Origin: an uncultured Ignavibacteria bacterium | GTDB taxonomy: Bacteria > Zixibacteria > MSB-5A5 > JAABVY01 | Length of the DNA stretch: 64,000 nt | Reading direction: 5' to 3' | NCBI GenBank assembly: GCA_964627935.1 | Contig: CAZVLB010000001.1 | Span: 198,933-262,932, forward strand | Shown here: piece by piece, positions 1-64,000 of the stretch | How the letters are laid out: each line of letters begins with the position of its first letter | Position numbering within the stretch: the first letter of the stretch is position 1 | Made by a program: the position numbers and the translations under genes | Notes under the pieces: generated by a model | Seen by the model: only the letters and a program-made list of their open reading frames with translations | What the model was told of the DNA's origin: nothing | Databases searched by the model: none

Positions 1-1900
1 TCGTCAAAAAGTAAGGAAATTTATCTGGCAGCTTGCCATCGGCCTCGCGAATTATTATCCCGATATGCGCGGTGTCACCGGGCCGATAAATGCCCCGATC
101 CGAGTATACAAATGCATCGAAGCCCTCATCTATATAGGGCCGTCCCTTGATCTCGAAATCGGTGACCGGCAGACGGGCCTGGTTGAATTCAAGATACGCC
201 AGGTCCTCATCATGGGAGACAGTGATCAAATATGGCTCGAAATCCCCGATCCTCTCCGCAAAATCGTCAAAAACAACAATTCCGCGCGAATCGGTTTTAT
301 CTTCGAGTAGCATCTGGTTGTTTCTGCTCCATAGCTGCACCACGGCATTTTTGACCGGCTTGACCTCGGAGAGGCTGTTGACCCAGACCATCAAATAATC
401 ACCAGACTTACGGGCCATAATACCCAGGTCGGTGATCATAACATAGCGCGATTGCTGATCCCAGCGACGATCCTTTTTTCGCGCACTGATCTTGAAAACG
501 CCGCGCGTGGAATCGCCGATTATTGAGCCGATGTCGATTGTTGTTGTAAGCGGCTGGTTCTTTGTGCCGCCAAGAAAACGTTCTGTTTCAAAAAATGTCT
601 GGCCCAGGATACGGCTGACGTCGTTGCCGTAGTAACGGCCCATCTGATTCCGCTGGGCCATCAGGTAAATTAAGTTGTTGGCGAAAAACCGCTCTACTTC
701 GACAACGATTTGATCGATATTCATAGTCTCGATCTCGAGCAATTTGTTGCCTTCTCTGGGCATGTAGATGGCATCATTTAAAAATGCGATAGTGGCGGGA
801 TAATCGGGCATGGTGAATTTCGATGAGTACTCGCGTTCCAGCACCGAGCCATTAGTCGCTTTCAGCCCCTTGGCAATGTCTACAGTATAAGTGACATCAG
901 GCTTAAAATCACCCTCGAGCATAAATCCACGATATGAGTCCCTGATCCTGAAATCAGTTTCCGGATCTATGCTTACAAAATCCTCTGCTTCCGAAGAGGC
1001 GACATCGGCTGAGAAATTGACATCAATAATGCCCATCTGTCCCGAATAACGCGGTTCAACCCGATTTACAGTCAGACGTTCACGTGCCGCGACTTTCAGG
1101 TTCTTTACAAATTCAGATACGAGACCCTCGCCACAATCCGGGCATTTCAAATCCTTTTCGATGATCAGCTTGTAGGTCTGATCCTGGTCGGTTATTTTGA
1201 CCGGGCCCGCCTTAAAAGTCAATACATCTCCCGGCCCAAGATTATCTCCTCTTGAACTCGTGTTGGTTTCCCTGTTATAGCTGTATGTAATCTCGAAATC
1301 GATATTTTCCTGCGCCGCATTTTCATCGCCTGTAATCGATATGTAGTCGGAAACCACTACAGGATCGACCGCATAATTGAAGTAAATCTCCAGACTGTAA
1401 TTGCGCATATTCGGCCTGTCCGCCGGGGATGTCTCGGTCCAGTAGACATTCCTTATCATCAATGGATCGGTGTAGAAATTGAACTTTCTCTGCTCATTTA
1501 TTTTATTGCCATGCAGGTAGGTTTTATCTGATTTTACCCTGGCTATATAGCCGGTGGCCGGTAACAGCTTTTGATCGGGATAAAACCTTAAAACATCCTG
1601 ATCAATCCAGCGTGCGATCCCTTTGATCTCCGGTTCGAATTCGAGCGGAGGATCTGTTACTACCTTATCCAGGCTGTCCTTTTCAATCATGTCGCGCGTA
1701 AACTTCACAGTAATATTGGTCGCTTGATTGGTGCTTCCCTCCGGACTGAAATCATCAACTTTTACATTCAGGTCCGGCTCGTTTTGCGGGGTGCTGGAGA
1801 GAAGCTCCAACCCCAGAAAGAGAACAGACGCAATAATCAGAAAGTAAACAGCCGCCTGGCGGATTTTGTGATTGTGAAGGCTACTTAAGATCGATGGCAT
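1..1900 (-). CDS. alpha-2-macroglobulin family protein, N-terminal ~633 codons (partial; continues beyond the left window edge)
   Basis: Absent from the ORF track because it has no stop in the window. My own translation of the minus strand from ATG at 1900 (G-rich SD-like run at 1906-1910) stays open to position 1. It starts MPSILSSLHNHKIRQAAVYFLIIASVLFLGL (signal anchor) and continues with LITVSHDEDLAYLEFNQARLPVTDFEIKGRPY and FVYSDRGIYRPGDTAHIGIII, the MG-domain-type repeats of bacterial A2M (YfhM/YfaS-like). Confidence 0.6.
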   Translation of the reverse strand, partial: MPSILSSLHNHKIRQAAVYFLIIASVLFLGLELLSSTPQNEPDLNVKVDDFSPEGSTNQATNITVKFTRDMIEKDSLDKVVTDPPLEFEPEIKGIARWIDQDVLRFYPDQKLLPATGYIARVKSDKTYLHGNKINEQRKFNFYTDPLMIRNVYWTETSPADRPNMRNYSLEIYFNYAVDPVVVSDYISITGDENAAQENIDFEITYSYNRETNTSSRGDNLGPGDVLTFKAGPVKITDQDQTYKLIIEKDLKCPDCGEGLVSEFVKNLKVAARERLTVNRVEPRYSGQMGIIDVNFSADVASSEAEDFVSIDPETDFRIRDSYRGFMLEGDFKPDVTYTVDIAKGLKATNGSVLEREYSSKFTMPDYPATIAFLNDAIYMPREGNKLLEIETMNIDQIVVEVERFFANNLIYLMAQRNQMGRYYGNDVSRILGQTFFETERFLGGTKNQPLTTTIDIGSIIGDSTRGVFKISARKKDRRWDQQSRYVMITDLGIMARKSGDYLMVWVNSLSEVKPVKNAVVQLWSRNNQMLLEDKTDSRGIVVFDDFAERIGDFEPYLITVSHDEDLAYLEFNQARLPVTDFEIKGRPYIDEGFDAFVYSDRGIYRPGDTAHIGIIIREADGKLPDKFPYFLT

Positions 1901-2212
1901 GGCATCCCCCATGATTAAGTTTTTTCTGAAGATCTAAATCGGGCAGGTCATTCATTATACACCGATAAGTCCTTAATGTTTACCGATTTCTGTCAAACAT
2001 GGAATGGTGTTTTCAACAATTTTGGCGAAATCATACAATTTACAGCATATCACAGCCCACCCCCCCTGTCAATTTAAAACTGAGCAAATTGATTCAATGA
2101 ATGGCCATTAAATTCGGAACAGAATGCCATTCCATTATGTTTTTAAATGGAAACAAATTACGATAAAAATAGTATTGTATTACAAAGAATTTTAAATGGA
2201 GATATTTATATT

Positions 2213-4360
2213 ATGCCGGTTAGACATCGACCAGTTTTATCAGCATTGATTCCGGTCTTAATCCTATCGATATTTTTCCTGGCAGATTTGGGGGCCGAAC
2301 CTGTACAGGTGGGGCATGTCCGTGCCGAGTTAATAGCGGAGACAGATTCGATTGTTCCCGGTCAGCCATTCCGGGTCGGACTTCATCTTGTCATGGATGA
2401 GCATTGGCATGTTTACTGGAGAAATCCGGGCGACGCCGGGCTTCCACCGAAAATCAAATGGAATCTGCCGGAGGGTTTCACCGCCTCGCAAATCCAATGG
2501 CCCTACCCGGACAGGTTTGAGGTGCCTCCGCTGGTCAGTTTCGGATTCTATGATTCGGTGCTTCTGCCGGTTGAAATAACTCCGCCGCAAAGCCTTTCAG
2601 ACAGGGATCAAATCGAAATATCCGCTGACGCGGAATGGCTGGCCTGCAAGGAAGAATGTATTCCCGGGCAGGCAAATCTGTCATTATCTATGCCAAACGG
2701 CAGTCAGGCCGGCATAAATGAAAGGCACGCCGATCTTTTTAATCATGTCGACAGAAGGATTCCCTTGAGCGGCTCCGGGTGGCAGGTTTTCGCCGCCGTT
2801 GAAAATGACTATTTGATCTTAAGTCTGAAACAGCCGGAATGGTTTGAGGGCACGCTCTCCGATATCTACTTTTTCCCATATGAAAAAGGCATAATCGATA
2901 ATTCCCATAAACAGGAACTGACCGCTGCGGATAACGGCTTCCTGCTGAATATCAAACTGGCCAAAAACATACAGGAAATACCGGACAGTATCGCCGGTAT
3001 ACTTATCAGCGATAGCGGATGGCGCGGTACCGATTCCGAGAAAGCGATAGCATTCAGCGCCGAAATTGGATACCAACCTGATACTCCGCAGGCTGTGGCC
3101 TCTATAGATCAGATCAGCATCTGGAAAGCACTTCTGTTTGCATTTCTGGGCGGCATAATATTGAACCTGATGCCATGTGTGCTGCCGGTGCTGTCGCTCA
3201 AAATTCTCGGCTTTGTCAACCAGGCCGGCGAGAATCGTGCACGAGTGTTTGCACATGGGGCGGTATTTACCTCCGGTGTCCTGATATCTTTCTGGATCCT
3301 GGCCGGCGCATTGATTCTTTTGCAGGCCGGCGGCCAGCAACTGGGCTGGGGCTTTCAGCTCCAGTCGCCGGAATTTATCATGATCCTTTCCGGTTTCATG
3401 TTTCTTTTCGGGCTGAATCTTCTGGGTGTTTTCGAAATGGGAACATCATTGACAACAGTCGGGGGGAGAAGCGCCGGCAAGGGGGGGTGGTCCGGGTCAT
3501 TCCTGAATGGTATCACGGCAACGATAGTGGCCACTCCCTGCACTGCGCCATTTATGGGCACTGCACTTGGATTTACAATTACACAATCGGCATTGATCTC
3601 TTTTGCAGTATTTACCGCACTGGGGCTGGGAATGTCCGCGCCCTATCTTATAATTTCAGCCTTTCCTGCGCTCCTGAAATTTATCCCAAAACCGGGTCGC
3701 TGGATGGAAACCCTGAAGCATATTATGGGCTTTTTGCTTCTGGCAACTGTTATCTGGCTGAGCTGGGTGCTGGGTATACAGGGCGGAGCAAATGCGGTGA
3801 TTGTCCTCATGATTGTGCTCCTGCTTCTCGGTATCGCCGCGTGGATTTACGGCCGATGGTCGCGGGCTCACGGCAGGACAGTAGTCAAAGTCGCCGCTTA
3901 TTCGTTTTCAATCGTACTGGTAGTCACGGCAATTGTTTTTGGTGTAACCGGCCTCAATGGCTCGAATATGGCTATGGCCCGCAATATATCATCATCGCAA
4001 CATGGCTTGATAGAATGGCATCCCTTCAGCGAAGAAAAAATCGCCGAGCTAAAAAGCGCGGGCAAGCCGATCTTTATCGATTTCACCGCGGCCTGGTGCC
4101 TTAGCTGCCAGGTCAATGAGCAGGTCGCATTTGGTTCACGCAAAGTGCAGGAGCGGTTCGCCGACCTGGGCATTACGGCAATAAAGGCCGACTGGACCTC
4201 CCGTGATGAACGAATCACACGCGCCTTGGCAAAATACGGGAGAAACAGCGTGCCCCTGTATATACTCTATGGCGAGGGCGCGCCTGATGACCCGATTATA
4301 CTGCCGCAGATATTAACCCCCGGTGTCGTGCTTGAGGCACTGCAAAAAATTGACAGTTAG
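2213..4360 (+). CDS. dsbD: DsbD-family thiol:disulfide reductase (N-terminal DsbD-alpha-like domain, central membrane domain, C-terminal thioredoxin)
   Basis: ORF 2147..4360. I prefer the ATG at 2213 (GGAGA about 10 nt upstream, then a signal-like MPVRHRPVLSALIPVLILSIFFLA). It has CKEECIPG in the N-domain, membrane Cys motifs LMPCVLPVL and ATPCTAPF, and a C-terminal WCLSCQ thioredoxin motif. Confidence 0.8.
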   Translation: MPVRHRPVLSALIPVLILSIFFLADLGAEPVQVGHVRAELIAETDSIVPGQPFRVGLHLVMDEHWHVYWRNPGDAGLPPKIKWNLPEGFTASQIQWPYPDRFEVPPLVSFGFYDSVLLPVEITPPQSLSDRDQIEISADAEWLACKEECIPGQANLSLSMPNGSQAGINERHADLFNHVDRRIPLSGSGWQVFAAVENDYLILSLKQPEWFEGTLSDIYFFPYEKGIIDNSHKQELTAADNGFLLNIKLAKNIQEIPDSIAGILISDSGWRGTDSEKAIAFSAEIGYQPDTPQAVASIDQISIWKALLFAFLGGIILNLMPCVLPVLSLKILGFVNQAGENRARVFAHGAVFTSGVLISFWILAGALILLQAGGQQLGWGFQLQSPEFIMILSGFMFLFGLNLLGVFEMGTSLTTVGGRSAGKGGWSGSFLNGITATIVATPCTAPFMGTALGFTITQSALISFAVFTALGLGMSAPYLIISAFPALLKFIPKPGRWMETLKHIMGFLLLATVIWLSWVLGIQGGANAVIVLMIVLLLLGIAAWIYGRWSRAHGRTVVKVAAYSFSIVLVVTAIVFGVTGLNGSNMAMARNISSSQHGLIEWHPFSEEKIAELKSAGKPIFIDFTAAWCLSCQVNEQVAFGSRKVQERFADLGITAIKADWTSRDERITRALAKYGRNSVPLYILYGEGAPDDPIILPQILTPGVVLEALQKIDS

Positions 4361-4400
4361 AGCAAAATCTGAAAATTAAATACTTTAAAAGGAGCTATCT

Positions 4401-5099
4401 ATGAAAATCATGCTGTTTATTATCACCTTAGTTATTGGCGGTGTTTTATTTGCCGTCTTTTCATCGGAGGAGAAGCAGGCCGAGTCAGGAATGAATACAG
4501 AGGCAGAAGGTCAGATGGCTGCCGCAAAGATGGAACATGAATCGGAATCAGAGACTGCCACTGTCGGTGAAAAGGCTCCGATTTTCACTCTGACAAGCGC
4601 GGCGGGAAACGGTCATTCGCTTTCCGATTTCAAGGGCAAGTATGTCGTGCTGGAATGGATCAATTTCGACTGCCCCTTCGTGAAGAAGCACTACAACTCC
4701 GGCAATATGCCCGAGATGCAGAAAAAGTATCAGGACAAGGATGTCGTCTGGCTGTCGATCTGTTCATCTGCGCCCGGCAAGCAGGGATATTTTGATGGTG
4801 ATGCGCTAAAAAAGCGTTTGGAATCCGAGGGGCACAGCGCGACCGCCTACTTGATCGATTCCGAGGGTACGGTCGGCAAAATGTATGAGGCCAAAGCCAC
4901 CCCTCATATGTATGTCATAGATCCTGAGGGTGTGCTGATCTATGCCGGCGCTATCGATGACAAACCATCTACCAATGTTAACGATATTCCGGAATCGACA
5001 AACTATGTTAAGAATGCGCTCGAGGCCAGCATGGCCGGCGAGCCTGTGGAGACGAAATACACTCAGGCTTACGGCTGTTCGGTTAAGTACGGCGGCTAA
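4401..5099 (+). CDS. membrane-anchored/secreted thioredoxin-fold redoxin (AhpC/TSA/TlpA-like)
   Basis: AAGGAG RBS before the ATG and an N-terminal hydrophobic anchor MKIMLFIITLVIGGVLFAVF. The redoxin-like core reads KYVVLEWINFDCPFVKKHY...ATPHMYVIDPEGVLIY. It sits immediately downstream of the dsbD-like gene. Confidence 0.6.
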   Translation: MKIMLFIITLVIGGVLFAVFSSEEKQAESGMNTEAEGQMAAAKMEHESESETATVGEKAPIFTLTSAAGNGHSLSDFKGKYVVLEWINFDCPFVKKHYNSGNMPEMQKKYQDKDVVWLSICSSAPGKQGYFDGDALKKRLESEGHSATAYLIDSEGTVGKMYEAKATPHMYVIDPEGVLIYAGAIDDKPSTNVNDIPESTNYVKNALEASMAGEPVETKYTQAYGCSVKYGG

Positions 5100-5124
5100 G
5101 AATTAACTTTTCGTATAATATAAA

Positions 5125-5151
5125 AAATGGCCCCATTCAATGGGGCCATTT
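5125..5151. terminator. bidirectional intrinsic terminator hairpin between convergent genes
   Basis: Perfect 11-bp stem AAATGGCCCCA / TGGGGCCATTT with a 5-nt loop. It has an A-run on one side and a T-run on the other, between the 4401..5099 (+) and 5178..7112 (-) stops. Confidence 0.75.
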
Positions 5152-5177
5152 CTATTGCCTCGTAATTCTGATAAAAA

Positions 5178-7112
5178 TCATTCACATATAGCGCAGGGAA
5201 TTTCTCCACCTGCGAAGATATAGTTTATGATCCAGACAGCATCGCTGACATTGACATCATCATCGCAATTCGTATCGGCGGATGTTATGTCCTGAGGTGC
5301 ATCTCCGGATACGAAGACATAGTTAAGCAAATACACAGCATCGCTGACATTCACGAATCCATCGCTGTTTGCATCGCCACAAACAGTTGTCAGGTCGGAA
5401 TAGTATTCAAATAATCCATCCGATGATTCAGCCACTGATTTCATCAGATACAGGTCCGGCAGGTTATCCTCATTGCCTTTGTCAAATGGATTGATCACAT
5501 CCCCATAGTATCTGACCAGATTTACGCCTCCCCGCGCGATTACATTGGAGATGCATCTTTGCCATTCTGTGCAGGTGCTGGTATCATAGGGATTGCAGTC
5601 ATAGTTCCAGCCGCTTTCCATATACTGGTCGCAATCCTCGCAGATAAAACATGTCTCGAAGCCGGGGCTGGCATTTTCGAGCCCGTCGGTAAATGTAAAT
5701 ATGTACCCGGTGGCCCCTCCCAGTTCAGACATGGTACAGTTTGCCTGACACATGGCGGCCGCCAGGGGGGTATCATGGCGCGGTCCGGGAATATTGTCTA
5801 TGGCTGTGTATAATAGATTTGTGTCCGATGTGAAGTCCTGCGCCAAAACGATACCATCGGCATTGAAATACATCAGCGCAGTTTCTATAACACCCTCATA
5901 TTCGCTGTCATCCGGGTCAACCAGCCTGGAGATATCATCTTTGGCATATTGTTTGGCCCGCTCAAGACGGGTTTGGCCCAGAGGGTTGGCATAGACCATC
6001 GAGCCCGAGCGATCAATTAAGATCATGGCTCTGGGTTGACATCCCGGATCCTCGATTGCTCCCATCAGCATTCCCCATGGGTTGCCGGGATTACCTGCAA
6101 GACAGGGGGAATTTGCGCTTAACGAAAAATCCTTCATGTAGTAATTGCAGAACATTGGATTTTCTGAAATATTTGTGGCGCTGTAATAGATAGTCCCATT
6201 GCCAAAGAAATTATTGTAGTTGACCATCGCATCGGCGGCTTCGATACCGGCCTTCTGGTTCCAGGCAACTATATTGAGGGTGATATTGATATCATCGCCT
6301 TCCAAAATCTTGATACCGCGCGGATTATTGACAATCGTGTTATTCTGGACGGTACAATTATAACCGTGAATATAAACGCCAGCCGCGGCATAACCAGACG
6401 GATCGGAGACCGGGTCATTTTCATGGCCCGGTGGGGGAGAGGATTTGGGCTCCTCAACATTATCGTAAATCGTATTGTAGCGGATAATGACATTCTCCAC
6501 ATAAGAAGTCGGATAAACATGCGAGTTTGCCGGACAGCCGATTCCCGAGCCGTGAGGAGCGCGGTTGGCATATATCTCATTATATTCAATTAATGCATCT
6601 TCCTGGTAGCCATGCAGCGCAATTCCACCCCCGGTGACACTGCCATCATTATGGTGTATCTTGTTATGGCGGATTTTTATACTCGAATTGAGGCAGTAGA
6701 ATCCCGCACCATCCTCCCAGATTGTGGAATTATAGCTGATGTCACAGTTTTTGACTGTCGGCCCGGCATTTATGCAGCGAATGCCCACCGCACCCTGAGT
6801 GCCCGAAATCGTGAATCCATTGATCTCACTGTGGTTGCCATTATCGTCACTGATAAAGATTATCGGCTCATAAGGATCCGCCGGATTAAGAACAGTATTT
6901 TCATATCCCGAGGAGGACAGCAAAACAATCTTTTTACTGCCAATCTGGATATTTTCTACATAGGTGCCCAGGGCAACCAGTATTGTATCCCCATATCCAG
7001 CAATGTCATAGGCCGTCTGAATGTCCCCGTAATCGCCCGGAACATTGATAGTGCCGCCAAGACAAACCTGACACAGCACAAGCAATAGAACAAAACTTGC
7101 GGCGATTTTCAT
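5178..7112 (-). CDS. secreted multidomain protein: right-handed beta-helix repeats + vWA domain + Cys-rich segment + C-terminal dockerin-like module
   Basis: ORF 5178..7292. I prefer the ATG at 7112 (GGGAGG RBS at 7116-7121, signal peptide MKIAASFVLLLVLCQVCLG). Parallel beta-helix-type repeats are present (NTISGTQG, CDISYNS, IRHNKIHHN, IEYNEIYAN, IRYNTIYDN). The vWA MIDAS-like motif reads MILIDRSGSM...TFTDGLEN. The C-terminus is GDANSDGFVNVSDAVYLLNYVF...DTNCDDDVNVSDAVWIINYIFAGGEIPCAICE. Confidence 0.6.
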   Translation of the reverse strand: MKIAASFVLLLVLCQVCLGGTINVPGDYGDIQTAYDIAGYGDTILVALGTYVENIQIGSKKIVLLSSSGYENTVLNPADPYEPIIFISDDNGNHSEINGFTISGTQGAVGIRCINAGPTVKNCDISYNSTIWEDGAGFYCLNSSIKIRHNKIHHNDGSVTGGGIALHGYQEDALIEYNEIYANRAPHGSGIGCPANSHVYPTSYVENVIIRYNTIYDNVEEPKSSPPPGHENDPVSDPSGYAAAGVYIHGYNCTVQNNTIVNNPRGIKILEGDDINITLNIVAWNQKAGIEAADAMVNYNNFFGNGTIYYSATNISENPMFCNYYMKDFSLSANSPCLAGNPGNPWGMLMGAIEDPGCQPRAMILIDRSGSMVYANPLGQTRLERAKQYAKDDISRLVDPDDSEYEGVIETALMYFNADGIVLAQDFTSDTNLLYTAIDNIPGPRHDTPLAAAMCQANCTMSELGGATGYIFTFTDGLENASPGFETCFICEDCDQYMESGWNYDCNPYDTSTCTEWQRCISNVIARGGVNLVRYYGDVINPFDKGNEDNLPDLYLMKSVAESSDGLFEYYSDLTTVCGDANSDGFVNVSDAVYLLNYVFVSGDAPQDITSADTNCDDDVNVSDAVWIINYIFAGGEIPCAICE

Positions 7113-7297
7113 TTTACCTCCCAAAATTGTAGTAATATTACCGGTGGGAATAGTATTCCGAGATGTCAGGCAAATGAGGTGGTCCCAAAAACTCTCTAAA
7201 CAAAAAATAGACCCATTCCAAATTATGTCAAGGAAAATTAATAGTAATGAAAAGGGGCCGGCAGTTTTAACCGACCCCTGACAAATCAACATTTAGT

Positions 7298-9124
7298 TCA
7301 ATTCATAGGACATTCAGCGCAGGGCTCAGCGCCGCCGGAGAATATATAATTGACCATATAAACCGCATCCACAAGGTTAACGCGGCCATCACAGTTGACA
7401 TCCGCCTTCTCCATCGGTTGCGGAGCCGGTCCATCCACAAAGATGTAGTTTATGATAAACACCGCATCGGTAATCGAAACCATATCATCACTGTTGGCAT
7501 CGCCGCAAATCGGAAGAGCCGGATTGATCCTGATCGAAAATATGGCCGTATCCTTCTGTGCCGGATCACCGCTGTCGGTCATCTCGACCTCGAAGTTGAA
7601 TGTTGAGGGCCAGGTGGGGATACCGGAGACAACTCCCATCGTGTCACCCTCAAATGTGCAGCCATAGGGAATCTGGCCGTTCAGCATGGTCCAGTGATAG
7701 GGCCTGGTGCCACCGAAGGCCTTTAATCTGTACTCATAGGGAGTCAGCTTGTAACCCTCGGGCGGAATTTCCCTCAGGATCGTAAAGCCCATTGTCAGGC
7801 CCTTGATACAGAAATTGGCGGTGCTGTCAAAATCATACATGTCTTTCCATTGTCCATCCTCATAATAGAAGCTTTGGCCCGGCTCGGAGGATGATTCCAC
7901 GATAACCCGGCCCTCGGCGCCCAGCAAAACCGGAACATCCGAGGTGCGGTCGTAGGCATGGCCCCCCTGCGAAAATTCTATTTCGATATAGAAATCATCC
8001 CCCTCGGTTAATTCGACCGGCTCCAGCAGATCGACCGTGTGTAAACCCGTGTAATCAAAATGTCCGCTTTGAGAGCTGAGCAGGCCGGAAAGCTCTGTGC
8101 CATCAAAATCATCGTAAACTCTGATCACGAAATCGACATCATCGGTTACGGTAAAAAAGCTGACCGAAGCCATTAGCTCGTCGGCATTTGCGATGAATTT
8201 GTTAAAGCCCCGGTTGCAGTCGCTTTTGGTGTCCCGCCAGCCATGATAATCGTGGTAATAAACAGTCTGATATCTCATCGGCTCAACATTTATAAATGAC
8301 ACCGCTCCCATCTGGGGATCCTGGCCACATACGCGGTCATAATATGAAATCCAGAAATAGCCGTCTTCACCCCACCATTCACCCCAGCTGTTTTTGCACA
8401 GCCAGGCCCCGGGCAGAGGAGCCGGGGTCTGTTTGTTGTCGTCCCAGCCGACTATGGCGATTGCATGAGTCGGGTCGCGCAGATCATCGGGGGGCTGATA
8501 ATGCGCATAGTTTTCCATCAGATAATCATCATACAGCATAGCCGTAGCGATCACACCATGCTGCATCAATTTCGATTTTATCAGGTTGATATTTTCCAGT
8601 TCCGGCCCGGCGGTATACCATTCGATATGACGGGCATAGTAGTAGTGATAATCCTCCGAATGGCGATCCGGAGCCACCGCAAATGATTGTCCATCGGAAT
8701 TTCTGACTGCTCCCTCACCCCGCGAAAGATAAGCCGAGGTCACCATATAGTCGCCGCCCTCATGAACCGTAAGTCCATTGCCTGTAGGGGGATCCAGGTC
8801 TTCATTGAAAAACTGGTTGAAGCCGTTCCACCAGTCCAGGTGGTACTCTGCCAGGTTCGGTTCGCCCGCCTCACCATTGCCTGCCCATGCTCCGGTCATC
8901 AGCAGATTGCTCTCCATCGACGCCATTGCGCCATGTGTCCAGCAGGTGCCGCCGTCCTGGCTTTTGATTGATGTCACGTAGTTTTTGCCGTTGTGGTTAC
9001 GCAAGTCGAAAGCTGATGGGTAATTTGCATTTAAGGGTGCTGAGCTAAACCAAATAATTAATGTAAAAAGCAGAGTAATCAGGCTACTGCCTTTGCAGCG
9101 TATAAGCATGTTGTTGTCGTCCAT
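7298..9124 (-). CDS. secreted papain-like (C1 family) cysteine peptidase with C-terminal dockerin-like module
   Basis: The catalytic motifs are QDGGTCWTHGAMASMESN (Cys), THAIAIVGWDD (His) and WLCKNSWGEWWGEDGYFWISY (Asn/Trp). There is an N-terminal hydrophobic signal. The C-terminus is GDANSDDMVSITDAVFIINYIF...DVNCDGRVNLVDAVYMVNYIFSGGAEPCAECPMN. Confidence 0.85.
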   Translation of the reverse strand: MDDNNMLIRCKGSSLITLLFTLIIWFSSAPLNANYPSAFDLRNHNGKNYVTSIKSQDGGTCWTHGAMASMESNLLMTGAWAGNGEAGEPNLAEYHLDWWNGFNQFFNEDLDPPTGNGLTVHEGGDYMVTSAYLSRGEGAVRNSDGQSFAVAPDRHSEDYHYYYARHIEWYTAGPELENINLIKSKLMQHGVIATAMLYDDYLMENYAHYQPPDDLRDPTHAIAIVGWDDNKQTPAPLPGAWLCKNSWGEWWGEDGYFWISYYDRVCGQDPQMGAVSFINVEPMRYQTVYYHDYHGWRDTKSDCNRGFNKFIANADELMASVSFFTVTDDVDFVIRVYDDFDGTELSGLLSSQSGHFDYTGLHTVDLLEPVELTEGDDFYIEIEFSQGGHAYDRTSDVPVLLGAEGRVIVESSSEPGQSFYYEDGQWKDMYDFDSTANFCIKGLTMGFTILREIPPEGYKLTPYEYRLKAFGGTRPYHWTMLNGQIPYGCTFEGDTMGVVSGIPTWPSTFNFEVEMTDSGDPAQKDTAIFSIRINPALPICGDANSDDMVSITDAVFIINYIFVDGPAPQPMEKADVNCDGRVNLVDAVYMVNYIFSGGAEPCAECPMN

Positions 9125-9457
9125 TTTGTTTCCGCCGTATTTTGAAGTAAATTGTATGACCGTTTATGGAGAAATTAATGCATTTTATGCTCTTGTCAAC
9201 AGATTACCTGCCTCTCATCCAGATTTGAATTTGAGCTTGGATTCATGGGCTGAGAATGGCCATAGAACCTGACCAAATTGCTAAACCACTTTTTTTTTGA
9301 AAATGCAATTTTTTTCTCGCATTCGTAAAAAATATTGCTAATATATCCCTCCAAAAATAAGCCCAGTGCGTATCACTATGAAATGCATTGATACAACCAA
9401 AGCTTTTGAAAAATATGATGGTTAGAAACATACAAGTCTAATCTGGAGGATATTACA

Positions 9458-9649
9458 ATGAAGGTTAAGGTCGACAAAGAACTGTGTACCGGCGACAGCA
9501 TTTGTGTAGATATCTGTCCCGACGTTTTCGTCATGAATGATGATGATATCGCTGAAGTTCTCGTTGATGAAGTTCCCGAGGATCTGGAAGAAGCCGTCCG
9601 CGAAGCCGCCGACAGCTGCCCCGAGAGCTGCATCATCATCGAAGAATAA
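9458..9649 (+). CDS. small monocluster ferredoxin
   Basis: 63 aa with a GGAGG RBS. The motifs CTGDSICVDICPDVF ... AADSCPESCI are typical of short [3Fe-4S]/[4Fe-4S] ferredoxins. Confidence 0.85.
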   Translation: MKVKVDKELCTGDSICVDICPDVFVMNDDDIAEVLVDEVPEDLEEAVREAADSCPESCIIIEE

Positions 9650-9702
9650 TGATATTTACATCCCGATGACGATATAGATTTGATCGATTAAAATCAAATT
9701 AT

Positions 9703-9738
9703 AAGGCCGGAGAATGATTCTCCGGCCTTTATATTTTT
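9703..9738. terminator. bidirectional intrinsic terminator
   Basis: 12-bp stem AAGGCCGGAGAA / TTCTCCGGCCTT followed by TATATTTTT. It lies between the convergent ferredoxin (+) and regulator (-) genes. Confidence 0.75.
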
Positions 9739-9750
9739 AAAATACAAGGA

Positions 9751-11055
9751 TTATTCCTGCATGGTTTTCAGGAATGTGTTCAGATTTTCCTCTTTGTTGA
9801 CCAGCCCCAGTTTTTTTCTGATCAATTCACGATGCTTATGAACTGTGGCGGGCGCCAGACGTAATGCCTCGGCGATTTCCTTGGAGGTCAGGCCGCTTTT
9901 GATCATGCGGCAAACCTCCAGCTCGCGTGGAGACAATTTGGTAAATTTATGCTTGAGATTGTTGAGGAAGGGTGAGGCAATTTCCTGCAGGTCCCGTTCG
10001 AGGAGCTCGAACAGCCTTTCCTGTTGCGCGGTAGCGGTTTCTTTAAGTCGTTGCAGATTGGGCAAAATAGTTTCCTCGATATTGGTGGCCATCTGTGTCT
10101 GTATATCGCTTTTCTGCCGTTCAAACTGGTTCAGCATCTCGGCCAAGGCGATATTTTTTTTCTCCAGACGTTCCCGTTCCTGCGATAGTTTCTCGCGCGA
10201 CACCTCCAGTTTCCTTTCCGCTTCATGGCGCTTGGTTATATCGAGCGATATTCCGCCGATTATATCCGGCTGACCATCACGGAAAATCGGAAACTTGTAT
10301 GTATTATGAACCACCTTTTTACCCTGTATGACAGACTCGCTGGTGTATTCTATCATCCGCCCTTCTTTAATTACTTTCTCATCGGACTTTCTGATTTTTT
10401 CCCCGAGTTCCGGCGGCAACAGATCTCGTTCACGCTTGCCGATCACCTTATCAAGTTTCCAGCCATAAGTGATTTCGGCATATTCATTCATAAACAGAAT
10501 TCTGCCTTCACGATCCTTCATAAAGACCGCCGCGGGAAAATATTTCATGAATTTGGAAAATTGTTCTTCACTTTCCTTGAGGCGCCTCTCGGCCAGCTTT
10601 CTCGATCGCCTTTCAACCGAATCCCGCAGTTCTCTTTGAATGGCCGGCACTAGCCTGGTCAGTTTGCTTTTGGTAATAAAATCACTGGCCCCGGCCAGCA
10701 TGGCTTCGACCGCGGCCTCCTCGCTTATCTCATCTGAGATAATAATGAAGGGTATATCCACTTCTTTTTCTTTGAGCTTTTTGAAGGCCTGAATTGCATT
10801 GAAATCCGTAGTAATGTAATCCGCCAGGATCACATCCCAGAGCTCATTGTCAAGCATGCTCGAAAGATCAACTTCGTTTTTGACAACCTTTGTGATTGGA
10901 TTAAATCCGCCGTTTTCAAGTTCCATCTTGAGCCGGGCGACATCTTCATCCGAATCATCGACCATCAAAACTCGCAGATTAACTTTAATACCATTTTTCA
11001 TTTCGCCAACCCCAAATCTATTAAGGCCTTTCAACCAGTTATATTTTATATCCAT
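9751..11055 (-). CDS. response regulator: REC + PAS + coiled coil + LuxR/FixJ-type HTH
   Basis: REC (VLMVDDSDED...DVILADY), PAS (FPAAVFMKDREGRILFMNEYAEITYGW), a long coiled coil, and a C-terminal LSPRELEVCRMIKSGLTSKEIAEALRLAPATVHKHRELIRKKLGL. The start may instead be the ATG at 11001 (MKNGIKVN). It is a paralog of 38076..39311. Confidence 0.85.
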   Translation of the reverse strand: MDIKYNWLKGLNRFGVGEMKNGIKVNLRVLMVDDSDEDVARLKMELENGGFNPITKVVKNEVDLSSMLDNELWDVILADYITTDFNAIQAFKKLKEKEVDIPFIIISDEISEEAAVEAMLAGASDFITKSKLTRLVPAIQRELRDSVERRSRKLAERRLKESEEQFSKFMKYFPAAVFMKDREGRILFMNEYAEITYGWKLDKVIGKRERDLLPPELGEKIRKSDEKVIKEGRMIEYTSESVIQGKKVVHNTYKFPIFRDGQPDIIGGISLDITKRHEAERKLEVSREKLSQERERLEKKNIALAEMLNQFERQKSDIQTQMATNIEETILPNLQRLKETATAQQERLFELLERDLQEIASPFLNNLKHKFTKLSPRELEVCRMIKSGLTSKEIAEALRLAPATVHKHRELIRKKLGLVNKEENLNTFLKTMQE

Positions 11056-11242
11056 TTGAAGCTTGAGGCAAGCAAATTTTAAAAAAATACGTAATATCGC
11101 TACGCAATAGTTATATAATCAACTCGTATTGATTTAACTCTTGCATATCACGAAATTAGAACATGAAAACGCGATTATAATAAGCGGTTTTTACCGCATT
11201 ACAGATAAATGAATTGGGTAACATATTCCGGAGGTTAATTAC

Positions 11243-11503
11243 ATGATTTCATTAAATAAAAATCACGACATAAGTAATTCTGAGGGCATCACAAGGGCCA
11301 GGGAGCCCGATCCGAACAAGGAACCGCCCATGGAGGAACCCAACAGGCCCAAAAAGGATCCGCCGGTCAAGGATCCTCCCGAGCCGAATGAACCACCCAT
11401 GGAGGAACCGCCGGAATCTCCCAAGAGGTCGCCGGACAGGAATCCTCCGCCGGAGCCTAAAGAGCCGCCGGAGGAAGAGCCTCCGGATGCTCCCAGAAAA
11501 TAA
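11243..11503 (+). CDS. small Pro/Glu/Lys-rich low-complexity (probably disordered) protein
   Basis: Strong RBS (GGAGG 9 nt before the ATG). The 86-aa product carries PEP/EPP repeats (KEPPMEEPNRPKKDPPVKDPPEPNEPPMEEPPESPKRSPDRNPPPEPKEPPEEEPP). A 20-nt DNA repeat GAACCRCCCATGGAGGAACC occurs at 11321 and 11390. The mirror ORF on the minus strand has no RBS. Confidence 0.45.
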   Translation: MISLNKNHDISNSEGITRAREPDPNKEPPMEEPNRPKKDPPVKDPPEPNEPPMEEPPESPKRSPDRNPPPEPKEPPEEEPPDAPRK

Positions 11504-11554
11504 CACCGTCAAAATTCATAAATAAGAACAATCGAGAATCAATTCTGAAGGGAG

Positions 11555-11986
11555 TTGAACTTTATGCGTACAGCAGAAGCAATGGCAAAGGAAGTAAGGA
11601 TAACTCATCCCAATGAGAACCTGGATGATATTGCTAAAAAGATGAAACAATATGATGTCGGCGTAATGCCGGTTGTCGAAGAGGACAAGGTTGTCGGCGT
11701 CCTGACCGACCGGGACATAATCATCCGCGCCATCGCCGAGGGCAAAAAGCCCCAGGATGTTAAGGCGCGCGATGCGATGTCGACAAATGTCATCACAATC
11801 AACGAGAATGAAGAAATCAAAAAGGCCGGGCAGTTGATGAAAGAAAATCAGGTTCGTCGCCTGGTTGTTCTGGATGATAATAATAAGTTGACGGGGATGT
11901 TTTCCCTCGGTGATCTGGCAACGGCCCATATCAATGAAAAATATCCGGGCGAGGTCCTGGAAGAGGTCTCCAAACCGGAACAATAA
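11555..11986 (+). CDS. CBS-domain pair protein (Hrp1-like, 143 aa)
   Basis: Two CBS motifs: GVMPVVEEDKVVGVLTDRDIIIRAI and ENQVRRLVVLDDNNKLTGMFSLGDLA. Size and layout match stand-alone CBS-pair stress proteins. Confidence 0.85.
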   Translation: MNFMRTAEAMAKEVRITHPNENLDDIAKKMKQYDVGVMPVVEEDKVVGVLTDRDIIIRAIAEGKKPQDVKARDAMSTNVITINENEEIKKAGQLMKENQVRRLVVLDDNNKLTGMFSLGDLATAHINEKYPGEVLEEVSKPEQ

Positions 11987-11998
11987 AAACTGAAATGT

Positions 11999-12037
11999 AT
12001 GCGGTGCGGCTATGCCGTGCCGCATATCTGATTTTTT
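11999..12037 (+). terminator. intrinsic terminator / attenuator-like hairpin directly abutting the next start codon
   Basis: 12-bp stem AUGCGGUGCGGC / GCCGUGCCGCAU (two G-U pairs), loop UAU, then AUCUGAUUUUUU. The next ATG (12041) follows 3 nt after the T-run. Confidence 0.6.
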
Positions 12038-12040
12038 ATC

Positions 12041-12664
12041 ATGGTTGACAAAAAACAAAAAGACAGGCTCAAGGAATATCATAAAAAGAGGGACTTCGAT
12101 TTAACTTCTGAACCATTTGGCAAGAACAAGAAATCGAAAAAGGACCAGAATATATTTGTGATTCATAAACATGACGCCTCCAGCATGCATTTCGATTTCC
12201 GTCTTGAGGTCGACGGTGTCCTGAAGTCATGGGCAGTTCCAAAAGGCCCTTCCACCGACCCCAAAGAAAAGAGACTGGCCGTTACCACCGAGGATCATCC
12301 ATTGGAATATGCCGATTTTGAAGGTGTCATTCCCGAGGATGAATATGGCGGGGGTACGGTCATGGTTTGGGATGCCGGTACTTACAAGAACCTCAAGCAG
12401 GAAAATGACGATGACGGCAAATCAATGGATGATGCGCTCAAAAACGGTGAGGCCTCTGTCTGGCTGGATGGCAATAAAATAAAGGGCGCTTATGCCCTGG
12501 TACGTATGAGCAACCAAAAAAAGAACTGGCTTCTGATAAAAAAAGATGATGACGAAGCTGATGCCCGTCGCAATCCTGTCAGCACTGAAAATAAATCGGT
12601 ACTGACCGGGCGCACCATGAAGGAGATCGAAAAGGAGGGCAAGAAGGAAGATAAGAAGTCATGA
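12041..12664 (+). CDS. stand-alone LigD 3'-phosphoesterase (PE) domain protein
   Basis: KEYHKKRDFDLTSEPFG ... FVIHKHDASSMHFDFRLEVDGVLKSWAVPKGPS is the canonical LigD-PE signature. Confidence 0.9.
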   Translation: MVDKKQKDRLKEYHKKRDFDLTSEPFGKNKKSKKDQNIFVIHKHDASSMHFDFRLEVDGVLKSWAVPKGPSTDPKEKRLAVTTEDHPLEYADFEGVIPEDEYGGGTVMVWDAGTYKNLKQENDDDGKSMDDALKNGEASVWLDGNKIKGAYALVRMSNQKKNWLLIKKDDDEADARRNPVSTENKSVLTGRTMKEIEKEGKKEDKKS

Positions 12665-13650
12665 GTGAGATAAAAAGTATTCTGGATTCAGAACAAAAGA
12701 AGAGGGTCAAAGATACCAGGCAACCGGAATGGACAGCTCCGATGCTGGCCACGCTCACCCATGACCATTTTTCCAACGAAAACTGGATATATGAACGCAA
12801 ATTCGATGGTCAACGTGTTCTCTGCTTCAAAAAGGGCAAATCGATAGAGCTTAAATCCAGAAATAAGAGAAATTTGAATGATACCTATCCGGAAATAGTG
12901 GAAGCGATCAAAAAGCAAAAGGGGCTCAGCTTTATTATTGATGGAGAGGTGGTTGCCTTTAAAGGTAATGTCACCAGTTTTTCAAGATTACAGTTGCGCA
13001 TGCATTCCGACCTGAAGGAAGAGGGTGGGGATTTTGCCGTTTACTACTATGTCTTCGATATACTTCATCTGGATGGCAAAGATTTGACCAAGATCTCTCT
13101 TCGTGAGCGCAAGAAAATACTTCGCAAAAATCTGAAATTCGATAATCATCTGCGATTCACCGCGCACAGAAATAAAGAGGGCGAGAAATATCATGAAGAG
13201 GCCTGCAAAAAGGGCTGGGAAGGGCTGATTGCCAAGGATGCCGGCAGCAATTATGTACACAGCAGATCCAAAAAATGGCTCAAGTTCAAATGCGTTAATC
13301 AGCAGGAATTTGTGATCGGCGGGTACACCGACCCTCAAGGCCAGAGAATCGGATTCGGCGCACTTATGATCGGTTACTACGATAACGGTGACCTGAAATA
13401 TGCCGGCAAAGTCGGCACAGGCTACGATGACGATACCCTGGAGTGGCTGAAAGATAAATTTGATAAGCTTGAACGCAAAAGATCCCCCTTCGATGATGAG
13501 GTGAATGAAAAAAATGCCAACTGGGTTAAACCGAAACTGGTGGCTGAAATCGGCTTCACAGAATGGACCGGGGATCACAAACTGCGCCATCCGCGCTACC
13601 TCGGCCTGCGTGAAGATAAAAAAGCCTCACAGGTGAAAAAGGAGGCTTGA
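12661..13650 (+). CDS. ATP-dependent DNA ligase (LigD ligase-domain type)
   Basis: ATGA overlap with the PE gene. Adenylation motif I is YERKFDGQR, with further motifs FIIDGEVVAF, EGLIAKD and WLKFK, and an OB-fold C-terminal part. Confidence 0.9.
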   Translation: MSEIKSILDSEQKKRVKDTRQPEWTAPMLATLTHDHFSNENWIYERKFDGQRVLCFKKGKSIELKSRNKRNLNDTYPEIVEAIKKQKGLSFIIDGEVVAFKGNVTSFSRLQLRMHSDLKEEGGDFAVYYYVFDILHLDGKDLTKISLRERKKILRKNLKFDNHLRFTAHRNKEGEKYHEEACKKGWEGLIAKDAGSNYVHSRSKKWLKFKCVNQQEFVIGGYTDPQGQRIGFGALMIGYYDNGDLKYAGKVGTGYDDDTLEWLKDKFDKLERKRSPFDDEVNEKNANWVKPKLVAEIGFTEWTGDHKLRHPRYLGLREDKKASQVKKEA

Positions 13651-13655
13651 GAACA

Positions 13656-14579
13656 ATGACCGAGGTTAAAGCAGGCAACACAGTAATTGATGTCGGAAAC
13701 TGGGATAAAGTTTTTTTTCCGGATGAAGGTTATACCAAGGGCGATCTGGTGGAATACTATCATAAGGTGGCCGATACAATGCTGCCGCATATCAAGAATC
13801 GAGCCATCAGCATGCATCGATTTCCCGATGGCATCGAGGGCGAGTCTTTCTTCCAGAAAAATGCTCCCAAAGGTACCCCCGACTGGGTTCAAACAGCAGA
13901 AATCGGCAAAAAAGAAGGCGGCAAAACAAATCATGTGGTCTGCAATGATACCCGGACACTCATATACCTGGCAAATTACGGCTGCATTACTCCGCATATC
14001 TGGCTCAGCAAAATTGACAGCATAAATAATCCGGATCGTCTAGTATTCGACCTCGATCCGCCTGGAGACGATTTCTCACCCGTCAGGCGTACTGCCAAAC
14101 GACTGAAACAATTTTGCGAAGACGAACTCAACCTGACACCTTTTTTAATGACCACCGGCTCGAAGGGCTTGCATGTTGTTCTGCCCCTGGATGGCAAGGA
14201 TGATTTCGACCATGTGCGCGAATTTGCACAGGATGTTGCAGAATATATGGCCGGAACATACAGCGAGGAAATCACCACGGCTGTGCGCAAGAAAAAACGG
14301 GGCGGCAAGCTGTTTATGGATACTGCCCGCAATGCCTACGCGCAGACCGGAGTCGCTCCATATTCGGTGCGTGCTCTTCCGGGTGCGCCGGTAGCCACAC
14401 CGCTGGAATGGGATGAGTTGTCCGACTCCGACCTGAATGCCCGCAAATACAATATAAAGAATTTATTCCGACGTCTGGGACGCAAGGATGATCCCTGGCG
14501 CGATATAAATCGACACAAATTTTCATGCCGCAAGGCTTCTGATAAACTGGAAAAATTAATGAAAAAGGCTAGCAGCTAA
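13656..14579 (+). CDS. stand-alone LigD polymerase/primase (AEP) domain protein
   Basis: The track starts at TTG 13647. I prefer ATG 13656, which has AAGGAGG 10 nt upstream. Motifs DRLVFDLDP, TGSKGLHVVLPL and TVAPYSVRA are typical of the NHEJ primase-polymerase. Confidence 0.9.
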   Translation: MTEVKAGNTVIDVGNWDKVFFPDEGYTKGDLVEYYHKVADTMLPHIKNRAISMHRFPDGIEGESFFQKNAPKGTPDWVQTAEIGKKEGGKTNHVVCNDTRTLIYLANYGCITPHIWLSKIDSINNPDRLVFDLDPPGDDFSPVRRTAKRLKQFCEDELNLTPFLMTTGSKGLHVVLPLDGKDDFDHVREFAQDVAEYMAGTYSEEITTAVRKKKRGGKLFMDTARNAYAQTGVAPYSVRALPGAPVATPLEWDELSDSDLNARKYNIKNLFRRLGRKDDPWRDINRHKFSCRKASDKLEKLMKKASS

Positions 14580-14618
14580 ACTGATAGCAAAAACAAGTAA
14601 ATAATAAGGAGGATAACC

Positions 14619-16109
14619 ATGTTAAGCGTCAATGCTAAAAGGAAGAAAGGGCTAAAGAAATTTACTTTTGTGCCGGCCATGATTGCGGCAATGCTGATTT
14701 TCGCGATCGGTTCAGTTGCAACTGCACAACCGGCAGGCGAGGATATTAGCGATCATGATATCACGCTGGCCATCGAGATCGAGCTTCTTGAATCCGAAGC
14801 TGTACCGTCGCATCTTATAGATGTGGAGACATCCAATGGAATAGTAACCATGTCCGGTACGGTCTCCAATCTGCTGGCCCGTGACAGAGCGGTTCGACTG
14901 GCCGAAACGATCAAGGGTGTCCGCGCGGTCGTTGATAAAATCGTTGTCACTCCGCTCGAAAGGCCCGACCAGCAGATTAAGACCGATGTGGTCAATGCGC
15001 TTCTGATGGATCCGGCCGCTGATTCCTATGAGCTCGAAACAGAGGTAAACGACGGCATCGTTACACTGAGCGGTGAGGTGCAATCATGGCAGGAAATGCA
15101 GCTTGCCAAAAATGTCACCAAATCGGTCAAGGGTGTGAAGGATGTAATGAGTGAAATTACCATTAGCGATCCGATGAGCCGGGCGGACAATGAAATCGAG
15201 AAAGATATTGCACGACGTCTGGAGGCCGATGTCTGGGTTGATGACAATTTGATCGATGTTAGCGTCAATAATGGCAATGTTGAATTATCCGGAACAGTTG
15301 GCAGTGCGGCTGAAAAGAGATGGGCCACCTATGATGCCTGGGTCAACGGTACCCGCTCGGTGGATACATCCGAACTCGAGATCGAATGGTGGGCCCGTGA
15401 TCAGATGAGACGCAAGAGCGCCTATGAGGCAATCAATGATCAGGACATAAAGGAAAACGTAAAGGATGCTTTCTTTTATGATCCCCGCGTATTTTCATTC
15501 GATATAGATGTGGATGTGCAGGATGGTGTTGTCACACTCTACGGTGAAGTTGACAACCTCAAGGCCAAAAAGGCCGCGGCCGAGGATGCCCGCAATACAT
15601 TGGGCGTGTGGCGTGTCAAGAACTTCATCCGTGTTCGCCCCAATATAATACCGGGTGATCAGGAACTCTCCGATAAGGTGGAGATGGCCCTGCAGCGCGA
15701 TCCCTATATCGATCCATTCGATGTCGAGGTAATGACATCCAATGGCCTGGTATACCTGAATGGCGATGTCAGCAATTCCTTTGAAAAGGAACATGCCGAG
15801 GAAGTCGCCTGGCGTGTAAATGGCGTTGTTGATGTTGTCAATCTCCTTGACTACCAGTATGAATGGACGAACAAGAGTGACTGGGAAATAATGCATGACG
15901 CCAATCAGCAGATGTACTGGAATCCGTTTGTCGATGCGGCTGATGTCAATGTTGAAGTGGACAATGGCGTGGTAACGCTTTCCGGAAATGTTGACACCTG
16001 GCTCGAGAAACTGAATGCTCAGAAAAACGCCTATGAGGCAGGAGCCCGGGATGTGGACAACAACCTGGAGGTTACATACTACAACCCGATGTCATTTCAC
16101 ACCTATTAA
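14619..16109 (+). CDS. secreted protein with six BON domains (OsmY-like)
   Basis: Signal peptide FVPAMIAAMLIFAIGSVATA. Six repeats follow the pattern DGxVTLSGxV...A...GVxxVxNxIxV (e.g. VTMSGTVSN, VTLSGEVQS, VELSGTVGS, VTLYGEVDN, VYLNGDVSN, VTLSGNVDT). Confidence 0.85.
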   Translation: MLSVNAKRKKGLKKFTFVPAMIAAMLIFAIGSVATAQPAGEDISDHDITLAIEIELLESEAVPSHLIDVETSNGIVTMSGTVSNLLARDRAVRLAETIKGVRAVVDKIVVTPLERPDQQIKTDVVNALLMDPAADSYELETEVNDGIVTLSGEVQSWQEMQLAKNVTKSVKGVKDVMSEITISDPMSRADNEIEKDIARRLEADVWVDDNLIDVSVNNGNVELSGTVGSAAEKRWATYDAWVNGTRSVDTSELEIEWWARDQMRRKSAYEAINDQDIKENVKDAFFYDPRVFSFDIDVDVQDGVVTLYGEVDNLKAKKAAAEDARNTLGVWRVKNFIRVRPNIIPGDQELSDKVEMALQRDPYIDPFDVEVMTSNGLVYLNGDVSNSFEKEHAEEVAWRVNGVVDVVNLLDYQYEWTNKSDWEIMHDANQQMYWNPFVDAADVNVEVDNGVVTLSGNVDTWLEKLNAQKNAYEAGARDVDNNLEVTYYNPMSFHTY

Positions 16110-16180
16110 AGTAGTTAATGGCAGAATGAGTGATGCGGGTTTACAGCCCGCATCATGAAATTGATAAGAGGAATGAAATT

Positions 16181-16582
16181 ATGTTCATTGGTGATTTTAT
16201 ACTGGCCTTTCTGATTGCACTGTTGCTCAGCCTGCTTCTGGGGTTCGGATTCGGCTGGGAACGGCCCGGCAGCGCCGGGGTCTGGCCCTCAATATGGTTT
16301 TTGTTCATCATACTGTTTTTGGCAGTTCTGGCTGTCGGAGGCATGGTGCAACCATTTGGACCGCATGTGTGGGGTGTCTACTGGCTTCCATTTCTGCTGG
16401 TCGGCATAATTGTAGCCCTGATAATTGCAGCGGCGGTGCCTCCGCGACGAATTCCACGTTCACGAACCGAGGCTGTGAAGCAGCGAGAACAAATGGCCGA
16501 GGCGAGGGTTGCATTGGGAGCCTTTTTCTGGGTACTTCTGGTACTCCTGATTCTGGCAACCCTGGTGACTTATCTGGCCTGA
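16181..16582 (+). CDS. small integral membrane protein, unknown function
   Basis: ORF 16130..16582. I prefer ATG 16181 (AAGAGGAA RBS). It has four hydrophobic segments and no recognisable family motif. Confidence 0.5.
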   Translation: MFIGDFILAFLIALLLSLLLGFGFGWERPGSAGVWPSIWFLFIILFLAVLAVGGMVQPFGPHVWGVYWLPFLLVGIIVALIIAAAVPPRRIPRSRTEAVKQREQMAEARVALGAFFWVLLVLLILATLVTYLA

Positions 16583-16619
16583 TATAGAATTAAAAAATTG
16601 ACAATTAGGAGTGATATAA

Positions 16620-17387
16620 ATGTTACGAAGTATCAAGGAAATCATCGGTTATGATATTCATGCCGAAGATGGAAAGTTTGGAACAGTCAGCGATTTTTAT
16701 TTTGATGATGAGCACTGGATGGTGCGGTACCTGGTGGTGGACACGGGCAAATGGCTGCCGGGTAGAAAAGTGCTGTTACCGCCGGTTGTGCTCGACAGGC
16801 CGCGCTGGTCGAAAAAAGAACTGCCCGTAAAATTAACCAGGAAAAAAATCGAGAACAGCCCTCCAATTACCATGGATGAGCCGGTATCACGCAGATTCGA
16901 AAAAGAGCTGAACCGCTATTTCCAGCTCGAACCATACTGGGTCGGCGGCGTGATGGCCGGGGCATATTCCTCAAATGCCAATATTGGTGATCAATCAGGT
17001 GCCGCTCATTCTGTAGATACACCCGCTCCCGAGGAGAGCGAGGGCGATATGGATCTGCGCAGCTGTGACGAGGTCATGGGTTATCGAATCGATGCCAATG
17101 ATGGTGAGATGGGTCATGTCGAGGATTTCATTCTCGATGATGAGGTCTGGACCATCAGGCACATGGTCGTCGATACACGCAACTGGCTGCCCGGCAAAAA
17201 GGTGCTTGTGCCGGTGATATGGATCGAAACAATCGACTGGCCGCAAACCAGGCTGTCGGTCGACCTGACCCGTGAAGAAATCAAAAACGGTCCCGAATAC
17301 GATCCGTCAAAACCGGTCAGCCGCGAATATGAGGAAGTACTTTACGACTACCATGGTAAGCCAAAATACTGGAAAGAAGAGCAATAA
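16620..17387 (+). CDS. tandem PRC-barrel domain protein
   Basis: Two repeats of the PRC-barrel pattern: GYDIHAEDGKFGTVSDFYFDDEHWMVRYLVVDTGKWLPGRKVLLP and GYRIDANDGEMGHVEDFILDDEVWTIRHMVVDTRNWLPGKKVLVP. Confidence 0.8.
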   Translation: MLRSIKEIIGYDIHAEDGKFGTVSDFYFDDEHWMVRYLVVDTGKWLPGRKVLLPPVVLDRPRWSKKELPVKLTRKKIENSPPITMDEPVSRRFEKELNRYFQLEPYWVGGVMAGAYSSNANIGDQSGAAHSVDTPAPEESEGDMDLRSCDEVMGYRIDANDGEMGHVEDFILDDEVWTIRHMVVDTRNWLPGKKVLVPVIWIETIDWPQTRLSVDLTREEIKNGPEYDPSKPVSREYEEVLYDYHGKPKYWKEEQ

Positions 17388-17427
17388 TACCCTGGCATAG
17401 CAATCTTGATTATTTCGGAGGACTTTT

Positions 17428-17718
17428 ATGGATGATGAAAGACGCGACTTTTTGGAAAAGCTGGGGGCTCAGGTTGACGTTTGGAAAACACAGGTGTCGC
17501 AGCTCGAAGCGAGAGCCTATGATGCCGGCCAGAAAGATCGTCGCGAGCTTGATAAACAAATAAATGATCTTCAGATAAAAGTGCGGGAATTTGAAGGCCA
17601 GATGGATGATATCAAAAAAGCTAATGAAGAAGCCTGGCAGGATCTGAAGAAAAAACTGGAAAAGGCCTGGAAAGAAATTAATTCTCTCTTCAGCATGACA
17701 ATTGCTCATTTTAGCTAG
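17428..17718 (+). CDS. small coiled-coil protein, unknown function
   Basis: GGAGG RBS. The 96-aa protein is charged with heptad character (QVSQLEARAYDAGQKDRRELDKQINDLQIKVREFEGQMDDIKK). Confidence 0.5.
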   Translation: MDDERRDFLEKLGAQVDVWKTQVSQLEARAYDAGQKDRRELDKQINDLQIKVREFEGQMDDIKKANEEAWQDLKKKLEKAWKEINSLFSMTIAHFS

Positions 17719-17733
17719 AGCCGAGAGGATCTG

Positions 17734-18246
17734 ATGATGAGATTGGTTTTTGGCCTGAATTCGATCTTGATAATACTGGTGCTGCTTCTTTCCGGATCGC
17801 TATTAGCCGCACAGGATCTGGATCGTGAAGACTACAGTCAGGTAGTTCTCAAAAATGCAGTTGGCATACGAGCAGGCATTGCGGCAGATCCCGACCAGGT
17901 GCTTATCGGTGTTCAGGCTGTGGTCGGCAAAGTGACCGGTGCTCTGAAATTCGTACCCGGAGCCGATATCGGCTACGGCGACGATATGATGCTGATGGCG
18001 CTGAATGGAGATTTCCGTTTGCCGCTCATGATATTCTTCGAGCATAAACTGGCCGCCTATGTGGGCGGCGGGCCGACATTGGCCTTTCTCAATCCGGAGG
18101 ATGCCGAAAGTGTGGTCGAGCCCGGCCTGTCGTTGATTGGTGGAATTCTGTTCGATATCGGCAGAGGTACCATATTCGATCTGCAGGCACGTTTCGGAAT
18201 CGGCGATATCGGTGAATTCAAGATGTTTCTTGGAGTAATGTTCTAA
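17734..18246 (+). CDS. small outer-membrane beta-barrel-like protein
   Basis: It has a signal peptide (LVLLLSGSLLAAQD), alternating hydrophobic beta-strand pattern, Gly-rich turns and a C-terminal Phe (FLGVMF). Confidence 0.45.
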   Translation: MMRLVFGLNSILIILVLLLSGSLLAAQDLDREDYSQVVLKNAVGIRAGIAADPDQVLIGVQAVVGKVTGALKFVPGADIGYGDDMMLMALNGDFRLPLMIFFEHKLAAYVGGGPTLAFLNPEDAESVVEPGLSLIGGILFDIGRGTIFDLQARFGIGDIGEFKMFLGVMF

Positions 18247-18283
18247 ATAACTCAATTTAAATCAAACCGTTCGGGAGAAAATT

Positions 18284-18688
18284 GTGTTAACAGAAAACAA
18301 AGTACGCTTTTTGCTGACAGGTATTCTTTTGGCTGCAATGATTTCGTTATCGGCCTGTACTCAGGACAAAACTGAACAGCTGTATGAAAACCTTGAGCAG
18401 GACAAAAAGATGGTCAGAAGCGAAATCCAAAGCGTGATGGAAAAGACAGATTCCAGGCTGAAAGACCTACGTGCCAGAGCTGATACACTCAGCGCCGAGA
18501 AGGCCCGGGATATCCAGGTGCAGATAGACAAGCTTGAGGAGAGCAAAAATGAACTGCGAGAAGAACTGGGACGAATCAGTGAAGCCACCCGGGATTCATG
18601 GGAGGATATAAAACGTAATGCCAGAGAGACAGCTCTCGAAATTGAACGGGAATTTTCTGAAGAGGACGCAGTAGATTATGAGCGATGA
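18284..18688 (+). CDS. coiled-coil lipoprotein, unknown function
   Basis: GTG start and the lipobox MISLSAC, followed by charged coiled-coil sequence. Confidence 0.5.
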   Translation: MLTENKVRFLLTGILLAAMISLSACTQDKTEQLYENLEQDKKMVRSEIQSVMEKTDSRLKDLRARADTLSAEKARDIQVQIDKLEESKNELREELGRISEATRDSWEDIKRNARETALEIEREFSEEDAVDYER

Positions 18689-19619
18689 TCACAAGATTGT
18701 CAGCCTGACAATTAACCCATCAATTGATATCAATACCTCGGTTCATCAGGTACAGCCCGAAAACAAGCTGCGCTGTGAAAAACCCAGCTATGAACCGGGC
18801 GGAGGCGGATTGAATGTCTCCCGGGCGATAAAGAAGCTGGGCGGCCAATCACTGGCACTGTTCGCATCGGGGGGTTCCAATGGTTCAATGCTGAAAAAAC
18901 TGTTACACGAAGAAGGAATCAGGTCGGAGGAAATCGAAATCAAAAATATCACCCGGGAGAATTTCACGGTCTACGAGGGCTCAAGTGAGCTTCAGTATCG
19001 CTTTGTCATGCCCGGCCCGGAACTTAGCGAAAGTGAATGGAACAGGTTCCTGAAATTTCTTTCTGAGAAAAAGCAGGAGATTGAATTTATAGTTGCCAGT
19101 GGCAGTCTTCCTCAAGGTGTGCCCGAGGATTTTTATGCACAAGTGGCCAGGGTAGCAGCCGAAACTGATTCGAAAATGATTTTGGACACAAAGGGCGAGG
19201 CCTTGAAAAAAGCGGTTCAGGCCGGCCTGTACATGGTCAAATGCAACCTGCGTGAATTTGAGGCGGTCAGCGGGCAAAAGCTGGAAGATGACAGGCAGAT
19301 TATTTCCGCCGGACAGGATATTGTAAAACAATGCGGCTGCCGTGCTGTTGTAATTACATTGGGAGCGGGCGGCGCCATGTTGATTACCTCTGACAGCCAT
19401 AAGCATTACCGTTCGCCAACTGTGCCGATCCGGAGCAAGGTCGGCGCAGGCGACAGTATGACCGCCGGCATAGTGCTATCCCTCTCGCGCGGCAAAGACC
19501 TTGATTATGCAATCAAATACGGGATTGCCGCAGGCGCCGCGGCTGTAATGACGCCGGGCACGGAGTTGTGCAGCCGTGATGATACGGAAAGACTTTTGGG
19601 GGAAATCTCGGAAGAATGA
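18678..19619 (+). CDS. pfkB: PfkB-family sugar-phosphate kinase (6-phosphofructokinase II / 1-phosphofructokinase-like)
   Basis: LTINPSIDINT ... ENKLRCEKPSYEPGGGGLNVSRAIKKLGG closely mirrors the E. coli PfkB N-terminus (KLRC..P..EPGGGGINVARAI..LGG). The C-terminal GAGDSMTAG is the ribokinase-family ATP motif. Confidence 0.8.
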   Translation: MSDDHKIVSLTINPSIDINTSVHQVQPENKLRCEKPSYEPGGGGLNVSRAIKKLGGQSLALFASGGSNGSMLKKLLHEEGIRSEEIEIKNITRENFTVYEGSSELQYRFVMPGPELSESEWNRFLKFLSEKKQEIEFIVASGSLPQGVPEDFYAQVARVAAETDSKMILDTKGEALKKAVQAGLYMVKCNLREFEAVSGQKLEDDRQIISAGQDIVKQCGCRAVVITLGAGGAMLITSDSHKHYRSPTVPIRSKVGAGDSMTAGIVLSLSRGKDLDYAIKYGIAAGAAAVMTPGTELCSRDDTERLLGEISEE

Positions 19620-19643
19620 TTGATACAATAAGGAAATTTATTT

Positions 19644-20909
19644 ATGAGCAATAACGGATCAAAGGAAAATTTCAGTCTTCCGGCAACACAAAATCTGGAT
19701 GATTATGAAAAGTTTATCGGCTCAGAAACCCTGGATCGAATCTGGAAAAAAGCGGAGCAACACCAGGATCTGCATGTTGCCAACATCAATGCCACCTACT
19801 ACGGCGGCGGTGTTGCCGGGCTGCTTTCATCGCTCACTATCCTGATGAACAGTGTCGACATCAAAACAGGATGGCGCGTGATTCAGGGTTCGCCCGACTT
19901 TTTCAGCATCACCAAGAAGATGCACAATGCCCTGCAGGGCGATGATATCAATCTGACCGATCAGAAAAAAGAGGTTTACGAATGCGTGATTCATGACAAT
20001 GCCGTACGCAATCATCTCGACCACGAGATCGTCATAATTCATGACCCGCAGCCATTGCCGATGATCAGGCATTACCGCAAACGCGGACCATGGATCTGGC
20101 GCTGTCATATCGACCTTACCGATCCCAATAAGGAACTATGGAATTATTTGCGCAAATTTATAGAGCTTTATGACACGGTGATAATGACACTCGAGGAATA
20201 TAAACAGGAACTGAATACTCCACAGGTCTTTTTCGAACCGGCTATCGATCCCTTCAATATCACCAATAAAGAACTCAGTGAGGCCGAAATCAAGGACCGC
20301 CTGGATCATTATGATATTCCCTGTGATCTGCCGATTGTGACACAGATTTCCCGCTTCGATAAATACAAGGATCCGGAAGGCGTCATCGAGGCATATAAGA
20401 TTGCCAGAAAGGAAGTGGATTGTACGCTGGTCCTGCTGGGAAATATCGCCACCGACGATCCCGAAGGTGAAGAGGTGTATGAATCCCTGCGCGATCAGGA
20501 GGAAGATCGCATTATCATAATGAGTCAACAGGATACCGCGCTCGTGAACGCCCTGCAAAGAACAGCCAGGGTAGTGTTGCAAAAATCCAAAAAAGAGGGC
20601 TTCGGATTGACTGTGGCCGAGGCCATGTGGAAAGGTACGCCGGTTATCGGGGGCAATGTCGGCGGGATCAAAGTGCAGATCGATGACGGCGAAAACGGAT
20701 ATCTGGTATCTTCCGTGGAGGAAGCCGCAGAACGAATAGTAAAACTCGTCAAGGATAAAAAGCTGGCGGAAGAAATGGGCAAGAAGGCCCGCAAGACAGT
20801 CGAGAAAAAATATCTGATGTCTCGTCTGCTTGAACAATATATCGATCTCTTCAGCTCTTTCGAAACAAACTATGTGTTAAAAGATCGATCGATGATAACC
20901 AGACTGTAG
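19644..20909 (+). CDS. treT: GT4 glycosyltransferase, trehalose glycosyltransferring synthase (TreT)-like
   Basis: The N-terminal NATYYGGGVAGLLSSLTILMNSVDIKTGWRVIQGSPDFFSITKKMHNALQG matches the TreT signature as I remember it. The C-terminal GT1/GT4 motif is EGFGLTVAEAMWKGTPVIGGNVGG. Confidence 0.65.
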   Translation: MSNNGSKENFSLPATQNLDDYEKFIGSETLDRIWKKAEQHQDLHVANINATYYGGGVAGLLSSLTILMNSVDIKTGWRVIQGSPDFFSITKKMHNALQGDDINLTDQKKEVYECVIHDNAVRNHLDHEIVIIHDPQPLPMIRHYRKRGPWIWRCHIDLTDPNKELWNYLRKFIELYDTVIMTLEEYKQELNTPQVFFEPAIDPFNITNKELSEAEIKDRLDHYDIPCDLPIVTQISRFDKYKDPEGVIEAYKIARKEVDCTLVLLGNIATDDPEGEEVYESLRDQEEDRIIIMSQQDTALVNALQRTARVVLQKSKKEGFGLTVAEAMWKGTPVIGGNVGGIKVQIDDGENGYLVSSVEEAAERIVKLVKDKKLAEEMGKKARKTVEKKYLMSRLLEQYIDLFSSFETNYVLKDRSMITRL

Positions 20910-20942
20910 TAGTCTGAAAATTTATATTAAGGGAGTGATTTT

Positions 20943-22103
20943 ATGGAAACGCTCACTATTGAACAGCTAAAAGATCTGGCCAAAATAGAAAAAGACTGGT
21001 GTACTTCAATATATATGCCGGCTCATCGAACCACTGTTGACAGCAGACAGGATCCGGTTCGTTATAAAAATCTGCTGCGTGATGTGGAAAAGACACTGGA
21101 GGAGAAGGGCATGCGCCGGCCCCGGATCGATGAGTATCTTGAGCAGGCCAGCGGACTTTTGGACAGCAATGAATTCTGGAAACACCAGGGAGATGGACTG
21201 GCTGTATTTGTAACTCCCGATGATTTTCAGTATTTCCGCCTTCCGATCAGGCTGGATGAACTGACATCGGTCACTGACAGGTTCATCATAAAGCCGCTTC
21301 TGCCCCTGGTTGAACAGCAGGGCCAGTATCTGGCATTGCTTCTAAGCCAGAAAGACCTCAAGCTGTATCGCTGTTCACGATTCGATGCCGAGCAGGTCGA
21401 GCTTGCGGATGTGCCCACCAATATCGAAGAAATCATGAAGTATGAGGACCCCGAGAAGCAGCTTCAGTATCATACTGAAACCGCGCCCTCACGTGAGGCG
21501 GGTGATAAACGCAAAGCCATGTATCATGGTCATGGAGTAGGTGTTGATGATGCCGGTAAAAAGCAGTTGATTCTGCGTTATTTTCATGCAGTTGATAAAG
21601 GACTGGAAAAATTCCTCAATGAAAGTAATCTACCATTGGTTCTGATCGGCCTGGAACATCATCTTTCACTATATGAAGAAGCCAATTCATACACAAACCT
21701 GATCGATGAGGGTGTAAAATATAACCCGGATGATTTGAATAAGGAGCAGGTTATCGAAAAGACCTGGCAGGTTATGGAACCGATAATCGGTAAGACCCGC
21801 CGGGAAAGCATGGATAGATTTCAGGAAAGTCTCGGCACCGGGAAAGCCACCGATAACACGCGCGAGGTAATCAAGGCCGCCGTTGCCGGCCGTATCGATA
21901 CTTTGTTCATAGACAAGGATGAATCCGTATACGGCAATGTTGATTTAACCAGCAACAGCGTGGAAATCAGCAAAGATAATTCCGGCATGGAGCTTTTGAA
22001 TTATGCCGCGGCCCAGGCTCTATTGTCCAACGGCAAAATTTTCATACTCGATGATGATGAAAAGGACAAGCATTCTCCCTTAGCGGCATTGTACCGTTAT
22101 TGA
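20943..22103 (+). CDS. bacterial eRF1-like (baeRF-family) protein
   Basis: The N-terminal pattern LKDLAKIEKDWCTSIYMPAHRT...DPVRYKNLLRDVEKTLEEKG and the ~380-aa size resemble the bacterial archaeo-eukaryotic release-factor-like families (Rv2629-type). This call is from memory only. Confidence 0.45.
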   Translation: METLTIEQLKDLAKIEKDWCTSIYMPAHRTTVDSRQDPVRYKNLLRDVEKTLEEKGMRRPRIDEYLEQASGLLDSNEFWKHQGDGLAVFVTPDDFQYFRLPIRLDELTSVTDRFIIKPLLPLVEQQGQYLALLLSQKDLKLYRCSRFDAEQVELADVPTNIEEIMKYEDPEKQLQYHTETAPSREAGDKRKAMYHGHGVGVDDAGKKQLILRYFHAVDKGLEKFLNESNLPLVLIGLEHHLSLYEEANSYTNLIDEGVKYNPDDLNKEQVIEKTWQVMEPIIGKTRRESMDRFQESLGTGKATDNTREVIKAAVAGRIDTLFIDKDESVYGNVDLTSNSVEISKDNSGMELLNYAAAQALLSNGKIFILDDDEKDKHSPLAALYRY

Positions 22104-22150
22104 TTGAATCCGAGAATCTAATCTGAAATCACAATTCCGCGAGGTCTTCA

Positions 22151-22792
22151 ATGGATGACAAGACTAAAGAGATGTTTGATGAATTTTACAGTGGCGAAGA
22201 TATGTCTTTCGGCGCAGAACCATCCGATTCTCTGAAGCAATGCGTACTCGAGCATCAATTGGGGGGTGAGGCGCTTGATCTCGGATGCGGGGATGGACGC
22301 AACAGCCTGTTTCTGGCAGGCATGGGCTTCAGGGTCACAGCTGTCGATGCCTCCTGCGTGGCCACAGAAAAGCTGATGCAGTATGCCAATGGCCACGGCC
22401 TGGGCGGGAATCTGCGCGTTCAATGTATCGATGCCCTGGATGCCGATTTTCCACCGGATAAATTCAACCTGGTAAGCGCGATCACTTTTTTTGATCATAT
22501 CCCCGTAGAGCAACAGAAGCGTATGGTTGATGAAATTCATATTTCCATGAAAACGGATGGTATTATGGTGGCACAGGTTCATATGGTTGATGATCCGGGC
22601 AATCATGGCGATAACCGGCATGCCAGTGAACTGCAGTCGGCAATTAAACATTATTTCGAAACCGATGAACTGTCGCACTTGCTCGAAGATCGTTTCAAGA
22701 TAATTAGTTATAAAGAATTCAAAGAAGAAGATCACACTCACGGCGAACCGCATCAGCACAGCTTTTCGACCACAATAGTCAGAAAAACCTGA
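22151..22792 (+). CDS. class I SAM-dependent methyltransferase (TehB-like)
   Basis: SAM motif I ALDLGCGDGRNSLFLAGMGFRVTAVDAS, with post-I and motif II features (FNLVSAITFFDHI). Confidence 0.75.
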   Translation: MDDKTKEMFDEFYSGEDMSFGAEPSDSLKQCVLEHQLGGEALDLGCGDGRNSLFLAGMGFRVTAVDASCVATEKLMQYANGHGLGGNLRVQCIDALDADFPPDKFNLVSAITFFDHIPVEQQKRMVDEIHISMKTDGIMVAQVHMVDDPGNHGDNRHASELQSAIKHYFETDELSHLLEDRFKIISYKEFKEEDHTHGEPHQHSFSTTIVRKT

Positions 22793-22794
22793 CC

Positions 22795-22823
22795 CGCATT
22801 AATGGCAGGCAGTCATTAATGCG
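22795..22823 (+). terminator. stem-loop after the methyltransferase gene (no U-tract)
   Basis: Perfect 10-bp stem CGCATTAATG / CATTAATGCG with a 9-nt loop, starting 3 nt after the stop. It is not followed by a T-run, so it may be a weak or factor-dependent terminator or an RNA-stability element. Confidence 0.4.
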
Positions 22824-22923
22824 TAGAGTCGTTACGTAATTCCTATATAATTTCCCCGTATTTACTTTCACTCGTAATTGCTTTATCAATAGGTAGATAC
22901 AGAAACAAGAGGGAGGTAATAAG

Positions 22924-23013
22924 ATGGCAAACTCAAATAATTCGAAAGATGATCTATTAGGTATCAGAATTGAAAAGGTAATAATCTTCACATGTCTGCT
23001 TTTGCTGCTTTAG
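22924..23013 (+). CDS. candidate 29-aa small ORF (possible relic of a duplicated STAS-like gene)
   Basis: Strong SD GAGGGAGG 7 nt before the ATG. The product is MANSNNSKDDLLGIRIEKVIIFTCLLLLL. Its SKDDLLGIRIEKV resembles SDDDILAIRISEKL at the N-terminus of the next gene. Confidence 0.25.
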   Translation: MANSNNSKDDLLGIRIEKVIIFTCLLLLL

Positions 23014-23062
23014 TATTCACGGCACTGGTTTATAGACACCATTTTTAACGGGGGTAGGTTAA

Positions 23063-23443
23063 ATGATAAAGAGAATGTATGACAGTGATGATGATATCCT
23101 GGCAATCAGAATCAGTGAAAAACTGACAGCCAGAGACTACCGTGATATTCTTCCATTTGTGGAAGGAGCGATAGAGAAACACGGCAAAATCAATATGCTC
23201 TGGAAGCTGGAAGATTTTCAGGGCCTGACAGTCAGCGCGGCGGTGGAGGATTTCAAGTCCTGGATTAAATATAATAGAAAAATTTCCAGGATAGCGGTGG
23301 TCGGAGAGAAACGCTGGGAGGAACTTCTGATAAAAGTGATTGATCCCTTTATGTCGGCCGAAGTTAACTTTTTTGAACCGGATGATATGGAACGGGCTAG
23401 GCTCTGGCTGGCAGGTAAAACAACTGCTGATGCCGGAATATAA
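23063..23443 (+). CDS. STAS/SpoIIAA-like protein (DUF3478 type)
   Basis: ILAIRISEKLTARDYRDILPFVEGAIEKHGKINMLWKLEDFQG...ISRIAVVGEKRWEE...FFEPDDMERARLWL fits the SpoIIAA-like DUF3478 pattern. Confidence 0.65.
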   Translation: MIKRMYDSDDDILAIRISEKLTARDYRDILPFVEGAIEKHGKINMLWKLEDFQGLTVSAAVEDFKSWIKYNRKISRIAVVGEKRWEELLIKVIDPFMSAEVNFFEPDDMERARLWLAGKTTADAGI

Positions 23444-23587
23444 TGCAGATCACGCATGAAATAAATATGTTACTGTAATACATTAACTTTGGAACATTAA
23501 GCAGGCTTAACTCATCTTAAATATAAGTAAAGCAAATGAGGCAGAAATGACTGCCTTGCGGGAGACATTATTGCAAAGAGGATTTTT

Positions 23588-24331
23588 ATGGGTGTGTTAG
23601 AGCTTAAAGATATTCGACTAACCCTGGATGGTAAACGCATTCTCAATAATCTTAATATCGATTTCTGGGAGGGCCATATTCATGCCGTGGTCGGCCCCAA
23701 TGGCGCCGGGAAATCCACCCTGGCATCTGTTATCATGGGCCTGGGCGGCTATACCGAGATCGAAGGCGATATTCTGTATGATGGCAGGTCCATCATAAAT
23801 GAGGATGTGGCCGAACGAGCCGCGCATGGTATCACCATGGCCTGGCAGGAACCGGCCCGTTTCGAGGGTATTACAGTCGAGCAGTTCATAGCAGCCGCCG
23901 GCAGGAATCCGGGCGCGGAGGAAATCGAATTCGCCATGAATGAAGTCGGGCTCGATCCTGATGATTATCGTCTGCGGGCGGTCGATAAAACGCTCAGCGG
24001 CGGAGAACGCAAAAAGGTCGAGCTGGCATCAATACTGGCCATGCGTCCCCGTGTAGCCATCCTCGATGAACCGGATTCCGGCATCGATATCGAGTCGATT
24101 CAACGCATTTTCGACGCCGTGCATGTATTAAAAGACAGAGGATCAACCGTGCTTCTGATTACACACAGCCTGGCAGTTCTGGATCAGGCCGAACATGCAT
24201 TTTTGATGTGCAACGGTGAAATCGTGGACAAGGGCAATGTGGCACGAATCAGAAAGTATTTCGAAGATAAATGTATTCCCTGTGATCACAAAAACTTTCC
24301 CAAACCGGAAAGTGAGGTCGACAAATTATGA
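23588..24331 (+). CDS. sufC: SufC-like Fe-S assembly ABC ATPase (minimal SUF/SMS type)
   Basis: Walker A GPNGAGKST, signature LSGGERKK, Walker B ILDEPDSGIDIES and H-loop ITHS. It has an extra C-terminal CIPCDHK tail. Confidence 0.85.
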   Translation: MGVLELKDIRLTLDGKRILNNLNIDFWEGHIHAVVGPNGAGKSTLASVIMGLGGYTEIEGDILYDGRSIINEDVAERAAHGITMAWQEPARFEGITVEQFIAAAGRNPGAEEIEFAMNEVGLDPDDYRLRAVDKTLSGGERKKVELASILAMRPRVAILDEPDSGIDIESIQRIFDAVHVLKDRGSTVLLITHSLAVLDQAEHAFLMCNGEIVDKGNVARIRKYFEDKCIPCDHKNFPKPESEVDKL

Positions 24332-25281
24332 CAACATCGGAGACAGGTTTAATTCAGACCTTATATGATTACACGCGCAGTGATCCGCATCTGCAGGATC
24401 CGGAAACCGCCCATCTGACAATCAACGGCAATCATGTGCTGGGCATGAATTCAGTTCCCGGCCTGAATATAGATACCAGGGAACTCGAGGACGGCATCGA
24501 TATCCGTGTCTATCTCGAACCCGGAACGATTATCAAAAAGCAGGTGCATATGTGTTTCGGTATGCTTCCGGAGACTGGGATACAGCGCATAGTCATGGAT
24601 GTCAATATCGGTGAAGGCTCGAAAATTTCGTTTCTGGCTCATTGCGTTTTTCCCAAAGCGGTCGATGTGGAGCATATTATGAATGCGCAGATCAATATTG
24701 GAAAAAACGCTGAATATACATATTACGAAAAACATGTCCACAGCCCTGCAGGCGGGGTAAGAGTCCGTCCTAAGGCGGAGGTCCATATCGATGAAGGCGG
24801 AATATTCAAAACGGAATTTGAGCTGATACAGGGCCGTGTGGGCCTGATCGACATCGACTACGAGGCTTTTTGTGAGGCTAATTCCATACTGGAAATGGAT
24901 ACTCGCATCAGCGGGCAGAAAGATGATCTGGTGAAGGTCAGGGAAATCGGCCATCTCAACGGCGAGTATGCCAGGGGTGTGCTGACATCCAAGATTGCAG
25001 TGCGCGACAAGGCCAAAGCCGAGGTCTACAACAAGCTCAGCGCCTCGGCGGCGTATGCCCGCGGCCATGTCGACTGCAAGGAGATTGTGCGCGATGATGG
25101 CGAGGTTTCGGCTATACCCATAGTCGAGGTCAATCATCCCAAAGCGCATATCACCCATGAAGCCGCAATCGGCAGTGTCGATCACAAGCAGCTGGAGACC
25201 CTGATGTCACGCGGGCTGGATGAAGACCAGGCTGTGGAGCTGATTATCTCAGGCATGTTGAGCCGTAGAAAGAGCCAATAA
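24328..25281 (+). CDS. short SufB/SufD-family scaffold protein (317 aa)
   Basis: ATGA overlap with the sufC-like gene. The C-terminal half (RGHVDCKEIV...HEAAIGSVDHKQLETLMSRGLDEDQAVELII) is the SufBD signature. It is much shorter than canonical SufB. Confidence 0.8.
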   Translation: MTTSETGLIQTLYDYTRSDPHLQDPETAHLTINGNHVLGMNSVPGLNIDTRELEDGIDIRVYLEPGTIIKKQVHMCFGMLPETGIQRIVMDVNIGEGSKISFLAHCVFPKAVDVEHIMNAQINIGKNAEYTYYEKHVHSPAGGVRVRPKAEVHIDEGGIFKTEFELIQGRVGLIDIDYEAFCEANSILEMDTRISGQKDDLVKVREIGHLNGEYARGVLTSKIAVRDKAKAEVYNKLSASAAYARGHVDCKEIVRDDGEVSAIPIVEVNHPKAHITHEAAIGSVDHKQLETLMSRGLDEDQAVELIISGMLSRRKSQ

Positions 25282-25488
25282 GGCGAAAAAGGCTGAAACA
25301 GTATGAGAATTATAGAGAAAATAGCCGTCAGGATATTTAAGGATATTGCTTTTCCCGAGCTAAAAGCAAGGAGGTATAAGCGGCCGCAGGGAGATCTGCG
25401 GGATTTTGTCGGAAAACACTTTAACGGCAATGATAACAATAGAGAAGATGAAAACATAATTTTAAGTATTAGAGGAAGGGTGAGTAAA

Positions 25489-25881
25489 ATGGCTGAAGAA
25501 AAAAACACAAAACAAGAGGCCGCTGAACAGGAAGGTGCCGAAATAGAAGTGGCTGCAGAAGGAGAAGTAACTATGAAAGAAGTAGATAAGCTAAAAAAGG
25601 ATATGGATTCTTTACGCAAGGACTTAAAGGATCTTACAGGTGCCATGAAAAAGATGGCCACCGGCAAAGGAACGAGTGCCAAGGAAAGAATCTGGCAAAC
25701 AGCCTCAGATATCGAGGACAAAGCCGAAGATTATGTTACCGATGCCTATGATACCGTGCGTGATCATGGTGAACGTTATATAAGAATGGGACGTGAACAG
25801 ATTCAAAATCGCCCTTACACATCTGCATTCTGGATTTTCGGAGCTGGATTCCTGCTTGGAAAGCTTCTTGACAGGAGATAA
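25489..25881 (+). CDS. ElaB/YqjD/DUF883-family tail-anchored stress protein
   Basis: ORF 25303..25881. I prefer ATG 25489 (GAGGAAGG RBS). It has a charged coiled N-part and the C-terminal anchor RPYTSAFWIFGAGFLLGKLLDRR typical of DUF883. Confidence 0.6.
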   Translation: MAEEKNTKQEAAEQEGAEIEVAAEGEVTMKEVDKLKKDMDSLRKDLKDLTGAMKKMATGKGTSAKERIWQTASDIEDKAEDYVTDAYDTVRDHGERYIRMGREQIQNRPYTSAFWIFGAGFLLGKLLDRR

Positions 25882-25884
25882 TAT

Positions 25885-26160
25885 ATGCGGTTTATAGCCG
25901 AATTTATACTCTCTGTCGTTGAGTTGCTGGAGTCCGAAGCCAGGGCCCTGAGAGCAAACATCGTGGGAATAGCCTACCTTGTTGTTTTTCTGGCGGCCGG
26001 GATTATTGTGCTGCTGGTTGGCGGCGCCCTGATATTATGGGGCTTCTATAAATTGCTTGTGACCGCCCTGGATCCGATAGCCTCGACCTTTATAATCGGC
26101 GGGGCAACATTGCTGATAGGCTTTTTCATGCTCTATGGAGTAAAGCGAATGGCCAGGTGA
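25885..26160 (+). CDS. YqjE-like two-TM membrane protein (holin-superfamily-III-like)
   Basis: It starts 4 nt after the ElaB-like gene, the same pairing as the yqjD-yqjE arrangement. It has an LLESEARALR helix plus two TM segments. Confidence 0.5.
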   Translation: MRFIAEFILSVVELLESEARALRANIVGIAYLVVFLAAGIIVLLVGGALILWGFYKLLVTALDPIASTFIIGGATLLIGFFMLYGVKRMAR

Positions 26161-26260
26161 CGGAATCTTCAGTCAGAGCAAACAGAAGGCATAACAAAAC
26201 AGACAAAGAGTAGAAGGAATCATCATAAATCGTAATTGTTTTATATCAAGATAGGAGTTT

Positions 26261-26704
26261 ATGAATATGGCAATCAGAAAAGCGAATGCTGCCTGGGAAG
26301 GCAAGTTACAGGATGGAAAAGGCAAAATGAAACTGGGAAGCGGCGCATATATCGGTTCCTACAGTTTCGAATCCAGATTCGAAGATGGTATCGGCACCAA
26401 TCCGGAGGAATTGATCGGCGCGGCTCATGCAGGCTGCTTTTCAATGGCATTGACCAAGCTCCTGCAGGATTCCGGATATAATCCCTCCAAGGTCGAGACC
26501 GATGCCAGGGTCCAGCTCGAAAAGGGCGACGATGGCTTCAGGATCACTTCTGTGCAGCTTTCGACCCAGGGTGATGTCGAAAATATGGAAGCGGATGAAT
26601 TTCATAAGCTGGCCGAGAAAGCCAAGCAAAACTGCCCGGTTTCCAAAGCCCTGGCCGGAGTCGATATAAAGCTCGAATCCAAACTGCTTACATCCGCATC
26701 ATAA
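26261..26704 (+). CDS. osmC: OsmC-family peroxiredoxin
   Basis: TNPEELIGAAHAGCFSMAL and QNCPVSKAL are the two conserved OsmC Cys motifs. Confidence 0.9.
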   Translation: MNMAIRKANAAWEGKLQDGKGKMKLGSGAYIGSYSFESRFEDGIGTNPEELIGAAHAGCFSMALTKLLQDSGYNPSKVETDARVQLEKGDDGFRITSVQLSTQGDVENMEADEFHKLAEKAKQNCPVSKALAGVDIKLESKLLTSAS

Positions 26705-26730
26705 AAAAAGCAAAAAGGAAAGGGTATGTT

Positions 26731-27246
26731 ATGGGTTTAAATGGAAAGAAAATAGCGCTGTTTGTTGATAACATGTATGAGGATCTGGAATTCTGGTATC
26801 CCAAAATCCGCCTCGAGGAAGAAGGCGCCGAGGTGGTTGTTATCGGTCCCAAAGCCGAATCATATCAGGGTAAGAAGGGACTGCCGGCAAAGGCCGACAA
26901 GGGCATCTCCGAAGCGAATGCTGATGATTATGCCGCGCTGGTGATACCGGGCGGATATTCTCCCGACCTGATGAGGCGCAAGCCGGGTATGGTTGATTTC
27001 GTCAAGGACATGAATAAAAAGGAAAAGCCCATCGCGGCTATATGTCATGCCGGATGGATGATGGCCTCGGCCGGAATTGTCGACGGCAAAAAGGTTACCA
27101 GCTTTTTTTCGATTAAGGATGATCTGCAAAATGCCGGCGCAAACTGGGAAGATGCAGAAGTGGTTGTCGATGGCAACCTGATTACATCGCGAAATCCCGG
27201 CGATCTCCCGGCTTTCTGCAAGGCTATCATCGCGGCTGTTGAATAG
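26731..27246 (+). CDS. DJ-1/PfpI-family protein (PfpI-type peptidase/deglycase)
   Basis: KKIALFVDNMYEDLEFWYP, ALVIPGG and the nucleophile elbow AAICHAGWM. Confidence 0.85.
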   Translation: MGLNGKKIALFVDNMYEDLEFWYPKIRLEEEGAEVVVIGPKAESYQGKKGLPAKADKGISEANADDYAALVIPGGYSPDLMRRKPGMVDFVKDMNKKEKPIAAICHAGWMMASAGIVDGKKVTSFFSIKDDLQNAGANWEDAEVVVDGNLITSRNPGDLPAFCKAIIAAVE

Positions 27247-27304
27247 CGCGGTCGCTTATATCTTATAAAAAAATACCGTGGCAATTACAAAAGAGGTGGG
27301 ATAA

Positions 27305-28294
27305 ATGGAAACGATACAGATCAGCGGTCTAAATAGATCAGCCGTGCGAGTGGCCCTGGGTACATGGGCAATCGGCGGCTGGATGTGGGGCGGAACCGAC
27401 GAAAAGGAATCGATCGACACAATCCTCAAAGCCCTCGACACCGGGGTCAATATGATCGATACCGCACCTGTTTATGGTTTCGGCAAATCCGAAGAGCTGG
27501 TTGGCAAGGCTATCAAACAATTCGGATTTCGCCAGAATGTCATCCTTGCCACCAAAGTGGGCATGGAATGGAACGAGAAGGAAGAGGTGCGCAGAAATTC
27601 CAGCCGAAAAAGAATCGAAAAAGAAATTGATGACTCGCTGAAACGTCTGCAAACAGATTATATCGACATCTACATGGTACACTGGCCCGATAGTTCCGTA
27701 CCATTCGAGGAGACGGCCGAGACGATGTTCAACCTGCATGAAAAGGGCAAGATCAAGGCTATCGGAGTCAGTAATTACAGTGTCGAGCAGATGGAGCAGT
27801 TCAAAAAGGCTGCGCCCCTTCATGTCCTGCAGCCGCCGTTCAATCTTTTTGAGGATGAATTCCGCAAGGACCTTCTGCCGTACTGCCGAAGCAATAATAT
27901 CACTACATTGGCCTATGGCGCATTATGCCGCGGACTTCTGAGCGGCAAGATGAGCAAAGATCGCGAATTTGAAGGCGATGACCTGCGCAAATCCGATCCC
28001 AAGTTCCAGGGCAATCGATTCGATGATTATCTTAAGGCGGTTGATCTTCTGGATGCTTTCGCGCAGGAGAAGTACGGACACAATGTGATTCATCTGGCAG
28101 TGCGCTGGATTCTGGATCAGGGCGCAAGCATTGCACTCTGGGGCGCACGAAACCCTGAGCAGATCGATGGGGTGCAGGATGTTTTCGGATGGTCGCTGGA
28201 TGATCAGGCCATGAAGGAAATTGACAGGATAGTGGTTGAATCCATAAAGGACCCGGTTGGACCGTCATTTATGGCCCCGCCGGAAAATAAGTAA
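27305..28294 (+). CDS. aldo/keto reductase
   Basis: LGTWAIGG, IDTAPVYGFGKSEELVGKAI, DYIDIYMVHWPD and IGVSNYS are the AKR signature set. Confidence 0.9.
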   Translation: METIQISGLNRSAVRVALGTWAIGGWMWGGTDEKESIDTILKALDTGVNMIDTAPVYGFGKSEELVGKAIKQFGFRQNVILATKVGMEWNEKEEVRRNSSRKRIEKEIDDSLKRLQTDYIDIYMVHWPDSSVPFEETAETMFNLHEKGKIKAIGVSNYSVEQMEQFKKAAPLHVLQPPFNLFEDEFRKDLLPYCRSNNITTLAYGALCRGLLSGKMSKDREFEGDDLRKSDPKFQGNRFDDYLKAVDLLDAFAQEKYGHNVIHLAVRWILDQGASIALWGARNPEQIDGVQDVFGWSLDDQAMKEIDRIVVESIKDPVGPSFMAPPENK

Positions 28295-28309
28295 AACGGA
28301 GAGCATGAA

Positions 28310-29896
28310 ATGGCTGATGAAAGAGTAAAAATAGCCAACAAAAAAGATTTCGAAACAGGGCAGATGAAGGCTTTTGAGGTCGGCGATAAAAAGATACTGA
28401 TTTCCCGGGTCAACGGTGGCTTTTATGCCACCGGAGCAACCTGCACACATTATGGCGCACCTTTGGACCGGGGCGTGCTTTATAACGATCGCATTGTCTG
28501 CCCCTGGCATCACGCCAATTTCAATGCCAGGACCGGGGATATGACCGAACCTCCGGCACGTGACTGCCTGCAGACATTTCAGCTCGAATTCGAGGGCGAT
28601 GATATCTATGTGCTGATTCCTGAAGATGTTGAGGGTATGCGTACCCCCGAAATGGTCGAGCCTGATCCGGATGAAGACAGCAGGACATTCGTAATCCTGG
28701 GATGCGGGGCCGCCGGTAATATGGCCGCGGAGACATTGCGTACCGCCGGATTTAAGGGAAGGATTATAATGATCTCCCAGGAAGATCGAATACCCTATGA
28801 TCGTCCCAACCTCAGCAAGGACTACATGCAGGGCTCCGCGGAAGAAGAATGGATGCCGCTACGCTCGAAAGATTTCTATGAAAAGCACGGAATTGAGCTC
28901 AAGCTTAAAACCAAAGTAACCGGTATTGATCCCGATAAGAAGGAGCTTCTGGCTGATCTGGATGAACATGTCACCTATGACAGGTTATTGCTGGCGACAG
29001 GGGGTAAGGCCCTCAGCCTTGATGTACCTGGCTCTGATCTCGAGAATATCTTCACATTGCGCAGCTACGATGACAGTGACGAGATTATCAAGTCCTCGGA
29101 AAACGCCTCCAATGTCGTCATCATCGGCGCCAGTTTTATCGGCATGGAAACCGCCTACAGCATGGCTGTTCGCAAGGTGCCGGTTACGATTGTGGCCCCC
29201 GAGGAGGTTCCCTTTGAATCCAAGCTCGGAAAAGAACTGGGCGAATTGTTCCGCAAGCAGCATGAATCCGCCGGCACCAAATTTATCCTCGGCCGGACTG
29301 TAGCAGGATTTGAGGGTGACTCCAAAGTAAATACGGTTGTCCTTGATAACAATGAACGTCTTGACGCAGATCTTGTGATTCAGGGAATAGGTGTCAGGCC
29401 CAATACCGATTTTCTGAAGGATCTCGGACTGGAATCCGATGGCAGCCTCAAAGTCGATGAATATTTTAAATTTAAAGAGGATATCTTCGCCGTGGGTGAT
29501 ATTGCCCGGTTTCCATACTGGCTGACCGATACTCATATCCGCATCGAACACTGGCGCACGGCCGAACAGCAGGGCCGCTACGCCGCCCTGAATATGCTCG
29601 GCAAAAATGATCCCTTCAGGAGCGTGCCGTTTTTCTGGACATCACAGGTCGGCATGCAGTTCCGTTATGTGGGCCATGCCCATAAATGGGATGATGTCAT
29701 TATCGATGGCAATCTGGAACGCCGCAAATTCATTCTTTATTATGTTTTGAATAATGAAGTCATTGCCGCGGCAGGCGTTGGGCTGGATAAAGATATGGCC
29801 GCCATAGAGGTGCTGTTGCAAAATAATCGTATGCCATCTCCAAACCAGCTTAAGGAGAAATCGATCGACATGGTTAGATACCTTAAGGAACATTAA
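28310..29896 (+). CDS. Rieske [2Fe-2S] domain fused to an FAD/NAD(P)-dependent pyridine-nucleotide-disulfide oxidoreductase (AIF/ferredoxin-reductase-like)
   Basis: Rieske motif CTHYGAPL...CPWHHANF, dinucleotide folds VILGCGAAGNMAAE and VVIIGASFIGME, and FAVGDIA. Confidence 0.85.
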   Translation: MADERVKIANKKDFETGQMKAFEVGDKKILISRVNGGFYATGATCTHYGAPLDRGVLYNDRIVCPWHHANFNARTGDMTEPPARDCLQTFQLEFEGDDIYVLIPEDVEGMRTPEMVEPDPDEDSRTFVILGCGAAGNMAAETLRTAGFKGRIIMISQEDRIPYDRPNLSKDYMQGSAEEEWMPLRSKDFYEKHGIELKLKTKVTGIDPDKKELLADLDEHVTYDRLLLATGGKALSLDVPGSDLENIFTLRSYDDSDEIIKSSENASNVVIIGASFIGMETAYSMAVRKVPVTIVAPEEVPFESKLGKELGELFRKQHESAGTKFILGRTVAGFEGDSKVNTVVLDNNERLDADLVIQGIGVRPNTDFLKDLGLESDGSLKVDEYFKFKEDIFAVGDIARFPYWLTDTHIRIEHWRTAEQQGRYAALNMLGKNDPFRSVPFFWTSQVGMQFRYVGHAHKWDDVIIDGNLERRKFILYYVLNNEVIAAAGVGLDKDMAAIEVLLQNNRMPSPNQLKEKSIDMVRYLKEH

Positions 29897-29899
29897 ACC

Positions 29900-31969
29900 A
29901 TGACCGAAAAACAAGCTCCCAATCAGGAGAAAAATAAAGATCGGCCGGAAAAAGACAACCAGGATAAGCAGCATAAAGGCAGTACCCAAAAGCAACACCA
30001 TGACCACAACGGCGACCACCAGAGCCATCACCAGAAAATGGCTGAGGATTTCAAGCGCCGCTTCTGGATCACTTTAATACTGACAATTCCAATCGTGCTC
30101 ATGGCTCCCATTATCCAGGGATTCCTGGGCTTAAAGGAAACGCTCTCTTTCCCCGGTGACAGTTACGTCCAATTCGCATTGTCAGTCCTGGTTTTTGTCT
30201 ATGGTGGTTATCCATTCCTTAAAGGGCTCGTTCGTGAGCTTGGCCAGGGCCGGCCGGGCATGATGACCCTGATAAGTGTTGCCATAATAGTGGCATTTGT
30301 CTACAGTTCCGCAGTTGTATTCGGCCTGCCCGGAAAAACATTCTTCTGGGAGCTGGCCACATTGATACTGGTCATGCTTCTGGGGCACTGGATCGAAATG
30401 AAATCGGTCATGGGCGCGTCACGTGCTCTTGACGAACTGGCCAAACTGATGCCCTCAGAAGCCCACCGGCTGAAAGATGACGGTTCCACAGAAGATGTTA
30501 AGGTCAGCGAACTGGAGAAGGACGATAAAATTTTGGTCAAGCCGGGCGAAAAGGTACCGGCCGACGGGAAAATCACCGAGGGCTCGACCTCGATAGATGA
30601 ATCGATGGTTACCGGCGAATCGGAACCGGTCTCCAAAGAAGAGGGTGATGAGGTTATCGGCGGATCTGTTAACGGCGATGGTTCGATCACGGTTTCCATC
30701 CAAAAAACGGGCGAGGATTCATATCTAAACCAGATGATGGAGATGGTGCGCGGTGCCCAGGAAATCAAATCCAAATCACAGAACCTGGCCGATAAAGCCG
30801 CCATGTGGCTGACCTATATCGCAGTAACAGCCGGAACACTGACATTCCTGGCCTGGCTGGTAATATTCGGTCGTGAGGTTGTTTTTGCATTGGGACGGGC
30901 CGTAACGGTTATGGTCATAACCTGTCCGCATGCATTGGGACTGGCAATTCCATTGGTTGTGGCAGTATCAACTTCACTTACAGCAAGAAACGGCCTGCTG
31001 GTGCAGAATCGTAATGAGTTCGAACTGGCCCGCAAAATTCAGGCCATAGTTTTCGATAAAACAGGCACCCTGACCGAGGGATCATTCAAAGTCTCCAATG
31101 TTGAGTCATTTGCAGATGATATGGATAAGGACACGATAACAATGTATGCCGCTTCGGTCGAAGCCAGATCGGAACATCCGATTGCAAAAGCGATAGCGTC
31201 AGCATCTGACGACAAGAAGGAAGCCAAATCATTCGAAGCCATAAAGGGCAAAGGCGCGCAGGCTGAAGTTGAAGGCAAAAAAGTGGTCGTTGCCAGCAGA
31301 AAATATATTGATGAAAATGATATCGAGTATGACAAAGACAGGCTTGAAAAGTTCGCCTCCGAGGGAAAGACCGTAGCCTATCTGGTTATCGACGACAAAC
31401 TGAAAGGCGGCATAGCTCTCGAGGATCCGATACGGGAAGAATCAAAAAAAACTGTCAGCAAATTAAAAGAAATGGGCATCGAAACATTTATGCTGACCGG
31501 CGATAATGAAAAAGTAGCCAAAAGAGTGGCCGACGAAATCGGCATGGACAGCTATTTCGCCGAAGTCCTTCCCGATAAGAAAGCCGACAAGATCAAAGAA
31601 GTACAATCTCAAAACAAGATTGTGGCGATGGTTGGCGATGGCATCAACGATGCCCCGGCCCTGGCACAAGCCGATGTCGGCATTGCCATCGGGGCCGGCA
31701 CCGACGTGGCTATCGAATCGGCCGATATCGTGCTGGTAAAAAATAATCCCATGCATGTAACCAAACTTATTGCTTACTCAAAGGCAACCTATAAGAAGAT
31801 GATTCAGAATCTAATCTGGGCCACCGGCTACAACGTCGTCGCAATACCACTGGCCGCCGGTGTATTATACAGCGCAGGTATCTTGTTGAGTCCGGCCGTA
31901 GGGGCGATCCTGATGTCATTGAGTACAGTAATAGTCGCGATAAACGCCAAATTCCTTAAGATTGATTAA
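29900..31969 (+). CDS. copB: heavy-metal P1B-type ATPase, CopB-like (His-rich N-terminus, CPH motif)
   Basis: His-rich HHDHNGDHQSHHQK, TM CPH motif VITCPHALGLA, phosphorylation site DKTGTLT, and hinge GDGINDAPAL. It starts 3 nt after the preceding gene. Confidence 0.85.
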   Translation: MTEKQAPNQEKNKDRPEKDNQDKQHKGSTQKQHHDHNGDHQSHHQKMAEDFKRRFWITLILTIPIVLMAPIIQGFLGLKETLSFPGDSYVQFALSVLVFVYGGYPFLKGLVRELGQGRPGMMTLISVAIIVAFVYSSAVVFGLPGKTFFWELATLILVMLLGHWIEMKSVMGASRALDELAKLMPSEAHRLKDDGSTEDVKVSELEKDDKILVKPGEKVPADGKITEGSTSIDESMVTGESEPVSKEEGDEVIGGSVNGDGSITVSIQKTGEDSYLNQMMEMVRGAQEIKSKSQNLADKAAMWLTYIAVTAGTLTFLAWLVIFGREVVFALGRAVTVMVITCPHALGLAIPLVVAVSTSLTARNGLLVQNRNEFELARKIQAIVFDKTGTLTEGSFKVSNVESFADDMDKDTITMYAASVEARSEHPIAKAIASASDDKKEAKSFEAIKGKGAQAEVEGKKVVVASRKYIDENDIEYDKDRLEKFASEGKTVAYLVIDDKLKGGIALEDPIREESKKTVSKLKEMGIETFMLTGDNEKVAKRVADEIGMDSYFAEVLPDKKADKIKEVQSQNKIVAMVGDGINDAPALAQADVGIAIGAGTDVAIESADIVLVKNNPMHVTKLIAYSKATYKKMIQNLIWATGYNVVAIPLAAGVLYSAGILLSPAVGAILMSLSTVIVAINAKFLKID

Positions 31970-31997
31970 TACCACCAAAATCCAGGGAGGGTCTGGT

Positions 31998-33305
31998 ATG
32001 AATCTCAGATATAAATTCAAATTAAAGCTCGCAGCAATCATTTTTTTAATATTGCTTGCGGCCGCATTTATCCTCGGTTGCGGGGGAGAGGACGATGGCC
32101 GTGTGGTCTTTGCCGTCGGCGGGGCACCGGCAGAAATAGACTACTGGCGAACTCTGGCCGATGAATTTGAGATGGAAACCGGCATCGAACTGACAATCAT
32201 CCGTCAGCCCACCGACACCGACCAGCGCCGGCAGGGCCTGGTAACAGCATTAAATGCATCCAGCAGCGATCCCGATGTGTTCCTGATGGATGTTGCCTGG
32301 CTGGCACAGATCGCCGCATCCGGATGGCTCGAACCGCTGGACCACTACTCTGAACGTGACACACTCAATCCGGACATCTTTTTCGAGAATATAGTCGAGA
32401 TGGCGGATATATACAACGATACACTGTATGCGCTGCCGGTCTACGTCGATGGCGGCCTGCTATACTACCGTAAGGATCTTCTGGCAAAGTACGATCTCGA
32501 AGAACCTCCGCAACGCTGGACGGAATTTGTGGAAGTCAGCAAGCGGGTGCAGGAAGATATGAGAGAGGATAATCCCGATTTCCATGGCTTCGTCTGGCAG
32601 GGAGCCCAATATGAGGGCCTGATCTGCAATTTCCTCGAAGTCGCGGCTTCCAATGGCGGCGGCCTTGTCAATCAAGAGGGACAGATCGAAGTCAATACCG
32701 AGGCGAATATCGAGGCGCTGCATATGATGCGTGCAATGATCGCCGACGAGAAAATCTCACCCGAGAATACATATACCGAATTTACCGAGGAAGAGGTAAG
32801 AATATATTTCCAGCAGGGCAATGCCCTCTTTGAACGCAACTGGCCCTATGCCTGGCCATTGCATCAGTCACCCGAATCCGAGGTCAAAGGGAAAATCGGT
32901 ATATCTGCACTTCCGCATTTCGAGGGCGGCGAAAGCATCTCGACATTGGGCGGATGGCATATCGGAATATCCAAATTCTCGGATAATAAGGAGGCGGCCT
33001 GGGAATTCGTGAAATTCGTAGTCTCGGCCGAAACTCAGGAGAACCTGGTTATTAACCTGGGATGGAATCCGGGACGAATCGGCCTCTACCTTGATCCGGA
33101 AATCATCGAACATATGCCGCATTTTCCCAAGCTGAGATTGATTTTCGATAACCTGCATGCTCGTCCGACATTGCCATACTATTCGCAGCTATCCACTATT
33201 TTGCAAAAACATATCAACTCCGCTCTCTCAGGCGCAATAAGCCCCGAGAAAGCTCTTTCGCAGGCACAGAATGAAATAGACCAGATAGTCGATCGCTATG
33301 AGTAA
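31998..33305 (+). CDS. CUT1-family sugar ABC transporter substrate-binding lipoprotein
   Basis: ORF 31962..33305. I prefer ATG 31998 (GGGAGGG RBS). The lipobox is AAFILGCGG, with family-1 SBP features. Confidence 0.8.
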   Translation: MNLRYKFKLKLAAIIFLILLAAAFILGCGGEDDGRVVFAVGGAPAEIDYWRTLADEFEMETGIELTIIRQPTDTDQRRQGLVTALNASSSDPDVFLMDVAWLAQIAASGWLEPLDHYSERDTLNPDIFFENIVEMADIYNDTLYALPVYVDGGLLYYRKDLLAKYDLEEPPQRWTEFVEVSKRVQEDMREDNPDFHGFVWQGAQYEGLICNFLEVAASNGGGLVNQEGQIEVNTEANIEALHMMRAMIADEKISPENTYTEFTEEEVRIYFQQGNALFERNWPYAWPLHQSPESEVKGKIGISALPHFEGGESISTLGGWHIGISKFSDNKEAAWEFVKFVVSAETQENLVINLGWNPGRIGLYLDPEIIEHMPHFPKLRLIFDNLHARPTLPYYSQLSTILQKHINSALSGAISPEKALSQAQNEIDQIVDRYE

Positions 33306-33320
33306 ACCTGCAGGGCCGGG

Positions 33321-34199
33321 ATGAAAAGCGCCGCGCTGAAAGACATATTCAGATCCTATGGATTTATTCTGCCGTTTGCCTTTTTCATCTCGGCCTTTAT
33401 CCTGATTCCTGTCCTGGGCGCAATAATAAACAGCTTCTTCAAAGATGTCCCCTTTCTTGAAACAAGTTTTATTTTCGCGGGTAATTACACAGAGCTGATC
33501 TCCGATCCCGCCTTTCTGCAATCATTGAAATTCACCTTGTTGTTTATTGCAGTTTCAGTACCCCTGGAATTGATCCTGGGCATGACCTTCGCCCTGGTCT
33601 TAAACCAGCCGCTAAAGTTTAGAGGATTATTATGGGCCGCGGTTCTGATTCCCTGGGCAATACCCTCGGCGGTTGCCGGAAGAATCTGGGAGCTGATCTA
33701 TAACTACAGCTATGGCCTGGCAAATTTTATCGTCAGGGGAACAGGGCTGTCATCGGAACCGATTAACTGGCTGGGCAGCAATTTCGGCGCATTCTTCTCG
33801 ATAGTAATTGCCGACGCATGGAAAACCACTCCCTTTGTCACCATTATCCTGGTGGCCGGATTGCAGGCGGTACCGGATAATCTCCATCGCCAGGCCAATA
33901 TTGACGGTGCCAATTTTGTCCAGAGGTTTTTAAGGATTACATTGCCTATTTTAAAGCCGGTCATGACTGTCGCATTGCTGTTTCGAACAATCGATGCCCT
34001 TCGTATTTTTGACATGATTTATGTGCTTACAGGCGGCGGCCCGGGAGGAGCAACAACATCACTGTCACTCTATGGCTACAATCAATACCTGATCGGCGAT
34101 TTTGGCTATGGCTCGGCGGTTTCTGTCGTGTTATTCCTGATAGCACTAATACTGGCAATAGTCTACATCAAATCGGCCCGATTTCAGGAAGGTATCTGA
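33321..34199 (+). CDS. sugar ABC transporter permease (MalF/UgpA-like)
   Basis: Six TM segments with an EAA-type loop (ANIDGANFVQRFLRITLPILKP). Confidence 0.85.
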   Translation: MKSAALKDIFRSYGFILPFAFFISAFILIPVLGAIINSFFKDVPFLETSFIFAGNYTELISDPAFLQSLKFTLLFIAVSVPLELILGMTFALVLNQPLKFRGLLWAAVLIPWAIPSAVAGRIWELIYNYSYGLANFIVRGTGLSSEPINWLGSNFGAFFSIVIADAWKTTPFVTIILVAGLQAVPDNLHRQANIDGANFVQRFLRITLPILKPVMTVALLFRTIDALRIFDMIYVLTGGGPGGATTSLSLYGYNQYLIGDFGYGSAVSVVLFLIALILAIVYIKSARFQEGI

Positions 34200-34201
34200 T
34201 C

Positions 34202-35032
34202 ATGAATGAGAATAGCCTCAAGAAAATACTCAGGATCACAAGCATCACAATAATGCTGGTCTTCTGCCTGCTGCCGTTTGCATTTATGATTATAACCAGC
34301 TTTGCCCAGAGCCCGGATTACCTTGCGAGCGGGACATCATTTAACTTCAGCCTGGAAAATTACCGGAAAGTGATTGCAACCGGATCATTGCATTTCCTGG
34401 ATTATCTGAAAAACAGCTTAATCATATCCGGCCTGAGCGCATTGATAGCAGTATTCGCAGCGTCCCTGGCGGCCTTTGCCATTTCCAGGCTGAAAATCTC
34501 CGGCAGGAATACTATTTTGGGAGTGGCCCTTCTGGTTTCCATGTTTCCGCAGATCAGTGTCAGCGGATTCCTGTTCAAGATGATCAGCGAACTCGGCTGG
34601 ATCAACACCTATCAGGGGCTTGTGCTGCCATATATAGCATTTGTGCTGCCTGTTTGCCTCTGGATCCTGGTCAGCTATTTCGGTCAGCTTCCGAGGGCAC
34701 TGGACAAAGCCGCAATCATCGATGGCTGCTCCAACTGGAACATCTACCGCCGGATTATCCTGCCCCTGGCAATGCCGGCCCTCTTGTCGACCATGCTCCT
34801 GGCATTTATCCTGGCATTCAATGAATTCCTGTATGCTTTGTTATTGACCACCGACTACCATGCCCGCACAGTGCCCGTGGGTATAGCGCTGTTCCAGGGC
34901 CTGCACGGTGAAATCCCCTGGGGCAATATTATGGCCGCCGCGGTGGTTACCATTATACCTGTAATCATTTTGACAATCCTGTTCCAGAAACGTATCACTG
35001 CCGGACTAACCAGAGGAGCGGTCAAGGGATGA
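34202..35032 (+). CDS. sugar ABC transporter permease (MalG/UgpE-like)
   Basis: EAA loop AAIIDGCSNWNIYRRIILPLAMPAL. It is tightly coupled to the neighbouring genes. Confidence 0.85.
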   Translation: MNENSLKKILRITSITIMLVFCLLPFAFMIITSFAQSPDYLASGTSFNFSLENYRKVIATGSLHFLDYLKNSLIISGLSALIAVFAASLAAFAISRLKISGRNTILGVALLVSMFPQISVSGFLFKMISELGWINTYQGLVLPYIAFVLPVCLWILVSYFGQLPRALDKAAIIDGCSNWNIYRRIILPLAMPALLSTMLLAFILAFNEFLYALLLTTDYHARTVPVGIALFQGLHGEIPWGNIMAAAVVTIIPVIILTILFQKRITAGLTRGAVKG

Positions 35033-36120
35033 TTGTCGAGCTGAAAAAACTGTACAAGACCTTCAAGTCGATGCGCGGCGAGATTAAAGCGGTGGATGGT
35101 ATCGACCTGAAAATCGAGGACAGGGAGATGTTTGTCCTTCTGGGGCCAAGTGGATGCGGCAAATCGACCATGCTCAACCTCGTGGCCGGACTCGAAGAAC
35201 CGACTGGCGGTGAGATCCTGTTCAACAGCAATCCCGTCGCATCGACAGCTAAAAATGTCATGCTCTCCCCGCGCGAGCGCAATGTGGCCATGGTTTTTCA
35301 GGATTATGCCCTTTATCCCCATATGAAAGTGTATGATAATATCGCCTTTCCTCTCAAAATTGCCGGCGATAAAAAACGGAGCATCGATGAAAGTGTGCGA
35401 AAAGCGGCCAAAATCCTGGATATTACCGATCTGCTCGATGATCATCCGCGCGAATTGAGCGGCGGCCAGAGGCAGAGAGTTGCCATAGCGCGGGCGATCG
35501 TGCGCGAGCCCAATCTGTTTCTTCTCGATGAACCGCTTTCTAATCTGGATGCTCAACTGCGAACATCGATGCGCAATGAACTCAAGGAACTTCAGCGCAG
35601 TCTCAAAATTACCACAATATATGTCACCCACGATCAAACCGAGGCAATGACCCTGGGTGACCGCATTGCTATCCTTAAAAAGGGCAGGGTCGAACAGGTC
35701 GGTACACCACTGGAACTCTATGACCATCCCGCCAATATATTTGTGGCGCAATTTCTCGGCTCCAATCCGATCAATCTGTTCACGGTCAAGCGGATCTCTG
35801 AAGATGATACCCAATCGCTTCAATTCGAAGATGTCAGATTGAAATTTCCGCGGGAGAAAATCGATGAATTAAAACGAATTGAATCGGATGATTTAATCCT
35901 GGGCATAAGGCCCGAGGATATTGAAGTTTCAGAATCGAACGCTGAATCCGACCTTGTGGCTGAAATCAGAAATATAGAACCAATGGGAAGGGAAACACTT
36001 CTTCACCTGGAGTATAGGCAGACCGAAATCACGGCCGTTACCATGAAAAGAGATTTTGAGGATTCCACAGTGGCTGTAAAATTCAATCTTCATAAATCTC
36101 ATCTTTTTGAGAATAGGTAG
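35029..36120 (+). CDS. sugar ABC transporter ATPase (MalK/UgpC/MsmX-like)
   Basis: Walker A GPSGCGKST, signature LSGGQRQR, Walker B LLDEPLSNLD, and a C-terminal regulatory/TOBE-like domain. Confidence 0.9.
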   Translation: MIVELKKLYKTFKSMRGEIKAVDGIDLKIEDREMFVLLGPSGCGKSTMLNLVAGLEEPTGGEILFNSNPVASTAKNVMLSPRERNVAMVFQDYALYPHMKVYDNIAFPLKIAGDKKRSIDESVRKAAKILDITDLLDDHPRELSGGQRQRVAIARAIVREPNLFLLDEPLSNLDAQLRTSMRNELKELQRSLKITTIYVTHDQTEAMTLGDRIAILKKGRVEQVGTPLELYDHPANIFVAQFLGSNPINLFTVKRISEDDTQSLQFEDVRLKFPREKIDELKRIESDDLILGIRPEDIEVSESNAESDLVAEIRNIEPMGRETLLHLEYRQTEITAVTMKRDFEDSTVAVKFNLHKSHLFENR

Positions 36121-36317
36121 AAGCCATACGCATTCTATCAGTATTCTTTGCTGATTGACAGTTTGCGGTTTTTGTGCAATTTTATTTGTGGTTACCGGTT
36201 TATACATTAATACGCCGATTTTATGGGGTAATAAGTAAGTGGGCGGCAAATCACAAAAACGAAAATGAAATTAATATTATGGATATATATCAATATTTAG
36301 AATGAGGTAATAAAAAA

Positions 36318-36626
36318 ATGCTGGATAGTATTCGAAATTTGATGGACTTCAGATTAATGGCCAAGGATGGAGAATTTGGTAAAATCACAGATGTTTTCTT
36401 TGATGCCCGCCGCAAGATGCTTCTCTATTTAATTATATATACATCCGACTGGCTGCCCGACCGAAGCCTGGCAATTCCCTATGAAATCATTTCACACTCG
36501 ACCAAAAACGGCAATATACTGAATTTGCCATATTCTCGTGAGCAGATACTTCGAAAATGGGTTCGGGGCAGTATCGGCAAATACACTCCTTTCGGTGTTG
36601 CCACACCTGAAAACCGGGCCGGTTAG
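36318..36626 (+). CDS. single PRC-barrel domain protein
   Basis: MAKDGEFGKITDVFFDARRKMLLYLIIYTSDWLPDRSLAIP shows the same pattern as the 16620..17387 repeats. Confidence 0.6.
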   Translation: MLDSIRNLMDFRLMAKDGEFGKITDVFFDARRKMLLYLIIYTSDWLPDRSLAIPYEIISHSTKNGNILNLPYSREQILRKWVRGSIGKYTPFGVATPENRAG

Positions 36627-36642
36627 GGCCGTGTGAAGAGGA

Positions 36643-37053
36643 GTGTATGAAGTGGATAAAATCTGCATAATATCACGCGATAGTCAGTTCAAGGAACTGT
36701 GCATGTCAAAATTGAATGGTTCCGGCCGGGAAATACAGCTGTTTGCCAGCAATAGAGATTTGATCAGCTACCTTTCTTCCAATCGCTCAACCAGCGTTGT
36801 AGTAATACATGCGGCCACGCTCGGCGATGCCTACAGTTCGATTCTGAAACGTCTCAGGTTCAAGTTTCCGAATATCAATACAATAGTGGCCTCGGACTGC
36901 TTCGATTTCTGGAATGATTTCAAATGCTGGCTGGCCGATGATTGCCGGGTGATAACTCCGGAACTGAAAGAACTGCGTGAATCGATCTTAAAAATTATGC
37001 GCAAGAGAAAAAAGGTACATGTCCTGAATCAGGAACCAGGAGCATTAAGCTAA
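36643..37053 (+). CDS. hypothetical protein with receiver-like (possibly pseudo-receiver) layout
   Basis: The beta-alpha alternation (ICIISRD...VVVIHAAT...INTIVAS) resembles a REC fold, but I cannot find the acidic pocket or phospho-Asp. The start is uncertain: GTG 36643, or more likely GTG 36652, which is 9 nt after GAGGAG. Confidence 0.35.
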   Translation: MYEVDKICIISRDSQFKELCMSKLNGSGREIQLFASNRDLISYLSSNRSTSVVVIHAATLGDAYSSILKRLRFKFPNINTIVASDCFDFWNDFKCWLADDCRVITPELKELRESILKIMRKRKKVHVLNQEPGALS

Positions 37054-37079
37054 CCAAACCATAGAGGGGAGAATGCAAA

Positions 37080-37295
37080 ATGTATGAGGAAATTGGCGAT
37101 GTAGCCGGCAAAATCTGGCACTACCTTAATGAAAAGGAAAAATACCGGGTATCACAATTGCCGCGTGCATTGAAGGTAAAAAAGCCGCTTGTTTTCCAGG
37201 GACTGGGATGGCTGGCTCGTGAGAATAAAATCACCTGGAAGACCGAGAAATCGGTAACTTATGTCTCACTTATTGACCGGATGCTAAAGAAGTAA
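37080..37295 (+). CDS. small winged-helix protein (DUF2582-like)
   Basis: IGDVAGKIWHYLNEKEKYRVSQLPRALKVKKPLVFQGLGWLARENKI matches my memory of the DUF2582 wHTH family. GGGGAG RBS. Confidence 0.5.
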   Translation: MYEEIGDVAGKIWHYLNEKEKYRVSQLPRALKVKKPLVFQGLGWLARENKITWKTEKSVTYVSLIDRMLKK

Positions 37296-37628
37296 CTCAA
37301 TTTCGCAAGATGGAATGCGTATTTAAAGCATATAAAATGCGTATGTGTTATACGAAATAATATTGAATGTATATTACTATTTCATGTCCCGCAAGTGCTT
37401 ATGATTTAACTGAATACATATAGTATTATTAGTATTGCATAAAATAATATTAGCATCTGAATCCAGGGTTGCTGATTTGTGTATCATCAATTATAATAAT
37501 ATGGAGCCGGGACAGGAATTGACCACTTCACAGCTCAAGATTTCACATCAGGCAGTTCTCTTATCCCGCTCGGAAATTTGCATTATAAAAATTTACAATA
37601 ACACAACAATAGTTTTGAGGAACCTGCT

Positions 37629-38063
37629 ATGAGAACTGAACAACGCAACATAATGCTGGTCGAGGATGATCCGGATGACAGTGAACTTATCATCCGTGCC
37701 CTCGAGGATATGCGTATTGCCAATAAGATTATTCATGTCGATAATGGACAGGATGCAATAGATTATCTTTTGAATAAAGGAACCTACAACGGTCGTCCGC
37801 TGGGAGATTTACCGGGACTTATTCTATTGGACCTGAATCTGCCCAAAGTCAGCGGCTTCGATGTTCTCAAGAAAATACGTGAAAACGATAAAACAAAATT
37901 TCTGCCGGTAGTGATACTTACATCTTCAGATGATGAAGTTAATGTTTTCCGCGGATATAATCTGGGGGCCAACAGCTTTATAAGCAAGCCGATGAATTTC
38001 GGCAAATTCCGTGAGGCGATCGAACAACTGGGCATGTACTGGCTGGTCCTGAACAATATTTAA
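37629..38063 (+). CDS. single-domain response regulator (CheY/Rcp1-like)
   Basis: IMLVEDDPDDSELI, phospho-acceptor context LILLDLNLPKVSG, VVILTSS and FISKP. Confidence 0.9.
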   Translation: MRTEQRNIMLVEDDPDDSELIIRALEDMRIANKIIHVDNGQDAIDYLLNKGTYNGRPLGDLPGLILLDLNLPKVSGFDVLKKIRENDKTKFLPVVILTSSDDEVNVFRGYNLGANSFISKPMNFGKFREAIEQLGMYWLVLNNI

Positions 38064-38075
38064 AAAGGATTTTTT

Positions 38076-39311
38076 ATGGAAAAAAAAATCAATCTCCTTT
38101 TGGTCGAGGATTCCAGCGATGATGCCGAACTTCTGCTGAAAAATCTGAATAAAAACGGTTTCGAAATCAATCATAAGCTGGTCAGCAATCCCGATGATTT
38201 TCGTACCGCACTGCGTTCCAACCACTGGGATGTTGTGCTGTCGGATTATGTCATGCCCGGTTTTGGCGGAATGGAAGCCTGGCAGATGTTCCGCCAGTTT
38301 AATCTGGATGTACCTTTCATTTTCATTTCCGGCAAAGTGGGCGAGGAGTCGGCCGTGAAAGCCATGAAGGCGGGCGTTGATGATTTCATCATGAAAGAGA
38401 ATATAACCCGCCTGGCGCCTACAATCGAACGTGAGCTAAATGAAGCCGAACGGCGGCGCGAGTTTGAAATTGCCGAAAGGGAGCATAAAAAGATCCAGGA
38501 TCGCTACAAAATGGTGGTTGAAAATGCCAATGAAGGCATCGGCATTATCCAGGATGGCTGTTTTCAGCTTGTCAATCCCAAGATCTCCAGCATACTCGGT
38601 ATCGATGCGGAGGACCTGATCGGCAAAAGCTTCCGGGATTATATTCATGAAAGCGATCGCAATATAGTCGTCAAATATCATAACCTGCGCATGGAGGGTG
38701 ATGATTCGACACCGGACGTGTACAGCTTCAGGATACGCGATTACGAGGGGCAATTACGCTGGATCGAAAATCGGGTAGTTATAATTGACTGGGAGGGCCG
38801 TCCGGCCACATTGAATTTCATGGCCGATATAACTCCCCGCAAGGAAGCCGAGGAGAGCCTTAAAAAGACAACCCGGACCCTTCAGGAAGAGCGCGAAGAA
38901 CTGCGCAAAAAGAATATCGCATTAAAGGAAATACTGGACCAGATCCAGAGGGAAAAGGACAGCATCAAGCAACGTATTTCCACAAACATAGAGCATCGGG
39001 TGAAAAATACGCTGTATCATCTCAGGAACCTGGCGCCGGCCGACCTTCAGCAACATATAGATCTGCTGGAAAAGGATCTGGATGAGATTGTATCGCCGTT
39101 CCTGGAAAAGGTCAAATCTCAGTATGCAAAATTAACCCCGCGAGAACTGGAAATCTGCCAGCTGATCAAGAATCAACTCAGTTCGAAGGAAATCGCTCAG
39201 TTTCTTAATATCTCGCCGCTGACTGTCAATAAACATCGCGAGATAATCCGCAAAAAGCTGAACCTGATCGGCAGTAACCAGAATCTTATCTCATTTCTAC
39301 AGGGCATATAG
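38076..39311 (+). CDS. response regulator: REC + PAS + coiled coil + LuxR/FixJ-type HTH (paralog of 9751..11055)
   Basis: LLLVEDSSDD...DVVLSDYVMPG, PAS (NEGIGIIQDGCFQLVNPKISSILG), a coiled coil (EELRKKNIALKEILDQIQREKDSIKQ), and LTPRELEICQLIKNQLSSKEIAQFLNISPLTVNKHREIIRKKLNL. Confidence 0.9.
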   Translation: MEKKINLLLVEDSSDDAELLLKNLNKNGFEINHKLVSNPDDFRTALRSNHWDVVLSDYVMPGFGGMEAWQMFRQFNLDVPFIFISGKVGEESAVKAMKAGVDDFIMKENITRLAPTIERELNEAERRREFEIAEREHKKIQDRYKMVVENANEGIGIIQDGCFQLVNPKISSILGIDAEDLIGKSFRDYIHESDRNIVVKYHNLRMEGDDSTPDVYSFRIRDYEGQLRWIENRVVIIDWEGRPATLNFMADITPRKEAEESLKKTTRTLQEEREELRKKNIALKEILDQIQREKDSIKQRISTNIEHRVKNTLYHLRNLAPADLQQHIDLLEKDLDEIVSPFLEKVKSQYAKLTPRELEICQLIKNQLSSKEIAQFLNISPLTVNKHREIIRKKLNLIGSNQNLISFLQGI

Positions 39312-39324
39312 CCCTTCCATCTTG

Positions 39325-39351
39325 AGCCCGGCAAAGGCCGGGCTTTTTTTT
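39325..39351 (+). terminator. intrinsic terminator
   Basis: Stem AGCCCGGC / GCCGGGCT with a 4-nt loop followed by T8, 14 nt after the 39311 stop. Confidence 0.85.
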
Positions 39352-39503
39352 ATCAAATTTAATACGGCTTTGGGGATAAAACAAGCCCCCTGGCAACTAA
39401 TTCATGTAAAAGCGATAGTGGAGGACAGATGCCTGCCATTTAGCATGAATCTCGGGCTTTTGCCAGAGGGGGACAACAACTTATCAGAAGCGACAGAATC
39501 AAT

Positions 39504-39567
39504 TTGCTGCATCTGGTGAAAAATGGAGTTCTGCACTCCTGGGGTTGCGGGAGATAGCATGCAGCAA
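39504..39567 (-). terminator. structured element just 3' of the 39579..39881 gene (possible terminator)
   Basis: A 9-bp outer inverted repeat TTGCTGCAT / ATGCAGCAA encloses an inner hairpin GGAGT-N5-ACTCC. On the minus strand the inner hairpin is followed by ATTTTTC. Confidence 0.3.
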
Positions 39568-39578
39568 TGATATGTGGC

Positions 39579-39881
39579 CTAAATCTGATAGCTGTTGTCG
39601 ATTTTCGAGACAGTCAAGAGCAGCAGCTGGTTCAGGTCATACATGGTATGACTTATATCTTCCCTGAAATCATTAAACTCCTTTTCCTGAGAGGTTCTTA
39701 ACATTCCCGCCTGCCTTTTAATTTTATCAATATCACCCTGGATTGTGGCGATACGCAGGCAGATTTCCTTCAATTCCGGGCCGATAAGTGATTTGGTTCT
39801 TTCCTTAAGATTCACTATCTCGTTGCGGCGCTTATTCAGAAGGCTGTTGAGCTCTTCTATTCTCAAACTGTTCATCTCCAT
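39579..39881 (-). CDS. small coiled-coil protein, unknown function
   Basis: 100-aa ORF with a GGGAG-like RBS and heptad-rich sequence (LRIEELNSLLNKRRNEIVNLKERTKSL). No family recognised. Confidence 0.4.
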   Translation of the reverse strand: MEMNSLRIEELNSLLNKRRNEIVNLKERTKSLIGPELKEICLRIATIQGDIDKIKRQAGMLRTSQEKEFNDFREDISHTMYDLNQLLLLTVSKIDNSYQI

Positions 39882-40121
39882 ACCCTATACTCCCTGTATT
39901 TAAAAATGCCCTTAATCATGAAACCGCCCTAATTTTGGCCCGGATGAGCCAATGTGGTGTTTACAACGGCTTCCTTTTTGCATTTAATATCATGAAATTG
40001 AGTATAATAAGCAATAGGGGTTTATTATATACAAAATGCGTATAAAAAATACACAAATGCGACTCTGATATCCAAATGCTGAAATATCCTCAAAAAAACA
40101 AATTGTGCCCATTAAAAATAC

Positions 40122-40154
40122 TTGACATTTTGGTCACAACTGACGATATAGTCA
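40122..40154 (+). promoter_or_regulatory. sigma-70-like promoter with overlapping candidate TetR operator
   Basis: TTGACA (40122-40127), then GATATA/TATAGT (40145-40152) at 17-19 nt. GTCA/TGAC half-sites are present: GTCA-N4-TGAC at 40133-40144 and the imperfect palindrome TGACGATATAGTCA at 40141-40154. The tetR ATG at 40158 follows within about 6 nt of the -10. Confidence 0.45.
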
Positions 40155-40157
40155 AAA

Positions 40158-40835
40158 ATGACTAATTGGTCGAAAAATGGACAGGATATGCAGGAATTGG
40201 TAAATAACGAATCGAGGCAAAGCCGACGCACCGGTAAAACACGGCAGAAGCTTCTCCATGCCGCTCGCGAGCTTTTTGCCGAAAAAGGGCTTGATTCGAC
40301 CCGTATCGATGAGATCACGGACAGGGCCGATGTGGGCAAGGGCACATTCTATTATCATTTCAATACCAAGGAGAAACTGGTTCAGGAGTTGATGCGAAGT
40401 GTGCTCGGGGAACTGCAGGCCAGGATCGAGGACGGTTGCCGGGAAATTGATAATCTGGAGGATCTGCTCGATTCGATTATACAGTGCCATCTGGACTTTT
40501 TCAATAATCGCTGGGAGGATTTTGTGCTGTTTTTCCAGGGGCGTGTTGATTTGACACTGGAGAAGGGTTATGAAGGTATCGAGGAGCCGTTTCTTACCTA
40601 TCTCAATACCATCGAGACATTGCTTGATGCCGTTATCAGGCATCATCTGTCCAGAAAGGTCCTGCGTCGTTTAACCTGTGCGGTGGCCGGCTTTGTTTCC
40701 GGTTACTATTCATTCTCCTCCATTGTACATGGCCGGGATGAGCTTGAAAGGGCATTTCATCCTTTGCGCGAGGTCCTGGTCAAAAGCTTGACACATTTTA
40801 TTAGGGAATCCATACCTGATGAGTCATACAGTTAG
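40158..40835 (+). CDS. TetR/AcrR-family transcriptional regulator
   Basis: N-terminal HTH TRQKLLHAARELFAEKGLDSTRIDEITDRADVGKGTFYYHFNTKEKL. An alternative start is ATG 40188. Confidence 0.9.
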   Translation: MTNWSKNGQDMQELVNNESRQSRRTGKTRQKLLHAARELFAEKGLDSTRIDEITDRADVGKGTFYYHFNTKEKLVQELMRSVLGELQARIEDGCREIDNLEDLLDSIIQCHLDFFNNRWEDFVLFFQGRVDLTLEKGYEGIEEPFLTYLNTIETLLDAVIRHHLSRKVLRRLTCAVAGFVSGYYSFSSIVHGRDELERAFHPLREVLVKSLTHFIRESIPDESYS

Positions 40836-42228
40836 AATCAAGCTGCCTGAGGGTGTCGGCGCACCCTGTAAGCCCGCCCGGAGAATCAAGACCTGCCTGA
40901 CAACATTCTCATGGGAGGGGGCATTTGCCAATATCTTCATGATATTAACCGGTGGCGCATTTTTGACCAGCCTGGGTATTTATTTCGGAGCCGGAGATGT
41001 CGAAATCGGCCTGCTGGGCGCATTGCCGTTTTTATCCCAGGCGGCTCAGCTTTTTTCACCGCTCATGATCCGCCTGACCGGCTCACGTAAGGGGCTGACA
41101 GTTTTCGGTTTCATATTCGCCCGTCAGATCTGGTGGCTTTTATTGCCGCTTCTATTTTTAAGCGTCAGCTGGAGCCTGGCGGCATTCCTTGTCGTCATCA
41201 CGATTTCGACTGCCGTGGCAATGCTTTCCACTCCGGGATGGTTGTCATGGATCGCCGATATTGTCCCGGAACGAATCCGCGGACGCTACTTTGCCAGACG
41301 CAACAGTGCAATTGCGATTACGACTGTGCTGGCCTCAATTGCCGGGGGATTGATCCTGGATCATTTCAGGCTAATAGGGCAAGACTCTCGTGGTTTTGCG
41401 CTCATAATAGGCCTGGGATGTATTTTTGCGCTGATATCATCACTGCTTTTAAAGCGTTTGCCGGATAACGTCAGGAGCAGCCACGAAGTTTCCATGGATA
41501 TCCTGGAACCATTGCGGGACAAACAATTCAGGTACCTGCTCAGGATTTTCTTTTTCTGGAACATGGCAATCGGCATTTCCGCCATTTTCTTTGCGGCTCA
41601 CATGCTTACATACCTGAAAATGAGCTTTCTGATGATTGCGATTTACAGCGGTGCCGTGGCCCTGAGCGGTATTTTCATGAATCGTTTCTGGGGCATGATT
41701 ATCGACCGTTTCGGATCGCGCAATGTTTTAATAGTATGCGCCTTCGGGATTTCTGGCATACCTCTGATCTGGTTTTTCCCCAGGGCCGATTTTCTGTGGG
41801 TGCTCGGGCTGGAATCAATCTACACCGGAGCATTATGGGCCGGCTTCAACCTGGCAGCATTCAATCTGCCGATCTCTATAAGCCCCAAAGAGAAGAGGAC
41901 ATCCTACCTGGCCATGTTTTCGGTCGTGACCGGAATTGGCTTTTTCGTTGCCTCGCTTATCGGAGGTATCATTGCCGACCTGATTTCGGGGATCAATCTG
42001 CAGATAGGACCGTTAACAATAATAAATTATCATATATTATTTGCGATTTCAAGCTTGCTTAGAATCATGGCATCTATAAATTTCATATCATTCCATGAAC
42101 CGGGCGAGAAGAGCTTCCCGGTTATGTTCCAGTTCATCGGATATGCAGCATTGAAGCAAATCTCTGTAGGAAGACAGCTCTTCCCACACAGGGTAAAACA
42201 AGTGCATGTTGGCAAAACACAGGGGTAG
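40819..42228 (+). CDS. MFS transporter
   Basis: About 12 hydrophobic segments and an MFS-type loop (RIRGRYFARRNS). It overlaps the tetR end by 17 nt. Confidence 0.8.
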   Translation: MSHTVRIKLPEGVGAPCKPARRIKTCLTTFSWEGAFANIFMILTGGAFLTSLGIYFGAGDVEIGLLGALPFLSQAAQLFSPLMIRLTGSRKGLTVFGFIFARQIWWLLLPLLFLSVSWSLAAFLVVITISTAVAMLSTPGWLSWIADIVPERIRGRYFARRNSAIAITTVLASIAGGLILDHFRLIGQDSRGFALIIGLGCIFALISSLLLKRLPDNVRSSHEVSMDILEPLRDKQFRYLLRIFFFWNMAIGISAIFFAAHMLTYLKMSFLMIAIYSGAVALSGIFMNRFWGMIIDRFGSRNVLIVCAFGISGIPLIWFFPRADFLWVLGLESIYTGALWAGFNLAAFNLPISISPKEKRTSYLAMFSVVTGIGFFVASLIGGIIADLISGINLQIGPLTIINYHILFAISSLLRIMASINFISFHEPGEKSFPVMFQFIGYAALKQISVGRQLFPHRVKQVHVGKTQG

Positions 42229-42229
42229 T

Positions 42230-43348
42230 ATGAACAAGGATGAAAAAAACGAAAATGTCGCGGTAGCCGAAAGGGAGAAACCGTTTGAATTGATCGACGG
42301 CGCCAGCGCCCAGGTATTTGAATTTACCAAAAGCTACGAGGAGCAGCGCAAAATCGCCATGGATCCCTCATATCCGCTCGACGAGCGCCTGGAGGCATAT
42401 GAGGACATTATCGACTCCGAGGTGGGCGACACCAATCTATGGCGCGCGCGCAATATCGAGCGCGAAATCGGACTGCGCCAGATTTATCTCAAATTCGAGG
42501 GCTCCAATCCGACCGGCACGCAAAAGGATCGCATCGCTTTCGCCCAGGCTATGGATGCGTTGCGGCGTGGTTTTGATACCATCACAATCGCTACCTGCGG
42601 CAATTACGGCGTAGCTATGGCTGTGGCCGCGAATCTGGCCGGGTTGCGTTGCCAGATATTTCTGCCCGAAACCTATCACAGCAAACGGGTCAAGGAGATG
42701 ACTGATCTGGGCGCTGAGATATTGCGAATCGGAGGAGACTATGAGGCAGCGGTTCAGGTTTCCAGGGAATATGCCCGTAAACATGAATATTATGATGCCA
42801 ATCCCGGTGGCGATAACCTGGTCCTGCAACTGAATCATTACGGCCGTATCGCCAATGAAATTTACGATGAGTTGCGCGATGCTCCCGCGATTGTGGCCGC
42901 GCCGGTTTCCAATGGCACTACCCTGGCAGGGATATATAAGGGCTTCATCCGCCTTTACAGGCGCGGCAAAATCTCAAGGATACCCAAAATGGTGGCCGGG
43001 TCATCGTTCAGAAAAAATCCGATAGTAATGGCTTATCTCAGCAATTCCGAATCTTGCACTGATTTACAGCCCGAATCAATCAAGGAAACACCGGTCAATG
43101 AACCGCTGATCAACTGGCATTCAATCGATGGTGATCTGGCGCTCGATGCAGTGCGGGCAAGCCGGGGCTGGGCCTCGAATGCCTCGGATAAAAACATGCT
43201 CACATATTCCAGGTTGATTCGCGAAAAAGAGGGAATCAATACATTGCCTGCTTCAACCGCGGGCCTGATAGCTATGATTGATCAGCACCGCAAAGAAGCA
43301 TTGTCCAGTGATCGTTATGTAATCGTTTTAACAGGAAAGAAATCATGA
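42230..43348 (+). CDS. fold-type II PLP-dependent enzyme (threonine synthase / cysteine synthase-like)
   Basis: The track starts at 42206. I prefer ATG 42230, 2 nt after the MFS stop and preceded by AGGGG. The PLP-lysine motif is LKFEGSNPTGTQKDRIA, with ATCGNYGVAMAVAA and VSNGTTLAG. Confidence 0.65.
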   Translation: MNKDEKNENVAVAEREKPFELIDGASAQVFEFTKSYEEQRKIAMDPSYPLDERLEAYEDIIDSEVGDTNLWRARNIEREIGLRQIYLKFEGSNPTGTQKDRIAFAQAMDALRRGFDTITIATCGNYGVAMAVAANLAGLRCQIFLPETYHSKRVKEMTDLGAEILRIGGDYEAAVQVSREYARKHEYYDANPGGDNLVLQLNHYGRIANEIYDELRDAPAIVAAPVSNGTTLAGIYKGFIRLYRRGKISRIPKMVAGSSFRKNPIVMAYLSNSESCTDLQPESIKETPVNEPLINWHSIDGDLALDAVRASRGWASNASDKNMLTYSRLIREKEGINTLPASTAGLIAMIDQHRKEALSSDRYVIVLTGKKS

Positions 43349-44421
43349 GCAGTCCATTAGATGGAAATGCTTTGGTATATTGTGAAGGGGCCTATAATAC
43401 CACCAACGGCAAAACCGCCCATGGTTTGGTGCGCTTCACCAAACGCTATAAAGTTCTCGGTGTAATCGACTCCCGCTATGCGGGCAGGGACGCCGGCGAG
43501 GTGCTGGATGGCAAGGTCAACGGCATACCCGTTTTCGGAACTCTGCAGGATGGAATCAATCATGCCCGTAATAATGCCGCCCAACTGTCATACTTTGTAA
43601 TGGGTCTTGCGCCCGATGGCGGCAGGCTCAATTCGATTGCCCGCGATGATGTCAGGCGCGCGATTGAATTCGGGCTCAATGTCGATTGCGGTTTGCATGA
43701 TTTCCTCTCCGATGATCCGGATATCTCTCAGCTTGCGCTTGACCGGGGAGTGACAATTCGTGACCTGCGCAAGCCTCCTCCCAGAAATCAACTGCATTTT
43801 TTCAGCGGCAAAATCGAGGAGGTCGACTGCCTGAAAGTGGCCATACTTGGTACCGATTCGGCTATCGGCAAAAGAACAACGGCATGGATCCTTGTGCAGG
43901 CTCTTCAGGAAGCCGGGTATAAGGCTGAGATGGTCGGCACCGGGCAAACTGCCTGGATGCAGGGAGCCAAATACGGCACGGTTTTCGATACGCTGGTGAA
44001 TGACTTCGTTTCCGGCGAAATCGAACATGCTGTCTGGTCGGCCTGGAAAGAGGAAGACCCGGATGTGATCGTGATCGAGGGGCAGGGCAGCCTGATGAAC
44101 CCGGCTTATCCGGGTGGCTATGAGATACTGGCCGCCGGCCGACCGGATATTGTGATTTTGCAGCACGCTCCTGCGCGGAAAGAGTATGATGGTTTCCCCG
44201 GGTATCCTATTCAGCCGCTCGAAAAGCAGATCGGCGCAATTGAATATATAAGCGACAAGCCGGTTGTGGCAATCGCCATAAATCATGAAGACCTAAAAGC
44301 TGACCAGATAAAAACTGCCTGCGAAGAAATCAGGCAAAAACACGATAAACCGGCCTTTGATGTTTTAGTCGATGGCGCCGGGGAGCTGGCCAATCTTGTG
44401 GCTAAACATATAAAAAGATAA
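43345..44421 (+). CDS. DUF1611-family P-loop protein (DgcN-like)
   Basis: ATGA overlap with the PLP gene. The P-loop-like motif VAILGTDSAIGKRTTAWILVQAL and the overall ~350-aa layout match DUF1611 as I recall it. Confidence 0.6.
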   Translation: MSSPLDGNALVYCEGAYNTTNGKTAHGLVRFTKRYKVLGVIDSRYAGRDAGEVLDGKVNGIPVFGTLQDGINHARNNAAQLSYFVMGLAPDGGRLNSIARDDVRRAIEFGLNVDCGLHDFLSDDPDISQLALDRGVTIRDLRKPPPRNQLHFFSGKIEEVDCLKVAILGTDSAIGKRTTAWILVQALQEAGYKAEMVGTGQTAWMQGAKYGTVFDTLVNDFVSGEIEHAVWSAWKEEDPDVIVIEGQGSLMNPAYPGGYEILAAGRPDIVILQHAPARKEYDGFPGYPIQPLEKQIGAIEYISDKPVVAIAINHEDLKADQIKTACEEIRQKHDKPAFDVLVDGAGELANLVAKHIKR

Positions 44422-44439
44422 GTAAACGGTAATACGAAT

Positions 44440-46821
44440 ATGAAAACAGGTAAAAAACAGGCTGCAAAGCAGAAAAAAATAAACCCGGATGATCCCCTGG
44501 CGATGCTGGAGGTTTTCGACACCCTGGAAGTCGGCCTGCTCAGGCTCGAGAAGAGAAAGCTGAGCGCGCCGTATCGACTGAAATGGCCGGGCGGAAGCGA
44601 TATAATCGACCTGGTCTATAGTTATGAAGAGGATGTCTTCGATCCCGATGATCCCTCTCATCAAAATCTGGCCAACATGATTGCCGCACAGGTGGCGTTG
44701 AACTATGGGCTGTTTTGCAAAAAGCTGATATTTAATGGCAATTTCGACAGTGTCGATCAGCGCTTTTTACGCGATATAGCCGACAATACCGCGCGGGAAA
44801 TTTATGTTAAAAAGTTTCTTGAGGAAAATCCATTTCTAATCGGCCCGGCTTCCGAGATGCCCATAGTCAAGCAAAAATCATATTTACGATCAACGCTTGA
44901 ATTTCCATCAGCCGGCAAAGCCGGCAAACCGAAATGGAAAATGTGGACCTCTGATAAAGATAAACATTGCATTCTCTCGAGCGGCGGCAAGGACAGCCTG
45001 CTGAGCTATGGTCTGCTAAATGAAGCCGGCAAGGAGACTCATCCGATTTTCGTCAATGAATCCGGCCGTCACTGGTTCACCGCCCTGAATGCCTATCGAT
45101 ATTTCAAAGATAATATTCCCAATACGGGCCGTGTATGGGTAAATTCTGACCGTGTCTTCGCCTGGATGATTCGTCATATGCCATTTATTCGCGAGGATTT
45201 CGGCAAAGTTCGTTCTGATGAATATCCGATACGGCTGTGGACTGTGGCGGTATTTTTATTCGGGGCATTGCCGCTTATGCGTAAACGCGGAGTGGGCCGT
45301 TTGATAATCGGCGATGAATATGATACCACCAATAAGACAAGCCATAGGGGCATAACACATTATGACGGGCTCTATGATCAGAGCCGTTATTTCGATGATG
45401 CCCTCTCGCGCTATTATATGCAGAAGGGCTGGTCGATAAGCCAGTTCTCACTACTGCGCCAGATGTCTGAGATGCTGATCGAAACCGTGCTTGTAAAACA
45501 ATATCCCGATCTGCAGAAACATCAGGTGTCCTGCCATGCCGCGCATAAAGAGGGGGAACGCGTATATCCCTGCGGCAAGTGTGAAAAATGCCGGCGAATT
45601 GTGGGTATGCTGACGGCCATTGATGCCGATCCATCAGCCTGCGGCTATTCTGCCGATCAGATAAAAAAATGCCTGCAGGACCTGGCACAAAAACCGGTTC
45701 ATCAGGAAGCGCCCGGCAGGGAGCATATGAATTTCATGCTCCAGCAAAGAGGTATTGTTCAGTTTGCAGGTGAGATGCAGAAAGCGGTTCGCGAACATCC
45801 GGTTATCATGATGCTGCGATTTGCGCCGGAGAGATCACCTATGACAGGAATGCCGGTAGACCTGAGACGGCCGGTTTATGAGATCGTCATGCAATATGCG
45901 GATGGCGCGGTGCGTCGGGCAGGCAAAAAATGGGAGGATTTCGATCCACTGGCCGATTCATCCATAGAGCAGCCCTACGCCTTTGAAATCCTTTCCAATA
46001 AAAAGGGCAAATCCGGGACCGACTCAAAACGAACTAACCGTAATAAATATCTATGGTCCGAATTGACCTGGCCCGAGGCGGAACAGCGCCTGAAAGAGGT
46101 TGATGTAGCCATTCTGCCTGTAGGCGCGATCGAACAGCATGGGCCGCATCTGCCACTGGATGTCGATGCATTTGATGCCGATTACCTGGCGCGTCGCATT
46201 GCCGAAGCGTGCAGTGATCCGAAACCACTAATACTGCCATTGATAGCCTATGGCGTGTCATATCATCATGATGATTTCCCCGGCACACTCAGCATCAACA
46301 ATGACACGCTTTCCAGGCTGATCTATGAGATTGGTATCTGTGTGGCCAAAAACGGTATCAAAAAGCTGGTCATATTAAATGGTCACGGAGGCAACAGCCC
46401 GTCATTAAACTACGCCGCCCAGATGATCAACCGTGATGCGCGCATTTTTGCCTGTGTCGATACGGGTGAAACAAGCGATGTGGATATATATGAAATCGTA
46501 GAAACCCACAATGATGTTCATGCCGGCGAATTTGAGACCAGCACCAGCCTGGCAACAAGACCTCATCTGGTAAAAATGAATGAAGCTCATCGAAGTGTGC
46601 CCAGGTTTTCCAGCCGCTATCTCGATTTTACATCAAAAAGAGGCGTCCTATGGTATGCCTACACCGACAAGATTTCCGAAAGCGGTGTAATGGGTGATCC
46701 CACTCTTGCCAGCGCCGAGAAAGGCAAGAAGATGTGGGAGATTATGATCGCTCACCTGGTGGCATTCGTGGAGGATCTGAAAAGCATGACACTGGAAGAG
46801 ATTTATCAGAAAAGATATTAG
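44440..46821 (+). CDS. fusion protein: unknown N-domain + PP-loop ATP pyrophosphatase (QueC-like Cys cluster) + creatininase-family amidohydrolase
   Basis: PP-loop ILSSGGKDS (about 44974-45000) and the Cys cluster YPCGKCEKCRR. The creatininase motifs start at about 46070: AILPVGAIEQHGPHLPLDVD, VILNGHGGN and VHAGEFETS. Confidence 0.7.
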   Translation: MKTGKKQAAKQKKINPDDPLAMLEVFDTLEVGLLRLEKRKLSAPYRLKWPGGSDIIDLVYSYEEDVFDPDDPSHQNLANMIAAQVALNYGLFCKKLIFNGNFDSVDQRFLRDIADNTAREIYVKKFLEENPFLIGPASEMPIVKQKSYLRSTLEFPSAGKAGKPKWKMWTSDKDKHCILSSGGKDSLLSYGLLNEAGKETHPIFVNESGRHWFTALNAYRYFKDNIPNTGRVWVNSDRVFAWMIRHMPFIREDFGKVRSDEYPIRLWTVAVFLFGALPLMRKRGVGRLIIGDEYDTTNKTSHRGITHYDGLYDQSRYFDDALSRYYMQKGWSISQFSLLRQMSEMLIETVLVKQYPDLQKHQVSCHAAHKEGERVYPCGKCEKCRRIVGMLTAIDADPSACGYSADQIKKCLQDLAQKPVHQEAPGREHMNFMLQQRGIVQFAGEMQKAVREHPVIMMLRFAPERSPMTGMPVDLRRPVYEIVMQYADGAVRRAGKKWEDFDPLADSSIEQPYAFEILSNKKGKSGTDSKRTNRNKYLWSELTWPEAEQRLKEVDVAILPVGAIEQHGPHLPLDVDAFDADYLARRIAEACSDPKPLILPLIAYGVSYHHDDFPGTLSINNDTLSRLIYEIGICVAKNGIKKLVILNGHGGNSPSLNYAAQMINRDARIFACVDTGETSDVDIYEIVETHNDVHAGEFETSTSLATRPHLVKMNEAHRSVPRFSSRYLDFTSKRGVLWYAYTDKISESGVMGDPTLASAEKGKKMWEIMIAHLVAFVEDLKSMTLEEIYQKRY

Positions 46822-46827
46822 ACTTAT

Positions 46828-47895
46828 ATGAAAATACGCTCACTGGATTTTCGGATCCACGAATTCAAACTCAGCGAACCCTACACGATCGCATATGAGA
46901 CTATCGATACCGCGCCCAACGTATTCCTGCGTATTGAAACGACCGGCGGACTGATTGGCTATGGATGTGCCGCGCCGGATTTTGAGGTCACAGGCGAAAC
47001 TGCCGAGAGTGTGACCGGGGCCATAGCCGGCATTATAGAACCTGCTGTAATCGGTAAAAATCCATTGCGAATTGCCGCAATAATCGAATCCATAAGAGAA
47101 CCGATGAAAAGCCATCCCTCGGCCCTGGCTATGCTGGATATGGCGCTTTACGATATTATCGGAAAGTCCGCCGGCATGCCTCTTTATATTTTTCTGGGTG
47201 GTTACCGCGAGCGTATCAAGACCAGCATTACAATAGGAATTTTGAATGTTGACGAAACTGTGCGACGAGCAGAGGATCTGGTTTCACGCGGTTTTAAGGT
47301 GCTGAAAATAAAGGGCGGAAAAAATGTCGATGATGATATCGAGCGCATCATGAGGGTGCGTGAAAATGTCGGCAAATCGATTGAATTGCGCTTTGATGCC
47401 AACCAGGGCTATAATCTGGAACAGGCCATGAAATTCGTAAAGGAAACCCGCCGCGCCAAGGTCGAGCTCCTGGAGCAGCCGACTCCAAAAGGCGAACCCG
47501 ATCTTCTGGGACGGGTTGCCAGCGAAGTTGCGATTCCTGTTATGGCCGATGAAGGCCTGATGACATTACGTGATGCATTCCGTCTGGCACGACGTGATCT
47601 GGCGGATATGATCAATATCAAATTGATGAAAGTCGGGGGGATATTTAATGCCATACAGATTAATTCCGTTGCCCGTGCGGCTCGTCTTGAAAGCATGGTC
47701 GGATGTATGGATGAGGCCGGACTGGCGATATCAGCCGGGCTTCATTTCGCGCTGGCCCGTCCCAATGTGCTCTATGCCGATCTGGATGGCCATTTCGATC
47801 TGATCGATGATCCCACGGCAGAAGCGGTTATTCTAAAAAACGGTGTCCTTTATCCAACCGGCCAACCCGGCCTGGGCTTCAATCCCCCATTTTAA
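46828..47895 (+). CDS. enolase-superfamily enzyme, MLE subgroup (dipeptide / N-acyl-amino-acid epimerase-like)
   Basis: [22 protein letters not shown], the KxK motif [10 protein letters not shown], and MVGCMDE. Confidence 0.8.
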
Positions 47896-49819
47896 CATCA
47901 TGTTTTGCTGCAAAATCCATGAATTCTATGAGTGCCGGTTGTAAAGAGCTATGGCAGCTGGAACAATGGCTGAGGTTTTTCTTTGCCGCTCGATGCTCCT
48001 CTTGCTCGTGACACTCAATACAATTCTTGTGCATTGCGTTCCTGTATGAGTCGGCATGCGCCAGTTTTAAGCCTCCCAGATCCTGCTCTTTGATCTTCAT
48101 ATCCTGCTGATGGCATTCAACGCAGGCTTTGGCGTTATCCGCCGTATTCGGCCGTGAGGCATCATGACAGAACCGGCAGGAATGATTGGCCGGCTGCATG
48201 GCATTAATTTCTTCCTTTTCAGCAACAAAATTCATATGACTGTAGTGGTCAAAAATATATGTTTCGTCCAGCATATTGGAATGACAGCGATAACAGGGCG
48301 TGGCATTGTCATGAGGCATGGCAATATGATGGCATTTCTGACAGGACTGCTCCTTGCCGAGACGATCCTGATGATCCTTATGAGGGAATTCTGTTTTGAC
48401 ATCGTCCCGGTTACCGTCAATCAGCAGGGTCTCCCTTAGCTGGTCAACTCCAATCGCCGGCTTTATGTTCGGGTTGGGGCTGCTGGCATTTGAGTATGGC
48501 GGATAAAATACAACCCATGTCAGCGGGATAGTTATCATGATTATTAATGACACCCGCTGAAGCCCGCTCATCAGGACATTGTTCCAGACATGTGAAAAGC
48601 GGTCGAAGGCATAAGTGAAAACATCGGATTTCTCCATACGCCTTTTCCAGCTTTCATCGAAAATCGGGAATTTTTCGGAAATGAACAGAAACGCCAATGC
48701 CGCCGCAGCTACTATTCCAAGGCTCAATCCCCATTCCGCAAGTGACGGAAAGTAGGGCACCTGGGCATCGTGAAAATAGGCGAATATACCTACATCCAGA
48801 CGGTTCAGTACAAGTCCGAATGATGCCATGAAAGCGGCCGTGCTCAATCCGGATGGCGACCTGCGAATTCCGGGGACAGCTATTAAGGCTATCGGTACGA
48901 TTACGGCGATTAGCATTTCAAAAATAAAAAGCAGGCTCTCCCATGATCCATTGTAAAGCAGTACAAATTCCCCGGCTCTTCCCAGATCTATTAGCTTCAG
49001 AATAAGATATATGCTCAGTATCGAGGATGCAATAATCGCCAGGTTCGATAGCGGCTTCATCTGGGGTCCGGCAAAAACCTCGGAGCCATTGGGCTTGATC
49101 CCCGAATTCATTCCGAGCCCGTAAATCGGATCCGGATCATACAGGCGGGCATACATGATGCGCACAAATATGATGAACATCATTCCGCCGGCCATGGCTG
49201 AGATGATAAAGAACAAGGGTAGCCAGGCTGAATACCAGAGCGCATGCAGACGCAGGGGGGATACAAGAAACAGCGATCCCAGGGATGAATGGTGCAGGCT
49301 GGATAATGTGATACCCAGTATTACCACGCCGAATGCTATTTTGTGAAGTATGTGAGATATCTTTTCTGCCCCGAGTCTTTTCAGTATGGTCGGACTCAAT
49401 TCGATTGAGGTCACTGTGAAATATAATATCACGCACCAGAAGACCTCGAACAGGAATGAATGCTCGTTCCACATTACAAAGGGATGCCAGAATCTTTGTG
49501 GCAGGCCGATATCGAAAAGCAGGGCCAGGCACGATGAACCGTAACCCAGAAAAGCAATCAGGATAGCAGGCTTGACCAGTGGCCTGAATTTCTCCAGCTT
49601 GAGCACATAAACCAGAAAGCCGACCGTAAATCCGCTGGTTGCAAGCGCTACCCCGGCCACCATGTTCATAATTTTCCACAGTCCCCAGGGCATCTGATCA
49701 GTAAGGTTGGTGGTTGCTCCCAGCCCGTACCAGAGTCGAAAAACCCCCACAACCAGGGCTATGATTGCCAGAAACCAAAGGACATCCTTTATAACTCTTA
49801 ACTTGCTACTCATTTTCAT
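47879..49819 (-). CDS. NrfD/PsrC-family (DsrP/HmcC-like) integral membrane subunit fused to a C-terminal hexaheme cytochrome c domain
   Basis: The N-terminal ~440 aa are polytopic (NrfD-like). The C-terminal ~190 aa carry six CxxCH motifs (CQKCH, CYRCH, CRFCH, CVECH, CIECH, CSSCH). The start is ambiguous (49849, 49819 or 49813). I chose ATG 49819, which overlaps the upstream stop. Confidence 0.75.
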
Positions 49820-50603
49820 GACCCTTTTCAATTTTGGAATCGGATTCACTGTTTTCTTCTTCTATTTCCCTGGCTCTTTTCATTCTTCTACCGATAACCC
49901 AGTTCAGGCTGAGAACACCTGCCATAACTCCCAGCCCGATAAACGGTGTTTTGGAAATGAGCGGTTCGGTCAATTCGGGAATCGACATTTCCGCGGTTCG
50001 GGGCCAGTTCAGTTTCTGCAGGTCCACATCGGAGATATAAATAACCGATGTTCCCCCGAACTCATGCTCGCCCCAGATATGATTTTTATATCTTGCCGGA
50101 TTCTGCTTGATCAGCTTTTGGGCCTCGCTGATAAGTTCCTCGCGTTCTCCGAATTTGAGAGCCTGATTGGGGCAGGCCTCGACACAGGCGGGCAATTTAT
50201 TATCTTTTATTCGTTCGAAACACATGGCGCATTTCATCATGTATGGATGAGGGCTGTCCCATTCATAGCGCGGTATGTGAAATGGACAGGCCAGCATGCA
50301 GTAACGGCAGCCGATACATTTCTCCGCATCGTAAACAACCGGCCCATCCGGAGACTTGGTAATTCCGCCCACAAGGCAGGCGGAGACACAACTGGGTTCT
50401 ACGCAGTGCATGCAGCTTTTGCGCGCAAAATGCCCATCTCCCAATTTTACGATAGTGGACAATCGATCCGCTGAAAGGCCGTCTCTGGATTTCACCGCGT
50501 CAACCTGCGCCTTTTCATAATCCAGATTATTCGCCTCGATGCAGGCATCGATACATTTCTCGCACCCACTGCATCTGGTGACATCAACTAATATTGCATA
50601 CAT
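49806..50603 (-). CDS. NrfC/DsrO/HmcB-like 4x[4Fe-4S] ferredoxin subunit with a C-terminal TM anchor and no N-terminal Tat signal
   Basis: Cluster motifs CSGCEKCIDAC, CMHCVEPSCVSAC, CIGCRYCMLACP and CAMC...CVEACP. The protein begins directly MYAILVDVTRCSGC. The C-terminal TM segment is FIGLGVMAGVLSLNWVIG. Confidence 0.8.
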   Translation of the reverse strand: MYAILVDVTRCSGCEKCIDACIEANNLDYEKAQVDAVKSRDGLSADRLSTIVKLGDGHFARKSCMHCVEPSCVSACLVGGITKSPDGPVVYDAEKCIGCRYCMLACPFHIPRYEWDSPHPYMMKCAMCFERIKDNKLPACVEACPNQALKFGEREELISEAQKLIKQNPARYKNHIWGEHEFGGTSVIYISDVDLQKLNWPRTAEMSIPELTEPLISKTPFIGLGVMAGVLSLNWVIGRRMKRAREIEEENSESDSKIEKGHENE

Positions 50604-51301
50604 CAGACTCTGGCCTCCTCATCGAATAATGCCCTGGCCACCTTATCTCCGGCTCCCGGCCTGAGTTGCCAGTGCAGGCCGGAAATCCTGTCGAAGAAGT
50701 ACAGCACTATATGGGCAAGTTTCGTAAACGGGATTATCAGGAACAGAAGCTCCGCGCTCAACAGATGTGTCAGCATCATGACCTGCCAGCTGAATGGATT
50801 GCTGGATGGATGAGACGCAAGGTAGCCTGTGGCAAATGGTATCAGGATCAGGATCAGCAGGAGGTAGTCAATCGGCTGGCTCATGGCTCTCTGGCGCCTG
50901 ATAAACGTGCGCATTGAAATCAGAACAAGTATACAAACTATCGTGAACAGGGTCAGGAAATCGGCGAGGCCCTGTCCGATTGCCGGCAGATCAATGCCCA
51001 GGTAGTTCTCCCACAGGGCAATATGATCGGCCAGGAATATCGGTACGATTATGATCCCGATGTGAAACATGAATGAAAATGCTGAAAATACAATCGTTCC
51101 CTTGATCATGTGGCGAATTGGCAGAAACCATGTCACCGCATCGGAGAGAATCGATTTCCAGGGAACGTTTTTGAGCCTGCGCCCCTTGCTGCTGATCAGG
51201 TTATAGACCTGGATCACGAACAGCCTCAATAGCCCCAGAATCATAATCAGAAATGTAAATGCGAAAAGCGGCCCTCTGGCAAAATCTATCCAAGCTTCCA
51301 T
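50603..51301 (-). CDS. NarI-family (DsrM/HmcE/TmcC-like) dihaem cytochrome b membrane subunit
   Basis: Five TM segments with conserved His in helices (FMFHIGIII, ADHIALW, LTHLLSAE, KLAHIVLY). The stop/start shares one nucleotide with the next gene (50603). Confidence 0.7.
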   Translation of the reverse strand: MEAWIDFARGPLFAFTFLIMILGLLRLFVIQVYNLISSKGRRLKNVPWKSILSDAVTWFLPIRHMIKGTIVFSAFSFMFHIGIIIVPIFLADHIALWENYLGIDLPAIGQGLADFLTLFTIVCILVLISMRTFIRRQRAMSQPIDYLLLILILIPFATGYLASHPSSNPFSWQVMMLTHLLSAELLFLIIPFTKLAHIVLYFFDRISGLHWQLRPGAGDKVARALFDEEARV

Positions 51302-51346
51302 TTCAAGTGCTCTGCTCCTGTCTTATATTTTCCAAAATTAAATTGC

Positions 51347-52780
51347 TTATATTTCGAACATGGCAGCTTCTTCCTTTCGTTCGGCTGCGCTTTTTGCCCC
51401 GGGAATTTCAATCGCCTTCAGAATCAGGTCATGCAGGCCCATGACCTTGCAGGGCAGATTAAAATGCTCGACCAGTTCCTTGAGCTGTTTTTTGCAATTG
51501 GCGCAGGGTGAGATCAATATCTCGGCCCCTGTCCTGGCAATCTGATCCGCTTTCACCTTGCCCGCTATATTCATGCGGTAATCATGAATCTCGTCTACCG
51601 AAACCAGGCCGCCACCCCCTCCACAGCAATAATTATCCTTGCCATTGGGTGTCATCTCGATGAAATTCGGCACAAATGATCTGAGTATCTCCCGTGGCTG
51701 GTCGACTATCCATCCTGAACGAGCGATATTGCAGGGATCATGATAGCTGACCTTTTCGGTGATAATATCTTTGTTCAAGGTAATCCGGTTTTCACGGATG
51801 CATTGAAGCGTGTATTCCATGAAGTTGAAAACCGGGTAGGGCTTGCCATTGCTGAACACAGGTACGAAATCATGCGCCGAACGGGATGCATGTCCGCATT
51901 CGCCGATCAGGATATTCTTACCCTTAAGGCGGTCCACTTCCCTGATTAACTGTTTGATTATGTTTTCCAGATGCCAGTCGCTGTAAAATAACCCGTAGTT
52001 GATTCCATCATAATTGCATGTACCGATGGTCCAGTTGTCCCAGTCACCCGAGGCATACAAAACGGCGGCGTTGCCCATCAGTGTATCCGGTTCCAGCAGA
52101 TAGTCGCTTACCGCGCAGAAGAAAACATATTTACGTTCGGATTTGTCAACCGGGAATTTGAGTTCCAGGCCGAGTATGTCCTGCATTTCGGATGACAGGA
52201 ATTCCAAAGTGTCCAGCAGGGCCTCTTTGGGAATCTGTGATGTGTTATGTGTCTCACCCTCAAGCTGTTCACGGGTGCTGACCTGTAATGCCTTGGGCAC
52301 TATACCGATCAGGCTCAAAATGTAACGGCCCAATCTGGTAATCATGCCATGGTCAACGCCCATGGGACATTCACGGGTGCATCTGCGGCAGGCGGTACAG
52401 CGGTAGAAGACCTCCGACATCTCGTCGATCACTTTATCGGTCAATTCAAAGCCGGTCGAAACCCGCGATTTAAACCATCCGCCAATAGTGAAGTATCGCT
52501 TATATGTATCCAGAAGCAGGTTCGTCCGGTAACAGGGAATATCCCGCGGATCACGGGTCACCTGGAATATCGGACAGGTGACGGCGCAACGATTACATTT
52601 TGCCGATGAACTGCAATATGAATCGAGCAATGGCTTGTAATCGGTAAATCTAAGAATTGCCGCAAACGCTTCCAGAAACCTTTCAACCCGATTTTCCCTG
52701 AGAGGATTCTCGACATAAAAGGGATATTTTCTTTGCTCTGTCGGTTGTTTGACTTTTGACTCTTCAGGAACTACGCTCAT
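51347..52780 (-). CDS. HdrD/DsrK/HmcF/TmcB-like CCG-domain iron-sulfur protein
   Basis: The track starts at TTG 52795. I prefer ATG 52780 (GGAGAA 7 nt upstream). Ferredoxin motifs are CNRCAVTCP and CTACRRCTRECP. The CCG-domain motifs are YHDPCN, NYCCGGGGG and SPCANCKKQ. Confidence 0.8.
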   Translation of the reverse strand: MSVVPEESKVKQPTEQRKYPFYVENPLRENRVERFLEAFAAILRFTDYKPLLDSYCSSSAKCNRCAVTCPIFQVTRDPRDIPCYRTNLLLDTYKRYFTIGGWFKSRVSTGFELTDKVIDEMSEVFYRCTACRRCTRECPMGVDHGMITRLGRYILSLIGIVPKALQVSTREQLEGETHNTSQIPKEALLDTLEFLSSEMQDILGLELKFPVDKSERKYVFFCAVSDYLLEPDTLMGNAAVLYASGDWDNWTIGTCNYDGINYGLFYSDWHLENIIKQLIREVDRLKGKNILIGECGHASRSAHDFVPVFSNGKPYPVFNFMEYTLQCIRENRITLNKDIITEKVSYHDPCNIARSGWIVDQPREILRSFVPNFIEMTPNGKDNYCCGGGGGLVSVDEIHDYRMNIAGKVKADQIARTGAEILISPCANCKKQLKELVEHFNLPCKVMGLHDLILKAIEIPGAKSAAERKEEAAMFEI

Positions 52781-52821
52781 AAATTTCTTCTCCAAAACAA
52801 ATTGTTTTCAGAAGCAAGGAA

Positions 52822-52837
52822 TGCAAAGAGTATGCCA
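52822..52837 (-). promoter_or_regulatory. sigma-54 (-24/-12) promoter for the redox-complex operon
   Basis: The minus strand reads TGGCATACTCTTTGCA, i.e. TGGCAT-N5-TTGCA, with exact GG-N10-GC spacing. The -12 GC is about 43 nt upstream of ATG 52780. Confidence 0.7.
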
Positions 52838-53010
52838 TTAAACTTTGCTGACCATTGCCTGCTCGAGATAAGAAGCGGTTTGGGGAGGATGTTTTTGGAG
52901 ATCGCCGAGTGCGATATCAGGATGAACGGGGGAAATGAATTTTACTAAACTGCCCAGCCTGATATTTTTTGATTTTGGTTTTTTATACGGTTTCATTGGT
53001 TTCAAAAACA

Positions 53011-53093
53011 GAGACAAAATGTCGCACGTGTTGCAACATAATGTTTCACTGCGACATGCCCTGCGACACAAAATGCAACCCTGATTTTGTCTC
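53011..53093. promoter_or_regulatory. candidate enhancer (UAS) region between the divergent sigma-54 promoters
   Basis: A perfect 10-bp inverted repeat GAGACAAAAT (53011-53020) / ATTTTGTCTC (53084-53093) brackets the heptamers TGTCGCA (53020-53026) and TGCGACA (53050-53056 and 53062-53068), plus the palindrome GTTGCAAC (53030-53037). Confidence 0.5.
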
Positions 53094-53227
53094 CTTTTAT
53101 CGCATTTTCGGGTTCTGTTATTCCAGTTCTGCAATCTGTTTATCCCTCAATAAGCAGGGCAGTTTCCTTCTGTCGGCAATGCTGTTTCATGCTCACATAA
53201 ACTTCCTAAGCTGTGGCGTGTAGCCAA

Positions 53228-53243
53228 TGGCATGCTAATTGCA
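53228..53243 (+). promoter_or_regulatory. sigma-54 (-24/-12) promoter for the NifX-like/DUF1847 operon
   Basis: TGGCATGCTAATTGCA, i.e. TGGCAT-N5-TTGCA with exact spacing. AGGAGA RBS at 53256-53261 and ATG at 53267. Confidence 0.7.
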
Positions 53244-53266
53244 AATATCATGGGCAGGAGAAAATT

Positions 53267-54304
53267 ATGTGCTATGCCATACCGATATTTTTGAACCGGG
53301 TTGCGCCTCGTTGCACGATTGCGGATTATATTCTGCTCCTGATAATGAAGGGCAACAGGGTTGTTTCGAGCAGGCGCATCAATTTGCAAAACTGCACCTG
53401 GTTCGATCTTATGCGCATACTGGAAGAAAACAAGGTCGATTACCTTATATGCGGAGGAATCAACCGGCAGAGCCGTGATATGCTGCAAAGCCTTGGTATA
53501 GTGATCATGGATAATGTATGTTGCAGTGATTCCCAGGCTCAGAAGGCGCTTGAATCGGGTGAGATGCATGCAGGCTATGGCTTCGCTCCCAAGAGTCATG
53601 ATGGATCGGCTGCAGATCGTGGCGCATTTATCAAGCTGGAGACTTCGGATGAGGAGAAGCGCAGGCAGGAGAATCAAAGCAGGCTTTTAAACTCCAATCA
53701 GAATATTGACTGCCTCACATGTAGCGATAAAGTCTGCCTGCAGGGGAAGCCTTGCCGGCCGAGGATTGCTCAACAAAGCGAAACCGAATCGCCTGAGACG
53801 CGCAAAATCCTTGAATCATCGTTGGATGTTATGTCGGAAAAGGAGCGCACCCTGTGCAGATTGTCGGAGCTGATCTATTTCTGCCTGGGGATGAAATACC
53901 GCCGGATCGGGATAGCATTCTGTCTGGACCTGTTCGAGCAGACAGAAATCCTGAGCCGTTTGTTGAGACGCTTTTTTGATGTATATCCGGTCTGCTGCAA
54001 GATCGGCGGAAGAAAAATCTATGATCCCAATTCAATGGGCGATGCAAGTCGTGAACGCGGCAGCTATTCGGATATCGCCTGTAATCCTGAGGGGCAGGCC
54101 GAGATGCTCAACCGCATCGGCACGGATATCAATATAATCGTAGGTCTCTGCATGGGGGTTGACTGTATTTTTTCAAAAGCCAGCAATGCTCCCGTTTCGA
54201 CGCTGTTTGTTAAGGATAAATCGCTGGCTCATAATCCAATCGGTGCGCTCTATTCCGAATATTACCTGAAAGAAATCACCAGGACAAATGTCGGCAGCAC
54301 ATGA
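53267..54304 (+). CDS. fusion of a NifX/NifB-type (MTH1175-like) domain and a Cys-rich DUF1847-like domain
   Basis: The track starts at 53213. I prefer ATG 53267. The N-domain is MCYAIPIFLNRVAPRC...VDYLICGGINRQSRDMLQSLGIVIM. The C-domain is IDCLTCSDKVCLQGKPC ... DIACNPEGQAEMLNRIGTDINIIVGLCMGVDCIFSK...LFVKDKSLAHNPIGALYS. Confidence 0.55.
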   Translation: MCYAIPIFLNRVAPRCTIADYILLLIMKGNRVVSSRRINLQNCTWFDLMRILEENKVDYLICGGINRQSRDMLQSLGIVIMDNVCCSDSQAQKALESGEMHAGYGFAPKSHDGSAADRGAFIKLETSDEEKRRQENQSRLLNSNQNIDCLTCSDKVCLQGKPCRPRIAQQSETESPETRKILESSLDVMSEKERTLCRLSELIYFCLGMKYRRIGIAFCLDLFEQTEILSRLLRRFFDVYPVCCKIGGRKIYDPNSMGDASRERGSYSDIACNPEGQAEMLNRIGTDINIIVGLCMGVDCIFSKASNAPVSTLFVKDKSLAHNPIGALYSEYYLKEITRTNVGST

Positions 54305-54346
54305 GATACTGAAAATTCAAATTATGATAATAAAACTGGAGGAGCT

Positions 54347-54883
54347 ATGGCTATCCCGACCTTAAACGCAATTGGTTTTTGCGCCAATTATTCCAAACCG
54401 GGCGATTGGGCATTTAAGTATGCCCTGGAATTGTCGCGCAGGCATGGAATCCAACTTAATGTGTTTCATTTCCTGGAGGATCCCTATGATCCCTACGATC
54501 GCACAAAGCATCTGCTTTCCCCGCAGGAATGCGAGAAACTTGCCATTGAACGAGAACGGGAACTGAGGATCTACTACGATAACCTGGCCGGAGACTATCT
54601 CGATGTGGGGTTCCGCCTGTGTGAGGACAGGGAATGGACCGAGCTGCATCGCTGCCTGGTAATTCGTGAATTTCAGGTGCTGGTGCTGGGTTATGTCCAT
54701 CCACAGGCTACATTTGCAAATCTGCCAATTGAGGAATTTGCGGATAATTTTATCTGCCCGGTGGTTCTTGTTGGACCGGATCATCCCGATCAGTACCACT
54801 TAAACAGCAGAGCGAAGATAATTGTCGATGATCTCGGCCTGCCACCCGGATGCTGGAACGAAATTGGTCAGATTTCGGCTTAA
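54347..54883 (+). CDS. universal-stress-protein-like (USP fold) protein, apparently lacking the ATP-binding Gly motif
   Basis: GGAGGAG RBS. The USP-like layout is IGFCANYSKPGDWAFKYALELSRRHGIQLNVFHF ... FQVLVLGY...FICPVVLVG, but there is no G-x2-G-x9-G(S/T). Confidence 0.4.
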   Translation: MAIPTLNAIGFCANYSKPGDWAFKYALELSRRHGIQLNVFHFLEDPYDPYDRTKHLLSPQECEKLAIERERELRIYYDNLAGDYLDVGFRLCEDREWTELHRCLVIREFQVLVLGYVHPQATFANLPIEEFADNFICPVVLVGPDHPDQYHLNSRAKIIVDDLGLPPGCWNEIGQISA

Positions 54884-55020
54884 TCTTTGGGGGTTTGGCT
54901 GCGTACAATGATATGGAAACGAGCATGATTGCATTTTTGCAGTCCGTGCAGTGTTATATATTGATTTAATTTGAAGAATCTGCATATTTATTAAGCAGAC
55001 AGATACCGGGTCAGGTTGTA

Positions 55021-56331
55021 ATGGCGCAGAAACTTAGTGAAATTATTTTTAACAGTATCTCCGACGGTGTTTTCACCGTAAACGGCGAATGTATTATAAC
55101 TTCCTTTAATAAGGCCGCTGAAGAAATTACCGGTTTCGAGGCGGAGGAGGCAATCGGCAAACACTGCTATGATATCTTCCGCACCGAGATCTGCAACAAG
55201 AAATGCGCCCTTAAAGATACCCTGAAAACCCATGAGGCGGTCGAGAATGCGCGTGTTACAATCATTACCCGGGATGGGTGCGAGATACCCATAAGCGTCT
55301 CTACAACGATGCTGAAGGATAATGAGGGAAATATTGCCGGGGCTGTCGAATTCTTCCGTGATATCTCTGAGATCGATTATCTCGAAAGAAGCCTGGAACG
55401 CAAGCAGACTCTGGGAGACATCGTAACGGTTAACGATAAGATGCAGCAGTTAATTGCGCTTCTTCCGGATGTTGCCGATTCCGATTGCAGTGTTCTGATT
55501 GAGGGGCCCAGCGGATGCGGCAAGGAATTGTTTGCCCAGGTATTGCATAATCTCAGCCCGCGCAAATATGGCCCCTATATTAAGATTAACTGTGCCGCTC
55601 TTCCGGCCAATCTGCTGGAGTCTGAGTTGTTTGGCTATGTTAAAGGGGCCTTTACAGATGCCAAGCGAGACAAGCCGGGACAATTCTGCCTGGCCAATGG
55701 TGGCACGTTGCTTCTGGATGAAATCAGCGAGATGGATGTTGCCCTGCAGGTTAAGCTTCTGCGCGTTCTCAATAACGGCGAATACAGGCCCCTCGGATCG
55801 ACCAAGACATTGCATACCGATGCTCGCGTAATTGCCGCCACCAATGCCGATCTTACAGCTGAAATTGAAGCCGGGAGATTTCGCAAAGATCTCTATTATC
55901 GCATCAATGTGGTTAACTTGAAAATCCCGGCCCTGCATGAACGTCCCGAAGATATACCGCTGCTGGTCAACCATTTCATGCAGATCTTCCGCAAAAAAAC
56001 AAGGCGGCCGGTTGAACGCGTATCTCCGGATGCATTGACCATGTTGCGCAATTATCCCTTCCCGGGCAATGTACGTGAACTTGAAAATGCGGTTGAGCAT
56101 GCCTTTGTGATGTGTCATGGTGACCAGATTGAAAGCTGTCATCTGCCCGCAAATATCTCAGAAACACAGGTTGAAAGAGTTAGTATCTCAACCAATGGCA
56201 ACAGCGAGAAGAAAATCATTCAGGATGCGCTCAGGCGTAACAATGGCAACAGGAACAAAACAGCACGGGAACTGGGGGTCCATCGTTCCACACTCTGGCG
56301 CAAATTGAAAAGCTATGGTATAGAGGCATGA
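55021..56331 (+). CDS. sigma-54-dependent transcriptional activator, PAS + AAA+ + Fis-type HTH (no receiver domain)
   Basis: The PAS domain has the Cys triad HCYDIFRTEICNKKCAL. Walker A is GPSGCGKE. The sigma-54 contact loop reads ESELFGYVKGAFTDA (GAFTDA variant). Also RFRKDLYYRIN, and the C-terminal HTH NRNKTARELGVHRSTLWRKLK. Confidence 0.9.
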   Translation: MAQKLSEIIFNSISDGVFTVNGECIITSFNKAAEEITGFEAEEAIGKHCYDIFRTEICNKKCALKDTLKTHEAVENARVTIITRDGCEIPISVSTTMLKDNEGNIAGAVEFFRDISEIDYLERSLERKQTLGDIVTVNDKMQQLIALLPDVADSDCSVLIEGPSGCGKELFAQVLHNLSPRKYGPYIKINCAALPANLLESELFGYVKGAFTDAKRDKPGQFCLANGGTLLLDEISEMDVALQVKLLRVLNNGEYRPLGSTKTLHTDARVIAATNADLTAEIEAGRFRKDLYYRINVVNLKIPALHERPEDIPLLVNHFMQIFRKKTRRPVERVSPDALTMLRNYPFPGNVRELENAVEHAFVMCHGDQIESCHLPANISETQVERVSISTNGNSEKKIIQDALRRNNGNRNKTARELGVHRSTLWRKLKSYGIEA

Positions 56332-56388
56332 TTATTTTCCAGCTAATTTTCATAAATAAAATTCACTTTTCAAACGGGGCTTTCTGTT

Positions 56389-57723
56389 ATGTCGGATACA
56401 ATCAGGCAGGATAATATAACCGATACAATTCTGGATTCCATCGCCGATGGTGTCTTTACTATCGACAAGGACTGGCGCATAACATCCTTTAACCATGCCG
56501 CCGAGGAGATTACATCGATCTCAAAAGATGAGGCTATTGGCCAGAGATGCTGTGATGTGTTCAGGGCCTCGATTTGTGAAAATGACTGTGCCCTGCGCAA
56601 TGCTCTTGACACCAATAAGCCGGTGATCAATAAGATGGTTTATATAATCGATGCCTCGGGCAAAAAAATACCCATCAGTATCTCTGCGGCGGTTCTGCGC
56701 AATAAAGACGGTGAGATAATCGGCGGTGTGGAGACATTTCGGGACCTTTCTACCATAGAGCGACTCAAACGTGAGCTGGAAAAAAGGTATTCCTTCCATG
56801 ATATTATCAGCAAAAATGACAGGATGCTGAGAATTTTCGATTTATTGCCCAGTATCGCTGAATCCGACAGCACAGTCCTGATCGAGGGCCAGAGCGGCAC
56901 CGGCAAGGAACTTATCGCCAGGGCGATTCATAATCTGTCATTTCGCAAAAACAAGCCGATTGTGTCGATAAACTGCGGAGCCCTGCCGGACAGCCTGCTG
57001 GAATCAGAATTGTTCGGGTATAAGGCCGGCGCTTTTACCGATGCCAAAAAAGACAAGCCGGGAAGATTCGCATTGGCCGAGGGCGGCACTATCTTTCTGG
57101 ATGAAATTGCGGATATTTCGCCTGCCATGCAGGTTCGACTGCTGCGCGTAATTCAGGAACACAAATATGAGCCATTGGGAGCCACGGAAAGCGCTTCCGC
57201 GGATGTCAGGATAATCGCCGCTTCCAACAGGAACCTGCAGAAGATGGTGAAAAATGGAGATTTCAGAGAGGACCTGTATTATCGAATAAATGTAATCAGG
57301 GTGGAGCTGCCGGACCTGCGCAACCGTAAAGAAGATATACCGCTTCTGATCAATCATTTTATCGGAAAGTTGAACAGCCTGAAGAATAAATCGGTCATCG
57401 ATATATCGCCCGAGGTGCTGGCAATACTGATGAATCATGACTATCCGGGAAATATCAGGGAGCTTGAGAATATAATCGAACATGCCTTTGTACTCTGCCG
57501 GGGATCAACTGTCACTGTGGAAGACCTGCCCGAAAACCTGAAAGAAGCTGACAGAATGCCGGTCTATCAAACAGAATCCTTCGATAGACTTGAGGCCGCC
57601 TACCTTCGGGATATTCTCCGCAGGAACAACTGGAACCGCACAAAAACCGCCACAGAACTGGGAATCCATAAAACCACATTATGGCGCAAAATGAAGAAAC
57701 TGCAAATCCTTCCGCAAACCTGA
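56389..57723 (+). CDS. second sigma-54-dependent activator, same PAS + AAA+ + HTH architecture (tandem paralog)
   Basis: The PAS Cys motif is RCCDVFRASICENDCAL. Walker A is GQSGTGKE. Also ESELFGYKAGAFTDA, DFREDLYYRIN, and the HTH NRTKTATELGIHKTTLWRKMK. Confidence 0.9.
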   Translation: MSDTIRQDNITDTILDSIADGVFTIDKDWRITSFNHAAEEITSISKDEAIGQRCCDVFRASICENDCALRNALDTNKPVINKMVYIIDASGKKIPISISAAVLRNKDGEIIGGVETFRDLSTIERLKRELEKRYSFHDIISKNDRMLRIFDLLPSIAESDSTVLIEGQSGTGKELIARAIHNLSFRKNKPIVSINCGALPDSLLESELFGYKAGAFTDAKKDKPGRFALAEGGTIFLDEIADISPAMQVRLLRVIQEHKYEPLGATESASADVRIIAASNRNLQKMVKNGDFREDLYYRINVIRVELPDLRNRKEDIPLLINHFIGKLNSLKNKSVIDISPEVLAILMNHDYPGNIRELENIIEHAFVLCRGSTVTVEDLPENLKEADRMPVYQTESFDRLEAAYLRDILRRNNWNRTKTATELGIHKTTLWRKMKKLQILPQT

Positions 57724-57726
57724 ATC

Positions 57727-57775
57727 ATTGCGATAATGCAATACCCCAAACCAGGCACCATTGCGTATTTGCAAT
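57727..57775. promoter_or_regulatory. pair of 16-bp palindromes, candidate activator binding sites (UAS)
   Basis: ATTGCGATAATGCAAT (57727-57742) and ATTGCGTATTTGCAAT (57760-57775). Both are ATTGC-N6-GCAAT with centres 33 bp apart, about 100-150 bp upstream of the candidate -24/-12 element. Confidence 0.5.
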
Positions 57776-57873
57776 ATGTGGCTGTTGAATAATCGGATTT
57801 TGCAGCCATATGTATCCTTCTATCTCCTAATAAATTAATGACATAGCAAATGTAGCCTGCTTGTCGAGCTGAT

Positions 57874-57889
57874 CGGCATGTTATCTGCA
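57874..57889 (+). promoter_or_regulatory. candidate sigma-54 promoter for the 57905-61998 operon
   Basis: CGGCATGTTATCTGCA has GG and GC at the correct GG-N10-GC spacing (GGCAT-N5-CTGCA). The weakness is that the ATG at 57905 is only about 16 nt from the -12 GC and has no obvious SD. Confidence 0.35.
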
Positions 57890-57904
57890 ATAACAAATAC
57901 TGAT

Positions 57905-58321
57905 ATGAAAATTGCAATATCAATATGGAATCAGCGTGTATCTCCGGTAATGGACACTGCCCGTCAACTGGCGCTTGTGGAAATAGACGGGGGAATTGAA
58001 ACCACGCGTGAGATTATAGGCATTCCCGAAACCGAGTTGTCACGCAGGGCCGAATTCATCAGGAATCTGGGTGTGGATGCTTTAATATGTGGAGCCATCT
58101 CATTTTTATTCGAAGATGCATTGCGCAAGAGGGGGATTAATGTCTATGCCTGGATCAGAGGTGAGCTTGATTCAGTGATAAAAGCTTTTGCAAAGGGAGA
58201 CCTGTTACGAGGTGAGTTCAGCCTGCCCGGATGCAGAAGAAGACGGTGCCGTTATGGTTCAGGCAATAAGCGCGGAAGAAGAATGAATTTCAGCATAAAC
58301 AGGTTTGAGGAGGATTTATGA
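57905..58321 (+). CDS. NifX/NifB-type (MTH1175-like) domain protein with an Arg/Cys-rich tail
   Basis: The track starts at 57878. I prefer ATG 57905 so that the N-terminus MKIAISIWNQRVSPVMDTA aligns with the paralogs MKIAVSAQG and MRIAVPVENG. Also GVDALICGAIS, and the tail CRRRRCRYGSGNKRGRR. Confidence 0.55.
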   Translation: MKIAISIWNQRVSPVMDTARQLALVEIDGGIETTREIIGIPETELSRRAEFIRNLGVDALICGAISFLFEDALRKRGINVYAWIRGELDSVIKAFAKGDLLRGEFSLPGCRRRRCRYGSGNKRGRRMNFSINRFEEDL

Positions 58322-58680
58322 AAATAGCGGTTTCTGCACAGGGCAAGCAAATCACCGACATGGTTGATCCCAGATTCGGCAGGGCCCCATGCTTCATTAT
58401 TTTTGATACAGATACAGATCAATATGAAGTGGTGGATAATGCCCGGAATGCCATGGCAGGCCAGGGCGCGGGTGTGCAGGCGGCACAGAATGTCGCCGAT
58501 CATCGTCCGGATATTGTGGTCTCTGGCAATCTCGGGCCCAAGGCTTTTCAGGTATTATCATCAGCCGGTATCAAGATCGCCCTCTGGGATAAGGGCAATG
58601 TGGCGGATGCGATCGATCTTGTCCGAAGCAATAAACTTGAATTTTCCAAATCGGCCAATGTTGCAGGCCATTGGAGTTAA
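58318..58680 (+). CDS. NifX/NifB-type (dinitrogenase FeMo-cofactor-binding fold, MTH1175-like) protein
   Basis: MKIAVSAQGKQITDMVDPRFGRAPCFIIFDTDTDQYEVVDN ... PDIVVSGNLGPKAFQVLSSAGIKI is the canonical pattern for this family. ATGA overlap with the upstream gene. Confidence 0.75.
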   Translation: MKIAVSAQGKQITDMVDPRFGRAPCFIIFDTDTDQYEVVDNARNAMAGQGAGVQAAQNVADHRPDIVVSGNLGPKAFQVLSSAGIKIALWDKGNVADAIDLVRSNKLEFSKSANVAGHWS

Positions 58681-58714
58681 TCGAAAATACAAAACGGAAT
58701 TAGGAGTGATAATT

Positions 58715-59092
58715 ATGCCAGGTGGAGACAGGACAGGTCCATGGGGGGCAGGTCCAAGAACAGGACGAGGAGCAGGCTATTGCGCCGGTTTCAGGCAGCC
58801 CGGATATGCCACGCCATTTATTTATGGTCGCGGTGCAGGATTCGGAAGAGGAGGGGGCCGTGGCGGTGGACGCGGCTGGAGACATTGGTACTATGCCACC
58901 GGTCTTCCCGGATGGGCCCGGACATCCGGATACGGCCGTGGGTATGCGCCCGGTTATGAGTTTGATGACGTCTCCGGTCCCGAGTTCAGTCGAAAATCCG
59001 ATGAGGCGGCATATCTCAGGCAGGAGGCTCGAAACCTTGAAGCGGCCTTAAAAGATATCAACAAGAGGATTGAGGAAATTGAGAAGAAATAG
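58715..59092 (+). CDS. DUF5320-like Gly/Arg-rich protein with C-terminal coiled coil
   Basis: ORF 58364..59092, but its 5' part overlaps 58318..58680 out of frame. I prefer ATG 58715 (AGGAG RBS). The protein reads MPGGDRTGPWGAGPRTGRGAGYCAGF...GRGGGRGGGRGWRHWYY...LRQEARNLEAALKDINKRIEEIEKK. Confidence 0.55.
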   Translation: MPGGDRTGPWGAGPRTGRGAGYCAGFRQPGYATPFIYGRGAGFGRGGGRGGGRGWRHWYYATGLPGWARTSGYGRGYAPGYEFDDVSGPEFSRKSDEAAYLRQEARNLEAALKDINKRIEEIEKK

Positions 59093-59112
59093 CACAGGAA
59101 GGAAGGACACCT

Positions 59113-59337
59113 ATGAGTAATTTTCGTGGACAAGGCGGATCCGGCGGGGGCCAGGGTGGTGGTCAGGGCCGGGGTCGCGGCGCAGGTCAGGGCAGGAATC
59201 GAGCCGGTGGCGGCCAGGGTCTGGGACCCGGGGGACAATGTGTCTGTCCCAATTGCGGCGAGACAGTAAATCATCAGCGCGGAGTGCCGTGTAACTCAAT
59301 CAAATGCCCCAATTGCGGCAGGTTAATGACGCGCTGA
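59113..59337 (+). CDS. small Gly-rich protein with C-terminal double CxxC zinc-ribbon-like motif
   Basis: GGAAGGA RBS. The protein reads MSNFRGQGGSGGGQGGGQGRGRGAGQGRNRAGGGQGLGPGGQCVCPNCGETVNHQRGVPCNSIKCPNCGRLMTR. Confidence 0.55.
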   Translation: MSNFRGQGGSGGGQGGGQGRGRGAGQGRNRAGGGQGLGPGGQCVCPNCGETVNHQRGVPCNSIKCPNCGRLMTR

Positions 59338-59356
59338 TGGCAACAAGGAAAAACAT

Positions 59357-60211
59357 TTGTTTAAAATAGCTATTGCCAGCGGAAAAGGCGGCACGGGCAA
59401 AACAACCATTGCCACAAACATGGCAGTGGCTCTGGCTAAACATGGCAAAGACGTAACCTATGCTGATTGCGATGTGGAAGAGCCCAATGGGCACATCTTC
59501 CTTAAACCATTAATCAGTGCTGCGGAATTAGTATCCCTGCCCGTGCCGCAGATAAATGAAGATCTATGTACTTATTGCGGTGAATGTGCCAGGATCTGTG
59601 AATACAATGCCATCGCTGTCTTTGCCAATAAGATACTGTTCTTTCCATCGCTCTGCCACAGTTGCGGCGGGTGTTATCATATCTGCCCCGAAAAAGCCAT
59701 TATCGAAATACCCAGGCCTATCGGTGAATTGAGATTTGGTGAAGGGCAGGGTGTAAAATTTATTGAAGGCTCGCTCAATATCGGGGAATCGATATCACCG
59801 CCTGTCACCCACAGGCTGAAAAACAGGATAGGGGAATGCGAAGTTGTACTGATCGATGCGCCTCCGGGAACATCATGCCCGGTTATCGAAGCGATTGAAG
59901 ACTCTGATTATGTGATACTGGTCACCGAACCGACCCCATTCGGTCTAAATGATCTCAAACTGGCGGTAGCCATGGTCCGTCAACTGGAATTGCCGATGGG
60001 CGTGATAATCAATCGTGCAGGCCTTGGTAATAATCAGACTGAATCCTATTGCAAAAATGAAGGTATCGATATCCTGCTGAAAGTGCCTTTCGATCGAAAA
60101 CTGGCCGAGTCATATTCAAGAGGCAATTTACACAATGGTGACGATGGAAATCTGAGCGAACAGCTCTACGGGCTCTATCATCAAATAAGGGAAAGGTCAA
60201 AAGTTGTTTGA
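59357..60211 (+). CDS. MinD/ParA-type P-loop ATPase with inserted 2x[4Fe-4S] ferredoxin domain (COG1149-like)
   Basis: TTG start. Deviant Walker A IASGKGGTGKTT, ferredoxin motifs CTYCGECARIC and CHSCGGCYHICP, and Walker B VLIDAPPG. Confidence 0.8.
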   Translation: MFKIAIASGKGGTGKTTIATNMAVALAKHGKDVTYADCDVEEPNGHIFLKPLISAAELVSLPVPQINEDLCTYCGECARICEYNAIAVFANKILFFPSLCHSCGGCYHICPEKAIIEIPRPIGELRFGEGQGVKFIEGSLNIGESISPPVTHRLKNRIGECEVVLIDAPPGTSCPVIEAIEDSDYVILVTEPTPFGLNDLKLAVAMVRQLELPMGVIINRAGLGNNQTESYCKNEGIDILLKVPFDRKLAESYSRGNLHNGDDGNLSEQLYGLYHQIRERSKVV

Positions 60212-61094
60212 ATTGACTGTCGTGAGCGGCAAGGGGGGAACAGGCAAAACAAGCCTGGTGGGATCACTATCTGCCCTGGCAAAGAATAAAATTGTTGTTG
60301 ATTGCGATGTGGATGCCGCCGATTTGCATCTGATCATCGATCATGAGATTCAGCGCAGTAATGATTTCATAGCCGGCAGTAAGGCGGAGGTCAATCAGGA
60401 GCTATGTACCGGATGCGGCATTTGCGTTGATTACTGTCGTTTTGATGCAATCAAATATGATCGTGATTATTTTCATGTATTGCCGCTGGCCTGCGAGGGA
60501 TGTGGTGTCTGCAGGCATTTCTGTCCCGAAGATGCCATTGATTTCCGACCGGTAAAAAGTGGCGAATGGTTTGTGTCCAAAAGTCGTTATGGCCCCTTTG
60601 TGCATGCCCGGCTTGGGATTGCCCAGTCGAATTCGGGCCGGCTTGTATCGTTATTGCGACAGGAGGCCCGGCAAATTGCAGCCGAGAAGAATCTGGATAT
60701 GATCATAGTCGACGGCCCGCCTGGTATCGGCTGTCCGGTTATTGCATCGATAACAGGTGCCGATTTCGTGCTTCTGGTCACCGAGCCCTCCTTATCGGCT
60801 TTTCATGATATGAGACGTCTGATAGAATTGATTGATCATTTTGAGATAAGGTCCGGAATCTGTATAAACAAATATGATATAAATCCCGACCTCAGCAGAA
60901 AGATTGAGCAGTTTGCAAATGAGCATGAACTGGATGTCATGGGGAGGATTCCATTTGATAATGATATTACCAGGGCCCAGGTGGAGGGTATGAATCTGAT
61001 TGAATTCTCAGATGGCCAGGCGGCCGGGCAGATTAAAATGCTCTGGGAAGAATTAAAAAGGCGTGTTAATAGTTTCAATATAAGAACTGCCTGA
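60204..61094 (+). CDS. second MinD/ParA-type P-loop ATPase with inserted 2x[4Fe-4S] ferredoxin domain
   Basis: TTG start overlapping the previous gene by 8 nt. Motifs VSGKGGTGKTS, CTGCGICVDYC, CEGCGVCRHFCP and IIVDGPPG. Confidence 0.8.
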   Translation: MFELTVVSGKGGTGKTSLVGSLSALAKNKIVVDCDVDAADLHLIIDHEIQRSNDFIAGSKAEVNQELCTGCGICVDYCRFDAIKYDRDYFHVLPLACEGCGVCRHFCPEDAIDFRPVKSGEWFVSKSRYGPFVHARLGIAQSNSGRLVSLLRQEARQIAAEKNLDMIIVDGPPGIGCPVIASITGADFVLLVTEPSLSAFHDMRRLIELIDHFEIRSGICINKYDINPDLSRKIEQFANEHELDVMGRIPFDNDITRAQVEGMNLIEFSDGQAAGQIKMLWEELKRRVNSFNIRTA

Positions 61095-61152
61095 AATGAT
61101 AGAATAAAAACACTGAAGTAAACAACTAAAGATTGCTGTTTAGGAGGAATTC

Positions 61153-61542
61153 ATGAGAATAGCAGTACCTGTGGAAAATGGCGTTCTCTGTTCGCATTTT
61201 GGAAACTGCCAGCAGTTTTCTTTTATCGATGTTAATCCTGATACAAGACAGATAACCGAGATATCATTTAAAACTCCCCCGCCTCATCAACCGGGCATAC
61301 TTCCGGCCTGGATCAGTGAACAGGGCTGCAATCTTGTAATTGCGGGCGGTATCGGAATGCGTGCCAATAATATGTTTCATCAGAGTGGTATAAGCGTTAT
61401 TTCCGGCGCACCAAGTAAAAAGCCGGAGGAACTTGTTAGTGCTTTTCTGGAAGGTACTCTGGAAAGCGGTGGAAATTTATGCAATGGTCCGGAATTTAAA
61501 AAGCAGGGCGGGCATAACTGTCATGGAGATGGGGATCATTAA
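61153..61542 (+). CDS. NifX/NifB-type (MTH1175-like) protein
   Basis: GGAGG RBS. MRIAVPVENGVLCSHFGNCQQFSFIDV ... CNLVIAGGIGMRANNMFHQSGISVI. The C-terminal tail is His/Gly-rich (GGHNCHGDGDH). Confidence 0.7.
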   Translation: MRIAVPVENGVLCSHFGNCQQFSFIDVNPDTRQITEISFKTPPPHQPGILPAWISEQGCNLVIAGGIGMRANNMFHQSGISVISGAPSKKPEELVSAFLEGTLESGGNLCNGPEFKKQGGHNCHGDGDH

Positions 61543-61998
61543 ATGTCCATGGGCATGACAAAATCCCTGCAAATTACGGCATCATCTGAGATTCTCGAAC
61601 GCAGGCGCAAACGGGAGCATGCGCATTGTTTTCTCTGCAGCAATCCCATGCATTCCGAATTGGGATTGCGCTTTGAGGTTGATGGTGAAGATCAGATATC
61701 TGCCAGCTTTGAGTGTGAGAGTCTTTATCAGGGATATGATGGCATATTGCATGGTGGAATAGTCTCGCTGTTATTTGATGAAGCCATGACAAATTGCCTG
61801 TTCGCCCATGATATCAGGGCGGTGACGGCAGAATTGACTATTCGTTATATTCTGCCTGTTGCAATAAGCAGGTCCGCAAAAATAACTGCCTCGATAAAAA
61901 AAATCAGGCCGCCTTTGTACTGTCTTGAGGCGGAGATCATTCAGGATGGTGAAATAAAGGCTAAAGCAAAAAGCAAGTTCATGGACTTCGACCCATGA
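61543..61998 (+). CDS. PaaI/4HBT-type hotdog-fold thioesterase
   Basis: It starts immediately after the previous stop. The core is YQGYDGILHGGIVSLLFDEAMTNCL, with an N-terminal HCFLCSNP motif. Confidence 0.6.
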   Translation: MSMGMTKSLQITASSEILERRRKREHAHCFLCSNPMHSELGLRFEVDGEDQISASFECESLYQGYDGILHGGIVSLLFDEAMTNCLFAHDIRAVTAELTIRYILPVAISRSAKITASIKKIRPPLYCLEAEIIQDGEIKAKAKSKFMDFDP

Positions 61999-62009
61999 TA
62001 CCTACAAAG

Positions 62010-62095
62010 CGGAGAGACTGGGATTCGAACCCAGGAGGCCTTGCGGCCCACACGCTTTCCAGGCGTGCTCCTTAAGCCAGCTCGGACATCTCTCC
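62010..62095 (-). tRNA. tRNA-Ser (anticodon GGA)
   Basis: The minus strand reads GGAGAGATGTCCGAGCTGGCTTAAGGAGCACGCCTGGAAAGCGTGTGGGCCGCAAGGCCTCCTGGGTTCGAATCCCAGTCTCTCCG. It has a 7-bp acceptor stem, anticodon stem CACGC/GCGTG with loop CTGGAAA, the long variable arm typical of tRNA-Ser, and a GGTTCGAATCC T-loop. No CCA is encoded. Confidence 0.9.
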
Positions 62096-62297
62096 GTTTC
62101 AAGCTTCTCTCAAAGCAGTATATAAATTTCAACACGGGTGGTTCCTCCGCCCGTGAATTCGCACGATATAAGTAATCACCGGAAAAATCAAGATAATTTT
62201 TATTCGGCCGAATCTATGCCTCAAACAGCTTGTTTAATTTGCAGATACTGTATAAATTAAACCAAATGAATTATCCTCAATTTATGCGGAGATTAAA

Positions 62298-62912
62298 ATG
62301 ATCAGATCCATATTGATTGCCATCACATTGCTCCTTCTCGCAATTTCATGCTCATCATCCAATGGCCCGGAACCTGTCCTGGTGCTGGATGAAAGCTATT
62401 TCCCCACTGCCGACGGTGATACCTGGTATTTTACATCATCTGAACTTGGCAGCCGTGTACGAACAATCGAGGGTGATACCACAATCGAAGGGTGCAACTG
62501 TATCCGTGTGCGCGAGAACGGCGTTACCTGGGAGGCCTGGTCGATCATTCCTGATGGAGACTCGGCCGGTTTTTATGTCCACCTGCTCTCATTTGTGGCC
62601 GGAGTGGACACATTTCATGCCTGGGTCGAACCGCCGTTGCGGATACCATTTGAAATGGATCAGGATGAAACCTACAACTATTCCTCCGACGCTTTCTATT
62701 ACGATGGCGGCGATCTGTTCACATTTACAATCGCCGGAACGCTCCGTTTCGATGGCTTTGTCGATAAGACGGTTCCGGCTGGTAATTTCCAGGATGTCTT
62801 GAATCTGGCTTATCCCGGCTATCGTGAATATTATGCCAAAAATGTCGGCCTGCTGGACAATGGAGATTATGTGCTTGACAGCGCCTTTATCGATGGTGAA
62901 TGGATCCGCTAA
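62298..62912 (+). CDS. lipoprotein, unknown function
   Basis: GGAG RBS and the lipobox LLLAISCSS. No family recognised. Confidence 0.5.
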   Translation: MIRSILIAITLLLLAISCSSSNGPEPVLVLDESYFPTADGDTWYFTSSELGSRVRTIEGDTTIEGCNCIRVRENGVTWEAWSIIPDGDSAGFYVHLLSFVAGVDTFHAWVEPPLRIPFEMDQDETYNYSSDAFYYDGGDLFTFTIAGTLRFDGFVDKTVPAGNFQDVLNLAYPGYREYYAKNVGLLDNGDYVLDSAFIDGEWIR

Positions 62913-63052
62913 GTCATATGAATTCAATAGCATAGATTGGTTTTATAGCCGCTTCTCGAGTCCTGTGATGCGGCTTTTTCTTTGCCGATTTCGCTATAAC
63001 CTCAGGCAATATCTGACGATACATCTAAAAAGCAAATTTTTGAGGAGGTGTT

Positions 63053-64000
63053 ATGGGTATTGCCCTGGAAATTATCGAATGGATGGATCAAAATTCTGAT
63101 GAAATGATTCATCGCATCCCCGAAAAAGGCTCGCTGGATATCAAACTCGGTGCCCAGGTAATTGTGCGCGACAGTCAGTCGGCCGTGTTTTTCAAGAGCG
63201 GCAAGGCTACCGATGCGCTCGGACCGGGCCGACACACACTCAGCAGCTTAAATATTCCTGTCCTGACCAGAATCCTGTCATTACCGTGGGGGTTCAAATC
63301 GATCATCCGCTGCGAGGTTTACTTTGTTAATCATAAGATTTTCACAGACCTGAAATGGGGTACTAAGGACCCGGTGGCATTTCGTGACAAAGAGCTGGGC
63401 CTGATTCGTTTACGAGGTTACGGTGCATATACCATGAGAATTGTTGAACCGCTCGTGTTTCTGAACTCGGTGGTCGGCAGACAGGCGCTGTTTACAACTC
63501 CTCAGATAGAATCATTTCTGCGAGATATTATGATTTCGCGCCTGAATGACCTGTTTGGCGAAAAGCTGGAGACCATATTGGATCTGCCCAAACAATATCA
63601 GGAATTTGCTCAGATGGCCAAGGAGTCAATTTCGACTGAATTTTCCAAATACGGCCTGGAGCTTCTGGATTTCTATATTTCAGCCATTACTCCACCCCCC
63701 GAAGTGCAGAAACGAATTGACGAGAAATCGGGTATGGAGGCTGTCGGCGATTTGAATGATTACCTCAAATTCAGTATGGCCAAAGCATTTGCCGGAGGAG
63801 CCGACAATTGCGGTCCGGCCGGTCAGAGCGCCGGATTCGGCCTCGGGGCAGGTGTGGCCATGATGGCACCGGGATTCTTGTCCAGAGCGTTTGCCCCGGA
63901 TCAGACTGATCTCAGGCCGGCTTCGATTCCGACTGTGAATTGTCCCAAATGCGGTGTGGGTACCCCCGCCGATTCACGTTATTGCTACAAATGCGGTTAT
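63053..64000 (+). CDS. SPFH-domain protein with C-terminal zinc ribbon (COG4260 / YdjI-like), partial at the right edge
   Basis: Absent from the track because it has no stop in the window. GAGGAGG RBS and ATG 63053. My translation reads MGIALEIIEWMDQNSDEMIHRIPEKGSLDIKLGAQVIVRDSQSAVFFKSGKA...VYFVNHKIFTDLKWGT...ISAITPPPEVQKRIDE...CPKCGVGTPADSRYCYKCG and runs to the window end. Confidence 0.6.
   Translation, partial: MGIALEIIEWMDQNSDEMIHRIPEKGSLDIKLGAQVIVRDSQSAVFFKSGKATDALGPGRHTLSSLNIPVLTRILSLPWGFKSIIRCEVYFVNHKIFTDLKWGTKDPVAFRDKELGLIRLRGYGAYTMRIVEPLVFLNSVVGRQALFTTPQIESFLRDIMISRLNDLFGEKLETILDLPKQYQEFAQMAKESISTEFSKYGLELLDFYISAITPPPEVQKRIDEKSGMEAVGDLNDYLKFSMAKAFAGGADNCGPAGQSAGFGLGAGVAMMAPGFLSRAFAPDQTDLRPASIPTVNCPKCGVGTPADSRYCYKCGY

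Follow-up and report, generated by a model that had tools for sequence, protein, structure and literature searches.

The ORP (orange protein) system of sulfate reducers is encoded in Desulfovibrio by the published orp cluster (DVU2103-2109). Its regulator, OrpR, is a redox sensor that carries a [4Fe-4S] cluster bound to its PAS domain (PMC8359166), and the OrpR signature has been defined in two studies (PMC8359166 and PMC4641369); in DvH the system also depends on IHF (PMC3897727). MrpORP acts as the Fe-S carrier for the ATPases Orp3 and Orp4, and two motifs of its Di-Nase domain, CxHFGxC and TPPPHxPGxxP, have been described (PMC6345978).

Two separable gene sets and their conservation

The stretch from 47879 to 61998 of the window analysed here, which is a piece of DNA of 64,000 nucleotides, consists of two adjacent, separable gene sets, not one. 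Unit A (47879-56331) comprises the four genes of a membrane complex and, divergent from these, the genes for a NifX-DUF1847 fusion, a USP-fold protein and activator 1. Unit B (56389-61998) is related to the ORP system and represents a variant of the Desulfovibrio orp cluster. Each unit has its own sigma-54 promoter and its own OrpR-type activator, a predicted Fe-S redox protein. We regard it as fairly probable that the two are neighbouring sigma-54 regulons switched by low redox potential, with unit A providing a redox complex and its partners and unit B an ORP-type handling of metal sulfides.

The original prediction had described 53228-61998 as a single sigma-54 module. The genes and motifs that it listed are all present where it placed them, and nitrogenase genes are absent as it had proposed, with no nitrogenase-type family among the 20 largest other ORFs; the single module is contradicted by a second promoter at 57874-57889, which serves the ATPase operon together with its own UAS and activator. 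The resemblance to DVU2103-DVU2109 is real, but this set is a named, experimentally studied ORP system and not the anonymous predicted regulon that the prediction had compared it with.

A relative of NifX-DUF1847 is encoded in 220 species genomes, of which the 80 closest were used for synteny; all 80 loci come from metagenome-assembled genomes. The seven-gene arrangement of unit A is almost invariant among them, and its carriers (Zixibacteria, Ignavibacteria, Gemmatimonadota, Acidobacteriota and others) span at least six phyla. The CCG gene accompanies the NifX-DUF1847 operon in 65/66 loci, all four membrane genes do so in 54/56, and activator 1 is present in 67/68, in agreement with the proposed link to the divergent heme/Fe-S membrane complex. 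We found no description of the seven-gene unit; it joins two unusual Cys-rich proteins with a membrane electron-transfer complex across these phyla. Of the 36 fully flanked loci, only 10 have ORP-type ATPases within 10 kb, and the ORP-like operon adjoins unit A in 15/80 loci overall. Where the two are adjacent, in about a quarter of relatives, the ORP-like operon can lie to the left or right of unit A and face either way, its activator 2 gene accompanying it.

Promoters, upstream sites and activators

Three sigma-54 promoters lie in the stretch, of which two are the sole strict matches that the window contains: the exact pattern TGGCAY-N5-TTGCW occurs twice in 64 kb on both strands (53228-53243, plus; 52837-52822, minus), where 0.29 occurrences are expected from shuffling. 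The plus-strand copy, TGGCATGCTAATTGCA, is the promoter of the NifX-DUF1847 operon and has an equivalent 39-67 nt before the start codon in 58/77 related regions. The minus-strand copy, TGGCATACTCTTTGCA (52822..52837), points toward the divergent membrane-complex operon; of the 77 distinct related intergenic regions, 64 have an equivalent some 45 nt before the CCG gene. Between these two outward-facing promoters lies UAS-1 (53020..53068), a central enhancer composed of a cluster of TGTYGCA/TGCRACA half-sites that includes the palindrome TGTTGCAACA and aligns with three related loci. Promoters and enhancer are conserved in relatives, TTGCAAC being found in 74/77 and TGTTGCA in 70/77 intergenic regions, always in mid-region. 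Activator 1 is predicted to bind at UAS-1, which would act on both divergent promoters.

The operon for the ATPases, the ORP homologue and the DUF5320 protein has a separate promoter, separate palindromic upstream sites and a separate activator. Its promoter, CGGCATGTTATCTGCA (57874..57889, plus strand), leaves a leader of a few nucleotides only ahead of the ATG at 57905; a GG-N10-GC equivalent stands 31-37 nt ahead of the start codon in related loci L019, L025, L028, L029 and L078, and L020, L027, L031 and L035 have looser forms of it. In UAS-2 (57728..57774), the 14-bp palindromes TTGCGATAATGCAA and TTGCGTATTTGCAA stand 33 bp apart; they are the only two matches to TTGC-N6-GCAA in the 64-kb window. 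In L019, L020, L025, L029 and L031 the pair recurs at -178/-145 relative to the start codon, a single copy is found in L027, L028 and L035, and both palindromes are present also in L001. These palindromes are putative binding sites of activator 2. The two upstream motifs are distinct, and each is kept in orthologous loci.

Activator 1 (55021..56331, plus strand) and activator 2 (56389..57723, plus strand) are 50% identical OrpR-type enhancer-binding proteins with PAS, Sigma54_activat and HTH_8 domains in Pfam, as expected of the two PAS-AAA+ activators first noticed. Both contain GAFTDA and a cysteine triad, which is C49-x8-C58-x3-C62 in activator 1 and CX8CX3C at residue 54 in activator 2. 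The triad C-x8-C-x3-C is present in all 72 activator 1 and 9 activator 2 orthologues, with Asp/Glu at Cys+2 in all except one; C-x-[DEN]-x6-C-x3-C is matched by 72/72 activator 1 orthologues (D or E in 71), and GAFTDA is found in 78 of the 81. These features correspond to C52/C61/C65, D/E54 and GAFTDA of DvH OrpR. From synteny alone we infer that activator 1 acts at UAS-1 and activator 2 at UAS-2, and at 50% identity cross-regulation between them could occur. Against our reading, the palindromes found here are not the same as the DvH OrpR site GGGCGYRTTTTGCGCCC. If the PAS cysteines hold a [4Fe-4S] cluster as in Desulfovibrio OrpR, low redox potential would lead the activators to turn the units on, and UAS-1 would switch both gene sets of unit A on together.

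Co-regulation with the divergent membrane complex, as first proposed for the whole set, thus holds for NifX-DUF1847 and the USP-like protein and not for the ATPases, since the ATPase operon has its own promoter, sites and activator and adjoins unit A in no more than about a quarter of relatives. This bears on the proposal that the whole stretch encodes a single ATP-driven machine for carrying or inserting metalloclusters or Fe-S clusters, with the divergent heme/Fe-S membrane complex as its client. The complex is indeed rich in Fe-S clusters and hemes and co-regulated with a NifX-fold protein, the ORP-like operon is next to unit A in more loci than one would expect by chance (the 10/36 and 15/80 above), and in vitro MrpORP passes Fe-S clusters on to Orp3/Orp4 (PMC6345978). 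In most relatives, however, the ATPase, ORP and DUF5320 genes are not within 10 kb, and dedicated maturases are rarely syntenic 1:1 under a shared enhancer over six phyla while their ATP-using parts are dispensable. The separate control of the ATPase operon argues in the same direction, as does the DvH orp cluster, which, judging by locus tags, is presumably not beside hmc. We do not favour a single machine, considering it rather unlikely next to two separately controlled regulons.

The membrane complex and its probable cytoplasmic partners

The four minus-strand genes at 47879-52780 are predicted to encode an Hmc/DsrMK-like transmembrane electron-transfer complex. An HmcC-like NrfD membrane subunit (47879..49849; Pfam NrfD and Cytochrom_CIII) carries, fused at its C terminus, a hexaheme cytochrome c domain with six CxxCH motifs in residues 503-633, and relatives keep its gene upstream of the one for NifX-DUF1847; it scores 254 bits against NCBIfam HmcC, short of the cut-off of 550. 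The HmcB-like 4x[4Fe-4S] subunit (49806..50603; Fer4_11, E=6e-23) has a C-terminal TM helix and matches NCBIfam HmcB from profile position 37 on with 242 bits (cut-off 420); it lacks an N-terminal signal peptide, which counts against our reading and makes any topology of the complex tentative. A HmcE/TmcC-like NarI-type membrane subunit of the heme b type (50603..51301; Nitrate_red_gam, weak) reaches 123 bits with both HmcE and TmcC, below either cut-off. The cytoplasmic DsrK/HmcF-like CCG (HdrD-type) Fe-S subunit (51347..52780; CCG and Fer4_8) scores 267 bits with DsrK (cut-off 400), 212 with HmcF and 198 with TmcB, has an intact C...CCG...CxxC motif and is 66-86% identical across 65/66 related loci. 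The likely start of its gene is an ATG at 52780 with GGAG before it, while the listed ORF begins at a TTG at 52795. That every membrane subunit falls below its NCBIfam equivalog cut-off also weighs against our assignment.

On the opposite strand, 53267..54304 encodes a NifX-like domain (residues 1-105), a disordered linker and DUF1847 (E=7.6e-35), with about ten conserved cysteines (Cx2Cx4Cx5C, CC-K, C-NP and others). Four NifX-like domains had been proposed, and three pass Pfam PF02579 (57905, E=8e-8; 58318, E=3.5e-20; 61153, E=2.6e-18). The fourth, at 53267, is weak in Pfam (E=0.024) and is recovered by profile-profile comparison with the 57905 family (99% probability, E=8.5e-18) and by its predicted structure, which resembles PH0822, TM1816, MJ0327, MTH1175 and ORP (target-normalised TM 0.65-0.79). 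The fusion has 668 homologues with E<=1e-5, and query coverage is 88-100% among the 120 listed. Directly 3' of its gene in 74/74 loci is that of the 178-aa USP-fold protein (54347..54883, plus strand), which is weak in Pfam (E=0.048) and whose AlphaFold model (pLDDT 85) matches USP structures. The G-x2-G-x9-G(S/T) ATP motif is not evident in its sequence; Cys12, Cys92 and Cys103 are invariant and Cys137 nearly so.

In unit A, then, the HmcC-, HmcB- and HmcE-like and CCG subunits would form the redox complex, and NifX-DUF1847 and the Cys-bearing USP-fold protein would be its dedicated cytoplasmic partners. The CCG subunit may trade electrons with NifX-DUF1847 or reduce its sulfur or metal-sulfide cargo, which would parallel DsrK acting on DsrC; as no informative structural or sequence relative of DUF1847 was found, a DsrC-like role is an analogy only.

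The ORP-like operon

All genes of this operon are on the plus strand. The first encodes a NifX-like protein (57905..58321) whose cationic tail (10 R/K in 34 residues) contains Cys; it falls in one subfamily with the NifX-like domain at the N terminus of NifX-DUF1847. An ORP (Orp8) homologue follows (58318..58680), with D. gigas ORP as its best solved structure (2WFB, E=5e-19), and 61153..61542 encodes a stand-alone homologue of the C-terminal Di-Nase domain of MrpORP/Orp9, which has both Di-Nase motifs and aligns with positions 265-365 of NCBIfam MrpORP (E=3.3e-35). From this gene content we infer that anionic metal-sulfide species could be assembled, held or delivered on these three NifX-fold scaffolds. 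The Mo-Cu-S cluster of the Desulfovibrio orange protein suggests another role, in which unit B would store or detoxify thiomolybdate- or thiotungstate-copper clusters where the habitat is sulfidic. The ORP homologue is clear, ORP/Orp8 homologues hold a non-covalent [S2MoS2CuS2MoS2] cluster (PMC6345978), and cationic Gly/Arg proteins would fit any anionic thiometallate; yet metal content cannot be told from sequence, and no genes for molybdate, tungstate or copper transport or cofactors occur in unit B or its recurrent neighbours. We give this role a slim chance.

Within the metal-sulfide reading, the two cationic Gly/Arg/aromatic proteins might serve, in the manner of the IssA tail, as electrostatic partners. 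In the DUF5320 protein (58715..59092; E=7e-23), a cationic region of 88 residues is rich in Gly, Arg and aromatics (28 G, 11 R, 16 FWY, pI 10.2, one Cys), and a C-terminal region is read from its sequence as a coiled coil. Its composition is similar to that of the IssA tail (15 G, 7 cationic and 14 aromatic of 70 residues, pI 10.7, one Cys; PMC5524996). The DUF5320 family (2928 representative clusters) is mostly stand-alone, and none of 10 longer members carries a NifX fusion, so that the parallel is one of composition alone. The second protein (59113..59337) is small, Gly/Arg-rich and ends in a C4 zinc ribbon, with orthologues at the equal position in four related loci.

The ATPases (59357..60211 and 60204..61094) are two Orp3/Orp4-type paralogues of the MinD family with an inserted 2x[4Fe-4S] ferredoxin domain, like the ferredoxin-bearing Orp3/Orp4 of Desulfovibrio (PMC6345978). 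The predicted deviant Walker A sequences, SGKGGTGKTT and SGKGGTGKTS, are the sole P-loops of this type in the window, and each protein has two CxxCxxCxxxC motifs; in unit B they would work as nucleotide-driven Fe-S switches. For the Desulfovibrio system a role of the MinD-like ATPases and their partners in dividing the cell or placing the septum has been proposed. In its favour, morphological defects are reported for DvH when orpR is inactivated, MrpORP is found at the cell pole and Orp3/Orp4 have MinD-like C-terminal amphipathic helices (PMC8359166, PMC6345978). The window ATPases do match MinD models, but at 72-80 bits, far below cut-offs of about 200; no fts, min or other division genes occur in the unit or related loci, and all other components are metal-cluster or Cys-rich proteins. 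The authors of PMC8359166 themselves call the role unclear, in line with the original view that no physiological function had been established for the DvH set, and a division role at this locus seems to us very unlikely.

At the end of unit B lies the gene for a hotdog-fold thioesterase (61543..61998; 4HBT/PaaI-like, 4HBT E=3e-7). Its association is loose, and it adjoins the unit in few relatives only (four loci).

Two adjacent units with separate predicted promoters

The genes that the original prediction placed between positions 53228 and 61998 are all present on the plus strand. The series opens with a fusion of a NifX-like N-terminal domain to DUF1847 (53267-54304; DUF1847 Pfam E = 7.6e-35, with a weak NifX-like Pfam match at E = 0.024), followed by a USP-fold protein (54347-54883) and two activators composed of PAS, Sigma54_activat and HTH_8 domains (activator 1, 55021-56331; activator 2, 56389-57723). 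Downstream lie three proteins that pass PF02579 (starting at 57905, 58318 and 61153), a DUF5320 protein (58715-59092; Pfam E = 7e-23), a Gly/Arg-rich zinc-ribbon protein (59113-59337), two CbiA/ParA ATPases with two Fer4 motifs each (59357-60211 and 60204-61094) and a hotdog thioesterase (61543-61998). A motif scan found the KGGxGK[ST] P-loop of the window in the two ATPases only. While this observation was borne out, the interpretation attached to it was only partly supported: the region had been read as a single module, and a second promoter, distinct palindromes and separable synteny led us to reject both a single operon and a single regulon. The genes instead fall into unit A (47879-56331), which includes divergent membrane-complex genes, and unit B (56389-61998), which comprises activator 2 and an operon resembling that of the ORange Protein (ORP) system.

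Two strict sigma-54 matches were found in the window, against 0.29 expected, and one of them is the predicted promoter at 53228 (TGGCATGCTAATTGCA). The divergent intergenic region of unit A spans 470 bp, with promoters at 52837-52822 (minus strand) and 53228-53243 (plus strand) pointing outward; 64 (minus-strand) and 58 (plus-strand) of 77 distinct related regions have an equivalent match, with a constant spacing to the start codon. Midway between them, the predicted enhancer of unit A, UAS-1 (53020-53068), consists of clustered TGTYGCA/TGCRACA half-sites, TGTTGCAACA among them, and its core k-mers recur in 70-74 of the 77 related regions, in a central position every time. The predicted sites of unit B, UAS-2, are two TTGC-N6-GCAA palindromes (57728-57741 and 57761-57774), 33 bp apart, which are the sole two matches to this pattern in the window. 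They precede a sigma-54 element at 57874 (CGGCATGTTATCTGCA), and palindromes and element keep the same distances in orthologous loci; at one related locus, L001, they stand before an ORP-like operon that has no adjacent activator gene. The synteny suggests that activator 1 would serve UAS-1 and activator 2 would serve UAS-2.

In unit B only about 16 nt separate the end of the sigma-54 element from the ATG of the leading ORP-like gene (57874-57907), so the predicted leader is only a few nucleotides long and lacks a Shine-Dalgarno sequence. This spacing is kept in relatives (31-37 nt from element start to ATG), and a longer reading frame from 57878 would overlap the promoter. No strict WATCAR-N4-TTR match to IHF sites like those of the orp promoters in Desulfovibrio vulgaris Hildenborough (DvH) was found between the enhancers and promoters, and counts of sigma-70 promoters and intrinsic terminators for the operon ends were at chance level.

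A seven-gene unit built around an Hmc/DsrMK-like complex

A profile of the NifX-DUF1847 fusion was searched against a collection of genomes from 185,579 species and recovered relatives in 220 genomes. The best 80 of these are all metagenome-assembled genomes, from Zixibacteria, Ignavibacteria, Kapabacteria, Gemmatimonadota, Acidobacteriota, Planctomycetota, GN15 and others. Sixteen proteins of the window were mapped onto these best 80 of the 220 loci, counting only loci where the contig extends far enough. The USP-like gene directly follows the fusion gene in 74/74 loci, activator 1 comes next in 67/68, the gene for a CCG-domain protein lies divergently upstream of the fusion gene in 65/66, and all four membrane-complex genes are present in 54/56. 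An ORP-type ATPase lies within 10 kb in 10 of 36 fully flanked loci among the same 80; when present, these ATPases may flank unit A to the left or to the right and may face either way, always with activator 2 alongside. Unsupervised clustering of open reading frames across the loci returned the same seven families as the sole near-universal ones. The pairing of an OrpR-type activator with an Hmc/DsrMK-like complex extends over the closest 80 of the 220 uncultured species, from at least six phyla, and the near-invariant association of these two with two uncharacterised Cys-rich proteins is new; the literature searched yielded no description of the seven-gene unit. We regard it as a more interesting result than the variant ORP-like operon beside it.

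Between the window and relatives from different phyla (loci L005-L084), identity is 66-86% for the CCG protein, 61-84% for activator 1 and 41-63% for the NifX-DUF1847 fusion. For loci in different phyla, the first two are unusually well conserved in comparison with the third, a pattern that would fit lateral transfer of the unit, strong constraint or a combination of these.

The membrane complex of unit A has the subunit types of Hmc, Tmc and DsrMKJOP. Its cytoplasmic HdrD-type subunit is the CCG protein (51347-52780; Pfam CCG E = 2e-12), in which the C...CCG...CxxC motif is intact and whose closest NCBIfam families are DsrK (267 bits), then HmcF and TmcB. It is accompanied by a NarI-type membrane subunit resembling HmcE/TmcC (50603-51301), an HmcB-like four-cluster Fe-S subunit (49806-50603) and an NrfD-type, HmcC-like subunit (47879-49849) that also supplies the multiheme cytochrome c. 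All subunits score under the NCBIfam equivalog cut-offs (DsrK 267/400, HmcF 212/750, HmcB 242/420, HmcC 254/550, HmcE 123/275), and the complex is therefore described as Hmc/DsrMK-like and not as a member of those families. In contrast to the known complexes, the cytochrome is a six-heme domain (six CxxCH motifs) that forms part of the HmcC-like polypeptide, in place of a separate 16-heme HmcA or triheme DsrJ. Neither dsrAB nor dsrC was noticed in the vicinity, and the complex further differs from Hmc, Tmc and DsrMKJOP in being under predicted sigma-54 control with an OrpR-type activator, and in being paired always with the NifX-DUF1847 and USP-fold proteins. The HmcB-like subunit, unlike HmcB itself, lacks the signal-peptide region: it opens directly at the first ferredoxin motif and has a C-terminal transmembrane helix, and since the HmcB profile match begins at position 37 it lacks both a Tat and a Sec signal. 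Its sidedness is consequently ambiguous, and with it the direction of electron flow. Some relatives carry near the unit a second, more divergent copy of the NarI-like/Fer4_11/NrfD-cytochrome genes (33-47% identity; L012 7-3300, L078 17858-21000, L053 15478-18300).

Of the four NifX-like domains proposed originally, the one at 53267 fell outside the three that pass PF02579, and was confirmed by other means. Profile-profile comparison aligns the N-terminal domain of the fusion with the family of the 57905 protein at 99% probability (E = 8.5e-18), the two remaining NifX-like families reaching 91-95%, and its AlphaFold model matches PH0822, TM1816, MJ0327, MTH1175 and ORP. The DUF1847 part has about ten conserved cysteines across the fusion family (Cx2Cx4Cx5C, a CC-K pair, C-NP and others) and a core that models as an alpha/beta domain. 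Foldseek returned only weak carbamoyltransferase-like Rossmann matches for it (TM ~0.2), a PDB profile search with the fusion matched the NifX-like domain only, and no mention of DUF1847 was found in the literature searched. The USP-fold family has 528 members, nearly all of 178 residues like the protein of the window, with three invariant cysteines. The Pfam Usp match is weak (14.7 bits against a cut-off of 24), but the earlier USP-like call is upheld by the AlphaFold model (pLDDT 85), which matches the universal stress proteins TeaD, UspE, TTHA and Rv2623 at E ~1e-5. The alpha/beta fold is thus shared with universal stress proteins, whereas their ATP-binding motif, G-x2-G-x9-G(S/T), was not evident when the 178-residue sequence was read by eye.

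A variant ORP operon outside Desulfobacterota

The resemblance of unit B to DVU2103-DVU2109 of Desulfovibrio, put forward in the original prediction, is substantiated by ORP, Di-Nase and OrpR features in the window. That set, described there as a predicted sigma-54 regulon of unknown function, is the published orp cluster encoding the ORange Protein complex, which has been studied in Desulfovibrio for years; its proteins associate physically, and altered cell morphology is reported on its loss. The Fe-S ATPases Orp3 and Orp4 of this system are MinD-like; the orange protein itself, Orp8, bears a Mo-Cu-S cluster; and Orp9 (MrpORP), which joins an Mrp/NBP35 domain to a Di-Nase domain, matures both ATPases (PMC6345978). 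In the sigma-54 activator OrpR (DVU2106), residues C52, C61 and C65 of the PAS domain hold a [4Fe-4S] cluster that is sensitive to redox state; OrpR is active at low potential only, and has been regarded as restricted to Deltaproteobacteria (PMC8359166); its loop is a GAFTDA variant (PMC4641369). The role of the system is still called unclear by its own authors (PMC8359166), and our literature search found no later paper that settles it.

Like the DvH system, unit B has a predicted sigma-54 promoter and an activator of its own, of PAS-AAA+-HTH architecture and with the OrpR Cys triad and loop; both activators of the window contain C-x8-C-x3-C, an Asp at Cys+2 and GAFTDA. The single-domain NifX-fold protein at 58318-58680 is the ORP/Orp8 homologue, its best solved structure being D. 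gigas ORP (2WFB, E = 5e-19). The protein at 61153-61542 matches positions 265-365 of NCBIfam MrpORP, the Di-Nase half (E = 3.3e-35), and bears both motifs published for that domain, CxHFGxC and TPPPHxPGxxP. The two paralogous MinD-type ATPases (59357-60211 and 60204-61094), with two [4Fe-4S] motifs and a KGGTGKT P-loop each, fit Orp3 and Orp4 as these are described in PMC6345978. By contrast with DvH, where two divergent operons flank orpR, the genes that follow activator 2 in unit B all run in one direction as one operon; unit B adds the DUF5320 protein, the Gly-rich zinc-ribbon protein and the thioesterase; its TTGC-N6-GCAA palindromes differ from the OrpR palindrome there (GGGCGYRTTTTGCGCCC); it adjoins a second OrpR-type regulon; and its host lineage lies outside Desulfobacterota. 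The Mrp/NBP35 half of MrpORP is also absent, a motif scan of the whole window having detected no P-loop of the Mrp type; seven related loci encode this half on its own (for example L043 3726-4562), with 276 bits to MrpORP positions 2-257. The ORP-like operon is thus a new variant, in a new lineage, of a known and functionally unsolved system. OrpR-type activators and ORP-type genes are present well beyond Deltaproteobacteria, and the parts of the system are modular: the two halves of MrpORP can be separate, and proteins of the DUF5320 family can join the set.

IssA, which stores iron and sulfur in Pyrococcus furiosus, holds thioferrate by means of a cationic Gly/Arg/aromatic tail (PMC5524996). 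Unit B shares with it a NifX-fold (IPR003731) domain and a cationic Gly/Arg/aromatic region of very similar composition and pI, residues 1-88 of the DUF5320 protein having nearly the composition of the IssA tail. In unit B, however, the cationic region is a separate protein with an apparently coiled-coil end, joined by the second, Gly-rich zinc-ribbon protein, and the 57905 protein has only a 34-residue fused cationic tail; this protein and the zinc-ribbon protein carry further cationic Gly/Arg stretches. A 'split IssA' in the sense of domain fusion was rejected, as ten longer DUF5320 representatives carry DUF5320 alone; the parallel in composition remains, and DUF5320 may bind polyanions in the manner of IssA. 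In the literature searched, DUF5320 appeared on unrelated topics only, once in work on plant transcription factors and once in a survey of G-quadruplexes in archaea.

The PF02579 fold, present in four copies in the window, is also that of the FeMo-cofactor carriers NifX, NafY and the NifB C-terminus, but cofactor handling for nitrogenase was rejected as a role. Unlike the settings of those carriers, the window contained no nitrogenase or nifB/EN genes, in keeping with the original prediction: no nif-type family was found among the 20 largest other reading frames, and there was no further P-loop ATPase of this kind. A unit-linked radical-SAM gene (~310 aa), absent from the window, is present in 20 related loci (for example L005 3598-4530); a split NifB was considered for it and dismissed, its weak matches being to viperin, the W-cofactor maturase and MoaA, not NifB.

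Possible roles and neighbouring genes

Subunits of the HdrD/DsrK type act on substrates, either proteins or cofactors, through thiol/disulfide or trisulfide chemistry. As the two Cys-rich cytoplasmic proteins are always co-encoded and co-regulated with the unit A complex, the redox partner or substrate of that complex is best sought among them, and DUF1847 may be the partner of the HdrD-type subunit; such an assignment would be more specific than the data require. The published NifX-fold proteins ORP, Di-Nase and IssA all involve anionic metal-sulfide species, the MrpORP Di-Nase domain holding a [3Fe-4S] cluster, and our tentative reading of unit B as a handler of such species relies on these properties. 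Taken as a whole, and with considerable doubt, the seven-gene unit could be an unrecognised respiratory or redox module. In this scheme the DsrK/HmcF-type subunit would work on the NifX-DUF1847 protein as a carrier of sulfur or metal-sulfide analogous to DsrC, with the USP-fold Cys protein as an accessory, redox gating by the OrpR-type Fe-S activator, and the ORP-type complex as an arm for cluster supply or storage. All functional statements made here are inferences from sequence, synteny and the published study of relatives. If the scheme is true, the long-enigmatic ORP system would gain a physiological partner. The unit is a candidate energy-metabolism module that may matter in lineages abundant in soil and sediment, for example Zixibacteria, Ignavibacteria, Gemmatimonadota and Acidobacteriota.

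Several other genes were noted around the two units. Seven related loci carry a ~148-aa protein with CxxxxCxxxxC and CGGC motifs (for example L049 2308-2754) that is not in the window. A 793-aa protein (44440-46821) ends in a creatininase domain and has a PP-loop-like motif, SGGKDS, in its N-terminal region; an unannotated 355-aa reading frame (46828-47895) follows it, and neither is conserved beside the unit in relatives. A SufBD-core protein (24328-25281), adjacent to a 247-aa reading frame (23588-24331), places general Fe-S assembly genes about 30 kb from both modules. The unrelated context comprises a DsbD-type thiol:disulfide interchange protein (2147-4360), a LigD ligase with Prim-Pol for NHEJ (12661-14579) and a bacterial eRF1-like (baeRF) protein (20943-22103).
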